Source: Candidatus Multivorans sp. (GTDB taxonomy: Bacteria > Acidobacteriota > Thermoanaerobaculia > Multivoradales > Multivoraceae). Taken from it: a stretch of 64,000 nucleotides of DNA. The translations under genes and the position numbers were made by a program. The notes under the pieces are model-generated. The model did no database searches, was not told the DNA's origin, and worked only from the letters and a program-made list of their open reading frames with translations. Positions 1 through 64,000 of this stretch are shown here, piece by piece (position 1 is the first letter of the stretch; every line of letters starts with the position of its first letter). The stretch lies in NCBI GenBank assembly GCA_965224025.1, contig OZ245033.1:672001-736000 (forward strand). The letters are read 5' to 3'.

Positions 1-1
1 G

Positions 2-526
2 GCTCTGATTGCTGCCTTGCTTGTCGCCGCGTTGCCGTTGGCCGCCGAAGACGCGGAGTCGACGGAGCATTTGCTCGAGCCGGACACGATCCACCCGGCG
101 ACTGCCGACCAGTTCCGCGTCGTGCTGGAGCACCACCGGGGCAAGGTGGTGATCGTCAACTACTGGGCCACCTGGTGCATCCCCTGCCTGCAGGAGCTGC
201 CCGAGCTCGACCTGCTGCAGGAGCGCTACGGTGAGCGCGGTCTGGTGGTGATCGCCGTCTCGATGGACGATCCGGACAAGCTCGAGGACCGCGTGCGGCC
301 GTTCTTCGCCAAGCGGGCGCCGGGCCTTGTCTCCTATCTGGCCACAGCCGGCGACAACTCGATGGACTTCGTGACCTCGTTCGATCCCGAGTGGCCCGGG
401 GCGCTGCCGACAACCATGTTCTTCGACCGGAGCGGAGAACTGAAGAACGTTCATCTCGGACGGATGCTGTACGCGGAGTTCGAGGAGGCCGTACTCGAGT
501 TGCTCGATGCCGACGGGGGATCCTGA
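2..526 (+). CDS. TlpA/ResA-family thiol-disulfide oxidoreductase (5' end truncated by window edge)
   Basis: NYWATWCIPC CxxC motif and LPTT cis-Pro motif; frame open from position 2 with a hydrophobic signal-like segment. Confidence 0.85.
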   Translation, partial: ALIAALLVAALPLAAEDAESTEHLLEPDTIHPATADQFRVVLEHHRGKVVIVNYWATWCIPCLQELPELDLLQERYGERGLVVIAVSMDDPDKLEDRVRPFFAKRAPGLVSYLATAGDNSMDFVTSFDPEWPGALPTTMFFDRSGELKNVHLGRMLYAEFEEAVLELLDADGGS

Positions 527-607
527 CCCAGAGCCCGGAAGTTGCCGGTTGCTTCCCGGTGTTGTCGGTTCTTGACGCCGAGACAGTGGCGCTTAGGAGG
601 GACCCGA

Positions 608-1720
608 ATGTCAGACTCGGTCTTCGAGCACTTCGACTTCGCCGACGAGTACGGGCCGGAGAAGGTCGTCACCGTCCATGAACCCCGCTGCGGCCTGCAA
701 GGGATCGTGGTGATCGACAACAGCGCCGCCGGACCCACGATGGGCGGCATCCGCATGGCGCCGGACGTCACCGTAGAGGAGGTATGCCGGCTGGCGCGGG
801 CCATGACCTGGAAGAACGCGATGGCCCGCCTGCGTCACGGCGGCGGCAAGGCGGGCATCCGCGCCGATCCGCGTACGCCGAACCGGGAGGCCCTGGTGCG
901 GCAGTTCGGCCGCGCGATCCGGCGGTTGGCCGACTACATCCCGGCCCCGGACATGGGCACCGACGAGACCGCGATGGCCTGGATTCGAGACGAGGGCGGC
1001 CGCTCGGTCGGCCTGTCCAAGGCGCTGGGCGGGATTCCTCTCGACGAGGTGGGTTCCACCGGTTACGGCCTCGCCATCGCCGCCGAGGTGGCCGAGGAGG
1101 CGGGCGTTGTGAGACTCGAAGGCGCCACGGTCGGGGTCCAGGGTTTCGGCAACGTCGGTCGGCCGGCGGCCCGCTTCCTGGCCGAGCGGGGCGCGCGGCT
1201 CGTCGCGGTCACCGATCTCGACGGCACGATCCATGACCCGGACGGCATCGACATCGACGAACTCGTGGCAACGATGGAGGCGGCCGGCGGCGTGACCGCT
1301 TACCCGCGCGGCCGCCGGGTGGAAGGCGACGCCTTCCTGGACCTGGAGGTCGACTTCTTCGTGCCGGCGGCGCGTCCGGATGTGATCGACAGCGGCAACG
1401 CCGGCCGCGTTGGCTGCAAGGTCGTGCTCCAGGGGGCGAACATCCCGGTCACGCCGGCCGGCGAGCGGATTCTTCACGACCGTGGCGTCCTCTCGATTCC
1501 CGACTTCGTCGCCAATGCCGGCGGCATCATCTGCGGCGCCGTCGAGTACGCGGGCGGTTCGGAGAGACAGGCGTTCGAGAGAATCGAGGACACGGTGCGC
1601 GAGAACACCCGCGAGGTGCTGGAACTGGCCCGGACCGAGGGATGCCTGCCGCGCGAGGCGGCGATGGGCCTGGCCCAGCGGCGCGTCGCGGAAGTGATGG
1701 CCTACCGGCGCGCCGACTGA
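608..1720 (+). CDS. Glu/Leu/Phe/Val amino-acid dehydrogenase
   Basis: GGIRM, GGGKAGI, PAPDMGT, GFGNVG and PDFVANAGG motifs; AGGAGG RBS at 595-600 before ATG 608. Confidence 0.9.
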   Translation: MSDSVFEHFDFADEYGPEKVVTVHEPRCGLQGIVVIDNSAAGPTMGGIRMAPDVTVEEVCRLARAMTWKNAMARLRHGGGKAGIRADPRTPNREALVRQFGRAIRRLADYIPAPDMGTDETAMAWIRDEGGRSVGLSKALGGIPLDEVGSTGYGLAIAAEVAEEAGVVRLEGATVGVQGFGNVGRPAARFLAERGARLVAVTDLDGTIHDPDGIDIDELVATMEAAGGVTAYPRGRRVEGDAFLDLEVDFFVPAARPDVIDSGNAGRVGCKVVLQGANIPVTPAGERILHDRGVLSIPDFVANAGGIICGAVEYAGGSERQAFERIEDTVRENTREVLELARTEGCLPREAAMGLAQRRVAEVMAYRRAD

Positions 1721-1740
1721 AGCGCGGAACTCGAGAACGA

Positions 1741-2670
1741 ATGAGGCCCCACAACGCGCTCGCCGAAGCCGCCGTCGACCGGCGGTCGGAGCGCCGCGGC
1801 GACTCCGATTGGCTGGCGGGGCGCCTCGCCGACCCCGACAACCTGCTGACTGTCGTGTGGCGGGAGCGCAGCCTGGTCATCGACGCCCATGGCGATCGCG
1901 CGCCGGCGCCTGGGACGGTGCCCGTGACCGCGGCGCCGGCGCTGGTCGAGCAGACGGAGGAACTCGTCTACCTGGGCGACGCGGGCGGGCGGAGTTACTT
2001 CTCGATCGACCTCTCCGATCGGGACGATCCGCTTTCGGGCGCGTTGCGCGGCGCTGGTCGGCTGGTCGAGCTGCGCCAGGTCGGCGCCGCGATGAGCGGT
2101 ACGGACGGCAACCTGCTCGCCTACGCGCGCGCGATGGCGACCTGGCACCGGCGCCACCGCTTCTGCGGCCGATGCGGCGCCTCGACCTCAAGCCGGAACG
2201 CCGGCCACTTGCGGATATGCACCGGCTGCGGCGCCGAGCACTTTCCGCGCACGGACCCCGCGGTGATCATGCTGGTTAGTACGTCGAGCGGCGGCGACGA
2301 CTCCTGCCTGCTCGGACGCCAGACCGCCTGGCCGCCCGGGATGTTCTCGGCCCTGGCCGGCTTCGTCGAACCGGGTGAGAGCCTGGAGAGCGCCGTGGCG
2401 CGCGAGGTCCAGGAGGAGACCGGCATCGCCGTCGACACCGTGGAGTACCACTCCTCCCAGCCGTGGCCCTTCCCGACCTCGATCATGCTCGGCTTCTACG
2501 CCACGTCCCCGGGCGGCGACGTGCGGGTGGACACCGAGGAACTCGAGCACGCGGTCTGGGTGCGCCGCTCCGACCTCGAGTACGCGCTTAGAGCCCGCGA
2601 AGTACGGTTGCCGCCGCCCTTCTCGATTGCCCGCCGGCTGATCGACGACTGGCTGCGCCGAGAGACGTAG
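1741..2670 (+). CDS. nudC: NAD+/NADH diphosphatase (Nudix)
   Basis: Zn ribbon FCGRCG..CTGC, FPRTDPAVI, Nudix box GFVEPGESLESAVAREVQEETG, SQPWPFP signature. Confidence 0.93.
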   Translation: MRPHNALAEAAVDRRSERRGDSDWLAGRLADPDNLLTVVWRERSLVIDAHGDRAPAPGTVPVTAAPALVEQTEELVYLGDAGGRSYFSIDLSDRDDPLSGALRGAGRLVELRQVGAAMSGTDGNLLAYARAMATWHRRHRFCGRCGASTSSRNAGHLRICTGCGAEHFPRTDPAVIMLVSTSSGGDDSCLLGRQTAWPPGMFSALAGFVEPGESLESAVAREVQEETGIAVDTVEYHSSQPWPFPTSIMLGFYATSPGGDVRVDTEELEHAVWVRRSDLEYALRAREVRLPPPFSIARRLIDDWLRRET

Positions 2671-2673
2671 CCC

Positions 2674-2698
2674 CTGGCAACGCGGGCGTTTCGCCCGC
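2674..2698 (+). repeat. REP-like palindrome, family A (CTGGNNNCGCGGG...CCCGC)
   Basis: ctggcaacgcgggcgtttcgcccgc; related copies at 7469-7493 (-), 37792-37817, 45794-45816, 50075-50100 and 50209-50234 (-). Confidence 0.65.
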
Positions 2699-2763
2699 AT
2701 CCGGGCCATCCCGGGAACGCGGCGAGCCCGTTTCATGCGCTGCTGGCGTAGCATTGTCCTTCC

Positions 2764-3810
2764 ATGGCCCTCGACTCCACGAACGGCGCCGCCGGCAGCC
2801 AGCCGATCGACCGCCTGGGACGGCCGATCCGCGATCTGCGCATCTCGGTCATCGACCGTTGCAACTTCCGCTGCACCTTCTGCATGCCGGCGGACCGGGA
2901 GTACCGGTTCCTGCCCCGGCAGCAGTTGTTGACGTTCGAGGAGATCGAACGCCTGGTGCGGCTGTTCGTCGAACTCGGCGTCCGCAAGCTGCGCCTGACC
3001 GGCGGTGAACCCCTGTTGCGGCGGGACATCGAGGAACTCGTCCGGATTCTGGCCGACGTGCCCGGAATCGAGGGCTTGGCGCTGACCACGAACGGCGCTC
3101 TGCTCGGCGCCAAGGCGCAGGCGCTCGCCGAGGCCGGGCTCGACCGGGTCACGGTCAGCGTCGAGTCCCTGCAGGACGACGTCTTCGGCCGCGTCAACGG
3201 TCTAGGGCACGGCGTGCAGCAAGTGCTCGACGGTATCGACGCCGCGGCCGACGCCGGTCTCGGCCCGATCAAGATCAACGCGGTGGTCATGAAGGGCACC
3301 AACGAGGACGAGGTCGCCGACATCGCCGGCTACTTCAAGGAGCGCGGCCACATCGTCCGCTTCATCGAGTTCATGGATGTCGGCACGGTCAACGACTGGA
3401 GCCTCGACCGGGTGGTTTCGGCCGCCGAAATCACCGACCGGATCGCCAAACGCTGGCCCTTCGAACCGCTCGACCGCGCCCAACCGAGCGACGTCGCCGA
3501 GCGCTTCCGCTACCTCGACGACGGCGTCGAGTTCGGCGTCATCTCCTCGATCTCCCGCCCCTTCTGCGGCGACTGCGCCCGCGCCCGCCTGTCGTCGGAC
3601 GGCCGCCTCTACACCTGCCTGTTCGCCGACACCGGCCCCTCGATCCGCGATCGCCTACGCGCCGGCGTGACGGATGAAGAGCTGCTCGCCTTCCTGGCGG
3701 AGCACTGGGGCCAGCGGGAAGATCAGTACTCCGAGATCCGCGCCGAGCGGCTTCGCGCCGGCCTGCAGCCGGCGCCCGAGCGGGTCGAGATGTTCCGCAT
3801 CGGCGGCTGA
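2764..3810 (+). CDS. moaA: GTP 3',8-cyclase (molybdenum cofactor biosynthesis, radical SAM)
   Basis: LRISVIDRCNFRCTFCMP, LTGGEPLLR, FCGDCARARL, C-terminal IGG. Confidence 0.96.
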   Translation: MALDSTNGAAGSQPIDRLGRPIRDLRISVIDRCNFRCTFCMPADREYRFLPRQQLLTFEEIERLVRLFVELGVRKLRLTGGEPLLRRDIEELVRILADVPGIEGLALTTNGALLGAKAQALAEAGLDRVTVSVESLQDDVFGRVNGLGHGVQQVLDGIDAAADAGLGPIKINAVVMKGTNEDEVADIAGYFKERGHIVRFIEFMDVGTVNDWSLDRVVSAAEITDRIAKRWPFEPLDRAQPSDVAERFRYLDDGVEFGVISSISRPFCGDCARARLSSDGRLYTCLFADTGPSIRDRLRAGVTDEELLAFLAEHWGQREDQYSEIRAERLRAGLQPAPERVEMFRIGG

Positions 3811-3844
3811 GTCGGCTGCGGCACGGCGCCGCGTGGCTGCTGCG

Positions 3845-3956
3845 CGGCGTGGCGGTTGGTCGTCGGTTCATGAGAGGTCGTTGGCCGTCGCTTGCCGACA
3901 GCCTCGTTGGGACCCTCCCCTCCGACCCCTGGGGCAGGCTGGACGGCGTCGGGCTT
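3845..3956 (-). repeat. degenerate dispersed repeat, family C (inverted relative to 7557-7690)
   Basis: 3932-3956 matches the reverse complement of 7557-7581 at 24/25; weaker similarity continues upstream. Confidence 0.6.
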
Positions 3957-4074
3957 CCATGGCCTCGTCAGCCGGCGGTCCGACAGACTCCTCAGCAGGA
4001 CTGACTCGAGTGCTTGCCCAGTGGTCTTCCCTCCGTCTTCGGCACTGAAGTAGCCAGGAAAGAGGAACGCCCCC

Positions 4075-4571
4075 ATGTCTGATCTCGACAGTCTGCTGAG
4101 CGACGATCGCCGCGCGCGACTGCTTCCGACTCCCGGATCGAAGAGTGAGCGAGCGTTTACTTCCATTCTGCTTGCGACGATGACAGTCGTGCGTCCGTTC
4201 GCTCGCCAACTGTTGAAGAGTTGGGGCGTGTCGATGCACAAGACCTCGGACTTGCGTGCGTACACGGAGGTCGGGTTTGAAGTGACTGGGCGGCGTAATA
4301 GTGTTCGCCCTGATGGCGTTCTGGTTCTATCCACACGCAAGCGCCGGTGGACTGCTCTCGTCGAAGCGAAGGTCGGCGGGCGATCGTCAGGGATGTTGCG
4401 GGTCGGTTTTCGAAGAGACGGGTGTTTGTACAGGGTTTGGAGAAACTGATTCCGACGTTCTACGACCAGGTCGGCCAGCGACTTCGGTCCTGGAGGCCGC
4501 CGCCTCCGAGGATAGATCCGAGCGGTGCAGTGGCCGGAGCGGCAGTAGCTGAGGCACCTGAACAGGTTTGA
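4075..4571 (+). pseudogene. internally deleted remnant of a PD-(D/E)XK nuclease-like / 'stress response' protein
   Basis: N-part ARLLP..ERAFTSILLA..YTEV.F..RPDGVLVL..WTALVEAKVG, then frame break; C-terminal-like piece FYDQVGQRLRSWRPPPP in another frame ending 4571; GAGG RBS. Confidence 0.6.
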
Positions 4572-4703
4572 GGCTGAGCGGCGCTCTTGGCAGTGGTAGG
4601 TAGAGCGGGTTCAGAGGCACGTTTGGTCGTCGTGGGCGGACGGTCGTTCGAGCACGAGACCGCTACCATGTCGCCGACTGGCTGGTCCGGACGGACTGCG
4701 AGG

Positions 4704-6679
4704 CTAGTCCGAAGTTCTGAGCGTTCCGGGGTCTCGGGCGGTGCGTCGGGCCTTGTCCCAGTTGGGTTTCTGGGCGGCGGGCACCGTTTTCTTCCTGGCA
4801 AGTGTAGCCATGTATCTGGGTAAGTGGCGATAGACATACGGTTGTTGTCGGCTACAATCAGAAGCCATGTACATCGAAAGCGTACCCAACCGCAACTCGC
4901 CGCCCGCCGTCCTCCTGCGAGAGTCCTACCGACAGGACGGAAAGGTCAAGAAACGCACCCTCGCAAACCTCTCCAAGTGGCCCGATCAACTCGTCGAAGG
5001 ACTCAGAACTCTGCTCAAGGGAGGCATAGCCCTCCCCTCCCTCGACGACGCCTTCCAGATCGTGCGGGCCAAGCCCCACGGACACGTCGCCGCCGTCCTC
5101 GGCACAATCAGAAAACTCGGCCTCGAACGACTGCTCGACCGCAGACCCTCGCCGCAGCGGGCGCTCGTCGTCGCCATGATCGCCGCGCGCATCCTCGAAC
5201 CGCGGTCCAAGCTCGCCACCGCCCGAGGACTCGCCAGCGAAACCGCCAACCACACCCTCGCCGAGGAACTCGGCGTCGAAGACCCCTCCGACGACGACCT
5301 CTACGACGCCATGGACTGGCTGCTCTTTCGCCAGCCGAAGATCGAACGCGGCCTCGCCAAGCGGCATCTCGAAGACAGCTCGCTCGTCCTCTGCGACCTG
5401 ACCTCGGTCTACCTCGAAGGCAGAGAGAGCCCGCTGGCCAGACACGGCTACTCCAGGGACAAGAAGCGGGGCAAGCTCCAGATCGTCTTCGCCCTGCTCT
5501 GCAACCGGGAGGGATGCCCGGTGGCCATCGAGGTCTTCGAGGGCAACACCGCCGATCCAGGCGCGCTGAGCAGCCAGGTGCACAAGCTCCGCGACCGCTT
5601 CTCGCTGGATCGGGTCATCGTCGTCGGCGACCGCGGACTGATCACCAACGCCCGCATCGAGGAGGACCTCGAACCCGCCGGCCTGTCCTGGATCAGCGCG
5701 CTGCGCGCGCCTCAGATCCGCACCCTGGCCGAGCAGGGCCGCCTGCAACTGTCGCTCTTCGACCAGCGGGACATGGCGGAGATCAGCGTCCCGGAGCTGT
5801 ACCCCAAGGAACGCCTGATCGTGTGCCGGAACCCGCTTCTGGCGGCCGAGCGGCGCCGCAAGCGTCTGGACCTGCTCGACAGGACCGACGAACTCCTCGA
5901 AGCCGTCGAGAAGGCCACGAAGCGAAAGAACAGGCCGCTGCGCGGCAGCAAGGACATCGCTGTCAGAGCCGACCGCGCCCTGTGCAAGTACAAGGTCGGC
6001 AAGCACTACGACATCGAGGTCGCGGACGACGGCTTCAACTGGCGCCGCAACGAGGAGCGCATCGACGAGGAAGCGGCCCTCGACGGCCTCTGCGTTATCC
6101 GAACCAACGTCCCGGAGGCCGACCTGCCCGCCGACGAGACCGTCCGCTCCTACAAGAGTCTCAGCCGCGTCGAACGAGCCTTCCGCAGCCTAAAGAGCGT
6201 CGACCTCAAGGTGCGCCCCGTGCATCACCGGCTCGCCGGCCGCGTGCGCGCCCATGTCCTCCTCTGCGTCCTCGCCTACTACGTCGAGTGGTACATGCGA
6301 AGACGCCTCGCGCCCATCCTCTTCGACGACGACCGGAAGACCGACGACCGCGCGTCGCCCGTCCAGCCGGCGCGGAAATCGAACGCCGCCAAGGCCAAGG
6401 CCAACTCCGGCCGCACCGCCGACGGACTCCCCGTGCACAGCTTCCAGACACTTCTCGACGACCTCGCCACCCTGACCAGAAACCGCGTCAGGATGCCGGG
6501 CAGCGACGCGGCGACCGCCAACGTCCTCGCTCGGCCCACCCCGCTCCAGGACGAGGCCTTCAGACTCCTCGACGTACGACCCTGACAGGAGCGTACCCAG
6601 TACCGGACACAACCGAATCCACGACAAGCCCCGTACCTACAAGGGATTCCTCAGCTTGATGCTCAGAACTTCGGACTAG
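4704..6679 (+). mobile_element. complete IS1634-family insertion sequence
   Basis: Perfect 19-bp inverted repeat ctagtccgaagttctgagc (4704-4722) / gctcagaacttcggactag (6661-6679); the outer CTAG is either a TSD or the TIR tip. Confidence 0.9.
4867..6585 (+). CDS. IS1634-family DDE transposase
   Basis: MYIESVPNRNSPPAVLLRESYR N-terminus, CDLTSVYLEG, GYSRDKK, VGDRG, YKSLSRVERAFRSLK, RPVHH; 572 aa, uninterrupted. Confidence 0.92.
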   Translation: MYIESVPNRNSPPAVLLRESYRQDGKVKKRTLANLSKWPDQLVEGLRTLLKGGIALPSLDDAFQIVRAKPHGHVAAVLGTIRKLGLERLLDRRPSPQRALVVAMIAARILEPRSKLATARGLASETANHTLAEELGVEDPSDDDLYDAMDWLLFRQPKIERGLAKRHLEDSSLVLCDLTSVYLEGRESPLARHGYSRDKKRGKLQIVFALLCNREGCPVAIEVFEGNTADPGALSSQVHKLRDRFSLDRVIVVGDRGLITNARIEEDLEPAGLSWISALRAPQIRTLAEQGRLQLSLFDQRDMAEISVPELYPKERLIVCRNPLLAAERRRKRLDLLDRTDELLEAVEKATKRKNRPLRGSKDIAVRADRALCKYKVGKHYDIEVADDGFNWRRNEERIDEEAALDGLCVIRTNVPEADLPADETVRSYKSLSRVERAFRSLKSVDLKVRPVHHRLAGRVRAHVLLCVLAYYVEWYMRRRLAPILFDDDRKTDDRASPVQPARKSNAAKAKANSGRTADGLPVHSFQTLLDDLATLTRNRVRMPGSDAATANVLARPTPLQDEAFRLLDVRP

Positions 6680-6906
6680 TGAAGGAGGTCGCGAACGCCT
6701 GCATCACGAAGTCGCCTGGCAGTTGGAGCAGGTGAAAGGGAGATCCGAGGACTGAGAAGAATAGCGGTCAGCCGACGCGGCTAGGTCCAGTGCACTCCGC
6801 GCACCGTCAACCAGCCATCGGAAGGTACGCCTTCATGAAGTGCTCCACAATCTTCTCCCTTCTCCTCCTCTGCGCGCTACCGGCCGTCGCCGATCGGCGA
6901 GGGGAG

Positions 6907-7020
6907 TCACCCCAGCTTGGACAGCTTCAGGTGAGACCCGACTTGGCCGCTCTCGCGAAAGCCGAGCTCCTTGAATGCCGTGACCAGCTTTTTCGTACTA
7001 ACCGGCGAGAGCCTGGGCAT
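6907..7020 (-). pseudogene. hicA: truncated HicA-family toxin (37 aa)
   Basis: MPRLSPVSTKKLVTAFKELGF..GSHLKL is the HicA N-half with the GSH motif; stops before the usual C-terminal 'VP.H' half; start overlaps the hicB 3' end. Confidence 0.7.
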
Positions 7021-7309
7021 GGGGGACCATATTGACCGGCACGGACACCGTGTCTTGTGGAGCGGCATGGTCCACGGCGTTCGCGGTGACCCGCACCTCC
7101 AGACCGCTCTCTTCGAGAACACGGTCCATGATCCCCTCCTCGCAGCAGCCCTCGATGAACAGGGCCATCGCCTCCTGCAGCATGGCCAAGGCTTCCCGGT
7201 GGGTAGAACCTTGGCTTGCCACGTGGAGTTGTGGACACGATGCGACCCATGTGTCGCGCTCACGGTGCAGTTCCGCGGGGAACTTGATGTTGACGCCGAC
7301 CCGGCTCAT
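6998..7309 (-). CDS. hicB: HicB-family antitoxin
   Basis: WVASCPQLHVASQGSTHREALAMLQEAMALFIE is the HicB motif; GAGGAG RBS upstream of ATG 7309. Confidence 0.8.
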   Translation of the reverse strand: MSRVGVNIKFPAELHRERDTWVASCPQLHVASQGSTHREALAMLQEAMALFIEGCCEEGIMDRVLEESGLEVRVTANAVDHAAPQDTVSVPVNMVPHAQALAG

Positions 7310-7468
7310 GGGCTCGCTCCTCAGTCCGCGGAGCAGCGTAACATGGTGCCAGCGCATCCTGCGCCGCTCCGTGGTTTGGGCTTGATGCCGGCCAGAAGGC
7401 GGCCGCACCGGCGGTCGGCTTGTCGGGACGCCACTGCCAAGACCGATGCGCCCTCACTGCGGGCAAGT

Positions 7469-7493
7469 GCGGGCGAGACGCCCGCGTTCCCAG
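7469..7493 (-). repeat. REP-like palindrome, family A
   Basis: gcgggcgagacgcccgcgttcccag hairpin. Confidence 0.7.
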
Positions 7494-7556
7494 GACGCGG
7501 ATCGCGCCACCCGGGTTCCCCAGGGACGAGCTGTGACATCGGAGACAGAGCCGCCA

Positions 7557-7690
7557 AAGCCCGACGCCGTCTAGCCTGCCCAGGTGGCTCGGAGCGAGCG
7601 ACGGCCGGCGCCCCTTCAACTACCAACGACCGACCGGAGCGAGCGTAGTGCAGTGAGCGCACCCCCGTTCATTTCTCCGACCAAGCGCGA
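7557..7690 (+). repeat. degenerate dispersed repeat, family C
   Basis: cccaggtg..cgagcg.cggcc..accggagcgag.g.ag.g.agtgagcgc..caagcgc shared with 11454-11562; reverse partial copies at 3845-3956 and 37541-37595. Confidence 0.6.
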
Positions 7691-7693
7691 ATC

Positions 7694-7760
7694 CAGGTGG
7701 CGCGTTCCGCGCCACCTGTGAACCAGTCCGTGCGCCGGTCAGCGGGCGCACGGATGGCAC
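7694..7760 (+). repeat. double-hairpin repeat, family D, copy 1
   Basis: caggtggcgcg/cgcgccacctg stem, gaaccag linker, tccgtgcgcc/ggcgcacgga stem, tggcac tail. Confidence 0.75.
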
Positions 7761-7954
7761 GGCACCTGGGCACCCTCCCCCCGGAGCCCCGACCAGGCAG
7801 GCGGGTGCAACCGACGACCCTTCGCCGCTCCGCTCCGCGCCGCACCGCGCCGCCGCTGCCCGGCCGATGCCCTATCTGCGGCAACCGCTCCGCTTACGCG
7901 GCCGAATTCCGGTACAGTGCCGCGCATGTGTCGCCGCATCATTGGGGCGGTCGC

Positions 7955-8998
7955 GTGAGTACCCGGCCCCTGTTGGCGGCCGCCGAGGGCGAGCGGGACC
8001 GAAAGGCTGAACACATCCGCCTGGCGCTGGATCGGCGCATGCAGGTGGAGCGCAGCTACTTCGACGACTACCGGTTCGAGCATCGGGCGCTGCCGGAGAT
8101 CGACTTCGACGATGTGCGGATCGGCACGGCGTTTCTGGGGCGGGAACTGAAGGCGCCGCTGCTCATTTCGTGCATGACCGGGGGCACGGGGGTTGCGGAG
8201 CAGATCAACCGGCGGCTTGCGGAGGCGGCCGAGGCTGGTCGCGTCGCTCTGGGAGTCGGGTCGCAGCGCAAGGCGATCGACGATCCGGAGACGGCGGCGA
8301 CGTTTCGGGTCCGGGAGTTCGCGCCCAACGTGCCGATTCTCGCCAACCTGGGCGCGGTGCAACTGAACTACGGCTACGGCATCGACGAGTGCCGGGCGGC
8401 GGTCGACATGGTCGAAGCGGACGCCCTGGTGCTGCACCTGAACGCGTTGCAGGAGACGCTCCAGCCGGAGGGGCAGTTGAACTTCCGCGGCCTGCTGCCG
8501 AAGATCGCGCGGGTGGTCGAAGCGATGGAGGTGCCGGTGATCGTCAAGGAGATCGGTAGCGGCATTTCGGCGGCGGTCGGCCAGGAGCTCGCCAACGTCG
8601 GCGTGCGGATTCTGGACACGGCGGGCGTGGGCGGTACGAGCTGGGCGCGGATCGAGGCCGCGCGGGCGGACGAGATCGCACTAGGCGAGCGCTTCGCCGA
8701 CTGGGGGTTGCCGACGCCGGAGTCGATCCGCCAGTTGGCGCAGGTGCCCGGCGTGCAGGTGATCGGCAGCGGCGGCATCCGGTCGGGCATCGACGCGGCG
8801 AAGGCGCTGGCGCTGGGCTCCGACGTCGCCGGCATGGCCTTCCCGTTCCTGGAGGCTGCGAACGCGTCGACCGCCGCGGTGGTCGATCGGATCGATCGTA
8901 CGGCCTTCGAGCTGCGCACCTGCATGTTCTGCACCGGCGCGGTGGACGTGGAGGCACTGCGCCGGGCGCCCCTTCGGCGAGGACGCGGCGATGGCTGA
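7955..8998 (+). CDS. fni: type 2 (FMN-dependent) isopentenyl-diphosphate isomerase
   Basis: RKAEHI, ISCMTGG, GVGSQR, ANLGAVQL, HLNALQE.LQPEG, VKEIGSG, GGTSW, SGGIRSG motifs; GTG start chosen. Confidence 0.94.
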   Translation: MSTRPLLAAAEGERDRKAEHIRLALDRRMQVERSYFDDYRFEHRALPEIDFDDVRIGTAFLGRELKAPLLISCMTGGTGVAEQINRRLAEAAEAGRVALGVGSQRKAIDDPETAATFRVREFAPNVPILANLGAVQLNYGYGIDECRAAVDMVEADALVLHLNALQETLQPEGQLNFRGLLPKIARVVEAMEVPVIVKEIGSGISAAVGQELANVGVRILDTAGVGGTSWARIEAARADEIALGERFADWGLPTPESIRQLAQVPGVQVIGSGGIRSGIDAAKALALGSDVAGMAFPFLEAANASTAAVVDRIDRTAFELRTCMFCTGAVDVEALRRAPLRRGRGDG

Positions 8999-10250
8999 TC
9001 GACTGAGTCCCGAGCTCGAGGCGGCGGCGGCCGAGGTCGCCGGCGCCGAGCGCGGCTTCCATCGGTTGCCGGCGGACCTCGACGCGGCCGGCAAGGCCGC
9101 GGTCCGACGGCGCGCCCTTGACCTCGCGAGCGGCAGCGGGCCGCTCAGCGCCATCGGCAGCTACACCCTGGACGACGAACGCTCCTCCACCCAGCACTGC
9201 GAGAACTTCATCGGCGCCGCGCAGGTGCCGATGGGTGTTGCCGGTCCGGTCCTGGTGCGGGGCAGCGAGATCGACGGCACGGTCAGCGTGCCGATGGCGA
9301 CCACCGAGGGCGCCCTGCTCGCGAGCGTGAACCGCGGCTGCCGCGCGATCACTGCGGCCGGCGGCGCCACCGTCTTCGTCGAGGACGTCGGCATGACCCG
9401 GGCGCCGGTCTTCCGCACCGCGGGGATCGAGGAGACCCGTCGCCTGCTTGATTGGCTGCGGGCGAAGGAGGAAACGATCCGGGCCAAGGCCCAGGAGACG
9501 AGCCGGTACCTGAAATTGCTGGAGATCCGTCCCTCGGTGGTCGGCAGCACGGTCTTCCTGCGGTTCCGCTTCGCCACCGGCGATGCGATGGGCATGAACA
9601 TGGTGACGATCGCCTGCGACCGCGTGGTGTCCGAGCTGATCGAACCGGAGACCGGCGTCGAGTGCGTCGCGCTTTCCGGCAACTACTGCGTCGACAAGAA
9701 GCCTTCGGCGGTCAACTACCAGCTCGGCAGGGGCAAGAGGATTCACGCCGAGGTCGTGCTCGACGAGCTGACCGTGCGCAAGGTGCTGAAGTCGGAGGCC
9801 AAGGCGCTCCAGGATGTGGCCTACCGCAAGAACCTGCTCGGTTCGGTGGCGGCCGGCGCGCTTGCGTTCAACGCGCAGTTCGCCAACGTGCTCGCGGCGG
9901 TGTTCGTGGCCTGCGGCCAGGACGTTGCCCACGTGGTCGAGGGCGCGATGGGAGTCGCCTCGTTCGAGGCGCGCGACGACGGTTCGGTCTACGCCTCGGT
10001 CTACATGCCGGATTGCCCGCTGGCGGCGATCGGCGGCGGCACGGGTCTGGACACCCAGCGCGAAGCGCTCGCCGTGATGGGCGTGCGGCCCGACCCGGAC
10101 CGGCCCGGTGCGGCGGTGCGGCGCCTGGCGGAGATCGTCGGCGCGGTCGTTCTCGCCGGGGAGCTGTCGCTCACCGCGGCGTTCACCTCGCGCGACCTGG
10201 CGAGGGCACACGAGCGGCTGGCCCGCTCCGACCCGGCGAACCCGGACTGA
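8991..10250 (+). CDS. hmgA: class I (archaeal/eukaryote-type) HMG-CoA reductase
   Basis: CENFIG, PMATTEGAL.AS, TGDAMGMNM, SGNYCVDKKPSAVN (class I cis-loop), GQD.AHVVE, GELSL..A..L.RAH. Confidence 0.93.
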   Translation: MADRLSPELEAAAAEVAGAERGFHRLPADLDAAGKAAVRRRALDLASGSGPLSAIGSYTLDDERSSTQHCENFIGAAQVPMGVAGPVLVRGSEIDGTVSVPMATTEGALLASVNRGCRAITAAGGATVFVEDVGMTRAPVFRTAGIEETRRLLDWLRAKEETIRAKAQETSRYLKLLEIRPSVVGSTVFLRFRFATGDAMGMNMVTIACDRVVSELIEPETGVECVALSGNYCVDKKPSAVNYQLGRGKRIHAEVVLDELTVRKVLKSEAKALQDVAYRKNLLGSVAAGALAFNAQFANVLAAVFVACGQDVAHVVEGAMGVASFEARDDGSVYASVYMPDCPLAAIGGGTGLDTQREALAVMGVRPDPDRPGAAVRRLAEIVGAVVLAGELSLTAAFTSRDLARAHERLARSDPANPD

Positions 10251-10259
10251 TCGCCGCCC

Positions 10260-11390
10260 ATGGCCGACGCCAGAACGGTGCGGCTGAGCGTGCCCGGCAA
10301 GGTCATCCTGATGGGCGAGCACGCGGCTGTGTACGGCCGGCCGGCGGTGGTGGCGGCGGTTGACCTGCGTCTCACGGTGGAGGCGTGTGTGGGATCGGCG
10401 GCCGCCACGAGCGGCGGCGAGGTCCACATCGATATGCCCGACATCGGGGTTGAAGAGCAGCATTCTTGGACGGCGGTGGCGAACTTCGCGAAGCGGGCGC
10501 GCCGGCGCTGGCTTGCCTTCAGAGCGGGCGAGGAGCCGTTCTCCGTGAATCGGGACCGCGGCGCTCTGGTTCGCATCGCGGTTGGCGAGGCGCTCGCTTC
10601 GCTGACGCCGCTGGCTTCGGCAGGGCTGCGGGAACGGCATCTGGAACTGAGGTTGCGTTCGTTGATTCCGGTCGGGGCCGGCCTGGGCAGTTCGGCGGCA
10701 GCCGCGGTGGGAGTAGTTTCGGCGATTCGCGCAGCTTCGTCGGCGATGTTGGGCGGGAGCGTTGAGCCGGCCGCAGCTTTCGCACAGGCCGAGGTCGCCG
10801 CGATCGAGTCCACGGCGCTGGAAGTCGAGCGGCGGCAGCACGGGTTCCCGTCGGGCATCGACAGCGGCACGGTCCTGCGGGGCGGTGTTCTCCTGATACG
10901 CGACAGAGGGGGCGACCTGCGGTTCGACGACTTGCCCCAGCGGGAGTGGCTTCGAAGCGGGATCCGGATCGTCGACAGTGGCACGCCGGGCCAAACGACG
11001 GGTGCCGTGGTGACGACTGTTCGTCGGCGATACGAGGAGAATCCGGAACGGGTTGACGTGGTGCTCGACCGGATCGGTTCGGCCGTCGATGCCTTTCGCG
11101 TGGCCCTGGTCGACGATCGGCGTCGCGACGCGGTGGCGGCGATCTCGGCCGCTCATGGGGCTCTGGTCGATCTCGGCGTCGTGCCGGGCGCCATCGCTGA
11201 ACGCATCGCAAGGATCGAGGCCGCCGGCGGCGCCGCCAAGATCTCGGGCGCCGGGGCGCTCGAGGGCGAATCGGCGGGAGCGCTGATCTGCATGCTCCGG
11301 GGACGTGAGCCGGAAACGATCGAAGGCTTGTCGGATCTCGCACCGGTCGATGCGCCCATCGGGGCGGACGGCCTGCGGTTCGAGGACTGA
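10260..11390 (+). CDS. mvk: mevalonate kinase
   Basis: PGKVILMGEHAAVYG, GHMP motif PVGAGLGSSAA, HG.PSGID, AKISGAG. Confidence 0.88.
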   Translation: MADARTVRLSVPGKVILMGEHAAVYGRPAVVAAVDLRLTVEACVGSAAATSGGEVHIDMPDIGVEEQHSWTAVANFAKRARRRWLAFRAGEEPFSVNRDRGALVRIAVGEALASLTPLASAGLRERHLELRLRSLIPVGAGLGSSAAAAVGVVSAIRAASSAMLGGSVEPAAAFAQAEVAAIESTALEVERRQHGFPSGIDSGTVLRGGVLLIRDRGGDLRFDDLPQREWLRSGIRIVDSGTPGQTTGAVVTTVRRRYEENPERVDVVLDRIGSAVDAFRVALVDDRRRDAVAAISAAHGALVDLGVVPGAIAERIARIEAAGGAAKISGAGALEGESAGALICMLRGREPETIEGLSDLAPVDAPIGADGLRFED

Positions 11391-11434
11391 GCTAGGCCAG
11401 GACGGAGACTCGCGCACCGACGTCCAGCCCAGTC

Positions 11435-11595
11435 GGGTCAGGAGGGGTCGGCTCCCAGGTGCCTCTGAACGAGCGCCGGCCAACGCCCTCCCAGGAACCG
11501 ACGCCCAACCGGAGCGAGTGAAGCGGAGTGAGCGCCACCCCCTCCCATCTCCTCTCAAGCGCTCACGTCACCTGGGAGCAGACCCCTCCTGACCC
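11435..11595. repeat. 161-bp intergenic element with 27-bp inverted ends, containing a family C core
   Basis: gggtcaggaggggtcggctcccaggtg (11435-11461) vs cacctgggagcagacccctcctgaccc (11569-11595), one mismatch. Confidence 0.75.
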
Positions 11596-11697
11596 AAGAC
11601 GGGCGGGTGCGTCCTCCGCCGCTACACGCGCCGTCGCCGGCGCACTCAGTTCTGGCGCGCACGCGGTGGAGTGCGGCTGTAGGCTCGGAATCGAGTC

Positions 11698-12762
11698 ATG
11701 GAGTCCACCCTCGTACCGGTGCGCGAGCCGGGTCCGGTGACCGCGGAGGCGCCGTCGAACATCGCCTTCATCAAGTACTGGGGCGCTCGCGATCTCGAAG
11801 GCGATTCTGAAGGTCCCGTGCCGTTCAACCGATCGCTGTCGATGACCCTCCGCGCGTGCCGGTCCATCTGTTCGGCGTCGCCGCTCGCGGACGGCAAGGA
11901 GGACGAAGTCTGGTGGCTGGACAAGCCGGCCGGCGACCGGCCGGGCGCGCCCGCCCCGCCGCCCCCGGCCTTCGTCGAGCGCACCAGGCGGCACCTCGAC
12001 CGGCTGCGCGAGTGGTCTCGTCAGACGGCCGCGCCGTACGCAGGCGGGTTCCGGATCGCGACCTGCAACACCTTCCCGACGGCTGCCGGAATCGCCTCGT
12101 CGGCCTCTGGTTTCACCGCCCTGACGCTTGCCGTAGCGACCTGCATGGGCTTCGACCTGGCCCCGCGAACGCACTCGGAGCTGTCGCGGAGAAGCGGTTC
12201 GGGTTCGGCCGCGCGTTCCGCATGGGGTGGCTACGTGGAGTGGCCAGATGTCGACGGCAACGCGGCTGTCCAGATCCTCGACGAGCGGGCCTGGGTGCTG
12301 TGCGATCTGGTCGCCGTCGTCGAGACCGGGGCGAAGAAGGTGTCGTCGCGGGACGGCCACCGGCGGGCCGAGAGCAGTCCGTACTTCGCGCCGCGCCTCG
12401 CTGCGCTCGACGGGCGGCTGGAGCGGGTGCGCGCCGCGCTGCGCGACCGCAACTTCAAGGCGCTCGGCGACGCGGTCGAGGAGGAGGGGATCGATCTGCA
12501 CCTGATCGCGATGTCCTCCCGGCCGCCGGTCTACTACTGGTCGCCGGGGACGATCGAGGTGCTGGCGGCTGTTCGTGGCTTGCGCGCCGACGGCGTTGCC
12601 GCCTACGCCACGATGGACGCCGGCGCGAACGTTCACGTGATCTGCCGGCCGGCCGATGCGCCGCAGGCGGCGGACCGGCTGGAGGCGCTCGACAGCGTCG
12701 AGTACGTCCTGCGCGATCGCACGGGCGGCCCGCCGGTGTGGCGAAGCGGCGCCGAGCTCTGA
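11698..12762 (+). CDS. mvaD: MvaD-family decarboxylase, probably phosphomevalonate (mevalonate-5-P) decarboxylase
   Basis: APSNIAFIKYWG, P.N.SLSMTL, FPTAAGIASSASGF, SGSGSAARS, T.DAG.NVHVI; substrate inferred from adjacent IPK and absent PMK. Confidence 0.85.
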   Translation: MESTLVPVREPGPVTAEAPSNIAFIKYWGARDLEGDSEGPVPFNRSLSMTLRACRSICSASPLADGKEDEVWWLDKPAGDRPGAPAPPPPAFVERTRRHLDRLREWSRQTAAPYAGGFRIATCNTFPTAAGIASSASGFTALTLAVATCMGFDLAPRTHSELSRRSGSGSAARSAWGGYVEWPDVDGNAAVQILDERAWVLCDLVAVVETGAKKVSSRDGHRRAESSPYFAPRLAALDGRLERVRAALRDRNFKALGDAVEEEGIDLHLIAMSSRPPVYYWSPGTIEVLAAVRGLRADGVAAYATMDAGANVHVICRPADAPQAADRLEALDSVEYVLRDRTGGPPVWRSGAEL

Positions 12763-12764
12763 CC

Positions 12765-13703
12765 ATGGCCGCCGGTTCGAGGCAGCAAGAGGGCGATACG
12801 CGGGGCCGGCTGGGCGTGACCCTGGTCAAGCTCGGCGGCAGCCTGATCACCGACAAGACGAAGCCGCGCACCGTCGAGCGGGAACGCGTGCGGCGGCTGG
12901 CGGCCGAGATCGCCGCCGGGTGGACGGGCGGCGGCCTGATCGTCGGCCACGGCAGCGGCTCCTTCGGTCATCCGGAAGCGCGGGCGGCCGGCCTGGTCGG
13001 AGGCGGGGGCGGCCGCCGGCTCGACTCGCTGGCGGACCGGATGGGCATCGCCCGCACGCAGTCCGCGGCGCAGGCCCTGCACCGGATGATCGTCTCCAGT
13101 CTGATCGACGCCGGCGTGCCGGCGTACTCCCAGCCGCCGTCCGGCTTCCTGGTGGCGGAGGACGGAAAGCCGCACGGCGATCCCCCCGCGCCCCTGGCCG
13201 AAGCTCTGCGGTTGGGCCTGGCGCCGGTGACCATGGGCGACGTGGCGATCGACCGCCGGCGCGGGGCGGCGATCGTCTCGACCGAGACCGTGTTCGAGTT
13301 TCTGGCCGGCGCGCTGCCGCCGCTCGGGATCGAGGTGCGGCGCGCCTTGTGGCTGGGCGTTGTGGCGGGCGTCCTGGATGACGCGGGCCGGCTGATTGCG
13401 CGCATCGACGCGACGAACATCGAGGCGGCTTCGGCGGCCGCCGGCGGTTCGGCGGCGGTCGACGTGACGGGCGGCATGGAGCACCGCCTGGTCACCGCCT
13501 GGCGTCTGGCCCGGGGCGGCGTGGAGTCGCTGATTCTCGACGGCCGCGAGCCGGGCCTGCTGGAGGCCGTGCTCCGGCATCCGGGGCGTGCGGCGGAAGG
13601 CGCCGGTACACTCGTCTGTTCCAGGGAACCCGGGTGGCGCAAGCTTGCGCCACCCGCGAACCAGTCCGAGCGCCCGTCATCGGGCGCTCGGAGGGAACGA
13701 TGA
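12765..13703 (+). CDS. ipk: isopentenyl phosphate kinase (amino-acid kinase fold)
   Basis: VKLGGSLITDK, GHGSGSFGH (IPK His signature), GDV, IVSTE, DVTGGM; starts 2 nt after the mvaD stop. Confidence 0.88.
   Translation: MAAGSRQQEGDTRGRLGVTLVKLGGSLITDKTKPRTVERERVRRLAAEIAAGWTGGGLIVGHGSGSFGHPEARAAGLVGGGGGRRLDSLADRMGIARTQSAAQALHRMIVSSLIDAGVPAYSQPPSGFLVAEDGKPHGDPPAPLAEALRLGLAPVTMGDVAIDRRRGAAIVSTETVFEFLAGALPPLGIEVRRALWLGVVAGVLDDAGRLIARIDATNIEAASAAAGGSAAVDVTGGMEHRLVTAWRLARGGVESLILDGREPGLLEAVLRHPGRAAEGAGTLVCSREPGWRKLAPPANQSERPSSGARRER
13627..13698 (+). repeat. double-hairpin repeat, family D, copy 2 (within ipk 3' end, just before mntR ATG)
   Basis: cgggtggcgc/gcgccacccg, cgaaccag, tccgagcgcccg-tcat-cgggcgctcgga. 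Confidence 0.8.
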
Positions 13704-14380
13704 CCATGCGCGCGAGCAGCACCGTCGAGGACTACTTGAAGTGCATCTTCCTGGCCGAGCAGGAGGCGCGGCAGAGGGGGCAAGACCTCGTGCCCATGGG
13801 CCATATCGCGGGTCTACTGGAGGTGGCGCCGGCTTCGGTCACCGCGATGATGAAGACTCTGGCCGAGTCCGGTCTCATCGCCTACGAGCCCTACAGCGGT
13901 GTACGGCTGGAGCCCGCGGGCCGCAAGCTGGCGGCGCACGTCCTCCGGCGGCACCGGCTGGTCGAGTTGTTTCTGGTCAACAAGATGGGCTTCGACTGGA
14001 GCGAGGTCCACTCCGAGGCCGAGCTGCTCGAGCACGCGGTTTCCGAACGGATGATCGAGCGGATGGACGAAATGCTGGGCCATCCGTCGGTCGACCCGCA
14101 CGGCGATCCGATCCCCAGCGCCGACGGCCATATCGAGATCGTGGACCATCCCAGCCTGCTGAAGTGCGCGCTGAACTGCACGGTCGAGGTGGTGCGGGTC
14201 ACCGATCAGGACGCTGAGTTCCTGCGCTTCGCCGAGCGCGAGGGTCTGGCGCCCGGGAAGTGGGTCGAGGTGGCGGCGCGGGACGAGACCGCGGGCAGCG
14301 TCGCGGTGATCTCCGGGACCAGGCAGCTCAGCCTGGGGTTCCCGGCCGCGTCCAGGGTTCTGGTGCGAGAGGCGCCGTGA
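13700..14380 (+). CDS. mntR: DtxR/MntR-family metal-dependent repressor with C-terminal FeoA-like domain
   Basis: TVEDYLKCI, V.PASVT.M.K.L, RRHRLVELFL, HSEAELLEH, DPHGDPIP; ATGA overlap with ipk stop. Confidence 0.88.
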   Translation: MTMRASSTVEDYLKCIFLAEQEARQRGQDLVPMGHIAGLLEVAPASVTAMMKTLAESGLIAYEPYSGVRLEPAGRKLAAHVLRRHRLVELFLVNKMGFDWSEVHSEAELLEHAVSERMIERMDEMLGHPSVDPHGDPIPSADGHIEIVDHPSLLKCALNCTVEVVRVTDQDAEFLRFAEREGLAPGKWVEVAARDETAGSVAVISGTRQLSLGFPAASRVLVREAP

Positions 14381-14417
14381 ACTGCGGCCACCTGCGGCCC
14401 GGTCTCGGGGGTTGGGA

Positions 14418-14923
14418 CTAGCCCGTCGTCTCGCCGGTTGGGGTGACCACGAACAGCGGATCGCCACCGTCGACGGTCTGACCGACCTCGACCAGGAGCT
14501 TGTCCAGCCGGCCATCGATTTCCGACTGGATCTCGTTCTCCATCTTCATCGCCTCGAGCACGAGGACGCCCTGGCCGGAGGCCACGTTCTCGCCTTTGAC
14601 GGCGAGCACCGCGGTGACCCGGCCGGGCATGTAGGCGGTGGCCTCGAACACGCCGTCCTCGGCCTGCTCTGCGGCGGCGGCGAAGTCCCGCGACCGGGCG
14701 TCGATCACCCGCAGTTCGGCGCCGTCGACGACGTAGACGCCCTTGCCGAGGGCGCGGACGCTCGCTGTGGCCTGGCGTCCTTCGACGATCACGCTCAGCA
14801 CGTCCGGACGGCCCACGGTCGCCGCGTCGACCCGGTACTCGCGGCCGTCGATGGCGATGGTCCAGTTGCCGTTCGTTTCGGCCTGGGCCTCGACCTGGAC
14901 TTCGCGGTCCGCGCTGGCGACGA

Positions 14924-14933
<10 letters not shown>
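14418..14933 (-). CDS. biotin carboxyl carrier protein
   Basis: AYMPGRV..EAMKMENEI biotinylation motif. Confidence 0.9.
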
Positions 14934-16468
<1,535 letters not shown>

Positions 16469-16556
16469 GCCAGGAGGCGAATCCTAGCGCCGTCAGCCCC
16501 GAAAGCCTCACTCCGCGCGGGAGTTATAGTGTTTGTTCCAACCTGGAGGAGAGGCG

Positions 16557-17924
16557 ATGAACATGGAAGGAAGTCTCGGGCAGGACGGGGGCGGCGGCGA
16601 GAACTGGGGTCCTCCGGTGACCAGGAAATCCCTGATGCGAGGCGGTCTGGCGGCGCTGCTCGTGGCGCCGTGGACGGCATCGTCCTTCGGAGCTGGAGGC
16701 GGACAGGAATCGGACGACGAAGGCGCCGAGGCGTCGGGCCGGACCCAGGGCTCGGGCGCCACCGACGACGAGATCGTCCTAGGCGTGTCCGCCGCCTTCT
16801 CGGGCCCGTCCAGGGGTCTGGGCGCCGAGCTCTACCGGGGCGCCACGGCGTACTTCAACCACGTGAACGACAACGGCGGCATCGAGGGCCGCAAGATCAG
16901 CATGAAGCTGTACGACGACGGATATCAGCCCGACCCGTGCGTTCAGAACACGATGAGGCTCATGCTGGAGGACAAGGTGTTCCTTCTCTTCGGTTATGTC
17001 GGAACGCCGACCGTCACTCGGGTGCTGCCGATCCTCAAGAAGTTCCAGAACGAGAGCGTCTTCCTGTTCTTCCCCTTCACCGGCGCCCAGCCGCAGCGTG
17101 AGCCGCCCTACGGCGAGTTCGCGTTCAACCTGCGGGCTTCCTACAACCAGGAGACAGCCGGTCTCGTCGACAACCTGGTGCGCATCGGCAAGCGGCGGAT
17201 CGCCGTCTTCTACCAGATCGACGCCTACGGGCGCAGCGGTTGGGCGGGGGTCCGGGCGGCTCTGGCCAAGCACGGGGAGAAGCTTGCCGGCGAAGCCACC
17301 TACAGCCGGGGCGAGAAGTTCACGGGCAGCATGAGGAAGCAGGTGGAGATCCGGCGGAGCGTTTCGCCGGACGCGGTGATCTGTGTCGGGGCCTACGCGG
17401 CCTGCGCCGCCTTCGCGCGCGACGCGGTGGATTTGGGACTCGACGTTCCGATCGCCAACCTGTCCTTCGTGGGCAGCGAGAACCTGCTCAAGCTTCTGAC
17501 CGAGGGCCGCGACGACAGCGAGGAGTACACGCGGCTGCTGATCAACTCCCAGGTGGTCCCGAGCTACGAAGACGCGTCGATTCCGGCGGTCACTGAGTAC
17601 CGCGCGCTGATGGCCCACCACGACCCCCAGGTTCCGCGGGAACTGGTCCAGGAGGAGTACACGCCCTTCGCGCACAGCTTCGGCAGTCTCGAGGGCTTCC
17701 TCAACGCCAAGCTCCTGGCGGAGATCCTCCGGCGGCTCGGTCCGAGTCCCGACCGGGCGGGACTGGAGAAAGCCGTGTTCTCCGTCCGCGACTTCGATGT
17801 CGGGATCAGCGAGAAGGTGTCGTTCGGCCCCGACCGTCGCCAGGGGCTTCAGAGCGTGTACCACACCGTGGTGGAAGGCGGTCGGTTCGTGCCCCTGGAA
17901 GACTGGGGCGCCAGGTTCGCCTGA
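16557..17924 (+). CDS. periplasmic binding protein type 1 (LivJ/branched-chain-like), possible Tat-type signal
   Basis: LGVSAAFSGP, VNDNGGIEGRKI, YDDGYQP, GYVGTPT, LRASY; N-terminal TRKSLMRGGLAALL; GGAGGAGAGG RBS. Confidence 0.85.
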   Translation: MNMEGSLGQDGGGGENWGPPVTRKSLMRGGLAALLVAPWTASSFGAGGGQESDDEGAEASGRTQGSGATDDEIVLGVSAAFSGPSRGLGAELYRGATAYFNHVNDNGGIEGRKISMKLYDDGYQPDPCVQNTMRLMLEDKVFLLFGYVGTPTVTRVLPILKKFQNESVFLFFPFTGAQPQREPPYGEFAFNLRASYNQETAGLVDNLVRIGKRRIAVFYQIDAYGRSGWAGVRAALAKHGEKLAGEATYSRGEKFTGSMRKQVEIRRSVSPDAVICVGAYAACAAFARDAVDLGLDVPIANLSFVGSENLLKLLTEGRDDSEEYTRLLINSQVVPSYEDASIPAVTEYRALMAHHDPQVPRELVQEEYTPFAHSFGSLEGFLNAKLLAEILRRLGPSPDRAGLEKAVFSVRDFDVGISEKVSFGPDRRQGLQSVYHTVVEGGRFVPLEDWGARFA

Positions 17925-17941
17925 CATCGGTTCCTCCTGAG

Positions 17942-18682
17942 ATGAGAATCCACAGGCTGTTCCAGAAGACGAGGTTCGGCATCTTCGCCGTCTTCGGCCT
18001 GATCGTCCTGTCGACTTCGATTCTCTGCATCTACACCGTGGACACCGAGCTGTCGGCGGAGTACGAGATCAACACCCGGAACATCGCCAAGACGGTCGCG
18101 GACTCGAGCGTCGGCATTCTCCTGAACCGGGATCTGGCGACCCTGCAGTCGCTGGTCGATCAGTTCCTCGATGTGCAAGGCATCGAGTACATCTACATCA
18201 CGAGCGAGTCGGGCGAGTTCCTGGCCCACACGTTCGTGCCGGGGATCCCCGAGGAGATCCTGCAGAGCGACCACAGCAGCACGGAACCGGTCGAACGGAG
18301 ACTGCCCGGGATGGGAGATTTCATCGAGGTCGGCAGCCCGATTCTGGCCGGAGTCGCCGGCACGGTTCATGTCGGCGTGGACCTCGACGTCGTGGCGCTC
18401 AAGATCCAGCGGGCGATCGGACAGCAGGTCTACCTGATCTGCGTCATCCTCGTTTTCGGCGTGCTGGCCTCGGTGTGGCTGATCAACCTGGCGGCGAAAC
18501 CGCTGGGACAACTCCTCGCCTACGCGGTGGAATTGGCCAGGGACGGTGAGAAGGAAGACCTTGCCGAGCGGGACATTCTCGGGCGAGACGACGAGGTGGG
18601 GCATCTGGCCCGCCTGTTTCTTCACGTAACGCGGCGGGGGACCGGGCGGGCCTCGGCGGCGGGCGTTCCCGCTCGGGAGTAG
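17942..18682 (+). CDS. two-TM membrane sensor-like protein with extracytoplasmic domain and HAMP, no output domain
   Basis: TM1, Cache-like YIYITSESGEFLAHTF region, TM2, KPLGQL...RDDEVGHLARLF HAMP, then stop. Confidence 0.75.
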   Translation: MRIHRLFQKTRFGIFAVFGLIVLSTSILCIYTVDTELSAEYEINTRNIAKTVADSSVGILLNRDLATLQSLVDQFLDVQGIEYIYITSESGEFLAHTFVPGIPEEILQSDHSSTEPVERRLPGMGDFIEVGSPILAGVAGTVHVGVDLDVVALKIQRAIGQQVYLICVILVFGVLASVWLINLAAKPLGQLLAYAVELARDGEKEDLAERDILGRDDEVGHLARLFLHVTRRGTGRASAAGVPARE

Positions 18683-18683
18683 C

Positions 18684-18844
18684 GCCGCCAAACCTGTCGC
18701 AGGCTCCATGTTTGGCCCCAGCCCCACCTCCCCATGACCTCGCGCCGCGGCACTCGCTTCGCTGCGTTCTGCGGCGCAAACTTGCATGGAACAAACCCTT
18801 TCCTGTGCGTCAGCGCGGCGCGGACGCCGCGACTCGACTCCTAG
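18684..18844 (+). repeat. long intergenic repeat, family B
   Basis: gccgcca..tcgcaggctc..gtttggccccagcccc..cttgcatggaac..tgcgtcagcgcggcgcggacgccgcgactcgactcct shared with 49527-49743 and 31992-32050. Confidence 0.85.
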
Positions 18845-18852
18845 GCGGCGGC

Positions 18853-20166
18853 GTGCGGGTACCGAGGACCGTTATCGCCCTGCTCTGCACGACGCTGCAG
18901 TTGTGCTTCGGGACGGTCTACGCCTGGAGCTTCTTCCAGACCATGCTGGTGCGGCAGGCGGGTTGGACTTTCTCGGAAACGGCCTGGGCATTCAGCATCA
19001 CGATCTTCTCCCTCGGCGTATCGGCGGCGTGGGCCGGCCAGATGCTGCCGCGGCTCGGCCCGAGGAAGCTGGCGGTGATCGGCAGCGTCATGTTCTCGGG
19101 CGGCTACGTCGTCGCGGCGGGCGCTCTGACGCTGGACATGCTGCCCCTCTTCTACCTCGGCTACGGAGTGATCGGCGGCGCCGGCATCGGCCTGGGCTAC
19201 GTGACGCCGGTGGCGACCGTCGCGAAGTGGTTCCCGGACCACAAGGGGCTCGTCACCGGAATCGTCGTCATGGGCTTCGGCGTCGGCGCCTTCCTGCTCA
19301 GCAAGGGCCTGGCGCCCCTGCTCGTGGTGCGTGCCGGCGACGATCTGGCTCAGATCTTCCTCTGGCTGGGCATCGTCTTCGCCTGCGTTCTGATCCCATG
19401 CAGCCTGTTGCTGAGCGATCCACCCGCCCCGGCGACGCCGCAGACCGTGGTCGCCGGGCCTTCGGGGGCGGAAGCGGCGCCGGACGAATCCGCGGCGGTC
19501 AAGACCTACCTCGGGTCCCAACAGTTCGTGTTCATGTGGATCGTGTTCTTCTTCAACATCGCGGCCGGCATCACGGTGATCAGCTTCCAGTCCGAGCTGC
19601 TGCAGGAGGTCTGGGGACTCTCCGATCCGTCCCTCGAGCCGGCGACGCTTGCCGAGTACGGCGCGACGCTGATTGCGATCAGTTCGTTGTGCAACGGCGC
19701 AGGAAGGCTGTTCTGGGGCCTGCTGTCCGATCGCTTCGGTCGGGTCAAGGTGTTCCGGGTCCTGCTCTCCAGTCAGATGGTGGTCTTCGGCTTCTTGATG
19801 ACGGAGAGCAATCCCTGGGTGTTCTCGGTGCTCGTCTGCTATGTGCTGCTCTGCTTCGGAGGCGGGTTCGCCACCATGCCGCCGTTCGTGCTCGACGTGT
19901 TCGGGCCGAAGAAGATGTCGGCCATATACGGCGCGGTGCTCACCGCCTGGGCGGCGGCCGGGATCGTCGGTCCGGTCTACCTGGGGTATCTGAAGGACGT
20001 CTACCCTGACCGGGCGGTCATGTACTGCTTCCTGGTCGGCATCCTGATGCTTGGCGGTGGTTACCTGTTCTCCTACCTGCTGACCGACAACCGGATCCGG
20101 CTGGGGCGGCCGACTCTCGAGGGGACCCTCCGCGAGTACGGGGTTCCCGTACCCGGCGAGGGATAG
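18853..20166 (+). CDS. MFS transporter, oxalate/formate antiporter (OFA/OxlT-like) family
   Basis: LQLC.GTVYAWSFF, GIGLGYVTP....KWFPDHKGL.TG..V.GFG, NG.GRLFWG.LSDR.GR, DVFG.K....IYG; about 12 TM; start approximate. Confidence 0.87.
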   Translation: MRVPRTVIALLCTTLQLCFGTVYAWSFFQTMLVRQAGWTFSETAWAFSITIFSLGVSAAWAGQMLPRLGPRKLAVIGSVMFSGGYVVAAGALTLDMLPLFYLGYGVIGGAGIGLGYVTPVATVAKWFPDHKGLVTGIVVMGFGVGAFLLSKGLAPLLVVRAGDDLAQIFLWLGIVFACVLIPCSLLLSDPPAPATPQTVVAGPSGAEAAPDESAAVKTYLGSQQFVFMWIVFFFNIAAGITVISFQSELLQEVWGLSDPSLEPATLAEYGATLIAISSLCNGAGRLFWGLLSDRFGRVKVFRVLLSSQMVVFGFLMTESNPWVFSVLVCYVLLCFGGGFATMPPFVLDVFGPKKMSAIYGAVLTAWAAAGIVGPVYLGYLKDVYPDRAVMYCFLVGILMLGGGYLFSYLLTDNRIRLGRPTLEGTLREYGVPVPGEG

Positions 20167-20257
20167 CGGGCCTGCCGGCCCCACGAAGGCGGCTACGAGG
20201 TGACCGCGCCCCCATGGTGAAGCTGAAGTTCGACGCGCGGTCGCTGCTCGGGTCGTG

Positions 20258-21145
20258 ATGTTCGCGACGATCCTTCGATCGCTCCGGCCCGCCCAGTGGA
20301 GCAAGAACGTGTTCGTTCTGGCGCCGGCGGCGTTTGCGGGAGGCTTGACGGTCCCGGACGCGGTCGCGGCGGCCGCGGTCGCACTGGCCGCGTTCTGCGC
20401 CGCGGCCAGCTCCGTGTACCTGTTCAACGATCTGCGTGACCGCGAACTGGACCGGCGCCATCCGAGGAAGAGCCTACGGCCGGTGGCGTCGGGCGCCCTG
20501 GGCACGGCGCCGGCTTCGGTGGTCAGCGCGGGGCTGGCGACGGTTGCTCTGGGCGCGGCGTGGACGTTGAACGACCGCACGGTTCAACTCGTCGCCGCCT
20601 ACCTTGTGGTCAACCTCTGCTACAGCCTGTGGTTGAAACGGATCGTGATCGTCGACGTGATGGTGCTGTCGAGCGGCTTCGTGATCCGGGTGCTGGCCGG
20701 CGCCGCCGCGGTCGGGGCCGCGGTCTCCGCCTGGCTGGTGCTCTGCACCGTCTTTCTGGCCCTGTTCCTGGGTTTCTCCAAGCGCCGGCACGAACTGGTG
20801 CTCCTCGTAGGCGAGGCGGGTGAGCAGCGGTCGGTGCTCAATCACTACAGCCCGATGTTCCTCGATCAGATGATGAACGTGGTGACCGCGTCGACGCTTC
20901 TGTCCTACGCCCTGTACACCACGGCCGACGAGACGGTCGCCCGCTTCGGCGACTACAGCCTGGTCTGGACGGTTCCCTTCGTGCTGTTCGGCATCTTCCG
21001 CTACCTGTACCTGATCCACCAGGCCGAGAACCCGAAGCAGCGCAATCCGACCGAGCTACTGCTGTTCGATCCCCCGTTCCTGGTCAACATGGGGCTCTAC
21101 AGCCTGACCGTCCTCCTGATCGTCTACGTCGGCAGCCCGTCGTGA
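20258..21145 (+). CDS. UbiA-family decaprenyl-phosphate phosphoribosyltransferase-like protein
   Basis: LRP.QW.KN.FV, YLFNDLRDRELDRRHPRK..RP.ASG, YS..LKR, GFVIRV.AG, FSKRRHE, FGIFRY. Confidence 0.85.
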   Translation: MFATILRSLRPAQWSKNVFVLAPAAFAGGLTVPDAVAAAAVALAAFCAAASSVYLFNDLRDRELDRRHPRKSLRPVASGALGTAPASVVSAGLATVALGAAWTLNDRTVQLVAAYLVVNLCYSLWLKRIVIVDVMVLSSGFVIRVLAGAAAVGAAVSAWLVLCTVFLALFLGFSKRRHELVLLVGEAGEQRSVLNHYSPMFLDQMMNVVTASTLLSYALYTTADETVARFGDYSLVWTVPFVLFGIFRYLYLIHQAENPKQRNPTELLLFDPPFLVNMGLYSLTVLLIVYVGSPS

Positions 21146-22147
21146 GAGTCCGCCTGCATTCGACCGGCGCAGCAGCGCCAGCACCCAGGGCAGCGCCAGC
21201 AGGCCCACGATGACCGCGAACCAGAGCGTCGCCGCGCGGACGATGACGGTCGATGCCATGGCGGCGTCGAGAGCGACTCCCTGACGTTCCAGCAGCAGGA
21301 CCAGCGAACCCTCGGCCGCCAGCAGGCCTCCGGGGAGCATGGAGACTGCGCCCGCCATGCTGGAAGCCGCGTAGTCGAACACCGAGGCGAGCACCGGCAC
21401 GGCCGGTTCGTAGTGGCGGACCACCAGCGCGCAGCCGACTCCCTCGGCCGCCCAAGCGGTGGTGGAGAGCGCCAGGCCGGCGAGCAGCGTCCGTGGCTCG
21501 ACGAGCCGGTTGAACGCCTGGTGGATGTCGATCAACACCGCGGCGCGTCCGGCGCCGAGCCGCGTCTTCGCGAGCATCGGCATGAGGCGGCCCGTGAGGG
21601 GCCGGTAGATCACCGCGACCGCGGCGGCGGCCGCGACGAGAACGATCGCGGCCACAAACGAACGTTGACCGGTGAAGACCAGCACCGACGACGCCAGGAG
21701 CAGCAGGACGGCGATCACGTCCAGCAGCCGTTCGGTGACCACCACGGCGACGACGGGGCGGGCCCGGCGAGCGCCGAACTCGCGGGCCATCCATGCCTTC
21801 GCCAGTTCGCCCGCCTTGCCGGGCGTGACCGCCAGCAGGAAGCCGGTCAGGAAGATCGCCAGGCTGCGACCCAGCGGGAGACGGACATCGAGCCGGTGCA
21901 GGTAGTACTGCCAGCGCAGGAAGCGCAGACCGTAGTTGACGGCGGACAGCAGCAACACGAGGGTCAGCACGCCGACGTCGAAGCCTCCGATGAGATCGCG
22001 GATCTGCTCGAAGTCGCCCACGAATCCCAGCGCCGCGAAGGTCACGGCGCCGAGCAGGACCAGGACGAGAAGACCCCTTCCGATGCCGCGGAACGGCTGC
22101 GTCGGGTCGGCGGCGCGGTGGCGGGGGAGCGGCACGGGAGGCACCAT
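21056..22147 (-). CDS. lysylphosphatidylglycerol synthase TM / flippase-like (UPF0104) membrane protein
   Basis: NYGLRFLRWQYYL, TPGKAGELAK, ERLLD, PGGL..AEG, RAATLWF; the 3' end overlaps the convergent gene. Confidence 0.82.
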   Translation of the reverse strand: MVPPVPLPRHRAADPTQPFRGIGRGLLVLVLLGAVTFAALGFVGDFEQIRDLIGGFDVGVLTLVLLLSAVNYGLRFLRWQYYLHRLDVRLPLGRSLAIFLTGFLLAVTPGKAGELAKAWMAREFGARRARPVVAVVVTERLLDVIAVLLLLASSVLVFTGQRSFVAAIVLVAAAAAVAVIYRPLTGRLMPMLAKTRLGAGRAAVLIDIHQAFNRLVEPRTLLAGLALSTTAWAAEGVGCALVVRHYEPAVPVLASVFDYAASSMAGAVSMLPGGLLAAEGSLVLLLERQGVALDAAMASTVIVRAATLWFAVIVGLLALPWVLALLRRSNAGGLSRRAADVDDQEDGQAVEPHVDQERGIEQQ

Positions 22148-22227
22148 GGACGGTAGCAGCTTCGCGCCCGTACAAATCTATGGGCCGCGGTGGGCGCGCC
22201 ACCCGGGTTGCTAAGCTGATCCCATTG

Positions 22228-23685
22228 ATGTCGAGCAGCGCGAAACTGCACGCGCGGCGCCCCGTGGCGTCCCGGATCGCGCTCTACGGAGCACTGCTCG
22301 TCGTGGCGGTCGCCTTCGCCGTGTTCCAGCCGCGTACGCCCGCGCCGGTCTTCGACACGGCCTGGTCCGAGGTCGACTTCGAGGCGAACGAGGACGTCCG
22401 GCGGCTGCGGGCCCTGGTCCGGATCGACACGACGCCGGATGTGGGCCGCGAGATCGACGCCGCTCGCTTCCTGGCGGGGATCCTGGAGGACGCCGGCCTG
22501 CCGGTCGAGATCGAGGAGCATCCGGGCGCGAAGGCGAACCTGTGGGCGATCCTCGAGGGGGCAACCGAGGAGGCGCTGGTCCTCCACAACCACCTCGATG
22601 TCGATCCGATCCGCCGTCCCGAGGACTGGGTCGCGCCCCCGTTCGAGGGTCGGATCGAGCCGCCGTGGATCATCGGGCGGGGCGTCTTCGACATGAAGAG
22701 CGTCACCGTCGCCCAACTCGGCGCGGTGCTGGCGGCCAAGGAGCGGATGGACGAGACGGGCCGGCGTCCAAGGTACTCGCTGATCTTCCTCGCGACCAGC
22801 AGCGAAGAGACGGGCAGCGATCTGGGCACTCGCCACATCCTCGCCGCCCGGCCGGAACTGACCCGCCGGTTCTGGGCCGTGCTCACGGAGGGCGGGGTGC
22901 TGGAGGCGCCCTGGGCCGGCGAGGTCAAGTACTGGGGCACGTCCTTCGCCCAGAAGCAGTTCCTGGAGGCGACCGCGACGAGTGCGTCGGCGCAGCGCCT
23001 GGAGGGGCTCCGTGCGGAGCTGCTCGGGAGGCTGCGCACGGCGCCGCCGACGGCCCTGGTGCCCGAGACGAAGGCGTTCGCTGTCGCCTACGGGCCGTCG
23101 CGTCAGCATCCGGACTACAGGGCCGCCCTGGCCGAGCCCGAGCGCGTGCTGCGCGAGCCCGAGCTCTTCATGCGCCTGCCGGATCTGCTCAAGTCGTTGT
23201 TCCGCAACGAGGCGCACCCGTTCGCGGTCGAAGCGTCTTCCGCGGGCGGCTACCGGTTGCGAATCGTGCTCCACGTGCTGCCCGGTCTCGACGCCGACGT
23301 CGCGGCGGCCGAGCTGCTGCCCAGCCGGCTACTGGACGGCATCGACATCCGGATTCACGAGCGCCGCGGGGCGGTGCGGGGAAGTCCCCTCGACCACCCC
23401 GCATACGTGCAGTTGATCGATTCGCTGCTTCGGCGGACCGGCGTCGAGCCGAACCGGGTCGGTCCCTACCTGCTGACCCGCTACGCCAACGACGCCCGCT
23501 TCTTCCGGCGCCACGGCATTGCCGCCTACGGGTTCACCCCGTTCCTGCTCCTCTCCGTCGACACGATGACCGTGGCGGGTCCGAACGAGAAGATCGCCCT
23601 GCCTGCCTTCGTCGAGGGCGCGGAGTTGTATCGCCAGGTGGTGCTCGACCTGCTCGATGCGGCCCCGCGGCAGGCTGCCCGGTGA
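22228..23685 (+). CDS. M20/M25/M40-family metallopeptidase, N-terminal anchor
   Basis: HNHLDVDP, GRGVFDMK, SEETG, LTEGG, NDARFFR, YGFTP. Confidence 0.82.
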   Translation: MSSSAKLHARRPVASRIALYGALLVVAVAFAVFQPRTPAPVFDTAWSEVDFEANEDVRRLRALVRIDTTPDVGREIDAARFLAGILEDAGLPVEIEEHPGAKANLWAILEGATEEALVLHNHLDVDPIRRPEDWVAPPFEGRIEPPWIIGRGVFDMKSVTVAQLGAVLAAKERMDETGRRPRYSLIFLATSSEETGSDLGTRHILAARPELTRRFWAVLTEGGVLEAPWAGEVKYWGTSFAQKQFLEATATSASAQRLEGLRAELLGRLRTAPPTALVPETKAFAVAYGPSRQHPDYRAALAEPERVLREPELFMRLPDLLKSLFRNEAHPFAVEASSAGGYRLRIVLHVLPGLDADVAAAELLPSRLLDGIDIRIHERRGAVRGSPLDHPAYVQLIDSLLRRTGVEPNRVGPYLLTRYANDARFFRRHGIAAYGFTPFLLLSVDTMTVAGPNEKIALPAFVEGAELYRQVVLDLLDAAPRQAAR

Positions 23686-25145
23686 TGGAGGTGAGCGTTC
23701 GGCGAGGGTTGCGGTTCGGCATGGCGGCAGCCGCGCTGCTGGTGGCGACGCCGGCGCCGGCCGGCGCCGGCCCCGTCGCCTGGCTTCAGAAGTACCTTTC
23801 CTTCGATACGAGCAATCCGCCGGGCGGCGAGCGTCCGGCCGTCCGGTACCTGGCGTCGCTGATCGAACAGGGCGATCCCGGCGGAGAGATCGAGGTCCGG
23901 GTTCTTCTGAGTCCCAGCGGACGCGCGAACCTGTACGCGCGATTGCCGGCGAACGCGGTGGAAGCGACAGGCCGCAGCCTGGTTCTGCTGCACCACCTCG
24001 ACGTCGTGCCCGCGGGCGACGGTTGGAACCGGCCGCCGTTCGGCGGCGAGCTGCACCGCGGGCGGATCTGGGGCCGCGGCGCGCTGGATGCGAAGGGCCT
24101 CGGCGTCGCTCACCTGAACGCCATGCTCCATGTTCTGGAGAGCGATCGTCCCCGGCATCGGGACCTGGTCTTCGTGGCCAGCGCGGACGAGGAAGCGGGC
24201 GGTCAGGAGGGCGTGGGCTGGCTGCTGGAGGAGCACGCAGAGTTGTTCGAAGACGCCGAGGCAGTGCTGAACGAGGCGGGCGTCAACCGGATGGCGGGGG
24301 CCAGATTGCTCTGGTGGGGAATCGAGACGGCGCAGAAACAGGTGCTCTGGCTGCGGGTTACCGCCGCCGGCCGGGGCGGCCACGGCTCGGGCTTCAACCC
24401 CGCGAGCCCCACCCATCGGCTGCTGCGGGCTCTGAACCGAGTCCTCGACCTGGAGCATCCCTGGAGGGTTACCGCTGCGTCCCACCAGGCTTACCGCGCC
24501 CTCGCCGGGTTCCGTCAGGGCGAGTTCGCCGAGGTCTTCGATCAGCCGATCGAGGTCGTTCAGGCAGAACTCGACCGCCGGGTCCGGGACGGCGGGTTGG
24601 ACCGAATTCTCCTGCCGGGCATGTCTGCGAGCTTCCGCGACACGGTTCAGATCACCCGGATCGACAACGGCGCCGGGCCGGTGAACGTGGCGCCCGGTGA
24701 GGCGTTCGCCCTGATCGACGCGCGCCTGCTGCCGGACACCGATGTCGAGGGGTTTCGCCGGCGGTTGGAGACGGTGCTTGGCGGCGGCATCCATGCAGAG
24801 GAGCTGCTGCGCTCCGGCGGCAGTCCCGTCTCGAGTACGAGCAGCGACGTCTACCGGACGTTGGAGCGGGTTCTCGGCGTGCGCGCCCCGGTGGCGCCGA
24901 CGATGATTGCCGGCGCCACGGACTCCCGCTTTTTTCGCCGCCGCGGCGTGGACGCCTACGGCTTCTCGCCGTTCACGCTCCGTGCCGACGACGCAGGCGG
25001 CATCCACGGCGCCGACGAGCGGATATCGGTCGAGGGCTTTCTCCGCGGTTGCGAGATGATGAAGCGGGTCGTCGCCGCCCTCGTTCTCGCGGACGGCGAC
25101 TCCGTGCCGCCTGCCGCCCGCGGCGCCGGCCGCAGGGAGCGATGA
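23685..25145 (+). CDS. M20/M25/M40-family metallopeptidase, signal peptide
   Basis: DTSNPPGGE, HHLDVVP, GRGALDAKG, ADEEAGG, GHGS, GATDSRFFR, IHGADERI; TGATG overlap. Confidence 0.88.
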   Translation: MEVSVRRGLRFGMAAAALLVATPAPAGAGPVAWLQKYLSFDTSNPPGGERPAVRYLASLIEQGDPGGEIEVRVLLSPSGRANLYARLPANAVEATGRSLVLLHHLDVVPAGDGWNRPPFGGELHRGRIWGRGALDAKGLGVAHLNAMLHVLESDRPRHRDLVFVASADEEAGGQEGVGWLLEEHAELFEDAEAVLNEAGVNRMAGARLLWWGIETAQKQVLWLRVTAAGRGGHGSGFNPASPTHRLLRALNRVLDLEHPWRVTAASHQAYRALAGFRQGEFAEVFDQPIEVVQAELDRRVRDGGLDRILLPGMSASFRDTVQITRIDNGAGPVNVAPGEAFALIDARLLPDTDVEGFRRRLETVLGGGIHAEELLRSGGSPVSSTSSDVYRTLERVLGVRAPVAPTMIAGATDSRFFRRRGVDAYGFSPFTLRADDAGGIHGADERISVEGFLRGCEMMKRVVAALVLADGDSVPPAARGAGRRER

Positions 25146-25933
25146 TGTTCGAAGAGGCGCCCGCGATGGCCATCTTCGGCGCGACATACGCGGCGGTGAT
25201 CGGCCTGTGTGTCGGGAGTTTCCTGAACGTCGTCGCCTACCGCCTGCCGCACGGCGAGTCGGTGGTCCGGCCCCGTTCCCGCTGCCTGACCTGCGGCGGC
25301 GGGATTGCCGGCCGGGACAACCTGCCGGTCCTGAGCTTCGTGCTGCTCGGTGGCCGCTGCCGGATATGCGGCGCCCGGATCTCGTGGCGCTACCCGGCGG
25401 TCGAGGCCGCCTCAGGGCTCCTCTGGCTTGTCTCCTGGCTCGGTTTCGGACCGACCGTGGACGGTCTGGCGGCTGCCGTTTTCTCGAGCCTTCTGCTGGC
25501 CCTCGCGGTGATCGACGCGGCCCACTTCGTGCTCCCGGATCAACTGACGTACCTGACCTTGGGCCTCGGTCTGGCGGCGTCCTTCGGAGTCAGTTGGACG
25601 ACGCCGCTCGCGTCGGTTCTCGGCGCCGCCGCCGGCGCCGCCGCGCTGCTCCTCCTGATCGGCGCCTGGTACCTGCTCCGCCGCGTCCGCGGCATGGGCC
25701 TGGGCGATGTGAAGATGCTCGCGGGGGTGGGCGCCTTTCTCGGCCCCTACGGGATGTTGCTCACGCTCTTCCTGGCCTGCCTGTTCGGCGCCCTCTTCGG
25801 GCTTGTGCTCATGGTCCGCGGGCGGTTGGGTTGGAGTTCACGCCTGCCGTTCGGGGTCTTCCTGTCGATCGGCGCGGCCGTGTCGCTGTTCTTCGGGCCG
25901 CGCCTGATCGTCGCCTACGCGTCCCTGCTGTAG
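25142..25933 (+). CDS. pilD: prepilin peptidase (A24)
   Basis: GSFLNVV.YRLP, SRC..C, GRC..C..ISWRYP.VE, ID....LPD, GMGLGDVK, LPFG.FL. Confidence 0.92.
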   Translation: MMFEEAPAMAIFGATYAAVIGLCVGSFLNVVAYRLPHGESVVRPRSRCLTCGGGIAGRDNLPVLSFVLLGGRCRICGARISWRYPAVEAASGLLWLVSWLGFGPTVDGLAAAVFSSLLLALAVIDAAHFVLPDQLTYLTLGLGLAASFGVSWTTPLASVLGAAAGAAALLLLIGAWYLLRRVRGMGLGDVKMLAGVGAFLGPYGMLLTLFLACLFGALFGLVLMVRGRLGWSSRLPFGVFLSIGAAVSLFFGPRLIVAYASLL

Positions 25934-26030
25934 CCAAGCCAGGAGACTGCGCGGCAGAAACCGGGTGCGCCGGCGTCCCGTCCGAACTTCCGCGTCCGAG
26001 GTCACGGGCCCCGATTCCGTCTTGATCGGT

Positions 26031-26477
26031 ATGGAGAGTTCTTACCATCCCGTTCCCAACCGGCAGACGTGGGCCGGCTTCACTCTGGTTGAAGTGCTGG
26101 TGTCCTGCGCCCTGCTCGGGCTGGCCGCCGCGACGCTGATGTCGCTTCTGGTTCGATCCGGCCTGAACAACCTCGAAGCGCGCCGGGCCGATGCCCTGGC
26201 CGCCATGGCGCGCTCCTCCCTGGACGACCTCGGAAACGCGGACGGCGTCGAGCAGGTCTGGTGTTCCTCGATTCCGGCCTGGCGAGATGACTGCGGCGCG
26301 GAGGCGCCGCGTTTTCGGCGCTCGGTGCATGCGGTGCGGGTCGTGGTGCCGGCCCTTGCCGGAGAGTCCGTGGAAGTGGAGGAGGTGACGGTCGAAGTGA
26401 CGGCCCTGCAGGCGGGCCGCGCCGCCGGGGAGAGGACGATCCGCCTCGTCACCTTCCGCACGGCGGGGGTGCGGTGA
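26031..26477 (+). CDS. type IV minor pilin (PilV-like)
   Basis: Class III signal AG/FTLVEVLVS plus hydrophobic helix. Confidence 0.72.
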   Translation: MESSYHPVPNRQTWAGFTLVEVLVSCALLGLAAATLMSLLVRSGLNNLEARRADALAAMARSSLDDLGNADGVEQVWCSSIPAWRDDCGAEAPRFRRSVHAVRVVVPALAGESVEVEEVTVEVTALQAGRAAGERTIRLVTFRTAGVR

Positions 26478-27502
26478 AGGTCGACCGGCGCCGCTGTGCG
26501 CCCATCGGGCGACCGGACTCCGGGGCCAGCCTGATCGAGACGCTGGTCGCGTTCGGTCTGACCGTGGCGGTTTCGGCGGCCGCCCTCTTCCTGTTCGTTC
26601 TTCATCAGCGACTGGCCCGGGCTCAACTCGAGGCGGCGTCGCTCCAGCAGGCGCAGCAGGCAGTCCACCTCGAACTGCGGCGAACGCTGCGCGCCGCCGG
26701 CCGCGGCGGCCTGGTCCACCAGTTGCCGGGGCAGGCGCCGCGTCCCGAACTCGCGGTCGAGGTCCAGAAGCAGGTGAAGGCGGGTCACGCCGTGGGGTCC
26801 AAAACGGCGGCCGAGGGCACGGACGTGCTGGTGGTCCGCGGCGTGATCAACGGTCCGCTCTACTGGGTCGACCAATACCGATTCGACCCGGCCGCGGGGC
26901 GCGGCTGGGTTCAGGTTCGCGCCCGGACCGCGTACGGCTCTGCTCAACCCCTCGAGACGCTCCGGGAGGCCGGCGACGCCGGCGACGACGCCTTGCTCCT
27001 GGTCTCCGGCGACGTCCTTGGGGTTCACGCCGTGGTCCCGATCGTCGACGTGGCCTCAAGCGGCCGGGGCCGGCGCCGCAGGTTGCGGGTCGAATTCCAT
27101 GCCGACGCCTCGCGCGGTCCGCTCGCGGCCGGCTACCTTTCGATGTCGAGCGGCGGGAGCTGGCCGGCCGGCTACATGAGCAGAGTCGTCCGCGTGGGCG
27201 TGCTCGAGGAGTGGCGGTTCTACATCCGGCCGCCTGCCCTGGACTCCCTGGAGGGATCGCAACTGGCGATGGCCCGCCTCTATCCCGGTTCGGGGGTCGC
27301 CTGGCGCCGTCGCAGCGCGAACCTGACCCAGGTGATCGCGGACGGTATTGCCGACCTGGAGGTCGCGGTCGAGGAGTTGGGGGAAGGCCGTGGATGGAGC
27401 GTCACCGTAGCCAGTACCGCTCGAATCGGAGAACCGGCCGCGGCGGCGCTGCGGGTGCAACGGACGGTTGCCACCGAGGTTCGGATGAGGAACCTGCAGT
27501 GA
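26474..27502 (+). CDS. type IV minor pilin (PilW-like)
   Basis: SG/ASLIETLVA, helix ..ELRRTLRAAG, C-terminal IADGIADLEV and V.MRN. Confidence 0.7.
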   Translation: MKVDRRRCAPIGRPDSGASLIETLVAFGLTVAVSAAALFLFVLHQRLARAQLEAASLQQAQQAVHLELRRTLRAAGRGGLVHQLPGQAPRPELAVEVQKQVKAGHAVGSKTAAEGTDVLVVRGVINGPLYWVDQYRFDPAAGRGWVQVRARTAYGSAQPLETLREAGDAGDDALLLVSGDVLGVHAVVPIVDVASSGRGRRRRLRVEFHADASRGPLAAGYLSMSSGGSWPAGYMSRVVRVGVLEEWRFYIRPPALDSLEGSQLAMARLYPGSGVAWRRRSANLTQVIADGIADLEVAVEELGEGRGWSVTVASTARIGEPAAAALRVQRTVATEVRMRNLQ

Positions 27503-29304
27503 AGTCCGATCGCGGGAAGCCGCCGGCTGGGGTGAGAGGCAGTTCAACCCTGCTTGTCACCTTGATCCTCCTGCTCTTGAGCGGCACCTGCCTGGCCCTG
27601 CTGATGGCGACCCAGACGCAGATGCTGATCGCTTCCGGGCAGAAGCTGCAGGCGCGTCTGCTCGCTGCCGCGGACGGCGGCCTGCAACTCGCCGTGGCGC
27701 GCGGGCTGGCCGGCGCCTCCGACCCCTACACGCGTACCCTGCGCGCCGGCGCGCCGGGCGCCGGGATCACGATCGAAGTCACGGGCGTAGTGCAGGTGGC
27801 GGACGGCACATGCCACCTTTGCATGGCGAACCTGGACGGCTCGTTGGGCTCGCTTGGCGGTCTGCGCCGGGTCAGCCACGTCGCCGGAGCGGCCGCCACG
27901 GCGCCGAGCCGCTTGGACGGTCTGCCGCCTCCCAGGCGGGAGCTGACCGCGGTGGTCGACCTGATGCCGTGGCCGGTCGGTGCGAGCGATGAATGGGACC
28001 TCGCCGGAACGGCAAGGGCGGCGCGAGGCCTGATCCGGGATGCCGCCCTGAGCGAGATTGGCGCCTACGACGAAGATGCCCCGTTGACCGTGGGCAGGGT
28101 CGCCGATCCGGACGCCGACGCGCCGCGGACGGTGGCGGTCGGAGGACTTGGCCGGGCCGGCCGGCTTCTCTACGGCTTTGAACTGTCGCCGGAGGCCGGC
28201 CCGCTGTGGCGCTTCGCCGAAAGCACGGACGCGGACGGCAACGGCGCCGCCGACCTCGGCTACACGGTGTCGAAGCCGGCGATCGTGCCGCTGCGGATCG
28301 GCGCCGGCGTCCGTGCAGTCGCGGTGTTCGGGGGAGGCTTCGACCCCGAGCGGTCGAGCGAGGTGGGCAACTGGCTGTACTTCGTGGGGATCGACAGCGG
28401 GCAGGTGCTGTACAAGCGGTCGCTTGATGCGCCGGTCACCGCCGCGCCGGCGGCGGTCGACACCAGGGGCGATGGACTGGCCGATCGGCTCTTCGTGGGG
28501 ACGACCGCGGGCAGTCTGTACCGCGTCGACGTGTCGCCCCCGGTCGAACTCGAGGGCGGCCGCGTTCCGGCCGGCGCCTGGAAACCCCGGCGGGTGTTCG
28601 ACACCGGCGGCCTGCCGATCCGCTATCCGCCCGCGACGATCCCGGTGCCGGCGCTTGGCGCCTACGCCCTTGCCCTGGGGGCCGGCGGCGCCGCCGACCC
28701 GGAGGCCGTTTCCGAGGAAGACGTGGCCGGCCGGTTCTACCTGTTCGTGGAGCGCGGCTCCGGCGGTCCCGGTTCGGCCGACCGACTTCCCCACCTCGAC
28801 CCGGAGAGTACGCCCCGGGGCGTCGATCGGTTGGCCCCGGCGCTGGCGCCGCGGGAGCAGGGGTGGTCGCTGACCCTCGGCGCCGGGGAGCGTCCGGCGT
28901 CGGCGCCGCTGGCCGCCGGTGGACTCCTCACCTTCTTCACCCTGCGCCCGACCGGGCCGGACGGCGGAGAGATCCGCAGGTACGCGCTGCGGCTTGGTTC
29001 GGGCGACGCCGCGGGCGCCGGCCCACGTTCGCAGCTTGCAAGTCGCAACGCCTCGTGGCCGTCATCCGCCCTTGGGGCGCCGACCCGGATCGAGATCGAC
29101 CATCCGGGAAGTCTGGCCGCTCCGATGCTTGGGTCTGACGAGATCGCGATTCTCGAGGGGCTCCGGGACCGGATGCCGGAGCGTTGCCGGTTCGACGGCA
29201 GCCGTATCCGGCTGACCGGGTCCGGCCCGGAAGGCTCGCCGATCCGGCTGGCGGTCCTGCCGGTATGCCGGATCGACGTGGACTGGGCCGAAGGCCGGCT
29301 CTAA
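27499..29304 (+). CDS. PilX-like N-terminus fused to PilY1/PilC beta-propeller domain
   Basis: RG/SSTLLVTLILLLL..LLAAADGGLQLA (PilX, no E5); later LGYTVSKPAIV, VFGGGFD, DTRGDGLADRLFVG...GSLYRVD, QGWSLTL (PilY1); single open frame. Confidence 0.65.
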   Translation: MKSDRGKPPAGVRGSSTLLVTLILLLLSGTCLALLMATQTQMLIASGQKLQARLLAAADGGLQLAVARGLAGASDPYTRTLRAGAPGAGITIEVTGVVQVADGTCHLCMANLDGSLGSLGGLRRVSHVAGAAATAPSRLDGLPPPRRELTAVVDLMPWPVGASDEWDLAGTARAARGLIRDAALSEIGAYDEDAPLTVGRVADPDADAPRTVAVGGLGRAGRLLYGFELSPEAGPLWRFAESTDADGNGAADLGYTVSKPAIVPLRIGAGVRAVAVFGGGFDPERSSEVGNWLYFVGIDSGQVLYKRSLDAPVTAAPAAVDTRGDGLADRLFVGTTAGSLYRVDVSPPVELEGGRVPAGAWKPRRVFDTGGLPIRYPPATIPVPALGAYALALGAGGAADPEAVSEEDVAGRFYLFVERGSGGPGSADRLPHLDPESTPRGVDRLAPALAPREQGWSLTLGAGERPASAPLAAGGLLTFFTLRPTGPDGGEIRRYALRLGSGDAAGAGPRSQLASRNASWPSSALGAPTRIEIDHPGSLAAPMLGSDEIAILEGLRDRMPERCRFDGSRIRLTGSGPEGSPIRLAVLPVCRIDVDWAEGRL

Positions 29305-29417
29305 ATCGAAACAGTGGGTGCACCGGCCGTTGCGTGGGCCTTCCGGCCCGCGTCCGGGCGCTGCCGCGAAGCGGCGCACGCGAGCTTCCTGGGCGGAATC
29401 TTCTGCGGGCCAGACTC

Positions 29418-30764
29418 CTACTGCCGATGTCTCAGAGCCCTTTCGACCGCCGTCGCGAGCGCCTCGTCGTCGGCCGGATCCACGGTCCGCAGATCGAGGA
29501 TGAGGCGTCCCCGGCGCTGGTATCCGACCACGGGCGGCTCGCCGCTCCGAAGCCGGCCGGCGGTCTCGGCGGGGGCGTCCAGCGCGAGCACCCAACCCTC
29601 GATCGACTCATCCGGCGCGGCGCCGCCGCCCAGATAGGCGTCGCCCCGGACTGTCTGGCCGCCCAGTCTGGCCGCCATCTGTTCGACCCGTCGTTGGGGT
29701 TCCCCGGTCTCGTCCCAGAGAGCCTCGATCGGCATCCGCCGCGCCGCCAGGTGGCGCCGGAGCACTGCGTCCAGGGCGGTCAGGACCAGCCGTCCCGGTC
29801 GGAGCGCGCGGTAGAGCGGCGACTTCCGGAGTCGGTCGACGAACGCTCTCCGACCCACGATCAGGCCGGCCTGCGGTCCCCCGAGGACCTTGTCGCCGCT
29901 GCCGCAGACCAGGTCGCAGCCGGCTTCGATCAGATCCCGGAAGCTCTCGTGCCGTCGCAGCGCCGGAACCGTCTGCGACCCGATGACGCCGCTGCCCTCG
30001 TCGACCAGGAGGGGCAGGTCGTGACGGTGCGCGAAGGCGGCGAGGTCGGCCGCCGCAACCTCCTCCGCGAAGCCGCGGATGCGGAAGTTGCTGGAGAACA
30101 CCTTGAGGACCAGGGACGCGGCCGGGCGCACGGCCCGTTCGTAGTCGGCGAGCCGGGTGCGGTTCGTGGTACCGACCTCGACGAGCCGCGCGCCGCTCGT
30201 CTTCAGGATGTCGGGAATCCGGAACGAACCGCCGATCTCGACGAGTTCGCTCCGGGACAGAAGGACTTCGCGGCCGCCGGCAAGAGTGGACAGCGCCAGC
30301 ACCAGGGCGGCCGCGTTGTTGTTGACCGCCAGAGCCGCCTCGGCGCCGGTCAGGGACACGAGAAGGCTCTCGACGCGCCGACTCCGGTCCGTGCGGCGTC
30401 CGGTCGCGAGGTCCATCTCCAGGTCGCAGTACGCGTCGAGCCGAGTCTTCATGCCGTCCACGACGGGTCGAGGAAGGGGCGCCCGGCCCAGATTCGTATG
30501 AAGGAAGATGCCCGTTGCGTTCAGCACCCGGCGGAGAGGAGGCGCTTCCGCTTCAAGGGCCGCGCGGACGAGTTCGGGGATCCGGCGGATCCGATCGTTC
30601 AGGTCGTCATCGCCGATGCCGGTTCGGATTTCGCCGCGAAGCGCGTCGAGAACCCTGGCTGCTTGGACCCTCGTCGCTTGCCTTCCGTATAATCCTGTGA
30701 GTTCGGCAAGCGGGCTCTCCTGCAGCAAACGTCCCAGCGCGGGCAGTCGTCGCAGTTGACTCAC
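29418..30764 (-). CDS. selA: L-seryl-tRNA(Sec) selenium transferase
   Basis: RRVLNATG..LHTNLGRAPL, VNNNAAA, SR.ELVEIGGSFRIPD, EVGTTNRT, SGDKVLGGPQAG, LDLRT. Confidence 0.92.
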   Translation of the reverse strand: MSQLRRLPALGRLLQESPLAELTGLYGRQATRVQAARVLDALRGEIRTGIGDDDLNDRIRRIPELVRAALEAEAPPLRRVLNATGIFLHTNLGRAPLPRPVVDGMKTRLDAYCDLEMDLATGRRTDRSRRVESLLVSLTGAEAALAVNNNAAALVLALSTLAGGREVLLSRSELVEIGGSFRIPDILKTSGARLVEVGTTNRTRLADYERAVRPAASLVLKVFSSNFRIRGFAEEVAAADLAAFAHRHDLPLLVDEGSGVIGSQTVPALRRHESFRDLIEAGCDLVCGSGDKVLGGPQAGLIVGRRAFVDRLRKSPLYRALRPGRLVLTALDAVLRRHLAARRMPIEALWDETGEPQRRVEQMAARLGGQTVRGDAYLGGGAAPDESIEGWVLALDAPAETAGRLRSGEPPVVGYQRRGRLILDLRTVDPADDEALATAVERALRHRQ

Positions 30765-30806
30765 GTCTCGCTGATCCTATTCCTCGCAGCCACCGCGCGG
30801 AGAGCC

Positions 30807-31982
30807 ATGAACGCCAAGCAATCACTCTTCAGAACACTCTCGAGAGCGACAGTGCTCGCCCCCTGCCTGCTTCTGCTTGGCGCGGCGGCGCCGTTCGGCG
30901 TCGATGCCGCAATCGGAGCTCAGGTCGCCGGCGCTGCGGCGCACGCCGATCCGAACCTGGAGCGGGCGATTGCCGAGCAGCGCAAGGTGGTGGCGAGGCA
31001 GAACCGCCCGGGCGACCGCGCGACGGCCCTGAACGATCTCGCCAATCTGCTGGAGCTCCGGGGCGATGTCGCGGCGGCTTTCGAGCACTACCGGGCCGCG
31101 ATCGACGCGGACGGAACCTGGGCGCCCGCGCACTACAACCTGGCCCTGCTGGCCTACACGACCGGCGACCCGGAGTTGGCGTCGAACCATCTTCAAACGG
31201 CGATCGAGCTGGCGCCGGGGAACGCCTGGGCGCACTACCTGCTCGGCCGGACCGCGGACGATTCGGGTGAAGCCGAGAAGGCGGTGCAGCACTACGTACG
31301 CGCCGTGAGCCTGGACTCGCACCTGGCCTTCGGCGACGTCAATCCCCACTTCGCGGTGAATCGGTACGCCACCGAGATTCTGCTCCGGGCGGACCGCGCG
31401 CGCTCCGAGGCTCTGCCGCCGAGAACCTACTCGGAGCCGGGCCGGATCAGCGGTCTGCTGGTGCCGTCGGCGCCGGATGCGGAGTCGGCGGCCGATAGGG
31501 AAACCGAGGAAACCGAAGTGACGGATACAACGGAGACGGCCGAGTCGGACCACCGTCGAGCCGACAGCGTGAGCCGATCCCGCCTTCCGGCGGGAACCGA
31601 GACAGCAGGGTTCGAGGCTTCGACTGCGGCGCCCGCTTCTCTCCCGGGGTCTTCGGAGGACGATGAGAGGGCGAATGTTCCGGCCGACCTGGCCCGCAGA
31701 GCGGACAACGCCGCCGAGCAGGGGTCGCGGGTCTTCACTCGGGACGACCTTCGCCACCGCACGGTTGCCGCTGGCGGTGTGGCCAGGGTGCCCGCGGGCA
31801 CTCCGCCGCCGTCGTCGAGCCCTGCATCGGGGAGGCGCGGCGCGATTCAGGTGGGGACACCGGTTGGACCGCGCGGCAGGCAGCCGGGGCCTGGTCCCGT
31901 GGGGGGGCGCTTCGAGCCGACTTCCCGCAGCAGCGCTCAGCTTGACGTGACGATTCGCCGCATCCCGGCGCCGGCGCCCTAG
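30807..31982 (+). CDS. secreted TPR-repeat protein with low-complexity tail
   Basis: Signal-like N-terminus; TPRs (ALNDLANLL, AHYNLALL, AHYLLG); acidic/Pro-rich C-half. Confidence 0.7.
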   Translation: MNAKQSLFRTLSRATVLAPCLLLLGAAAPFGVDAAIGAQVAGAAAHADPNLERAIAEQRKVVARQNRPGDRATALNDLANLLELRGDVAAAFEHYRAAIDADGTWAPAHYNLALLAYTTGDPELASNHLQTAIELAPGNAWAHYLLGRTADDSGEAEKAVQHYVRAVSLDSHLAFGDVNPHFAVNRYATEILLRADRARSEALPPRTYSEPGRISGLLVPSAPDAESAADRETEETEVTDTTETAESDHRRADSVSRSRLPAGTETAGFEASTAAPASLPGSSEDDERANVPADLARRADNAAEQGSRVFTRDDLRHRTVAAGGVARVPAGTPPPSSSPASGRRGAIQVGTPVGPRGRQPGPGPVGGRFEPTSRSSAQLDVTIRRIPAPAP

Positions 31983-31991
31983 CGACGCGAG

Positions 31992-32050
31992 CTTGCATGG
32001 AACAAGTTTCCTGTGCGTCAGCGCGGCGCGGACGCCGCGACTCGACTCCT
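31992..32050 (+). repeat. family B repeat (3' part) between convergent genes
   Basis: cttgcatggaacaa..ttcctgtgcgtcagcgcggcgcggacgccgcgactcgactcct. Confidence 0.85.
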
Positions 32051-32067
32051 GGGCGCCAAAGACGCCG

Positions 32068-33477
32068 TTAGGGGACGGGCTCGAGTTGCAGCCCGGTCAG
32101 CAGCAGTGTCGGCGCGCCCACCGCTCCGGGCGCCGGCAGGAACCGGAGGTCGTCGCCGACGGCGCTGATTCCGCGGAACAACTGGCGGATCGAACCTCTG
32201 AGCCGCGCCCTCGGGATGGCGCCGAGAATGCGGCCGTGTTCCACCACGAAGCCGGTCGCATCGATCTCGAAGTTCGATTCCCGGCCGTTGTCCGAGAGTG
32301 CGAAGGTGGCGTGGCGGCGCCCGCCCGGAACGCGGTCCAGCAGATAGCACCCGCGTCGGATTCCATTCCGGATCGCATCCGCGGACTCCGGGCCGCGCGC
32401 GATGTAGAGATGGGAGTGGCTGATCTCGGGCGGCGCCCGCCAGCCCGACCGGCGCCGGCAGCCGGCGGCGGAGAAACCCGACCAACCATCATCCTCCCAG
32501 GTCAGCAGAGGCTCGCCGGGTTCTCCGTCCCGGACCAGCGCCACTGCCCGCGTGGGCACGCCCTCGTCATCGATCGGGGACCTGATCCAGCCGGTCTCGA
32601 GGGCGCCGTCGTCCAGGATCTGCAGGTCCGGCGGTCCCAGCGAGTGCCCTGAACCGAGGCGCTGAAGCGTCTCCCAGCCGTCGCGGCCCCTGAACAGGGG
32701 GCCGAGCAGAGCCAGCAGACTGGAGGCCAGTGCGGGCGCCGCCGCGATTTCACCGGAAGGCAGGACCGGTGCGGGTGCGGCGGTCGCGAGCGTCAGCCGG
32801 TCGGCGACCTCGGCGGCGATGGCGCGCGCATCGAAGCCCGTCACTTCGCTGGCCGCACGGTAGAGGCTGCAGGAGCCGCGGACACCGTTTCGTTCGACGG
32901 CGAACTCCATGTCGACCGTCGCGAGGCGCAGTGAGGTCCGTCCGGTGACTCCAGCGCTGTTTGCAAGCATGGACGCGCTGGCGCCGTCGTCCAGTCTTGC
33001 CCGGATCAGGCGGCTGCCCGGAAGTTCGTTACGGGTTCGTTCCAGAATGCCGCAAATGAGGTCTCGGCCGAGAGCTTCCGAGTCGTTGGCCGCAACATCC
33101 TTCTTGCCGGGGTTGGGCGGCGACGCCTTTCGAATGTCTCGTGGCGGCAATCGGAGCGAACCCGGCCTCAGGGAATGACGATTCAATCGACGCCAGCCGC
33201 CGGGAGCAGGTAGCGGGCCGGACTCGGCAATGAAGAGCGCCCCGCTCGCGCCTCCCGCGCGCAGGGCCCACCCTCTCTCTTCGACGTTGCCCACGTGAGA
33301 GCGCCAGTCCTCTGGGGCGGACGGCGACGCGATGCCGGGCCGCCAAGGGTCGATTTCGATCCGGAGGCTGCCTCCGGCCTTGACGTAGAATTCGGCGCTC
33401 GATGCGCCGGTGCGATTCGTCACCGCGGTCAGCGCCGTCCTGAGGGCCTGAATGGTTGGCAACCGGAGTGGCTTCAA
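32068..33477 (-). CDS. pmbA: TldE/PmbA-like protein
   Basis: ILDDG......SPIDDEGVPT, ATGFVVEHG, SAVGDDL.F....GAPTLL; lacks HExxH; TTGA overlap with tldD. Confidence 0.75.
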   Translation of the reverse strand: MKPLRLPTIQALRTALTAVTNRTGASSAEFYVKAGGSLRIEIDPWRPGIASPSAPEDWRSHVGNVEERGWALRAGGASGALFIAESGPLPAPGGWRRLNRHSLRPGSLRLPPRDIRKASPPNPGKKDVAANDSEALGRDLICGILERTRNELPGSRLIRARLDDGASASMLANSAGVTGRTSLRLATVDMEFAVERNGVRGSCSLYRAASEVTGFDARAIAAEVADRLTLATAAPAPVLPSGEIAAAPALASSLLALLGPLFRGRDGWETLQRLGSGHSLGPPDLQILDDGALETGWIRSPIDDEGVPTRAVALVRDGEPGEPLLTWEDDGWSGFSAAGCRRRSGWRAPPEISHSHLYIARGPESADAIRNGIRRGCYLLDRVPGGRRHATFALSDNGRESNFEIDATGFVVEHGRILGAIPRARLRGSIRQLFRGISAVGDDLRFLPAPGAVGAPTLLLTGLQLEPVP

Positions 33478-34808
33478 TCCAGCCCCTCCAGGCGCACGGA
33501 CGGGCTGCGCGCCCATACCGGCAGGAGAGCCCCGCCCTTCACACACCATCCAGCGCCGGCGGCCAGCGGGCGGTCGCCAACCGCGGTTACAGCCGCTAGG
33601 AGGTCGACCGTGCGCGACCGGATCGCCACCGGTCCCACGTAGTCGACCGGACCGCTGGCGCCGATCCGCCGGGCGCAGGGCGCTCGCAGCACACAGCCGC
33701 CATCGAACGGGTTCAGCGTGCCGCTGTCGAACTCGCCGATGTAGAGGCCTCCGGCGGCTTCGCGGAACAGTTCCGCTTCGGGCAGATCGCTGGGAAGCAA
33801 CTCCAGGTGCGTGGTGCGCGGGCCCGGCAACAGGTGGCGGCTGGCGCGGCGTGCGGCGCCCGGAATCAGGCGCTGGTAGCGGCCGGCCCAGGAGAGGTCG
33901 GCCAGCGGCTGCCGTACGCGGCCCCGGCGGAGCAGCCACCGGGCGATGACTGTCGTGCCTTCATCGTCGCTGAAACGTCCGCAACCATCCGGCGCCAGGC
34001 GGGGATCGTCTACAACGTCGAGATGGACTTCGCCCAGCTTCAAACCGACCACGCTTTCCGGGGCCCCGGTCAGGGCCAGGGTGTCCGCCTCCAGCGTGTG
34101 GCCGACGACTTCGTGCAGCATCACCGCGGCGGCGCAGGGTCCGAGGACGATGACGCGAGGCGTGTCCGGATGCTCCGGCAGGTTCCGCGACCTGAGCCGA
34201 TCGACCAGGCACGCGGCGATCGGATCGAGATCTTCGTCCGCCAGCGATGGCAGCAGACCTCCCCAGACGCCCCAGGGCGTTTCCACGCGCAGGCTGAAGT
34301 ACTCCTCGAACTGGCTGGGAGCTGACATGTGCCCGTGAATCACCTGAACCTGCCGGCGGTGGCGCCGAACGGTGACCTCCATGGGGAAGCCCACACGGCG
34401 CCGATTGACCGCCCGTCCGAGTTGCCGCTCGGCCCGCTCGATGTCCGCAAGACGGAGTGGCGGCCAGCGACTGACCTTGATCTTCGGAAGCGGCCCGATC
34501 GAACCGGCCGTGCCGGTTACCCGGTCGCAGCAGGAGGCGAAGGCGTGTCCCGAGATCGTGTCGGCAGAGGCCAGACGACTGCTGCCCGCCTCGATTCTGC
34601 GCACGGATAGACCCTGCTCCCGTCGCAGGCGGAGGCGGTCCTGCGTGCCTCCGGGCAGCAACTCGACCGTCTCCAGACGTTCGAAGAACGCTTCCGTGCG
34701 TTGACCCGGGTGCAGGGTAGGCCGGGCCAGGGCCAGGGCATCGGTCAGCGTGGGGGCGTCCGAGGCCAGCAAGTCATTCGGCCGCGCTGCGGTGGCCGTC
34801 GTTTCCAT
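33474..34808 (-). CDS. tldD: TldD-family metalloprotease
   Basis: [29 protein letters not shown]. Confidence 0.82.
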
Positions 34809-34878
34809 GGATGTGATTCTAGGAGGCCGCGCCGCAGAACGCAGCGAACCGAAGGCCTGTGGTAAGAAAGCCGCTCGG

Positions 34879-36465
34879 ATGACCAGGGTGCAGGAGCCAG
34901 TCGGAGCGGACGGCTCGGTCCGCGGCCAGCAAGCGAGCGAACTGGAGCAGCGGCTTGAACAGTCGCGGTTGGGCGGCGGCGCCGAACGCATAGAACGTCA
35001 GCACGCTAGCGGCAAGCTGACCGCGCGGGAGCGGATTGATCTGCTGCTCGATCCGGGGTCGTTTGTCGAGATCGATGCGCTCGTGACGCACCGCTGCACC
35101 GACTTCGGCATGGCCGAGCAGCGCATCCCGGGTGACGGCGTGGTGTGCGGGCATGGTCGGGTGGATCAGCGTCCAGTGTACGTCTTCGCCCAGGACTTCA
35201 CCGTCTTCGGCGGTTCGCTGTCCGAGACGAACGCCCGCAAGATCTGCAAGGTGATGGACTTGGCTGTCGAGAACGGCGCCCCGGTCGTGGGTTTGAACGA
35301 CTCGGGCGGCGCCCGCATCCAGGAGGGTGTCGCCTCTCTGGGGGGCTACGCCGACATCTTCCTCCGCAACACGCTGGCCTCGGGGGTGGTGCCCCAGATC
35401 AGCGCGATCATGGGGCCCTGCGCGGGCGGCGCGGTCTACTCGCCGGCGATCACGGACTTCGTGCTGATGGTCGAGGGCACGAGCTACATGTTCGTGACCG
35501 GACCGGACGTGATCAGGACGGTGACTCACGAAGATGTCTCGATGGAGGAGTTGGGCGGAGCGAAGACGCACGCGAGGCGGAGCGGCGTGGCGCACTTCAC
35601 CGCCCCCGACGACAAGGCTTGCCTGCTGGCCGTCCGCGAGCTCCTCGGCTACCTGCCCGGCAACAACCTGGACGATTCGCCGCGGCGGCCGACCGACGAT
35701 CCGTATGACCGCGAGGCGCCTGAACTCGACGAGTTGGTGCCGGTCGACCCGAACAAGCCCTACGAGATCGGCGACCTGATCCGCGCCGTCGTCGACGACG
35801 GCCGCTTTCTCGAAGTCCACCGCAACTTCGCCCAGAACATCATGGTCGGCTTCGCGCACTTCGGCGGCCGCAGCGTGGGCATCGTCGCCAACCAGCCGAA
35901 CTACCTCGCCGGCGTGCTCGACATCGACGCGGCGGTCAAGGGCGGTCGGTTCGTGCGCTTCTGCGACGCCTTCAACATCCCGCTGGTCACCTTCGAGGAT
36001 GTGCCGGGTTTCCTGCCCGGCGTGCAGCAGGAGCACGGCGGGATCATCCGCAACGGCGCCAAGCTGCTGTACGCGTTTGCCGAGGCGACGGTGCCGAAGA
36101 TCACCGTGATTACCCGCAAGGCCTACGGGGGCGCCTATTGCGTGATGGCCAGCAAGCACCTGCGCACGGACGTCAACCTGGCCTATCCGACCGCGGAGAT
36201 CGCGGTCATGGGGCCGAGCGGGGCGGTCAACATCCTGTACCGCCAGCAGATCCGGAACGCCGAGGACCCCGAGGCGCTGCGCGAGCGGATGGCCGCGGAG
36301 TACCGGGAGAAGTTCTCGAACCCCTACGTGGCGGCGGAGCGCGGCTTCGTCGACGCAGTGATCGCGCCGCGCACGACCCGCCACAAGATCGTCCGCGCGC
36401 TGCGGCAGCTCAAGGGCAAGCGAAGCGGCGTGCCGGCCAAGAAGCACGGCAGCGTGCCGCTCTAG
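34879..36465 (+). CDS. pccB: acyl-CoA (propionyl-CoA-type) carboxylase carboxyltransferase beta subunit
   Basis: [71 protein letters not shown]. Confidence 0.9.
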
Positions 36466-36549
36466 CGGAACAGGCCGGAGCAGCGGTTCACCGAGAAACC
36501 AAGCGCTAAGAGAACAACAACAGCGCAACGACGGGGAGCGACCGAACGA

Positions 36550-37062
36550 ATGAGCGACATCAGGGTGGGGATCGTCATGGGCAGCGATTCGGACTGGCCG
36601 ACGATGAAGGCCGCGGCGAAGGTCTGCGCCGACTTCGGCGTCGGCTGCGAGTCGCGGGTTCTCTCGGCCCACCGGACCCCGCGGGAGACCGCCGAGTGGG
36701 CCGAACGCGCGGCTGAGCGAGGCATCGCCGTGTTGATCGCCGGCGCCGGCGGCGCCGCCGCTCTGCCGGGCGTGGTGGCGGCTGCGACCACCCTGCCGGT
36801 GGTCGGCGTCCCGGTGGCGAACGGTCCGCTCAACGGCGTCGATGCCCTGCTGGCGATCGTGCAGATGCCGCCGGGCATCCCGGTCGCTACGGTGGGCGTG
36901 AACCGTGCCGGCAACGCGGCGCTGCTGGCGCTTCAGATCCTGGGGCTCGGCGACGCCGATCTGGCCGCCGCGCTGACCGACTACCGGCGCCGGATGGGTG
37001 AGCGCGTGGCGGCCGCCGACGAGCGCGTCCGGCTGGACTCCGAAGCGCTGGAGAGTGCATGA
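36550..37062 (+). CDS. purE: N5-CAIR mutase
   Basis: VMGSDSD, SAHRTP, AGAGGAAALPG, LPVVGVPV, VQMPPGIPVATV. Confidence 0.96.
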   Translation: MSDIRVGIVMGSDSDWPTMKAAAKVCADFGVGCESRVLSAHRTPRETAEWAERAAERGIAVLIAGAGGAAALPGVVAAATTLPVVGVPVANGPLNGVDALLAIVQMPPGIPVATVGVNRAGNAALLALQILGLGDADLAAALTDYRRRMGERVAAADERVRLDSEALESA

Positions 37063-37496
37063 AGTTCGCGCTCGGCGCCGACCACGCCGGAGTCGAGTTG
37101 AGAGACGAGTTGGGCGAGATTCTGCGTGCCCGCGGAATCGAGGTCGTCGACTTCGGCACCGACGGATCGGCCCCTGCCGACTACCCCGACAAGGCAGCGG
37201 CGGTGGCGCGAGCCGTGGCGTCGGGCGAGGCCGACCGCGGCCTGCTGGTGTGCGGCACCGGAGTCGGCATGGCGATGTCGGCGAACCGTTTCGCCGGGGT
37301 CCGGGCAGTCAATCCGAGCGACAGCTTCACGACCCGGATGTCCCGCGCCCACAACAACGCGAACGTGCTGGCCCTCGGCGCCCGCGCCCTCGGCGCCGGC
37401 CAGGCCTCCGAACTGCTCGAAGTCTTCCTCGACACGCCCTTCGACGGCGACCGCCACACCGGTCGGGTCGAGAAGATCGACCGTGTCGTCGAGTAG
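37059..37496 (+). CDS. rpiB: ribose-5-phosphate isomerase B
   Basis: GADHAG, DYPD, CGTGVGM...ANR..GVRA, R.HNNANVL.LGAR, RH..RV. Confidence 0.95.
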   Translation: MKFALGADHAGVELRDELGEILRARGIEVVDFGTDGSAPADYPDKAAAVARAVASGEADRGLLVCGTGVGMAMSANRFAGVRAVNPSDSFTTRMSRAHNNANVLALGARALGAGQASELLEVFLDTPFDGDRHTGRVEKIDRVVE

Positions 37497-37934
37497 CACA
37501 CGCCTGCGGCGGCGCACGGAGGATCAACCTCCTGGTGCCGCTCGCGCTTGGTCGGAGGGCGGGGAAGTTGCGCTCGCTGCGCCTCACTCCCTCCTGATGG
37601 ATTTCGGTTTCTGTGACGACATGGGCAGTCGCACGTTCAGAGCCACCTGGAAGTTGATCCTCCGTACCCCGCCACGGACTGGACGTCGTCGGCGTCTATG
37701 GTGCTTCCCTGGCGATTTGGCCGCGGTAGCCGGATCCGCGGCGCCGCCCCGTCAGTTGCGTAGCGCGTTGCCGAGCTCCGCCGGCCGTTCTCTGGGTGCG
37801 CGGATCTTCTGGTCCGCATCGGTCGGAGTGGTGCCGTGCGCTTTGCAATGGGCGAGTAGGGTCTCAGCATGCCCGGCCACATGAACGTCTTGCTCGCCGA
37901 AGCGCACACCTTGTCTCTGGGTGAGCGGACAGTT

Positions 37935-39281
37935 TCATCTACGGTAGCCGGTGACGAGGTCCCGCGCTGCCGCTGGTACACCGCAGCCGGCGCGCAGGGC
38001 CGATCGGACCTCGCCGACCAGATAGAGCGAACCGGTGACGACCAGGGTGCGGGCTGGGTCGCTCGGAGCGGCCAGAAAGTGGTTTAGCGCGTCTGTTGGA
38101 TCGTGGGCGATCAGCACTCGGCGGTCGCCGAGGAGTGGCTGCAGGTCGTCGGGCGAGATGGCCCGCCGGTGTTCGGGGGCGGTCAGAAGGATCCTGTTGG
38201 CCCGGTCGGCCAATTGGGGCAGGCAGCGTTCTGGTTGCTTGTCGCTCAGGGCGCCGTACAGGAGGTCGAACTCCAGGCCAGCCTCGTCGAGGTAGGAGCG
38301 AAGCGCGGCGGCGCCGGCGGGGTTGTGTGCCGCGTCGAAGAGCACGCGGCGGGGAGTGGCGTCGACTTCGATCTCGACCCACTCGAGCCGGCCTGGCCAG
38401 CGGACCGCCTCCAGGCCTTGACTGGCGGCTTCGGGGGCGAGGTTCCGTCCGGCGAGGGTGCAGAACTCCTCTGCCGCGCGCACCGCCAGGGCGAGATTGG
38501 TGAGCTGGTGGCCGCCGGCCAGTGGCGCGCGGAACGGGTACTGTGCATTCGGTGTGGTCAACGAGAGATCCTGCCGGGCCTGGACGTGGCGGTGGAAGTC
38601 GACCTCGTCGCCCACATTGACCAGCCGCGCGCCGCAGACAGCCGCACAGCGGTGGAGTTCGCGTTCGACTTCCGGCCGTGAGCGCCAGGTCAGGCATGTG
38701 CGTCCCGGTCGCATGACGCCGGCCTTCTCGCCGGCGATCGAGGTCAGGGTCCAGCCAAGTTGCTGCGCGTGGTCGCGCGCGACGTGGGTGATCAGGGAGA
38801 GCACGGGTTCCGACACGTTGGTGGCGTCGAGACGGCCGCCCAGGCCGACCTCGAACACGGCAGTGTCCACCCGGTGCGCCGCGAAGTGCAGCCAGGCCGC
38901 CGCGGTCAGGCTCTCGAAGTACGTCGGCGGCGTTGAACGGGCGGCATCGAGCGCGTGGCGAAGGTGGGCGCCGAGTTCGGCCTCCGTGATCGCCATGCCG
39001 TCGATCCGGAGCCGCTCCTCGACGTGTTCCAGGTGGGGCGAGGTGTAGAGGCCGCAACGGAAGCCGGCGGCGGTCAGGAGCGACGCGAGCGCGGCGCTGG
39101 TCGAGCCCTTGCCGTTGGTGCCAGCGACCAGGATCGTGGGTATCCGCTGCTGGGGATTGCCGAGGGCGCCGAGGAGCCGGCGGATCGCGTCGAGGCCGAA
39201 CTTCCGGCCCCAGACCTCGAGCCGGTCGAGGATTTCCTGGGCCGAGGGTTTCGTTTGGCCGGTCACGTGGCGGCGCAGCAT
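37935..39281 (-). CDS. folC: folylpolyglutamate synthase/dihydrofolate synthase
   Basis: VAGTNGKGST, YTSPHL, EVGLGGRLDATN, IAGEKAG, WPGRLE, D.AHNP, TGSLYLVG. Confidence 0.93.
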   Translation of the reverse strand: MLRRHVTGQTKPSAQEILDRLEVWGRKFGLDAIRRLLGALGNPQQRIPTILVAGTNGKGSTSAALASLLTAAGFRCGLYTSPHLEHVEERLRIDGMAITEAELGAHLRHALDAARSTPPTYFESLTAAAWLHFAAHRVDTAVFEVGLGGRLDATNVSEPVLSLITHVARDHAQQLGWTLTSIAGEKAGVMRPGRTCLTWRSRPEVERELHRCAAVCGARLVNVGDEVDFHRHVQARQDLSLTTPNAQYPFRAPLAGGHQLTNLALAVRAAEEFCTLAGRNLAPEAASQGLEAVRWPGRLEWVEIEVDATPRRVLFDAAHNPAGAAALRSYLDEAGLEFDLLYGALSDKQPERCLPQLADRANRILLTAPEHRRAISPDDLQPLLGDRRVLIAHDPTDALNHFLAAPSDPARTLVVTGSLYLVGEVRSALRAGCGVPAAARDLVTGYRR

Positions 39282-39291
39282 AGCGCCGCCG

Positions 39292-39363
39292 AACCCGGTT
39301 GGAGCGTCCCCGCGCCAACCGCGAACCAGTCCCTGCACCCGTCGTCGGGTGCAGGGATGGAAC
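39292..39363 (+). repeat. double-hairpin repeat, family D, copy 3
   Basis: cggttggagcg/cgcgccaaccg, cgaaccag, tccctgcacccg-tcgt-cgggtgcaggga, tggaac; about 20 nt before yebC ATG. Confidence 0.8.
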
Positions 39364-39384
39364 TCCCGCTAGACTAGTCGCGTC

Positions 39385-40149
39385 ATGTCCGGTCACAGCA
39401 AGTGGAGCACGATCAAGCACAAGAAGGCGGCACAGGACGCCAAACGCAGCAAGGTCTTTACCCGCATCCTCAAGGAGGTTGTGGTGGCGGCAAGGCTCGG
39501 TGGCGGCGACCCGGGCGGCAATCCCAGACTGCGCCACGCGCTCCTTGAGGCTAAGGCGCGCAACGTGCCCGGAGACAACATCGACCGAGCGATCAAGAAG
39601 GGTACGGGGGAACTTGAGGGCGTGTCCTATGAGGAGGTCACCTACGAGGGCTACGGTCCCGGTGGGGTCGCGGTCCTGGTCGAGACGCTGACCGACAACC
39701 GGAACCGGACCGTGTCCGAGGTGCGGCACCTGTTCGCCAAGCACGGCGGAAACCTCGGCGACAACGGCTGTGTCGCCTGGATGTTCCACCGGCGGGGGTT
39801 CTTCGCGTTCGACCGCGCCGTCATGGAGGAGTCCGGGATCGACGAGGAGGCGCTGGTCGAACTCGCGCTGGAACTCGAAGCCGAGGACTTCTCGGTCGAG
39901 GAGGACAGCTTCAACGTCTACACCTCGGTCGAGGCCTTCCACGCCGCCAAGGACGAAGTCGAGGAGCGGGGCTTCGTGACCGGGCTCGCTCAACTGACGA
40001 TGGAACCGCAGAACCTGGTCCGGGTCGAAGAGGCGGTCGCGGGTCGGCTCGTGCGGCTGATCGATGCGCTGGAGGACCAGGACGACGTGCAGCACGTCTG
40101 GGCCAACTTCGACCTCGACGACGAGTTGCTGGAGCGGCTGGCCTCCTGA
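39385..40149 (+). CDS. yebC: YebC/PmpR-family protein
   Basis: MSGHSKWSTIKHKK, YEGYGPGG, TDNRNRT, DDVQ.V..N. Confidence 0.96.
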   Translation: MSGHSKWSTIKHKKAAQDAKRSKVFTRILKEVVVAARLGGGDPGGNPRLRHALLEAKARNVPGDNIDRAIKKGTGELEGVSYEEVTYEGYGPGGVAVLVETLTDNRNRTVSEVRHLFAKHGGNLGDNGCVAWMFHRRGFFAFDRAVMEESGIDEEALVELALELEAEDFSVEEDSFNVYTSVEAFHAAKDEVEERGFVTGLAQLTMEPQNLVRVEEAVAGRLVRLIDALEDQDDVQHVWANFDLDDELLERLAS

Positions 40150-40174
40150 TCGTCGCAGCGACGGGACCACGGCC

Positions 40175-40681
40175 TTGATCGTCCTCGGACTGGATCCGGG
40201 CAGCCGGTACACCGGCTACGGCGTGGTGGAGCAGGAAGGGTCGCGGCTGAGGGAGTTGGACTCGGGTCGGATCGCGCTGGTGTCCGAGGCGAGTCCGGCG
40301 GCGCGCATGGCTCTCCTCGCCGAGAGCGTTGAGCAGGCCCTCGACCGTTGGCAGCCGGCGGCCGCCGCCCTGGAGACCCTGTTTCATGGGCGCAACAGCC
40401 GCTCCCTGATCGCGCTCGCCCAGGCCCGGGGCGTCATTCTCTCGGTGCTGGGCCGGCGCGGCCTGGACGTGGAGGAGGTGTCGCCCGCCGAAGTCAAGAA
40501 GGCGGTGTGCGGCAACGGCCGAGCCGACAAGACCCAGGTGGCGCGCATGGTTGAGGTCCTGCTGGGAGCTTCGGCGGGCCGGCGAAGCGTGGACGCGTCC
40601 GATGCGCTGGCCGTCGCCATCTACTACGTGCAGCAGCGTCCGCTGCAGAGGGTCGTGGAGGCGGCGCGGTGCGCCCGTTGA
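40175..40681 (+). CDS. ruvC: Holliday junction resolvase
   Basis: LGLDPGSRYTGYG, QARGV, EVKKAV.G.GRADK.QV, DASDALAVA; follows yebC. Confidence 0.93.
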   Translation: MIVLGLDPGSRYTGYGVVEQEGSRLRELDSGRIALVSEASPAARMALLAESVEQALDRWQPAAAALETLFHGRNSRSLIALAQARGVILSVLGRRGLDVEEVSPAEVKKAVCGNGRADKTQVARMVEVLLGASAGRRSVDASDALAVAIYYVQQRPLQRVVEAARCAR

Positions 40682-40718
40682 ACCGGGTGGAGTTGGCGGT
40701 TCCAATGCAGGGTCCGTG

Positions 40719-40727
40719 TGCTATATT
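40719..40727 (+). promoter_or_regulatory. candidate extended -10 promoter (TGnTATATT) for the exbB operon
   Basis: tgctatatt, an AT-rich patch in GC-rich DNA about 135 nt upstream of exbB. Confidence 0.45.
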
Positions 40728-40863
40728 GCTTCACCGTTCCAAGGTGAGCCAGGCACCCCTTTCGGTGTAGGGGTCACCGTCCGTCCAGAATCGCGTCCAC
40801 CGTCGGTGGGCGATTCAACTAGGCCCGTCGCTGGCGGGTACACAGGTTTGAGGAGGTAGCTAG

Positions 40864-41526
40864 GTGAACATTGGTGGCACGTTCTGGAAGTTGATGAACG
40901 AGGGTGGACCGGTCATGTGGCCACTGCTCGCATTTTCCGTCATCGCTCTTGCGGTGGTGGCCGAGCGGTTGTACGCGCTGTGGCGCGCCCGGATCAACGT
41001 TCACGAGTTCCTCCCCAAGGTGCGGAAGGCGCTGGTGGTCAATCGGTCGATCCGCGACGCGGTGAAGGTCTGCGAGGAGTACCGGGGTCCGGTCGCCTCG
41101 ATCCTCAAGGCCGGTCTGATGAAGTACGGCCAGCCCAAGGAAGACATCGAGAAGACGATCGAAAACGCGGCGCTGTTCGAGATGGGGCGCCTGGAGCGCG
41201 GTCTCGCGGTGCTGGCGACGACCGCCAACGTTGCGCCGCTGCTCGGCTTCTTCGGCACGGTGACCGGCATGATGGCTGGTTTCGACGCCCTCGCGGCGCA
41301 GGGCCTCTCCAACCCGGGCGCGGTCGCCACGGGCATCAAGGAGGCCCTGACGACCACGGCCGGCGGTCTCGCGGTCGCCATCCCGACGCAGCTCGCCTAC
41401 AACTACTTCATGAGCCGGATCAACAAGTTCGTGCGCGACATCGAGACCGCGGCGAACATGCTGCTCGAGACGTTCGGCGAGATGGAGCGCAGCGGCGTTT
41501 CGCCCGAGAGCGGCGAAGGCAGCTAG
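40864..41526 (+). CDS. exbB: MotA/TolQ/ExbB proton channel
   Basis: GGPVMWPL, APLLGFFGTVTGM, GIKEALTTTAGGL.VAIP; AGGAGG RBS. Confidence 0.92.
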   Translation: MNIGGTFWKLMNEGGPVMWPLLAFSVIALAVVAERLYALWRARINVHEFLPKVRKALVVNRSIRDAVKVCEEYRGPVASILKAGLMKYGQPKEDIEKTIENAALFEMGRLERGLAVLATTANVAPLLGFFGTVTGMMAGFDALAAQGLSNPGAVATGIKEALTTTAGGLAVAIPTQLAYNYFMSRINKFVRDIETAANMLLETFGEMERSGVSPESGEGS

Positions 41527-41559
41527 AGTTCCTTCGAGCTCCAAGGCGAGGACAGCGAC

Positions 41560-41988
41560 ATGAAACTCAAGGCATCGATCGAGCACAAGCCGAACATCCC
41601 GACGGCCTCGATGGCGGATATCGCCTTCCTGCTGATCATCTTCTTCATGCTGACGATCACCTTCGAGGTCGACAAGACCCAGGTGCTGCTGCCGAAGACG
41701 ACCCTCAGGTACGAGATCCCGAAGAAGGCCGCCTACGTCTCGATCGATCCGAACGGTCGCATCCGGGTGTCCGACGGCCAGTCCCAGAGTTCGTTGGTCA
41801 GTGCGGCGGACGAGGTCCTTTCCATGGCCGCGACCGTGATCTCGACCGATCCCACCAAGACGTTCGTGGTCAAGGCCGACGGCGACGTGCCGTGGGAGAA
41901 GGTCGACGAAGTGCTGGACGCTCTCAAGCGGGCCAAGGTGCGCGATCTGCGCCTGCTGTCCGACCAGCGAACGGTCGACGACCTGTAG
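41560..41988 (+). CDS. exbD: ExbD/TolR protein
   Basis: [26 protein letters not shown]. Confidence 0.9.
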   Translation: MKLKASIEHKPNIPTASMADIAFLLIIFFMLTITFEVDKTQVLLPKTTLRYEIPKKAAYVSIDPNGRIRVSDGQSQSSLVSAADEVLSMAATVISTDPTKTFVVKADGDVPWEKVDEVLDALKRAKVRDLRLLSDQRTVDDL

Positions 41989-42036
41989 AGGATGCCGCGG
42001 TATTCTGGACCCTGACGTTACGGATGGAGGCTCAAG

Positions 42037-42474
42037 ATGAAGATCGAACGTGACCGCCCGGACGACGAGATTCCGACCTCGTCGATGGCGGATATCGCCT
42101 TCCTGCTGATCGTCTTCTTCATGGTGACGACCACCTTCACGGCTACCCGCGGACTCGACTTCGCGCTTCCGGAGGACGACGACAACCCGCCGGTCATCGA
42201 GAAGGAAGAGTCGGTGCTGATCGAGATCTTTCCGGGAGGGGAGCTCCGGGTGGACCAGAACCCGATGCAGCTCGGCGAGATCATCGAGTACCTGAAGCCG
42301 AAGCTGGAGCGGAATCCGAAGAAGCCGGTGATCATCCGGCCGGATGTTCAGACGCAGTACAAGCACATGGTCGAGGTGTACGACGAACTGCGCCAGGGCG
42401 AAGAGCACGGCCTGACGGAGCCGATCAACATCTCGGTGCCGACGCAGCGGGAAATCCAGAGCTTCTGGTACTAG
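42037..42474 (+). CDS. exbD: ExbD/TolR protein (second copy)
   Basis: [24 protein letters not shown]....Y..MVEVYDEL. Confidence 0.9.
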
Positions 42475-42553
42475 CCTTGCCGCTCCCGGAATAGGACCGA
42501 ACCGGAACGAAGTTGGAACTACACGTCGACCTTACAGACAGGAGGTAACCCCG

Positions 42554-43327
42554 ATGAGTGACGAGAACCTCGAAGCGGCTGCATCCCCGGCCGCCGAATC
42601 CCCGGCCGCCGAATCCCCGGCCGAGGGGCCACAGGCGGAAGAAGCTGTTGCGCTGACGTCAGCGGAGCAGGGCTTGCTGACCTACGTTGAGGAAACCCGG
42701 GAGGACAACAAGACCTTCCGCTACTCGTTCGGGCTCGCGGTGCTGCTTCACGCGATCCTGTTGATCGTCAAGCTGCCCGATCTGTACGGCGACGTCGTGG
42801 CGCCGCCGCCGAAGCCCAAGGTCTTCGTGGTGCAGCAGGTGCGCTTCAAGCCGCCACCGCCGGAAGTGGAGCAGCAGATTCCGAAGCCCAAGTCGAAGAA
42901 GGTGCCGATCCCCGATCCGACGCCCGATGAGCCGGAACCGATCCGCATCGACGAGCCTGACGACATCGACATTCCGGAGGTCGACGATCTGGATCTGTTC
43001 GACCTGCCCGAGGCGCCGCCTCCTCCGGAACCGACCGGACCGATCTACGTCACCGGCGATGTGTCGAAGCCGGAGAAGATCAACGAGGTCAAGCCCCAGT
43101 ACACGGAGATTGCGCGCAAGGCGCGGATCCAGGGTGTCGTCATTCTTCAGGCAACGATCGACAAGAACGGCGACATTACGGACGTCAAGGTGTTGAAGGG
43201 CCTGCACATGGGCCTCAGCGAGGCCGCCGTGACGGCGGTCAAGCAGTGGAAGTTCAAGCCGGCGACCCTCAACGGCAAGCCGGTCGCCGTTTACTACAAC
43301 CTGACAGTCAACTTCCAGCTCCAGTAG
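42554..43327 (+). CDS. tonB: TonB-family energy transducer
   Basis: TM with S..LAVLLH, Pro-rich linker, [27 protein letters not shown]. Confidence 0.9.
42583..42624 (+). repeat. 15-bp coding tandem repeat, about 3 copies (SPAAE)
   Basis: atccccggccgccga repeated. Confidence 0.8.
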
Positions 43328-43453
43328 GGGTTTGGGAGTTCAAGCCGGAGACGTGCTTGCGCCGGCCCGGCCGTCGTCATTAGCGAACCTGACCGTGAGC
43401 TTCCGAATGGAGCAACCCGGAGTACTTGGCGCCCCATGAAGGAGGCCCCATAG

Positions 43454-44632
43454 ATGACCAATCGCCGATCTGTTCTTGCCCTCGCTACGGCCTGCGCGCT
43501 GCTCGGAGCCTCCGTCGCGTCTGCCGGATGGGACGAGGGAGTCGCTGCGTTCAGGGCCGGCAACTACGCCCAGGCCATTGCCGAGTTCCAGCAGTTCGTC
43601 GAGGAGAGGACCGACGAAGAGGCACTTGTGGTGGGATACCAGATGCTGGCCCAGTCCCTGCTCCGAGGCGGCAAGGCCAAGGAGTCTGTGGCGGCGTTCC
43701 AGAAGCACCTCGAGTTGAAGCCCGGCGATGTTGGAAGCCAGATCGGGCTGGGGAAGGCGCACTACCAGTCCGGCATGCCCCGGGACTGCGTGGCGGCTCT
43801 GAACAGGCTGAACATCGGGAGCCTGCGGAAGCCCCACCAGATCCAGGTCTACCAGATGCGCAGCGCGAGCCAGGCAAGGCTTGGAAACACCCGTGGCGCG
43901 GCCGCCGACCTGGGGAAGGTCGCGGACTTGAAGGGGGATGCGAAGTCGCGCTTCGAGTACGGCAGGATGCTCCAGAACGACGCGCAACTCGACCCGGCGA
44001 TCAAAGCCTACGAACGGGCCGTGTCGATGGACGGCGGCCAGGCGGAGTGGAAGAAGACGTTGGTCAATGCCCTGAAGATCAAGGGTCGGAGCACCCAGGG
44101 TTCGGGTAAGACCGCCATCTACGCCAGGGCCGAAAGTGTCGCCCGCAGCCTGGTGGGGAGTAGTCCCTCCTTCGAGAACGTGCTCCTTCTGGGCGAGGTT
44201 CAGTTGGGCGCCAAGAACTACGAGGCGGCGGCGTCGACCTTCAAGCAGGCGATCTCCAAGAAGGGGAACGACTGGCATGCGCACTTCTACCTTGGGCAGG
44301 CGTATACGGCCCTTGAGCGCTTCAGCGACGCGGAAGGACCCCTGAACACGGCTTTGGGGCTCGCTTCAGGCGATGACGAAGCGCAGATCTGGAAGCAACT
44401 CGGCTTCGTCTTCGAGAAGCAGAAGAAGTACGAGCTCTCGATCGACGCCTACCAGAAGGGCAACGATCCGGCTGGCGTCGCCAGGGTGCGTGAGAACCAG
44501 CGGATCGAACAGGAAAACAGGGAAGCCGACGAGCACAACAAGAACATCGAGGAGTTGGAGCGCACGCGAGAGGAACTCCGCAGGCAACTGGAGGAACTCC
44601 CGGGCGCGGCGAACGATCCGCCGCGCCGCTAG
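43454..44632 (+). CDS. secreted TPR-repeat protein
   Basis: Signal peptide (ASA), multiple TPRs, C-terminal coiled coil; GGAGG RBS. Confidence 0.85.
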   Translation: MTNRRSVLALATACALLGASVASAGWDEGVAAFRAGNYAQAIAEFQQFVEERTDEEALVVGYQMLAQSLLRGGKAKESVAAFQKHLELKPGDVGSQIGLGKAHYQSGMPRDCVAALNRLNIGSLRKPHQIQVYQMRSASQARLGNTRGAAADLGKVADLKGDAKSRFEYGRMLQNDAQLDPAIKAYERAVSMDGGQAEWKKTLVNALKIKGRSTQGSGKTAIYARAESVARSLVGSSPSFENVLLLGEVQLGAKNYEAAASTFKQAISKKGNDWHAHFYLGQAYTALERFSDAEGPLNTALGLASGDDEAQIWKQLGFVFEKQKKYELSIDAYQKGNDPAGVARVRENQRIEQENREADEHNKNIEELERTREELRRQLEELPGAANDPPRR

Positions 44633-44884
44633 GGATTCCGCGTTAGCGGAAGCTCTAGCGAACTCGTGCCGGTGCATGGGCCGTAGCGCCGGCATCGAGC
44701 GAGGCGGCGAGCGCGAGCCATTCGCCCTTCCAGGCTGAGCGGCTGACGCCGCCGGTCGCGGGTACCCGCCCATAGGTCGGGCCGGGACCGGGGACGTTCG
44801 CGCACCGCACGGAATAGGTGCGGCCGGCAACAGGTTGGAACGGGGGCATCACCCTTACACACCACCCGACAAGGGGGGCCCCGG

Positions 44885-45625
44885 ATGAGTGACACGAGCC
44901 CCGAGGCGGCTGGATCCCCGGCCGAAGAGTCGGTGACCGACGCTGTGCCCGCCACGTCAGCGGAGCATGGCCTGCTGACCTACGTGCAGGAGACGCAAAG
45001 AGACACCAGGACGTTCCGCTATTCACTGGGACTGGCTCTGTTCTTCCACGCGATTCTCCTGGTCGTCAAGCTGCCCGATCTGTACGGCAAGGAGCAGGCG
45101 GTGCCATCGGCGCCGCCGAAAGTCTTCGTGGTGCGGCAGGTGCGTTTCAAGCCGCCTCCGCCGACGGAGGAGATTCGCATCCCGAAGCCGAAGTCGAAGA
45201 AGGTGCCGATCCCTGATCCGACGCCGGATGATCTGGAACCGGTCCGGATCGAGGAACCGGAGCTCTACCTTCCCGAGGTCGACGAGCTGAATTGGAAGAT
45301 CGACGTGCCCGCGCCTCCGCCTCTGGAGACGCCCGGGCCGTTCGAAGTGACCCGTGACGTCGTCAAGCCGAAGAAGACCGTCCACGTCGACCCGCAGTAC
45401 ACCGAAATCGCGCGCAAGGCGCGGATTCAGGGTCGGGTCATTCTGCGCGCGACGATCGACCAGCAGGGTGACATCACCGATGTCGAGGTGCTGAGAGGTT
45501 TGCAGATGGGCCTCACGGAAGCCGCCGTGGCCGCGGTCAGGCAGTGGAAGTTCAAGCCGGCGACGCTGAACGGAAGGCCGGTCGCTGTCTACTTCAACCT
45601 GACCGTGACCTTCCAGCTACAGTAG
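44885..45625 (+). CDS. tonB: TonB-family protein, close paralog of 42554-43327
   Basis: Same architecture and long identical peptides ([39 protein letters not shown]). Confidence 0.9.
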   Translation: MSDTSPEAAGSPAEESVTDAVPATSAEHGLLTYVQETQRDTRTFRYSLGLALFFHAILLVVKLPDLYGKEQAVPSAPPKVFVVRQVRFKPPPPTEEIRIPKPKSKKVPIPDPTPDDLEPVRIEEPELYLPEVDELNWKIDVPAPPPLETPGPFEVTRDVVKPKKTVHVDPQYTEIARKARIQGRVILRATIDQQGDITDVEVLRGLQMGLTEAAVAAVRQWKFKPATLNGRPVAVYFNLTVTFQLQ

Positions 45626-45634
45626 GGACGAAGG

Positions 45635-45852
45635 CAGGGCTGTTCCAAAGTCGGCCGTTCCGAGGCCGGAGGTGCGGAAACGACTCCCGGATCAGGGGAT
45701 CGGCGCCGCGATGGCTCTCCGAGCCTGGGAACCCGGGTGGCGCGTCCCGCGCCACCCGCGAACCATCCGAGCGCCCGTCATCGGGCGTGCGGATGGCACC
45801 CGGGCGTCTCGCCCGCATCCGGCGCGAAGCGCCGGACTTTGGAACAGCCCTG
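45635..45852. mobile_element. 218-bp MITE with 18-bp TIRs and 11-bp target-site duplication
   Basis: cagggctgttccaaagtc (45635-45652) / gactttggaacagccctg (45835-45852); agggacgaagg at 45624-45634 and 45853-45863; carries family D (45730-45799) and family A hairpins. Confidence 0.9.
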
Positions 45853-45918
45853 AGGGACGAAGGAGCAGGCCGATACTTGAGCCGCCCAATCCCGAAGGCA
45901 GCGGCCCTGGCCGGCCGC

Positions 45919-47403
45919 TTAGCCCTGGCCCAGCTTCCAACGCAGAATCTCCTGCGCCGCCCGGGGCTCGGCGCTACCTTGCGACGCCTTCATGACCTGG
46001 CCGACCAGGTAGCCAAGGGCCTGCTTGCGACCGCCACGGTACTCAAGGGCGGCCTTGGGGTTGGCCGCGATCGCGGCGTCGGCCCAGGCCTCGAGCTGAT
46101 CGTCGTCGCGCACCTGGCGTAGTCCGAGGCGATCGACGATCTGGTCGGGCGTCTCTTCCGAGTCCCATGCCTCGGCGAGCACGTCCTTGGCGGCGGTAGC
46201 CGACAGCTCGCCGGAATCGACCAGGGCCACGATGGCCGCCAGGCGCTCGGGCGCGATTAGTTGGACGTCCCGCTGCTTCAACTCGCGCAGGATCTCGGTC
46301 ATCACCCAGTTGGCGATCGACCTGGCGCCGGCTGGATGAGCGGCCACGGCGCTTTCGTAGTACGCCGCCAGGGCGACGCTGCCGGAGAGGCGCGTTGCTT
46401 CCTCGGCGCGCAGCCCGTAGGCGTCGCGGAACCGTGCACTCTTGTCCCACGGCAGCTCCGGGAGCACTTCCGCCTGACGCTCGATGCGGCGCTGAGTCAG
46501 CACCAGGGTGGAGAGGTCGGGCTCGGGAAAGTACCGGTAGTCGTGCGCTTCCTCCTTGGACCGCAGGGAGCGGGTGGCGCCGCTTGCCGGCTCGAAGCTG
46601 CGCGTCTCCTGCTCGACCTGGCCTCCGGCGGTCAGAATGTGCAATTGCCGCTCCCGTTCGTACTCGAGCGCCTTGGCGACGTGGCGGAAGGAGTTCAGGT
46701 TCTTGACCTCCGTCTTCGTGCCGAGCGTGCCTGTGCCGGCCGGACGCAGGGAGAGGTTGGCGTCGCAGCGCAGACTGCCCTCCTCCATGTTGCCGTCGCT
46801 GGCGCCGGTGTAGAGAAGGACCTGGTGGAGCGTCTGCAGATAGGCCTGCGCGTCCTCGGGTGAGCGAATCTCGGGTTCGGTCACGATCTCCACCAGGGGT
46901 ACGCCGCAGCGGTTGAAGTCGACCAGGCTCCGCCCCGGCAGCGGACCGCCTCCAGGCACCTCGTGGAGCAGCTTGCCGGCGTCCTCTTCGAGGTGGATTC
47001 GATGGAGCCGGACCTCCCGGCCGGACGGCAGCGGCACCGACCCGCCCTCGGCCAGCGGCTGGTCGTACTGACTGATCTGGTAGCCCTTCGGCAGGTCGGA
47101 GTAGAAGTAGTTCTTGCGCGCGAACACGGACCGCCGCCTGACCTCGCACCCCAGGGCCAACGCCAGCCGGATGGCGAGGTCGACGGCGTGCTGGTTGGTC
47201 ACCGGCAGGGTGCCGGGGTAGCCGACGCAGACCGGGCACACGAGCTCGTTCGGCTCGGCGCCGAAACGGTTCTCGCAGCGGCAGAACATCTTCGTTCTGG
47301 TGCGCAACTGGACATGGACTTCCAGCCCGATGACCGTTTCCCAGGCGGCATCGAGGGCTGCGGGAGAGACTCCCGGATTGGCCGTGCTCTGCGCTACGCT
47401 CAT
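45919..47403 (-). CDS. gatB: Asp/Glu-tRNA amidotransferase subunit B
   Basis: VIGLEVHVQL, RKNYFY.DLPKGYQISQ, HLEEDAGK, DFNR.GVPLVEIV, GSLRCDAN, DYRYFPEPDL. Confidence 0.96.
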   Translation of the reverse strand: MSVAQSTANPGVSPAALDAAWETVIGLEVHVQLRTRTKMFCRCENRFGAEPNELVCPVCVGYPGTLPVTNQHAVDLAIRLALALGCEVRRRSVFARKNYFYSDLPKGYQISQYDQPLAEGGSVPLPSGREVRLHRIHLEEDAGKLLHEVPGGGPLPGRSLVDFNRCGVPLVEIVTEPEIRSPEDAQAYLQTLHQVLLYTGASDGNMEEGSLRCDANLSLRPAGTGTLGTKTEVKNLNSFRHVAKALEYERERQLHILTAGGQVEQETRSFEPASGATRSLRSKEEAHDYRYFPEPDLSTLVLTQRRIERQAEVLPELPWDKSARFRDAYGLRAEEATRLSGSVALAAYYESAVAAHPAGARSIANWVMTEILRELKQRDVQLIAPERLAAIVALVDSGELSATAAKDVLAEAWDSEETPDQIVDRLGLRQVRDDDQLEAWADAAIAANPKAALEYRGGRKQALGYLVGQVMKASQGSAEPRAAQEILRWKLGQG

Positions 47404-47445
47404 GACCGTCACGATGGCCGCGGCATCCTACAGCAGCTACCGGCG

Positions 47446-48141
47446 GTGAAGCGCCGGGTAGCGGCTACTACGGTCCACTGCCGCGGGCCGGTCCGGGCCG
47501 CCTTCCTGGGCGCGGCGCCGGGAGCGCGGGCGCTGGGGCCGGAGGAGGCCTTCCGACTCCTGGCGCGCGATGTCTCTGCTGCGGAAGCGGCCTCGCCCGC
47601 CTGGTTGAGGCAGCGGCACAGCGCCGAGGCGCTGCGGGCGGAGGCGCCCGGCCTGAGGGGAGAGGGAGACGCCCTGATCGTCTCTCGCGCCGGCGTCGCG
47701 GCGACCGTCTTCGTCGCCGACTGCGTACCGGTGCTGATCGCCGCAGGTGAGAGCGTGGCAGCCGTTCACGCCGGCTGGCGGGGGCTGGCGGGCGGCGTTC
47801 TCCCCTCGGCGATGCGGGAGTTGAAGCGTGCCGGCGCCGCAGATCCGGCCACGGCCGAGGCCTGGATCGGTCCGGCGATCGGGCGCTGTTGCTACGAGGT
47901 AGGCGAAGACGTGGCCGGCCAGGTGGAATCCGCGACCGGTTCCGAGGTCGTCATCCGCCGGCCGGGGCGCAAGCCGCACCTCGATCTGGTCCTGGCGGCT
48001 TCGAAGCAGCTTGCGGGTTTGGGCGTGGGCCGCGTCTCAAGTAGCGGTTGCTGCGTTCGTTGCGATTCGGACTGGTGGAGCTACCGCCGCGACGGCGCGA
48101 GCGCCGGCCGGAACTACGCCTTCATCTGGCGCGCCCCATAG
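47446..48141 (+). CDS. pgeF: PgeF/YfiH-family (laccase-domain) protein
   Basis: Q.HS, ADCVPVL, AVHAGWRG, IGPAIG.CCYEVG, SYRRDG..GR. Confidence 0.85.
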   Translation: MKRRVAATTVHCRGPVRAAFLGAAPGARALGPEEAFRLLARDVSAAEAASPAWLRQRHSAEALRAEAPGLRGEGDALIVSRAGVAATVFVADCVPVLIAAGESVAAVHAGWRGLAGGVLPSAMRELKRAGAADPATAEAWIGPAIGRCCYEVGEDVAGQVESATGSEVVIRRPGRKPHLDLVLAASKQLAGLGVGRVSSSGCCVRCDSDWWSYRRDGASAGRNYAFIWRAP

Positions 48142-48147
48142 CGGGTG

Positions 48148-48465
48148 TCAGTCGGCGTCGGATGCCGCCCGGCGCGAACTGCGGCTGCGGGTCCTGCGGG
48201 TGGGGTCGATTCCCAGGGAGCGCAGGAAAGCGAGGTCGCGTCCGTTGATGCGAAACGCCGGCGGCGGTAGCGGCCGCCTGGTCGAAGAGCTCTTGTCGAC
48301 GCCGCTATCGTCGTCGTCGCTTCTCTTGCAGTCGAGGAAGAGGTTGAGCGTGTAGCCTTCGCGCCGGATCGACTCGAGCCGATCGTGGACCTCGGGCGAC
48401 TCGGCCATCGCCTCGCAGAGAGACCGGGTGAGTTCTTCGAGTAGTTGCTTGAGCCGGGGTTCCAT
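48148..48465 (-). CDS. small hypothetical protein
   Basis: MEPRLKQLLEEL..AMAES.EV...I..EGY..FRINGRDLAFLRSLGI; protein-like composition. Confidence 0.6.
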   Translation of the reverse strand: MEPRLKQLLEELTRSLCEAMAESPEVHDRLESIRREGYTLNLFLDCKRSDDDDSGVDKSSSTRRPLPPPAFRINGRDLAFLRSLGIDPTRRTRSRSSRRAASDAD

Positions 48466-49525
48466 GGGCCGACGACCATTATCCCAGACCGCAGCCGGTA
48501 GCGGCACTCCGGATTCGCTACAGGGCGATACGGCCGTCTGGCGGCCGGTGCTCGACGCGCTGGCCGGGGCGGGCTGGGCGCCGGGCTCGTTCCAGCCTCT
48601 GGCCGGCGACGTCTCGGCACGGCGGTACGGCCGGCTGCGTCTTGCCTCGGGCGAGCAGCGGGTCGTCTGCAGCTATCCCGACGACATGAAGGATGTGGCG
48701 GCGCGCTTTGTGGTCGCTACCGAGCTGCTGGCTTCGGTCGCTGTGCCGACACCGAGGGTGGACCAGCACTCGCTCGAGCATCCGGTTTGGGTTCTCCTGG
48801 AGGATCTGGGCCCGCGAACTCTGTTCGAGCGCTGGAAGGAGGCCGGCGGCGCCTCCGAGGTGAACCTGAGTCGGCGACTGGCTGAAGCCAGGGAACTCAT
48901 CGGGCGGATTCAACTCCTGCCGCCCGACAAGGTACAGGCACTGGGCTCTCCGCCGCTGGACCGGGCCCTGTTGATGACTGAACTCGACCAGACCTGGGAG
49001 CGGTTCCTCGAACCGCAAGGTCTGGTTGCGGACCCGGAGCTGGCCGAGCAGCTCCGAGCCGTATGCGCTGCCATCTCCGGGCGGCTCGACTCGGCGAGGA
49101 GCGTGCCGTGTCACCGCGATTTCATGGCCCGGAACCTGATGCTGCGCGCGCCGGCCGCGGTTCCGCCGGGCGGCGCCGAAGAGCTGGTCGTGATCGACCA
49201 CCAGGATCTGCGCCTGGGGCCACCGTGCTACGACCTGGCCTCGCTCCTGAACGACACGTTGACGCTCTCGGTCCGAGAGCGGCAGGAGCACCTGTCGGCC
49301 CTCCAGGAAGACGCTGACCGGATGGCGCAGTACCACGCGGCGACGGCCCAGCGCACACTCAAGATCGCGGGCACCTTCGCGCACTTCGCGGCGGTCGGCA
49401 GCGACCGCTATCTGCAGTTGATTCCACCGGCCCTGCGGAGGTTCCTGGATGCCCTGGATGCTCTTCCCGAAGGGCGCGAGCTGGCGCCCTCGTTGCGCGG
49501 GGCCTGGGCGTCGGTTATCGCGTAG
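48464..49525 (+). CDS. APH-family phosphotransferase, AmgK (MurNAc/GlcNAc anomeric kinase)-like
   Basis: LAGDVSARRY.R, LLEDLG, HRDFMARNLM, IDHQD..LGP..YDLASLL.D, QR.LK..G.F; true start probably downstream. Confidence 0.8.
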   Translation: MGRRPLSQTAAGSGTPDSLQGDTAVWRPVLDALAGAGWAPGSFQPLAGDVSARRYGRLRLASGEQRVVCSYPDDMKDVAARFVVATELLASVAVPTPRVDQHSLEHPVWVLLEDLGPRTLFERWKEAGGASEVNLSRRLAEARELIGRIQLLPPDKVQALGSPPLDRALLMTELDQTWERFLEPQGLVADPELAEQLRAVCAAISGRLDSARSVPCHRDFMARNLMLRAPAAVPPGGAEELVVIDHQDLRLGPPCYDLASLLNDTLTLSVRERQEHLSALQEDADRMAQYHAATAQRTLKIAGTFAHFAAVGSDRYLQLIPPALRRFLDALDALPEGRELAPSLRGAWASVIA

Positions 49526-49526
49526 A

Positions 49527-49743
49527 GCCGCCAGACGCCTCGCAGGCTCGGAGTTTGGCCCCAGCCCCCACCTCACCAGGAGTCCGCGCGCCAAGGCTCA
49601 GGATGTTGCGTTCCGCCGCGCAGACTTCCATGGAACAAACCTGTTCCCCGCGCGGTAGCGCAGCGAGTACGCTGTGGGGACTTGCATGGAACGAGCCCTG
49701 TTCCCGTGCGTCAGCGCGGCGCGGACGCCGCGACTCGACTCCT
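49527..49743 (+). repeat. family B repeat with partial internal duplication
   Basis: gtttggccccagcccc and two catggaac blocks; 3' block near-identical to 18781-18842. Confidence 0.85.
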
Positions 49744-49783
49744 GGATGCTAGTATCCGTACTCGACTTCGACAGGAGAACGCC

Positions 49784-49954
49784 ATGCCGTCCTTTGGCAT
49801 TCAAGAGCTACTCATCATCTTCGTCATCCTGATGGTCATCTTCGGTGGCAGCAAGCTGCCCCTCCTTGGCCGCGGCATGGGTGAGGGCATCCGCAACTTC
49901 AAGAAGGGCCTGCGCGGCGACGACTCCTCGGAACTCGACGAAAAACAGCCCTAG
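49784..49954 (+). CDS. tatA: twin-arginine translocase TatA/TatE
   Basis: FGIQELLII...IFGGSKLP.LGR.MGEGIRNFKKG; AGGAG RBS. Confidence 0.92.
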   Translation: MPSFGIQELLIIFVILMVIFGGSKLPLLGRGMGEGIRNFKKGLRGDDSSELDEKQP

Positions 49955-50074
49955 GAGCATCCACAGCGGTGGTCCGCTGCGCTGTCGCGCAGGGAACATG
50001 TGCATTCGGGTGTCGGGCCGCAGCGATTTCACCCACTTGCAGCAAGACATTTCATTCCTGCTGCTCCACTATCT

Positions 50075-50234
50075 CTGGGTGCGCGGGCCTTCTGGCCCGC
50101 ATCAGGCGCGATGCCGCGAAGCGGCGAGCGCGAGCCATTTCCACCGCGCCACCGTTCACAAAGAGCAGGCCTTCGGCCGGCGCGCTTTCCTGGCCGCCTC
50201 CGGCGGCAGCGGGTCAGAAGACCCGCGCACCCAG
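50075..50234. repeat. inverted REP doublet (REPIN-like), family A
   Basis: ctgggtgcgcgggccttctggcccgc and gcgggtcagaagacccgcgcacccag; the two differences are compensatory in the hairpin. Confidence 0.8.
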
Positions 50235-50241
50235 TCGGCGG

Positions 50242-50289
50242 CCAGTTCCCTGCAAGTCAGCGCTGCGCGGAAGCAGCGCTGACTCCTAG
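50242..50289 (-). repeat. short family B-related hairpin beginning at the TAG stop of the transglycosylase gene
   Basis: Minus strand ctaggagtcagcgctgc..gcagcgctgac..gcagggaactgg, like 62814-62861. Confidence 0.7.
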
Positions 50290-51041
50290 CCGCCGGCGAG
50301 GACGGCGAAGTCGAGGCCGCCCGGATTGACGGCCGACCACGCCGCGCGGTGGTGCGCGACGTAGAGGCGGAGGACGCCCTCCGTGAACTTCCGGGTTTCG
50401 CGGAAGGGGGGCATGCCATTGAAGCGATCGACCTTGCCGGGTCCCGCGTTGTACGCCGCGAGCGCCAGCACCAGATCGCCGTCGAAACGGCGCAGCAGGG
50501 AGGCCAGATAGCTCGCTCCGGCATCCAGGTTCTGGCTGGGGTCGTAGACGTTGGCCACGCCGAACTGTTCGGCGGTCGCCGGCATCATCTGCATCAGGCC
50601 GAGAGCACCTTCTGGTGAGACGGCCAGGGTGTCGAAGGCGGACTCGGTCTGCGCGACGGCCGCCACCAGCAACGGATCGATCTCGCGCCGCTCGGCGACG
50701 GCGACAATCTGGGCGCCAAATGGGACGTGCTGCATCCGGTCCCGAACCGCGTTCCCGTCGGCGGCGCCGATGAAGAGCGCGAAGCTCTCCTCGTGGGACC
50801 GAATCGTCTCGTACAGCGGCCGGCCAGCCAGGGATGTGCGGGCCGTCGCGGTACCCGATGCCGGGTCGAGCCAGGCCTGAATCTCCTCGAACAGAGCGAC
50901 GTCCTCGAGGTGCGGCGGCGCCGGCAACGAGTCGGGCTGCCTCCCGGGCGCGGTGTCCCGCACCGAGACGGCCAAAATGGCGGTGGCGGCCACAACGACC
51001 GCCAAGGCCTTCTTGCCGCTGCTGGTGTTCCAGATGTACAT
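50286..51041 (-). CDS. lytic transglycosylase (SLT domain)
   Basis: AV..TESAF...AVSP.GA.GLMQMMP.TA, GASYL, LALAAYNAG, PPF.ET; N-terminal TM. Confidence 0.88.
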   Translation of the reverse strand: MYIWNTSSGKKALAVVVAATAILAVSVRDTAPGRQPDSLPAPPHLEDVALFEEIQAWLDPASGTATARTSLAGRPLYETIRSHEESFALFIGAADGNAVRDRMQHVPFGAQIVAVAERREIDPLLVAAVAQTESAFDTLAVSPEGALGLMQMMPATAEQFGVANVYDPSQNLDAGASYLASLLRRFDGDLVLALAAYNAGPGKVDRFNGMPPFRETRKFTEGVLRLYVAHHRAAWSAVNPGGLDFAVLAGG

Positions 51042-51199
51042 GAGAAGAGTGGATTCGAGGGTCCTGGCCGCTGAGGCCCAGGTGGCCGCTGCAAGGACGG
51101 TCGCTTTCGGCGTTGCACGATCCGGCCGGTAACGACGGCGCGGCTTCGCGCCTGGAGGAATCCCCCGACCGTGGGAGAGAACGCCCGGCTGGACTTGCG

Positions 51200-51216
51200 A
51201 GCAAGGTGTATGCCAA
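51200..51216 (-). promoter_or_regulatory. sigma54 (RpoN) -24/-12 promoter
   Basis: Minus strand TTGGCATACACCTTGCT fits TGGCA(C)-N5-TTGCW spacing exactly; about 160 nt upstream of the SLT ATG. Confidence 0.7.
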
Positions 51217-51230
51217 CCCGTCAGCTTGCG

Positions 51231-51296
51231 CCGGAGAACGCAACGGAGTGCGTTCTGCGGCGCGGCGTGCTGGAGAGGTGGGGCTGGGGCCAAACA
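51231..51296 (-). repeat. family B repeat (5' part, reverse)
   Basis: Reverse complement gtttggccccagccccacctc..cgcgccgc..tgcgttct.cggcgcaa matches 18710-18780. Confidence 0.75.
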
Positions 51297-51358
51297 GGGC
51301 GTCCGCGAAGGGTTGGCTGCGGGTTCTTCGTTTCCCAGCCGACCATCTGGGCGGAGTT

Positions 51359-51652
51359 CTATTTCGATTGGATCCTCTTGCTGGATGTACGGTATTCAGC
51401 CGATTGGATGCGAAGGGCGTCGACCTTGGTGCGCAGTGTGTTGCGGTGGATGCCGAGGCTGTTTGCGGAGCGGTTGAGGTTGCCTTGGTTGAGACGTAGC
51501 GAAGCCAGAATGAACTGCCGTTCGAAGATCCGACGAGCTTGAGCCAAGGTGACGCCCCGGCTGACCAAATGCTTGACGAGGTGGTCAAGCTGGTCGCCTA
51601 GATCCTCCGTCGCGTCCTCGGGAACGCGGCCGTCTGCGCTGAGCTGCTTCAA
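51359..51652 (-). CDS. stand-alone Fis-type helix-turn-helix protein
   Basis: FERQFI..SL..NQGN..RSA..LGIHRNTLRTK. Confidence 0.82.
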   Translation of the reverse strand: MKQLSADGRVPEDATEDLGDQLDHLVKHLVSRGVTLAQARRIFERQFILASLRLNQGNLNRSANSLGIHRNTLRTKVDALRIQSAEYRTSSKRIQSK

Positions 51653-51761
51653 GGCGAGTCGCGTGCCGAAACGGCGATTCTAACACACCTGGGAGGCTTC
51701 GGGGCGATCCAGGAAGCGGCCTGCCTGAACGCAGCGGAGCGAGTTCTGTTGCGCCGTGTCG

Positions 51762-52646
51762 TCAGCCTTCGTCTTGCAGCCGCGACAGCGATTCGGTTGC
51801 CAGGCGAGCGGCTTCAGAGTCCGGGAAGCGTCTCGAGACTTCCCTGAAGCGGCGCTTGGCGCCCTCCGTGTCGCCGAGCCGCTCCAGGGTTCGGCCCACC
51901 TTGACCAGGGCGTCGGGAACCTTGTTTCCGAGCGGGTACTCGTGGAGCATTGTCTGGAATGCGGCCATCGCACCCCGGTTGTCGCCGCGGGCGAACCGGC
52001 ATTCGCCGATCCAGTAGAGGGCGTTGTCCGACAGCTCGCTCTCCGGAAAATCGTCGAGGAAGCGCTGGAAACCCAGTTCGGCTTCCACGTAATCACGGTT
52101 CAGGTAGTTCTCGCGAGCACGGTCGTAGAGTTCCTGGCCCGTCTCCTCGACGGTTGCCGGGACGCTGGATTCCTTGGCGGCGGCACTTGCGCCCGGTGCG
52201 GAGCCGGGTTCGGCCGCGTCGTTCGCCTCGACCTGCGGCGCATCCCTGGGCGCATCGTCGAGTTCCGTCACCTCGAGTACCTGCACCCGCGCCGGCGGCG
52301 GCGGTTCGAAGCGGACGGGTGGGGGAGGCGCGTTTGCCGCGGCCCTGACCTCCTCGAGAGCCTTCTCGAGTTCGACCATGCGCTCACGCAGCAGGGAGTT
52401 CTCCGACTCGCTCTCGGCGACCAGGCCTTCAAGCTGCTGGACCCGCTCTTCAAGTTGCTCCAGGTCGGCTCGGACACCCTCGTTGGGGGTTGTCAGGCGG
52501 TTCACGAACTCGCGCGGGGAGTCCGTGGAGGCGCAGCCGAGGCAGAAGCCGGCGATGGCGAGCGCCACGGGCACGCGAACAGATGCGGGCCGACGCCCGG
52601 GCGAGCGGCGGTGGCGCGGACAGCCGACGTCAGTTCTCGGCGCCAT
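51762..52646 (-). CDS. cpoB: Tol-Pal-associated CpoB/YbgF-like lipoprotein
   Basis: Lipobox LGC, coiled coil, C-terminal TPR with FPESELSDNALYWIGE and YP.GNKVPDAL.K. Confidence 0.8.
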   Translation of the reverse strand: MAPRTDVGCPRHRRSPGRRPASVRVPVALAIAGFCLGCASTDSPREFVNRLTTPNEGVRADLEQLEERVQQLEGLVAESESENSLLRERMVELEKALEEVRAAANAPPPPVRFEPPPPARVQVLEVTELDDAPRDAPQVEANDAAEPGSAPGASAAAKESSVPATVEETGQELYDRARENYLNRDYVEAELGFQRFLDDFPESELSDNALYWIGECRFARGDNRGAMAAFQTMLHEYPLGNKVPDALVKVGRTLERLGDTEGAKRRFREVSRRFPDSEAARLATESLSRLQDEG

Positions 52647-52656
52647 CTTCGACCTG

Positions 52657-53583
52657 TTAGCGGCCCGCCAGATCGCGGCGGAGGCCATTGGGGAGAGCGC
52701 GCTCGTCCGAGTCTGGCTCCTCTGCACCGTCGGGGGGCGGCCGCCGCGGGGTTGGCGGGAGTTTGCTTCGCATTTCCCGGATCTTCTCCGGCGAAGGCAC
52801 TTTCTTGATCCAGGAACTGCCGGCGTGTTCGCTCCACAGCAGCTCGCAGGCGTCACGCAGATAGTCGACCGCCTCAAGCCCCGCGTCGGTGCTGGCCCGT
52901 TTGAGTATCTGGACGTAGGTGAGGCACATGAAGGCGTTGACCTTGTCCCGTTCCGGGTACGCCGGATACTCCTCGAGCATCTCCTTGAAGCGCTCGCCGG
53001 CCGCCCTGGGAGTGCGGAAGCGGTAGTAGAAGCTGCCGACGACGAACTCGTGCTCCGCCAGTTGGTTCCGGACCTCGACGATCTTCTGGGCGGCCTGACC
53101 GGCGTACTGGCTGGTCGGGTAGAGCCGGCGGACGTTCTGGAACTCGGTCAGCGCCTGACGCGCGGTCTGCTGGTCGCGGTCCGGTTTCTCGATCCGCTCC
53201 GCGAGCGCATCGGCGAGACGGAACTGGGCATACGCCGCGCGCTCGGAGGTGGGGAACCGGTTCAGGAAGTCGCGATAACGCTGCTCCGCTTCCACGTAGG
53301 ACTGGTAGCCGCCGCGCAGGAACAGTGCATCCGCGGCCAGCAGCAGACCCTCCCGGCCGGTCTCCGAGTTCGGTTCGACTTCGAAGGCGTGAACGAGGTG
53401 CTGGAGCGCCCGGGTGAACTTCTCGTCCTCCAGGAGCTGTTTTCCGATCTCGAGCGCCTCGGAGGACGACAGCCGGAGGATCGGATCGTCCTTGACGCCT
53501 CCACAGGCGACCACCAGAGTGAGCGTCGCCACAGCCAGCACCGTTCTTCCGGCCAGCAGCGTTCTTTCGGCAAGGGGCTTCAT
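52657..53583 (-). CDS. bamD: outer-membrane assembly lipoprotein BamD
   Basis: Lipobox VAC, FLNRFPTS, DRDQ..ARQA..F....YP.S.Y, LAEHEF.VG.FY. Confidence 0.88.
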   Translation of the reverse strand: MKPLAERTLLAGRTVLAVATLTLVVACGGVKDDPILRLSSSEALEIGKQLLEDEKFTRALQHLVHAFEVEPNSETGREGLLLAADALFLRGGYQSYVEAEQRYRDFLNRFPTSERAAYAQFRLADALAERIEKPDRDQQTARQALTEFQNVRRLYPTSQYAGQAAQKIVEVRNQLAEHEFVVGSFYYRFRTPRAAGERFKEMLEEYPAYPERDKVNAFMCLTYVQILKRASTDAGLEAVDYLRDACELLWSEHAGSSWIKKVPSPEKIREMRSKLPPTPRRPPPDGAEEPDSDERALPNGLRRDLAGR

Positions 53584-54233
53584 TCGTTGGCCTGCCGGCG
53601 CAGAGCCAGAAGCGCTTCGGCCGGGCGCGCAGCCGCGAAAACGCCCGAGCCCACGACCGCCACGTCGACGCCGGCCGCCGCGACCTCGTCGAGGTTCCCC
53701 GGCTTGATTCCGCCGTCCATTTCGATATTGGTCGAGAGCCCACGGGCCTTGACCATGGCGCCGAGTTGGCGCGCCTTGTCCAGTACGTTCGGCTGAAACG
53801 CCTGACCGGCGAATCCCGGCTGGACGGACATCAGAACGACGTAGTCCAGGTGCTCCAGGTAGGGGAGGAGATCGTCCAGCGGCGTCCCCGGGTTGATCGC
53901 CACACCGGCGCCTGCGCCCCGACCGCGAATTTGGGCCGCCAGGCGGGCCGGTTCGGTTGTCGCCTCGTGGTGGAACGACACCCAGACCGGCACACTGTCG
54001 AGGTAGCGGTCCATGAGCGCTTCCGGATTCGAGACCATCAAATGGATGTCGAAGCCCACGTGGCTGCGTTGCGCCAGGTCGGCAATCACCGGCGGACCGA
54101 AGGTGAGGTTGGGTACGAAGTGACCGTCCATCACGTCGACATGGATCAACTGGGCGCCGCCGTCCTCGCAGTGCTTGACGGCGGAAGCCAGATCGGCGAG
54201 GTCCGCCGCCAGGATCGAAGGCGCGATCTTCAT
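53580..54233 (-). CDS. rpe: ribulose-phosphate 3-epimerase
   Basis: IAPSILAAD, HVDVMDGHFVPNLTFG, MSV.PGF.GQ.F, DGGI. Confidence 0.96.
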   Translation of the reverse strand: MKIAPSILAADLADLASAVKHCEDGGAQLIHVDVMDGHFVPNLTFGPPVIADLAQRSHVGFDIHLMVSNPEALMDRYLDSVPVWVSFHHEATTEPARLAAQIRGRGAGAGVAINPGTPLDDLLPYLEHLDYVVLMSVQPGFAGQAFQPNVLDKARQLGAMVKARGLSTNIEMDGGIKPGNLDEVAAAGVDVAVVGSGVFAAARPAEALLALRRQANE

Positions 54234-54279
54234 CGTTCAGGTGCTCTGGGCGACGGGTTGTCTGGGAAACCTGGCGGGT

Positions 54280-55152
54280 TCAACGGCTTTCGTGCGCGGC
54301 GACGACCAGGGCGATCGAATCGCTTTGTCGCAGGGGATGGCCCGGCAGTGGATACTGACGCAGGATGATCCCGGCTTCGACGCCTTCGTAGGGCTCATAC
54401 TTTACTCTTCCGAGCCGGAATCCGCGCGTTTCGAAGTAGGTCCGAACGGGCGCTTCGGGTAGATCGATCAGATCCGGCATGACGAACGCCGCGCCCGGGT
54501 TGGCCAGGCTGACCATGACGTCGACCTGGGAAGACGGTTCGACCCGGCTGCCGGGCGGTGGACTCTGTCGGATGACGGTTCCGGGTGTGCCGAACTCGGC
54601 GTATACGCTCCGGCTCCTGCCCAGTTGCAGGCCGGAGGCCGCGAGACTGACCTGAATCGTTTGCGGGACCTGACCGGTCAGATCCGGAGTCTCGACGAAC
54701 TGACGTCCCCTTGACAGGTGGATGGCGACGCCGCTGTCCTGCTTGACGGCGCTTCCGGCCGGCGGATCGTGCCGGAGCACATGGCCCGCGGGGACGGCGT
54801 CGTCGTAGCGGTCCTCTTCGACCCGGCGCACCGTCAAGCCGGCGGCGGCGAGAGTGGCCTCGGCATGATCCACGTCCAGGCCGACCAGGTCGGGCACCGC
54901 GATCACTCCGCTGCGGACGAAGTTGGAGAGGGCCAGATAGGACGAGGCGCCGAGCAGCGCGGTGAGCAGGCCGGCGTACAACGCGCCCACGACGAGGCGC
55001 TTCAGCCAGCGCCGGCGCAGCGTGCGTGCGAGCCACCGAGCGAGAATTGTGGGCGAGAGTCGCGCGGAGCCCATCCTGCGCAGCGCGTTCATCGCGGACC
55101 GCGCGACTTTCTGTGCCGGCGCGGGGAAGGTCAGCTTCCGTTTGGCGGTCAT
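54280..55152 (-). CDS. membrane-anchored triple-PASTA-domain protein
   Basis: TM followed by VPDLVG, TPDLTG and MPDLID repeats with V..Q.P..G. Confidence 0.82.
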   Translation of the reverse strand: MTAKRKLTFPAPAQKVARSAMNALRRMGSARLSPTILARWLARTLRRRWLKRLVVGALYAGLLTALLGASSYLALSNFVRSGVIAVPDLVGLDVDHAEATLAAAGLTVRRVEEDRYDDAVPAGHVLRHDPPAGSAVKQDSGVAIHLSRGRQFVETPDLTGQVPQTIQVSLAASGLQLGRSRSVYAEFGTPGTVIRQSPPPGSRVEPSSQVDVMVSLANPGAAFVMPDLIDLPEAPVRTYFETRGFRLGRVKYEPYEGVEAGIILRQYPLPGHPLRQSDSIALVVAAHESR

Positions 55153-55167
55153 CTGCGTCCCTTGCCC

Positions 55168-56478
55168 TCAGCGCCCCAGGGCGGGCAGGTTCTTCACCAG
55201 GTCGAAGTAGAGCGCGAACATCATGATTCCGACGATCACGACGAGGCCGAACTGGGTCACCAGGTTCTTGACCTTGGTGGACAGATCGCGCCGCAGAACG
55301 CTCTCGAACAGCAGGATGACGAGCTGGCCGCCATCCAGGACCGGGATCGGCAGCAGGTTGAGAATGCAGATGTTGAGGCTGATCAGGGCAGTCAGGAACA
55401 CGAGATCGCTGAAGCTCCGCCGGGCCGCCTGACCGCTGATCCTGGCGATCTCGATGGGCCCGGCGAGGGCGCTCTGGGGCGAGACGCGACGCTCGGCCAG
55501 CCTGCCCAGGAAGCCGAAGATCTCGGTTGTGGTCTCCCAGTTGATGCGCGCGCTCTCGATGAGGGCGGAGGCGGGGCCTGTGCGCTGGTACGAGAAGTGG
55601 CTGATCGCGATGCCGGCACGGCCGACACCGCCTTCGTTCGCCGGCACCAATCGGACCACGAGGCGCTCATCGCCGCGGCCGATCTCGACGCTCACCTCTT
55701 CGCCTGCGCGCGGCTCCACCAGCCGGCGGAAGTCGTCCGCGTCAGCGATGGGGTGGCCGTCCACTGCGTAGAGCGTGTCGCCGTACCGAATTCCCGCCTG
55801 CTCGGCGGGCGTTCCTTCAAACACCTGCCGAACGCGCGGCAGCAGGCTGGCGTACATGCCGGCGTCGCCCAGTTCGTGGCGGGGAATCCGGCGCGGTACG
55901 AGCACCGTGCTCAGCATCCTGCCGTCGCGTTCGAAATCGACGGCGAGACGCCGTTCCGGTGAAGTGAGAACGATGTTCGCGACCTCGCGCCAGCCGGACA
56001 CGTCCTCGTCGTCCAGGCGCAGGATGGTGTCGCCGGCCTGCAGGCCGGCCTCGGAGGCGGCGGAGTCCTGAGCCACGGCGCCGATCTCGGTGCTGAGGTC
56101 GCGGGGCCCCGCCAGCTCGGTGCCGGCCACCAGCACGGCCGCGATCAGGACGATCGAGAGCACGACATTGGCGGCGGGGCCGGCCAGGAGGACGACCATT
56201 CGCTGCCATCGGGGCTTGGTGATGAAGTCGCCGGCGTCGCCCGTAGGATTGGAGGGGTCGATCTCGGAGAAGGCTACGTACCCGCCCAGCGGCACCATCG
56301 CCAGCCGGTACTCCGTGCCGCTCCGCTCGAATCCCCAGAGCCGGGCGCCGAAACCGATCGAGAACACGCGGACCCTGATCCGAAACAGCCGCGCCGCCAG
56401 GAAGTGCCCCAGTTCGTGAACGAAGATGATCACGCCGATCACGACCAGCAGGGCCAGGATGTTGCTCAGGATGTTCAT
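55168..56478 (-). CDS. rseP: RIP metalloprotease RseP
   Basis: HELGHF, FSIGFG, LAGP.AN, two PDZ domains, NLLPIPVLDGG. Confidence 0.94.
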   Translation of the reverse strand: MNILSNILALLVVIGVIIFVHELGHFLAARLFRIRVRVFSIGFGARLWGFERSGTEYRLAMVPLGGYVAFSEIDPSNPTGDAGDFITKPRWQRMVVLLAGPAANVVLSIVLIAAVLVAGTELAGPRDLSTEIGAVAQDSAASEAGLQAGDTILRLDDEDVSGWREVANIVLTSPERRLAVDFERDGRMLSTVLVPRRIPRHELGDAGMYASLLPRVRQVFEGTPAEQAGIRYGDTLYAVDGHPIADADDFRRLVEPRAGEEVSVEIGRGDERLVVRLVPANEGGVGRAGIAISHFSYQRTGPASALIESARINWETTTEIFGFLGRLAERRVSPQSALAGPIEIARISGQAARRSFSDLVFLTALISLNICILNLLPIPVLDGGQLVILLFESVLRRDLSTKVKNLVTQFGLVVIVGIMMFALYFDLVKNLPALGR

Positions 56479-56514
56479 CGGGCTGAAAGGCGCGAACGGA
56501 GGCGCCCGCCGATG

Positions 56515-57711
56515 CTAACCGCCGAAACGCGCCAGGACTTCCCGGGCGTGGCGACGACCCCACGAATCCCAGGCCAGGGCCTCCTCGATGCTGTCCGGCT
56601 CGCCGCCGCCTGCCTGCCTGCCGTGGCGTTCGAGCACTCCGGCCACCACGGGCACGATCGCGGTGAATGGGGCCCTGCGGCTGAGAAACGCGTCGACAGC
56701 GATCTCGTTCGCCGCGTTCAGGACCGCCGGTGCGCCGCCGCTCTGGGCCAGGGCATCACGGGCCAGCGACGGCGCGGGGAAGAGGGCCGGATCGACTCGC
56801 CGGAACTCCAGTCTCGAGGTCGCCTGCAGCAGTTCACTCAGTTCGCCCAGCGCCTCGCCGCCGGGCCGCGGCCAGCGTTCGGGATACGACAGCGCGTACT
56901 GGATGGGGTACTGCATGTCGTTGGTGGAAATCTGTGCGATCCCGTTGCCACAGCAAAACTCGACGATCGAGTGAACGAGGGACTGCGGGTGGATCACGAT
57001 GTCGATCCGGGCGCCGGCCACGTCGAACAGGTAGCTCGCTTCGATCAACTCCAGGCCCTTGTTCATCAAGGTCGCGGAATCGACGCTGATCTTGGCGCCC
57101 ATGTCCCAGGTCGGGTGAGCAGTCGCCTCGGCGGGCGTCACCGCCTCCAGGGTGGTGGGATCGCGGTCGAGGAACGGACCGCCCGATGCGGTCAGCACCA
57201 GGCGGCGGACCTCCTGGGGGCGGCCCGCCCGCAGCGCCTGGTGGATCGCGGCGTGCTCGCTGTCGACCGGCAGGATGGACGCGCCCGAGGCGGCCGCCAA
57301 CCGGCGCAGCACGGGGCCGGCCGCAACCATCGCCTCCTTGTTGGCGAGCGCCACATCGGCGCCGGCTGCAAGCGCCGCTGCCGCGGGCCTGAGGCCTGCC
57401 GCGCCGACGATCGCCGTCACCACCAAGTCGATCTCGCCGGCGCCTACCGCTTCCAACAGCGCCTCTTCGCCGCTTGCCAGGCTGGTTCCTTCCGGCAATT
57501 CGCCGCGGAGCGCAGCTGCCGTGTCGGCGCCTGCCACGACGACGCAGTCGGGCCCGAACTCATGCGCCAATTCGACCAAGCGCGCCGGTCGCGTTCCGTG
57601 CGCCGCGAGCACCGAGACCCGTAGCCGGTCCGGATGGCTGCGGGACACGGCCAGGGTGGCTTCGCCGATCGAGCCGGTGGCCCCCAGTACGGCGACGCTG
57701 CGTCGGTTCAA
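56515..57711 (-). CDS. dxr: 1-deoxy-D-xylulose-5-phosphate reductoisomerase (MEP pathway)
   Basis: LGATGSIG, LANKE, PVDSEH.AI, TASGGPF, HPTWDMGAKISVDSATLMNKGLE.IEA, HPQS.VHS, NAANE all intact. Confidence 0.95.
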   Translation of the reverse strand: MNRRSVAVLGATGSIGEATLAVSRSHPDRLRVSVLAAHGTRPARLVELAHEFGPDCVVVAGADTAAALRGELPEGTSLASGEEALLEAVGAGEIDLVVTAIVGAAGLRPAAAALAAGADVALANKEAMVAAGPVLRRLAAASGASILPVDSEHAAIHQALRAGRPQEVRRLVLTASGGPFLDRDPTTLEAVTPAEATAHPTWDMGAKISVDSATLMNKGLELIEASYLFDVAGARIDIVIHPQSLVHSIVEFCCGNGIAQISTNDMQYPIQYALSYPERWPRPGGEALGELSELLQATSRLEFRRVDPALFPAPSLARDALAQSGGAPAVLNAANEIAVDAFLSRRAPFTAIVPVVAGVLERHGRQAGGGEPDSIEEALAWDSWGRRHAREVLARFGG

Positions 57712-58583
57712 GGCAGGGCTCCGGCCGCGCCGATCACGTAGCGGACCGGGACCGTCGGCCCGAAGGCGCCAATGGCGACAGCGAGGTACATCAGCGGCGT
57801 TGCCAGCATCACGCTGTCCAGCCGGTCGAGGAGGCCGCCGTGCCCGGGCAGCAGGTGGCTGGTGTCCTCGACCTGGGCCGCGCGCTTCAGCAGGGACGCC
57901 ACCAAGTCTCCGGCCTGACCCGCGCCGCCGCAGGCAAGCGCCACAAACGGAACCCCCAGTTCGAAGTCGTCCGGGCCGAGCCAGATCAGGAACACCACGA
58001 CGCCGACGCCTACGCTTGCGGCCAAACCGCTCACGGCGCCCGCGATCGTCTTCTTCGGACTGATGGTGGGGGCCAGGGGCCGGCGACCGAACGTCCGCCC
58101 ACCGTAGTAGGCGCCGATGTCGCCCAGCGCGGCTACGGCCAGAACCCAGAGCAGAAGCACGGGATCGAGGCGGTGAAGGTGGATCGCGGCGATGAGGAAC
58201 AGCCCCAGCCAGAGCGCCCCGAAAGAGAACAGCGCTGCGGCCGCCAGCCGGTCGCGCACCTCGGCGCGGCCGCCCAGCCCGATCGCCACCGCCATGGCGA
58301 GAACGGCCGTTGCCGCCAGGAACCAGAGGTCGAGGCCGGTGAGCCCGGGAAGGGGGACGATCTGGTTGTGGACGGCGCCTGCAAGCGCCACAAGGGCCAC
58401 GGCCAACCACAGCGCCAAGCGGAACTTCGGCGAGACGACGATCCGCTGCACCAGGGCGGCGAACTCCGCGGCCGCCAGCAGGACCACCACGGTGACGACC
58501 GCCACGAAGAACAGGGGCTTCAGGTACAGGACGATGGCTGTCGCCAGCGCCGCGGTCACACTCCCCGTGACAACGCGCTTCAT
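57708..58583 (-). CDS. cdsA: phosphatidate cytidylyltransferase
   Basis: D.GAYY.GR.FGRR.LAP.ISPKKT, GDL..S..KR....D...LPGHGG.LDR.DS. Confidence 0.92.
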   Translation of the reverse strand: MKRVVTGSVTAALATAIVLYLKPLFFVAVVTVVVLLAAAEFAALVQRIVVSPKFRLALWLAVALVALAGAVHNQIVPLPGLTGLDLWFLAATAVLAMAVAIGLGGRAEVRDRLAAAALFSFGALWLGLFLIAAIHLHRLDPVLLLWVLAVAALGDIGAYYGGRTFGRRPLAPTISPKKTIAGAVSGLAASVGVGVVVFLIWLGPDDFELGVPFVALACGGAGQAGDLVASLLKRAAQVEDTSHLLPGHGGLLDRLDSVMLATPLMYLAVAIGAFGPTVPVRYVIGAAGALP

Positions 58584-59335
58584 TGCGGCCGACTGTATTC
58601 CACGTGCTCCAGACAGAGTCCCTGGGCCGGTACGTTGGGGCCGGCGGCCGAGCGTGGGCCGCCCTCGAGGAGCTTGGCAAAGTCATTCAGCGACCGGCGA
58701 CCGCGACCGACTTCGAGCGTGGTGCCGACGAGGGCGCGGACCATGCCGCGCAGAAACCCGTCGCCGGCGACGCAGAATCTCAGCTCGTCGCCGGCCTCGG
58801 TCCACGCGGCTTGGTGGATCGTCCGCTCCGGTCGGCCGTGGCTGCCCCCGGACTTGGCGAAAGCCGAGAAGTCGTGCCGTCCCAGGAGCAGGGAGGCGGC
58901 GCTCTTCATTCCTTCCAGGCCGAGTCCGGTCGGCGCCGGGACGACGAAGGGCGCCCGAAACGGGTCGATCACCGGGGCACGGCAGAGCCGGTAGCGGTAG
59001 ACCTTGAAGGCAGCGCTCTTGCGGGCGTGAAAGGCGTCGTCTACAGGGTCGGCGTCCAGCACTCGGATCGCCGTCGGCAGATGGCGGTTGGCGCCGTGGA
59101 CCAGGGCACGGCGGGTCTCCCGGGGCGCCGACCCCGCCGCCACCGTCAGGTGAGCCGCCTGGCCGCGGGCATGGACCCCGGCATCGGTACGCCCGGCGCC
59201 GTGCACGGTCACGTTTCGGCCGAGGATCCGGGCCAGGGCTTCCTCGACGACCTGCTGGATGCCGAGCGCATTGGCCTGACGCTGCCAGCCGGCGTAGTCC
59301 GTGCCGACATAGGCGATCCGCAGGCGGTACTTCAC
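58580..59335 (-). CDS. truA: tRNA pseudouridine(38-40) synthase
   Basis: Y.GT.YAGWQRQ, AGRTDAGVHARGQ, FHAR, HDFSAF, GFLRGMVR. Confidence 0.95.
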   Translation of the reverse strand: MKYRLRIAYVGTDYAGWQRQANALGIQQVVEEALARILGRNVTVHGAGRTDAGVHARGQAAHLTVAAGSAPRETRRALVHGANRHLPTAIRVLDADPVDDAFHARKSAAFKVYRYRLCRAPVIDPFRAPFVVPAPTGLGLEGMKSAASLLLGRHDFSAFAKSGGSHGRPERTIHQAAWTEAGDELRFCVAGDGFLRGMVRALVGTTLEVGRGRRSLNDFAKLLEGGPRSAAGPNVPAQGLCLEHVEYSRPQ

Positions 59336-60756
59336 GGCCGTCCCGCCCGCATCCGCCCATCAAGCAGGAACAGCACCAGCGGTGGCAGCCAGACCGCGCC
59401 GTAGATCCAGGGGAAGTAGTCGACGCCCGCGAGCGCCGGCAGGTAGGCCAGGGGCAGGGTCGCCGACAGCAGCAGCACGCTTCGCACTCCCAGCAGCGCC
59501 GCCCAGGGCAGTACCCAGATCAGGTACCAGGGATAGAGCGTCGGACTTGCAAGCAGGACGATGCCGATGGCGCCTAGCGCCGCGCCGGCCGCGCCGGGAC
59601 GCCGCCGCCAGAGGCGGAGCCACGCGGCGACGCCCGCGGCCAGGAGCAGGACGCGGGCGAGAAACTGGGGATAAGCGTAAGAGTAGAAGGTGTCCCATGG
59701 CGTTGCTGTGACCTCGCCGCCGAAGACCACCCGGACCGCGTGGACGACCCCCGCGGCCGCCCGGTCGAGTTGCAGCACGTCGACCAGCCGCCAGAGCGGC
59801 TCGTAGAGCGGGCCGTTGTACTCCCAGCGCAGCGCGTAGACGGCGAGGCCCGGAGGGACGCCGCCCGTCCAGACCAGAACGGCCGCCGCCCCTGGGACGA
59901 GCAGGCAGGTGGCGCCGAGGGCGAACAACCGGCCCTGCGGCCGGTCGCGCCGAATCCAGCTCCACCAGAGGGGGATTGCGGCAAGCGGAACCAGCTTGGC
60001 CAGCACGCCGAGCGCGGCGACGGCCCCGGCAGAGAGCGAACGCGGGGGGCCGGACGGGGAACCGCGCCGGACCGGGATCAGATAGACGCAGGCGATGACC
60101 AGCGAGGCGCCCAGCACGTCGACGTGGCCCATGCCGGCGCCCTCGATCACGACCAATGGATTCCAGACGTAGGCGAGAGCCGCCGCGACGGACCCGCGCC
60201 GTCGGGCGAGCGCGAGCAGCAGGATGCAGCCGATCAGGTCGACCGCGGCCAGCGTGAGCTTGTAGCCGGTGAGCGGCCGCGGCAGGAAGTTGGCGGCCGT
60301 AAAGAGGCTCAGGGCCAGAGGCGGATAGACCGTGGCGACGTCGCGGTGGGCGGTCCGCTGCCACAGGTCGTCGCGCAATCCGGTCAGGTCGGCGTCGTTC
60401 GGCGTGAGGCGGTACGGATTGGCGCCGGAAGCGGCGACCCGGCCGTCCCAGAGGTAGCGATGGACGTCGTCGGACAGGCTCGGCGCCAGCGGCAGCGCCA
60501 GCAGGCGCAGCAGCAGGGCGACGACGAGGACGCCGGCGACCGGCAGCTCGCCCGCCCCTCCCTGCCGCGCCGGTCCCAGCCGCCTCAGCGCCCGGAAGAA
60601 GGCGCCGAAGGCCAGCAGGAGCACTGCCAGGAAGAGAACGCTCGTCCAGGGCGCGTCGGCCGCCGGTCGCAAGCCGGTCCGGTCCAGGAGCAGGAGCCCG
60701 CCGAAGCACGCGAGCAGGGGCCAGGCGGACGCCGCCAGAGGGAGTGCCCTTGCCAT
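59332..60756 (-). CDS. GT-C/GT87-like polytopic membrane glycosyltransferase
   Basis: SLSDDVHRYLWDG, NPY, TVYPPL, YVWNPLV..E....GH.D, YPWY. Confidence 0.75.
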   Translation of the reverse strand: MARALPLAASAWPLLACFGGLLLLDRTGLRPAADAPWTSVLFLAVLLLAFGAFFRALRRLGPARQGGAGELPVAGVLVVALLLRLLALPLAPSLSDDVHRYLWDGRVAASGANPYRLTPNDADLTGLRDDLWQRTAHRDVATVYPPLALSLFTAANFLPRPLTGYKLTLAAVDLIGCILLLALARRRGSVAAALAYVWNPLVVIEGAGMGHVDVLGASLVIACVYLIPVRRGSPSGPPRSLSAGAVAALGVLAKLVPLAAIPLWWSWIRRDRPQGRLFALGATCLLVPGAAAVLVWTGGVPPGLAVYALRWEYNGPLYEPLWRLVDVLQLDRAAAGVVHAVRVVFGGEVTATPWDTFYSYAYPQFLARVLLLAAGVAAWLRLWRRRPGAAGAALGAIGIVLLASPTLYPWYLIWVLPWAALLGVRSVLLLSATLPLAYLPALAGVDYFPWIYGAVWLPPLVLFLLDGRMRAGRP

Positions 60757-60769
60757 ATCGTCGGCGTCC

Positions 60770-62251
60770 GTGCTTCTTCCCGTGTACTACGCCGTTCTCG
60801 GCACGCTCGCACTCTTCGGACTGCACCGGCTGGTTCTGCTGCTGGTGCTGCGCTTGGTCCGGTCACCCGCCAAGGCGGGTGGCTCGGTCGCAGCCGGCGC
60901 GGAGACTGAAGCCCGTTTGCCCCGGGTCACTGTGCCCCGGGTCACCGTCCAACTGCCAATCTACAACGAGCGCTACGTGGCCCCGCGCCTGATCGCCGCC
61001 GTGCTCGACTTTGACTACCCCACAGAACGGCTGGAGATTCAGATCCTGGACGATTCGACCGACGACACGGGCGAGCGGATCGAGGCCGCGCTCGAGGAGG
61101 CATCGAAGCGGGGTCGTCCGCTGCCGACGGTTCGCCACCTCCGCCGGCGCGGCCGCGAGGGTTTCAAGGCAGGCGCTCTGGCGGCCGGTCTGACCGAGGC
61201 GCGCGGCGAGCTGATCGCGATCTTCGACGCCGACTTCGTCCCCGGGCCGGACTTCCTGCGCCGCACGGTGCCGGCCTTCGCCGATCCCGGGCTCGGCATG
61301 GTCCAGGCGCGATGGGACCACATGAACCGGAATGACTCCCTGCTCACGCGCGCCCAGGCGGTGCTGCTCGACGGTCACTTCCTGGTCGAGCAGGAGGCGC
61401 GCTTCCGGTTGGGCTGCTTCTTCAACTTCAACGGCACCGCGGGCGTCTGGCGGCGCCGGGCGATCGAAGAGGCCGGCGGCTGGAAGTTCGACACGCTGAC
61501 CGAAGATCTCGACCTCTCCTACCGCGCGCAGCTCGCCGGCTGGCGCTTCGCGTTGATGACCGACCTCGCGGCGCCGGCGGATTTGCCGGCACGCGTCAAC
61601 GACTTCAAGAGTCAGCAGCACCGCTGGGCGCGCGGTACGGCCCAGGCCATGCGCAAGCTGCTGGGACGTATCCTGCGCAGCGCGGTCAGGCCGCGGGTCA
61701 AGCTCGCGGCGACGGCGCACCTGACCTCGGGTTTCTGCCATCCGTTGCTCGTCGCGCTGGGACTGCTGCTTCTGCCGGCCATCCTGCTGCGCCAGGAATC
61801 TCCGTACCTGCTGCTGTGGATCGACGCGCCTCTGTTCCTGCTCGGCACCGTTGCCGTGGCCGGCTGCTACGCCGCCGGCCAGCGCCGGGCCGGGCGGCCG
61901 GGTTCCCGGGCGTGGTTGGAGGTGCCGCTTGCGATGTCCGTTGGCATCGGCCTGTCGCTTCACAACTCGGCCGCGGTGGTTACCGGTCTGTTCCGCCGCG
62001 GCGGCGTGTTCGCCCGCACCCCCAAGATCCCGGCCGGCGCGCGAAACCCTCCCGCGCTGTACCGGTCGAACGCGGTCTGGAGCCTCTGGGGCGAAGCCGC
62101 GCTCGCGCTCTACTTCTGGGTCTGCATTGCCGCCGCCGGCTGGAGCGGCCGTTGGTGGTCCCTGCCCTTCCTGTATCTCTTCGCGCAGGGATACAGCCTG
62201 ATGGTGCTCGGCGGGGCTCTGCCGCGTTGGGGACGCCGAGCGCGGTTGTGA
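60770..62251 (+). CDS. GT2 processive (cellulose-synthase-like) glycosyltransferase
   Basis: [43 protein letters not shown]. Confidence 0.9.
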
Positions 62252-62817
62252 TCCGCCCCCTCAAGAGACAGTCGCCTCCCGCCGCTTCGGGGCAGGCGGA
62301 GGTGGTCGTGCGGCCGGCGTCGCCGGCCGACGCTCCCTTCCTCCGGCGCTGGCGTTCCGAGCCGGCGGTGCGCCGCTTCCAGCCGCTGCACAACGTGTCC
62401 GTGTCCCGACTGCGAGCGGATCTGGCGTCGCAGCGTCCCCGGGACGTCTACCGCGGCCGGGGCGACCGCTACACCTGGCTGGTCGAGTCCGATGGCGAAC
62501 GCGCGGGATGGATCACGCTGGCGATCGTGAACTGGGAGCACGGGCTGAGCGAACTGGGGTACGCCCTGGCGACGCGCCACCATGGCCGCGGCACGATGAC
62601 CGCGGCATTGGGACAGTTGCTGCCCGAGCTTCTGCTCCGCACGCCAGTGCAACGCATCGAAGCGAGGTGCGCGGTCGACAACAAAGCGTCGCGGAAAGTG
62701 CTGGAGAAACTGGGGTTCGTTCACGAGGGCCTGCTCCGCTCGTACTTCGTCCTGCAGGGCCGCCGCACCGACCATCACCTGTACGCACTCCTGCGCGAGG
62801 ACTACATCCCCTCCTAG
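62248..62817 (+). CDS. GNAT N-acetyltransferase (RimJ/RimL-like)
   Basis: ELGY....HHGRGTMT, N.ASRKVLEKLGF..EG.LR. Confidence 0.85.
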   Translation: MIRPLKRQSPPAASGQAEVVVRPASPADAPFLRRWRSEPAVRRFQPLHNVSVSRLRADLASQRPRDVYRGRGDRYTWLVESDGERAGWITLAIVNWEHGLSELGYALATRHHGRGTMTAALGQLLPELLLRTPVQRIEARCAVDNKASRKVLEKLGFVHEGLLRSYFVLQGRRTDHHLYALLREDYIPS

Positions 62818-62861
62818 GCGTCAGCGCAGCGCGTGCGCTGCGCTGACGCGCAGGGAACTGG
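62814..62861 (+). repeat. hairpin repeat starting at the TAG stop (possible terminator)
   Basis: ctaggcgtcagcgcagcgc-gt-gcgctgcgctgacgc-gcagggaactgg. Confidence 0.7.
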
Positions 62862-62938
62862 CCGCGTACGCTGCTAGCCCCTCGCGGGTTGTACGCGCTA
62901 CAGTTGCCAACCTTGGATCGTCAGTTGTGGAGGTACGA

Positions 62939-63445
62939 ATGGTGAGCACTGGAACGGGGCAGGACGCGCGGCCGTCGCCTGCCGACTCCGCGCTGGAGAA
63001 CCTCGCAGCGGGCATCGCGTTGTTCTACGAGGGCCGGGTCGCCGAGGCCAGGGCTAGGTTCGAAGACGTGGTCACGGCCGGCGGCGAGAGCCGGTTCGTC
63101 ATTCGCGCAAAGGACTATCTTGCGGCATGCGAGCGCGCCGAGACACCGGCGTCCGGGCGCCCGGACGACGCCTTCATCGAGGCCGTGATGGCCAGGAACG
63201 ACGGCGACCTGGAGCGCACTCTCGAGCTTTGCGATGGCGGTGGGCGAGACCAGGATGACCGTTTCCTCTATCTGGCCGCGTGCGTGCGGGCAATGACGGG
63301 AGAACCGGAAGCCGCCCTCGACCTGTTGACGAAGGCGGTGGAACTCGACCCGAAGAACCGGGTTCGGGCGTACCACGACAGCGATTTCTCGTCACTGGAC
63401 GAGGACGAGCGCTTCTTGAAACTCGTCCATGACCTGAGCGCCTGA
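62939..63445 (+). CDS. TPR-like protein
   Basis: Y.AACV.A..GE.EAALDLLTKAVELDPKNR..A..DSDF..L C-terminal TPR-end motif; GGAGG RBS. Confidence 0.75.
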   Translation: MVSTGTGQDARPSPADSALENLAAGIALFYEGRVAEARARFEDVVTAGGESRFVIRAKDYLAACERAETPASGRPDDAFIEAVMARNDGDLERTLELCDGGGRDQDDRFLYLAACVRAMTGEPEAALDLLTKAVELDPKNRVRAYHDSDFSSLDEDERFLKLVHDLSA

Positions 63446-63446
63446 C

Positions 63447-64000
63447 GTGGCCGACGTCGCCGGCGCGGCCGTCATTCTCGCTGCCGGCGGCGGCGAGCGG
63501 CTGCGCTCGGAACGGCCCAAGGTCTTGCATCGCGTCGGCGGCAGAGCCCTCGTGGCGTGGGTTGTTGCTGCCGCGCGCGAGGCCGGTTGCACGCCCATCC
63601 ATCTGGTCGTCGGAAGCGGAGCGGAGGAGATCCGTTCGGTCCTCGAGGAAGAGGAGCTCGGCGGCCGGGACATCGTCTGGGTGGAGCAGCGGCAGCAGAA
63701 GGGCACGGGACACGCGCTCCTGATGGTCCGCGAGGTTCTGCGTGCCGACGCAGCCATTCTGGTCCTCTCCGGCGACGCGCCCCTGGTGCGGCCGGCGACT
63801 CTCCGGGAACTTCTCGGCCGCGCCCGCGACGGCTGGGGCAGCGTCGCAGTGGCCGATCTGGACGACCCGGGCGGTCTCGGTCGGGTGGTCCAGAGGAACG
63901 GATGGTTGGAGCGGATCGTGGAGGCGGCGGACGCCGGCGAGCGGGAGCTCGCGATTCGAACGGTCAACGTCGGGCACTACGCGCTGCCCGCTCCGGCGAT
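63447..64000 (+). CDS. glmU: GlmU N-terminal nucleotidyltransferase domain (runs off window)
   Basis: AVILAAGGGERLRSERPKVLH, Q..Q.GTGHAL, LSGDAPL, GRVV...IVE..DA. Confidence 0.85.
   Translation, partial: MADVAGAAVILAAGGGERLRSERPKVLHRVGGRALVAWVVAAAREAGCTPIHLVVGSGAEEIRSVLEEEELGGRDIVWVEQRQQKGTGHALLMVREVLRADAAILVLSGDAPLVRPATLRELLGRARDGWGSVAVADLDDPGGLGRVVQRNGWLERIVEAADAGERELAIRTVNVGHYALPAPA

Follow-up and report, generated by a model that had tools for sequence, protein, structure and literature searches.

The window analyzed here is a stretch of 64,000 nucleotides from the genome of a soil-type bacterium that belongs to the Acidobacteriota, class Thermoanaerobaculia, and probably to the genus Ca. 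Multivorans. A preliminary description had judged the host Acidobacteriota-like from its sequence, which is borne out; the alternative of a Chloroflexota host did not apply. Between positions 7955 and 13703 lie five intact open reading frames on the + strand, none with internal stops, together with two repeats; one further gene of interest lies farther downstream:

7955..8998, + strand: fni, type 2 isopentenyl-diphosphate isomerase (IDI-2), 347 aa; TIGR02151 387.4 bits, cut-off 281.3
8991..10250, + strand: hmgA, class I HMG-CoA reductase by its matches, 419 aa; TIGR00533 422 bits; Pfam PF00368 (HMG-CoA_red) 376.7 bits
10260..11390, + strand: mvk, candidate divergent mevalonate kinase (GHMP family), 376 aa; TIGR00549 144 bits, cut-off 163
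11409..11623, no strand assigned: MITE-like inverted-repeat element, ~215 bp, between mvk and the decarboxylase gene (blastn, hairpin fold)
11698..12762, + strand: MvaD-like GHMP decarboxylase, read as a putative phosphomevalonate decarboxylase (PMD), 354 aa; TIGR01240 190.2 bits; Pfam MVD-like_N and MDD_C
12765..13703, + strand: ipk, isopentenyl phosphate kinase (IPK), ORF of 312 aa with the conserved part reaching to ~residue 271; NF040647 134.3 bits, cut-off 120
13626..13699, no strand assigned: REP-like double-hairpin repeat, ~74 bp, over the last ~25 codons of the ipk ORF (blastn, fold)
56515..57700, − strand: dxr (MEP pathway), open frame; TIGR00243 361 bits against a cut-off of 315.7, at 56530-57699

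The genes are co-oriented and mostly tightly spaced, as had been described: fni and hmgA overlap by 8 nt, and the gaps that follow measure 9 nt, 307 nt (mvk to the decarboxylase gene) and 2 nt (decarboxylase gene to ipk). The GTG start of fni at 7955 fits, because the copies in relatives are likewise 347 residues long, and its product, which also matches Pfam FMN_dh, passes the IDI-2 model. The hmgA product falls narrowly below the curated cut-off of the class I model (441.8 bits) and reaches only 38 bits with the class II model TIGR00532. Among solved structures it is closest to 6hr7 (340 bits), with class I enzymes of plants and humans coming next, and its solved relatives are class I only; by these matches the class I assignment, already proposed in the preliminary description, appears clear despite the narrowly missed cut-off. 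The mvk product, also below the cut-off of its model, is the sole mevalonate kinase candidate in the operon. All ten of its solved matches are mevalonate kinases (top 61 bits), and the phosphomevalonate kinase (PMK) model gives only 11.8 bits; the protein is best termed mevalonate kinase-like, its membership of the family being unproven.

The identity of the ipk product is firmer. Its top six solved relatives are all IPKs, and the motifs KLGGSLITDK, GHGSGSFGH, PVTMG and DVTGG fit the spacing of the 11 residues invariant in IPKs: K6, G8, G9, K15, G54, H60, P140, G144, D213, T215 and G216 (Dellas 2013, PMC3857490, Table 2). Read by motif spacing against that list, all 11 are present, the catalytic His included, and the NF040647 cut-off is exceeded. 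The KLGGS and GHGSGSFGH motifs had been pointed out before, as had the KKVSSRDGH...SSPYF segment of the decarboxylase, and all are found. A fosfomycin kinase reading was rejected (FosC 45 and FomA 31 bits, versus 134.3 bits for NF040647). Nor does the protein score as another amino-acid kinase, which would have spoken against an IPK.

The pivotal protein of the operon is the decarboxylase. Its fold is that of the GHMP decarboxylases, complete with the DAG-motif catalytic Asp and the Lys of the ATP loop; D307 (DAG motif), K213 and R173 show no or almost no variation in alignment A1. D307 pairs with the aspartate of the DAG motif in the Anaerolinea thermophila PMD (PDB 6n0x), a residue that, by an inferred numbering offset, is probably the Asp280 of the literature. 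Two positions bear on substrate preference. A conserved lysine marks diphosphomevalonate decarboxylases (DMDs) and a conserved histidine marks PMDs (PMC11052028, 2024), the former being the S. epidermidis Lys21 position of Dellas 2013 (PMC3857490), Table 4. In Anaerolinea, for whose enzyme a shift in specificity is reported, the wild type and the engineered variant 6n0z are distinguished by these two residues and no others. In the window enzyme, the DMD lysine, which follows YWG, is replaced by Ala30, and the PMD histidine is kept as His221; absence of the one and retention of the other is the PMD pattern of both studies (PMC11052028; Dellas 2013, Table 4). Lysine occupies the Lys21 position in 0 of 44 IPK-linked enzymes, and Lys or Arg in 29 of 29 PMK-linked ones, while His221 is common to all 45 IPK-linked decarboxylases. 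The preliminary description had instead relied on a GH in place of a GM. The histidine is indeed present in the window enzyme, but the position discriminates weakly, since of the 29 PMK-linked enzymes 6 carry His there and only 2 carry Met. The Lys after YWG is the better marker. A phylogeny-aware sign test of this Lys against gene context (p 0.5) is unable to reach significance because the tree holds only 2-3 independent pairs.

Not all traits of the enzyme point the same way. It passes the DMD model TIGR01240 (cut-off 171.35 bits), and at the other positions of Dellas 2013 it is DMD-like, retaining the Ser of VSS as well as both GSGS serines. With the PMD equivalog NF040704 it scores 110.2 bits, far under the cut-off of 475, in a model that, judged by its matches, represents the haloarchaeal enzyme. 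The top solved match, the Anaerolinea PMD, was set aside as evidence: it is non-diagnostic because a PMK-linked acidobacterial control, the G018 decarboxylase, matches 6n0x and 6n0z more strongly (254-260 bits) than does the window protein (183 bits). Moreover, the Chloroflexota enzyme is described as a DMD with extra PMD activity (PMC11052028, 2024), so that dual specificity is possible for the window decarboxylase as well. On balance, the residue pattern and gene context suggest a preference for mevalonate 5-phosphate, and the earlier proposal that the enzyme acts on this substrate finds support in Ala30, His221 and the IPK/PMK pattern.

That pattern extends well beyond the locus. The host genome is 100% complete and was searched whole for a PMK. 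The best TIGR01220 match reaches only 17.6 bits, and PF04275, the animal-type PMK model, has no match. Six GHMP kinases exceed the Pfam cut-off, namely Mvk, the decarboxylase, IspE, ThrB, GalK and an HddA-like sugar kinase, none of them a PMK. By profile searches, the absence of a PMK first reported for the operon and the window is thus true genome-wide. Within a phylum sample of 301 Acidobacteriota genomes, the decarboxylase is found in 29 and IPK in 26. Both occur together in 24 genomes, with the genes adjacent in 23 of them and a PMK match (E<=1e-8) in none; the host's combination of IPK present and PMK absent is shared by 24/24 carriers. In the five remaining decarboxylase carriers IPK is missing and the gene directly downstream is a PMK homologue (45-105 bits), which shows that the search does detect acidobacterial PMKs. 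Gene order fni-hmgA-mvk-decarboxylase-ipk is kept in 19 of the 22 loci fetched from this sample.

Phylogeny separates the two groups. IPK-linked acidobacterial decarboxylases, that of the window included, form one starred clade of their own (98 in the 107-row tree and 100 in the 47-row subset, both values starred), in which IPK adjoins in 33 of 34 rows, the 34th ending at a contig end. The tree sets them apart from the PMK-linked acidobacterial enzymes, which fall in another clade. Joining both groups is rejected (p-AU 8e-06) in an AU test on the 47-row subset under LG+G4, for a group named after the first tree was seen. Public annotations of the relatives read 'diphosphomevalonate decarboxylase', which would amount to a systematic mis-annotation.

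Taken together, the five genes are read as a haloarchaea/Chloroflexi-type operon for the lower mevalonate pathway, here in Acidobacteriota and without a PMK, with a probability of about 0.8; from sequence, the route through PMD and IPK is well supported, not proven. HMG-CoA would be provided by an HMG-CoA synthase encoded elsewhere (G000:C1:548284-549387), a protein that scores below its curated cut-off, and would be reduced to mevalonate by the class I reductase. Mvk would then phosphorylate mevalonate to mevalonate 5-phosphate, which the MvaD-like enzyme would decarboxylate with ATP to isopentenyl phosphate. Ipk would convert the latter to IPP, and IDI-2 would equilibrate IPP with DMAPP. Phosphomevalonate kinase would have no part in this scheme.

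Other readings of the same genes must be weighed. The decarboxylase could be a classical DMD fed by an unrecognised, non-homologous kinase that makes mevalonate diphosphate, with IPK merely salvaging isopentenyl phosphate. Such an arrangement would accommodate the TIGR01240 score and the retained diphosphate-pocket serines, and IPK does occur without a PMD role in other lineages, such as the CPR (Hoshino and Gaucher). It is nonetheless quite improbable, as the hallmarks of a DMD, the Lys21 equivalent as ligand of the terminal phosphate and a PMK partner, are both wanting: the lysine is Ala here and is never found among the IPK-linked enzymes, neither a GHMP-type nor an animal-type PMK was found in the genome, ipk and PMK are mutually exclusive beside the decarboxylase across 24 genomes, and ipk begins 2 nt past the decarboxylase stop. 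That the gene encodes a relative of mevalonate-3-kinase is barely credible. This enzyme belongs to the same superfamily, and its model NF040848 does give a weak match; the 29.8 bits of that match are, however, far under the cut-off of 440, a mevalonate 5-kinase homologue lies upstream, and D307 of the DAG motif, K213 and R173 are all retained.

A different objection concerns not the enzymes but their role. The genes may be what they seem and the operon merely an accessory supply, for instance for a special terpenoid as in the mevalonate clusters of Streptomyces, with MEP as the main route. The host is not purely mevalonate-based: its genome keeps DXR, IspDF, IspE, IspG and IspH, all over cut-offs, and DXR occurs in all ten other same-genus genomes tested (5/5 and 4/4, plus G206). 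With six MEP enzymes kept, the operon need not be the sole IPP route. DXS, however, was not found in the host, whether with the TIGR model, with the Pfam model of its N-terminal domain or in a tblastn search with a DXS from the same order, nor in 11 same-genus genomes, and one closed same-genus genome is also without IspD and IspF. DXR has been lost in 13 of the 24 operon carriers (in G285 by elimination), and no terpene synthase or tailoring genes flank the operon. An accessory role is thus unlikely, and we infer that most IPP comes from the operon and not from the MEP genes, among which DXS was not found. An MTA-isoprenoid shunt in place of DXS was also considered and is unsupported, as a RuBisCO-like protein was not found.

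Set beside known systems, the PMD and IPK route proposed here most resembles the alternative I pathway of the Chloroflexi Roseiflexus castenholzii (MPD and IPK: Dellas 2013, PMC3857490) and Anaerolinea thermophila (PMD, PDB 6n0x: Aoki 2022, PMC9254496), with which it shares MVK, a GHMP decarboxylase devoid of the DMD Lys, IPK, IDI-2 and the absence of PMK. In the tree, the window decarboxylase lies on the same side as the Chloroflexota enzymes, one of which is close to the 6n0x protein (452 bits), but the acidobacterial starred clade is separate from them. The host differs further in uniting all five genes in one operon, whereas 26 of 35 decarboxylases at Chloroflexota loci have no IPK within 3 kb, in its class I reductase in contrast to the HMGR-II of Chloroflexi (Hoshino and Gaucher), and at position 30, which is Ala in the window enzyme, where both GSGS serines are kept, versus Leu, Asn or Val in Chloroflexi. 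The haloarchaeal route has the same reaction order, likewise without a PMK; the window enzyme scores low against its model NF040704, and the decarboxylase tree was drawn up without haloarchaeal sequences. For Haloferax volcanii, VanNice reportedly described PMD plus IPK in 2014. The classical operon (mvk-mvaD-mvaK2-fni; Bacillaceae/Lactobacillaceae loci L053, L060, L084, L086 and L091) likewise combines MVK with a homologous decarboxylase and frequently IDI-2; unlike the operon of the window, it places a PMK gene behind that of the decarboxylase, is devoid of ipk, and encodes Lys at YWG-K. The five acidobacterial genomes with PMK homologues carry operons of this classical type.

Both repeats at the locus recur elsewhere in the genome. 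The ~215-bp element has 33 other blastn matches, 12 of them at >=82% identity over >=200 nt, and folds as a long hairpin (-113.5 kcal/mol, z -5.4); a relative's contig skips 11391-11656. Lying between mvk and the decarboxylase gene, the element might break co-transcription. The ~74-bp repeat has 139 other blastn matches and folds as a pair of perfect GC-rich hairpins (-53.9 kcal/mol, z -5.9); at its position, metagenome contigs spike in depth and leave many ends loose. An Rfam scan of 6500-15000 gave no match at E<=0.1. In the RNA-library run X23, contigs with 90-95% identity cover parts of four genes (fni, hmgA, ipk and the decarboxylase gene) and leave mvk uncovered; they were not accepted as proof of operon transcription, as they come from a relative and DNA is possible in such libraries.

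Up to 2024, reviews and evolutionary studies credit a PMD/IPK mevalonate route, among bacteria, to Chloroflexi alone, and scenarios of isoprenoid origin rest on this distribution. The literature searched does not mention Acidobacteria in this connection, in agreement with the preliminary description, which knew of no such report; no description of the route in this phylum and no paper under 'Candidatus Multivorans' were found. The pathway itself is already known, and its occurrence in another bacterial phylum is most likely the new part. On a broader scale, Acidobacteriota could be rewiring their IPP supply through three lower mevalonate routes: PMD with IPK, PMK with DMD, and an archaeal-type set (AcnX-like dehydratase, UbiD-family decarboxylase and IPK) present in one genus of the sampled genomes. 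The order to which the window belongs would be dismantling MEP gene by gene as the PMD/IPK operon replaces it, and the window's genus, with MEP genes and no DXS found, would be an intermediate; we advance this scenario tentatively, at somewhat less than even odds. In the carriers where DXR is missing, with IspH missing in all five tested and no PMK, the decarboxylase and IPK are the only visible IPP route, a situation that holds for about half of all carriers. A five-gene operon conserved across several acidobacterial families alters the Chloroflexi-only picture, adds to the bacterial candidates for PMD an independent second clade for specificity studies, and bears on how the presence of the pathway is called in soil and sediment bacteria that are abundant and for the most part uncultured.

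The plus strand of the window carries five intact genes between 7955 and 13703, and their reading frames and family models bear out the operon proposed in the preliminary description, all of whose quoted motifs are found in the products.

7955-8998, plus: fni, IDI-2 (TIGR02151, 387.4 bits against a cut-off of 281.3)
8991-10250, plus: hmgA, class I HMG-CoA reductase (TIGR00533, 422 bits, below the cut-off of 441.8; class II model, 38 bits)
10260-11390, plus: mvk, best match mevalonate kinase (144 bits, below the cut-off of 163)
11698-12762, plus: MvaD-like decarboxylase (TIGR01240, 190.2 bits against 171.35)
12765-13703, plus: ipk, isopentenyl phosphate kinase, IPK (NF040647, 134.3 bits against 120)
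13634-14380: DtxR/MntR-like regulator, the next ORF after ipk

Four of the five genes are named clearly by curated family models; mvk is the exception, and all ten solved relatives of its product are mevalonate kinases. Pfam assignments agree for all five.

Along the operon, an 8-nt overlap is followed by spacers of 9, 307 and 2 nt. The 307-nt gap, between mvk and the decarboxylase gene, exists because a MITE-like element of ~215 bp with long terminal inverted repeats sits there (11409-11623); this element has 33 further blastn matches in the genome and is absent from a relative's contig. A ~74-bp REP-like repeat with two perfect GC-rich hairpins (13626-13699; 139 further matches in the genome) supplies the final ~25 codons of the ipk ORF, past the conserved domain, and also spans the apparent 5′ end of the regulator ORF. 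Genes for a biotin carboxyl carrier protein and biotin carboxylase come next beyond the regulator, on the other strand (14418-16468, minus). A DDE transposase gene (PF01609; 4867-6585, plus) is situated ~1.4 kb upstream of fni. Since the operon shares the G+C content of its surroundings and recurs in conserved form across the phylum, this insertion sequence looks incidental to it.

The host had been described as Acidobacteriota-like, and the closest decarboxylase records agree. The nearest public decarboxylase is from 'Candidatus Multivorans sp.' (90% identity) and the next from 'Ca. Multivorans azotirespirans' (80%), while other near records are labeled 'Thermoanaerobaculia bacterium' or 'Acidobacteriota bacterium'; in the decarboxylase tree, these records interleave with genomes coded as the same genus as the window. 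Given that NCBI taxonomy places Ca. Multivorans in Acidobacteriota, Thermoanaerobaculia, Ca. Multivoradales, the host is an acidobacterium, not a member of the Chloroflexota.

The genome (three contigs totalling 5.14 Mb, with completeness rated at 100% and contamination at 5.66%) permits the reported lack of a phosphomevalonate kinase (PMK) to be extended from the window to the whole genome, where the ERG8/Gram-positive PMK model reaches only 17.6 bits at best and the animal-type model has no match. Six genes contain a GHMP N-terminal domain above cut-off: two lie inside the operon, and IspE, homoserine kinase, galactokinase and an HddA-like sugar kinase account for the remaining four. Because even control genomes expected to have PMK fail to reach the curated cut-off of the ERG8/Gram-positive model, weight is put on the contrast within the phylum, for which 301 genomes, the window's own included, were searched with profiles for IPK, decarboxylase, PMK and DXR (the unpublished G024, G049 and G152 count in denominators only).

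Genomes above cut-off in the phylum sample
IPK: 26/301
Decarboxylase: 29/301
IPK and decarboxylase: 24
Decarboxylase without IPK: 5 (G018, G079, G165, G192, G256)

No PMK match at E<=1e-8 occurs in any of the 24 genomes with both genes, which lie side by side in 23; in the exception, G042, the decarboxylase match is a fragment far from ipk. In each of the five decarboxylase carriers that have no IPK, a PMK homologue (45-105 bits) is encoded just downstream of the decarboxylase gene, so the search is able to detect PMKs of this phylum. Within the 301-genome sample, the decarboxylase is partnered by PMK or by IPK, never by both; the genomes are related, so that the counts are not independent events. 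The five-gene order is kept in 19 of 22 loci fetched from the sample; the exceptions are G196 (mvk and the decarboxylase gene 4 kb apart, the fetched stretch ending before fni and hmgA), G176 (a stretch holding the decarboxylase-ipk pair only) and G153 (operon interrupted by a contig end).

Two other arrangements were encountered. At the classical-type loci L104, L105, L106 and L119 (from G165, G256, G018 and G192), and also at L069 and L083, an ORF of 750-800 aa comes after the decarboxylase and PMK genes; it matches the HMGR profile weakly (224-310 bits), also touches kinase profiles and may encode a fusion protein. In one acidobacterial genus (family code f18; loci L122, L123, L124), IPK occurs without an adjoining GHMP decarboxylase. 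There, in G042 (L122, G042:C9:3336151-3352900, positions 257-8762), four consecutive genes encode a UbiD-family decarboxylase (300 bits), AcnX-like large and DUF126 small subunits (the small one at 173 bits against 163) and IPK (184 bits), with mvk and fni ~3 kb upstream; the 'archaeal-type' mevalonate route, which passes through trans-anhydromevalonate 5-phosphate, has just this gene set.

Individual residues also bear on the choice between a phosphomevalonate decarboxylase (PMD) and a diphosphomevalonate decarboxylase (DMD). According to Table 4 of Dellas 2013 (PMC3857490), the residues holding the terminal phosphate of mevalonate diphosphate include Lys21 in the S. epidermidis enzyme, which is replaced in PMD-type enzymes. 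A passage of a 2024 study (PMC11052028) takes a conserved lysine as the mark of a DMD and a conserved histidine as that of a PMD. Aoki 2022 (PMC9254496), in the section concerned, presents 6n0x as the Anaerolinea PMD with mevalonate 5-phosphate and credits Thomas et al. with changing its specificity through mutagenesis; the engineered variant 6n0z differs from wild-type 6n0x exactly at the Lys and His positions. Both positions were read from an alignment of 109 decarboxylases from fetched loci, divided by whether ipk or a PMK gene lies beside them.

Residues at the two specificity positions
Lys21 equivalent, IPK-linked (n=44): A 29, N 8, T 2, V 2, I 1, Q 1, R 1; Lys 0
Lys21 equivalent, PMK-linked (n=29): K 26, R 3
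Lys21 equivalent, window protein: Ala30
His position, IPK-linked: H 45/45
His position, PMK-linked: H 6/29, M 2/29
His position, window protein: His221

The contrast drawn earlier between GH here and GM in staphylococcal enzymes is thus real, but a weaker marker than the Lys position, since histidine also occurs in 6 of the 29 PMK-linked proteins. The tree holds just 2-3 independent context changes, too few for a statistical test of the association of Lys with gene context. At other positions of Dellas 2013, the window decarboxylase is DMD-like, both GSGS serines and the VSS serines being retained. Among solved structures it matches the Anaerolinea PMD best, at 183 bits, with the E. faecalis enzyme at 145; the PMK-linked G018 decarboxylase matches the same Anaerolinea entry at 254-260 bits, so this match is no evidence for PMD function and was dropped as an argument.

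A quick maximum-likelihood tree of 107 of the 109 rows (L015 and L109 omitted as truncated; root not inferred) unites all 33 acidobacterial IPK-linked decarboxylases with that of one Gemmatimonadota-labeled MAG in a single starred clade (SH-aLRT 98). Its neighbors are a long-branched Oligoflexales row, a Herpetosiphon/CPR group and Chloroflexota clades, and that side of the tree is anchored to an assayed enzyme by the Chloroflexota row L081, whose score against the solved Anaerolinea PMD is 452 bits. The five PMK-linked acidobacterial decarboxylases fall elsewhere: they group with Calditrichota, Myxococcota, Balneolota and Gammaproteobacteria rows, again in a starred clade (99). When every acidobacterial row is constrained to a single group in a 47-row subset of the 107 (LG+G4), the log-likelihood drops by 144.9 units (p-AU 8e-06); the tested group was named after the first tree had been seen. 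Without an inferred root, no claim is made on donor or direction of transfer.

In the sample, the operon is conserved as a unit in no fewer than eight families (codes f1-f5, f13, f32 and f47). Decarboxylase-ipk pairs without Lys at the DMD position also occur in single MAGs labeled Gemmatimonadota, Gammaproteobacteria, Planctomycetota, Microgenomates and Beckwithbacteria (L021, L035, L046, L062, L080), and the Gemmatimonadota-labeled MAG has a complete five-gene operon nested within the acidobacterial clade; the route is therefore likely to be wider still among bacteria. Six relatives in a 50%-clustered protein library (P0125, P0145, P0159, P0173, P0232, P0268) measure 608-733 aa and carry the decarboxylase in their C-terminal half, which suggests fusions with an upstream pathway enzyme.

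Whether cells depend on the operon can be gauged from the MEP pathway. DXR is present in 280 of the 301 sampled genomes, and 13 of the 21 without it are among the 24 decarboxylase + IPK carriers (G131, G176, G266, G021, G039, G069, G082, G093, G130, G142, G153, G164 and, by elimination as the sole unlisted genome, G285); the rest are the PMK-type G165 and seven others, four of them <80% complete. IspH was not found in any of five DXR-less carriers tested (95-100% complete). With neither the MEP pathway nor PMK, decarboxylase + IPK is the only visible way to IPP in these five. No other indirect evidence favors reading the clade as PMDs as strongly as these DXR- and IspH-less carriers do, and the operon is probably essential in about half of the carriers.

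The window's genome itself retains part of the MEP pathway: fused IspDF, IspE, IspG, IspH and the following gene.

56515-57700, minus: dxr, DXR (profile match 56530-57699)

For DXS, the TIGR model reaches only 46.9 bits at best in this genome, the N-terminal Pfam domain has no match, and tblastn with a same-order DXS returns nothing at E<=1e-3; 11 same-genus genomes likewise give no DXS match at E<=1e-20. A true DXS is present in one of 17 relatives, G311, which is without DXR, and the closed same-genus genome G303 keeps DXR while IspD and IspF are absent. From this mosaic of losses across the order, the MEP pathway would be in decay and the mevalonate operon the working route. The known MTA shunt to DXP requires a RuBisCO-like protein, and none was found in the window's genome. 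A stand-alone gene there (G000:C1:548284-549387) is matched best by five HMG-CoA synthase models, the top one at 243.9 bits, below the cut-off of 360.

The main text of Hoshino and Gaucher does not contain the word Acidobacteria, and passages of a 2022 review and of the 2024 study (PMC11052028) again give the route as that of haloarchaea plus Chloroflexi. In a paper that names both the mevalonate pathway and Acidobacteria, the phylum appears solely within the title of a cited study on lipids. Neither a PMD/IPK route in Acidobacteriota nor 'Candidatus Multivorans' was found in the literature searched, most subscription journals and supplements lying outside the search; the earlier remark that the route was not known to be described there stands to that extent. 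The finding is real, and the original interpretation as PMD + IPK holds as a predicted activity, on the lack of PMK, the IPK/PMK exclusivity, the residues and the DXR-less carriers. The pathway is a known one, new for the phylum as far as the literature was searched. The predicted PMD/IPK route forms one conserved operon across acidobacterial families, in a phylum for which no description of it was found.
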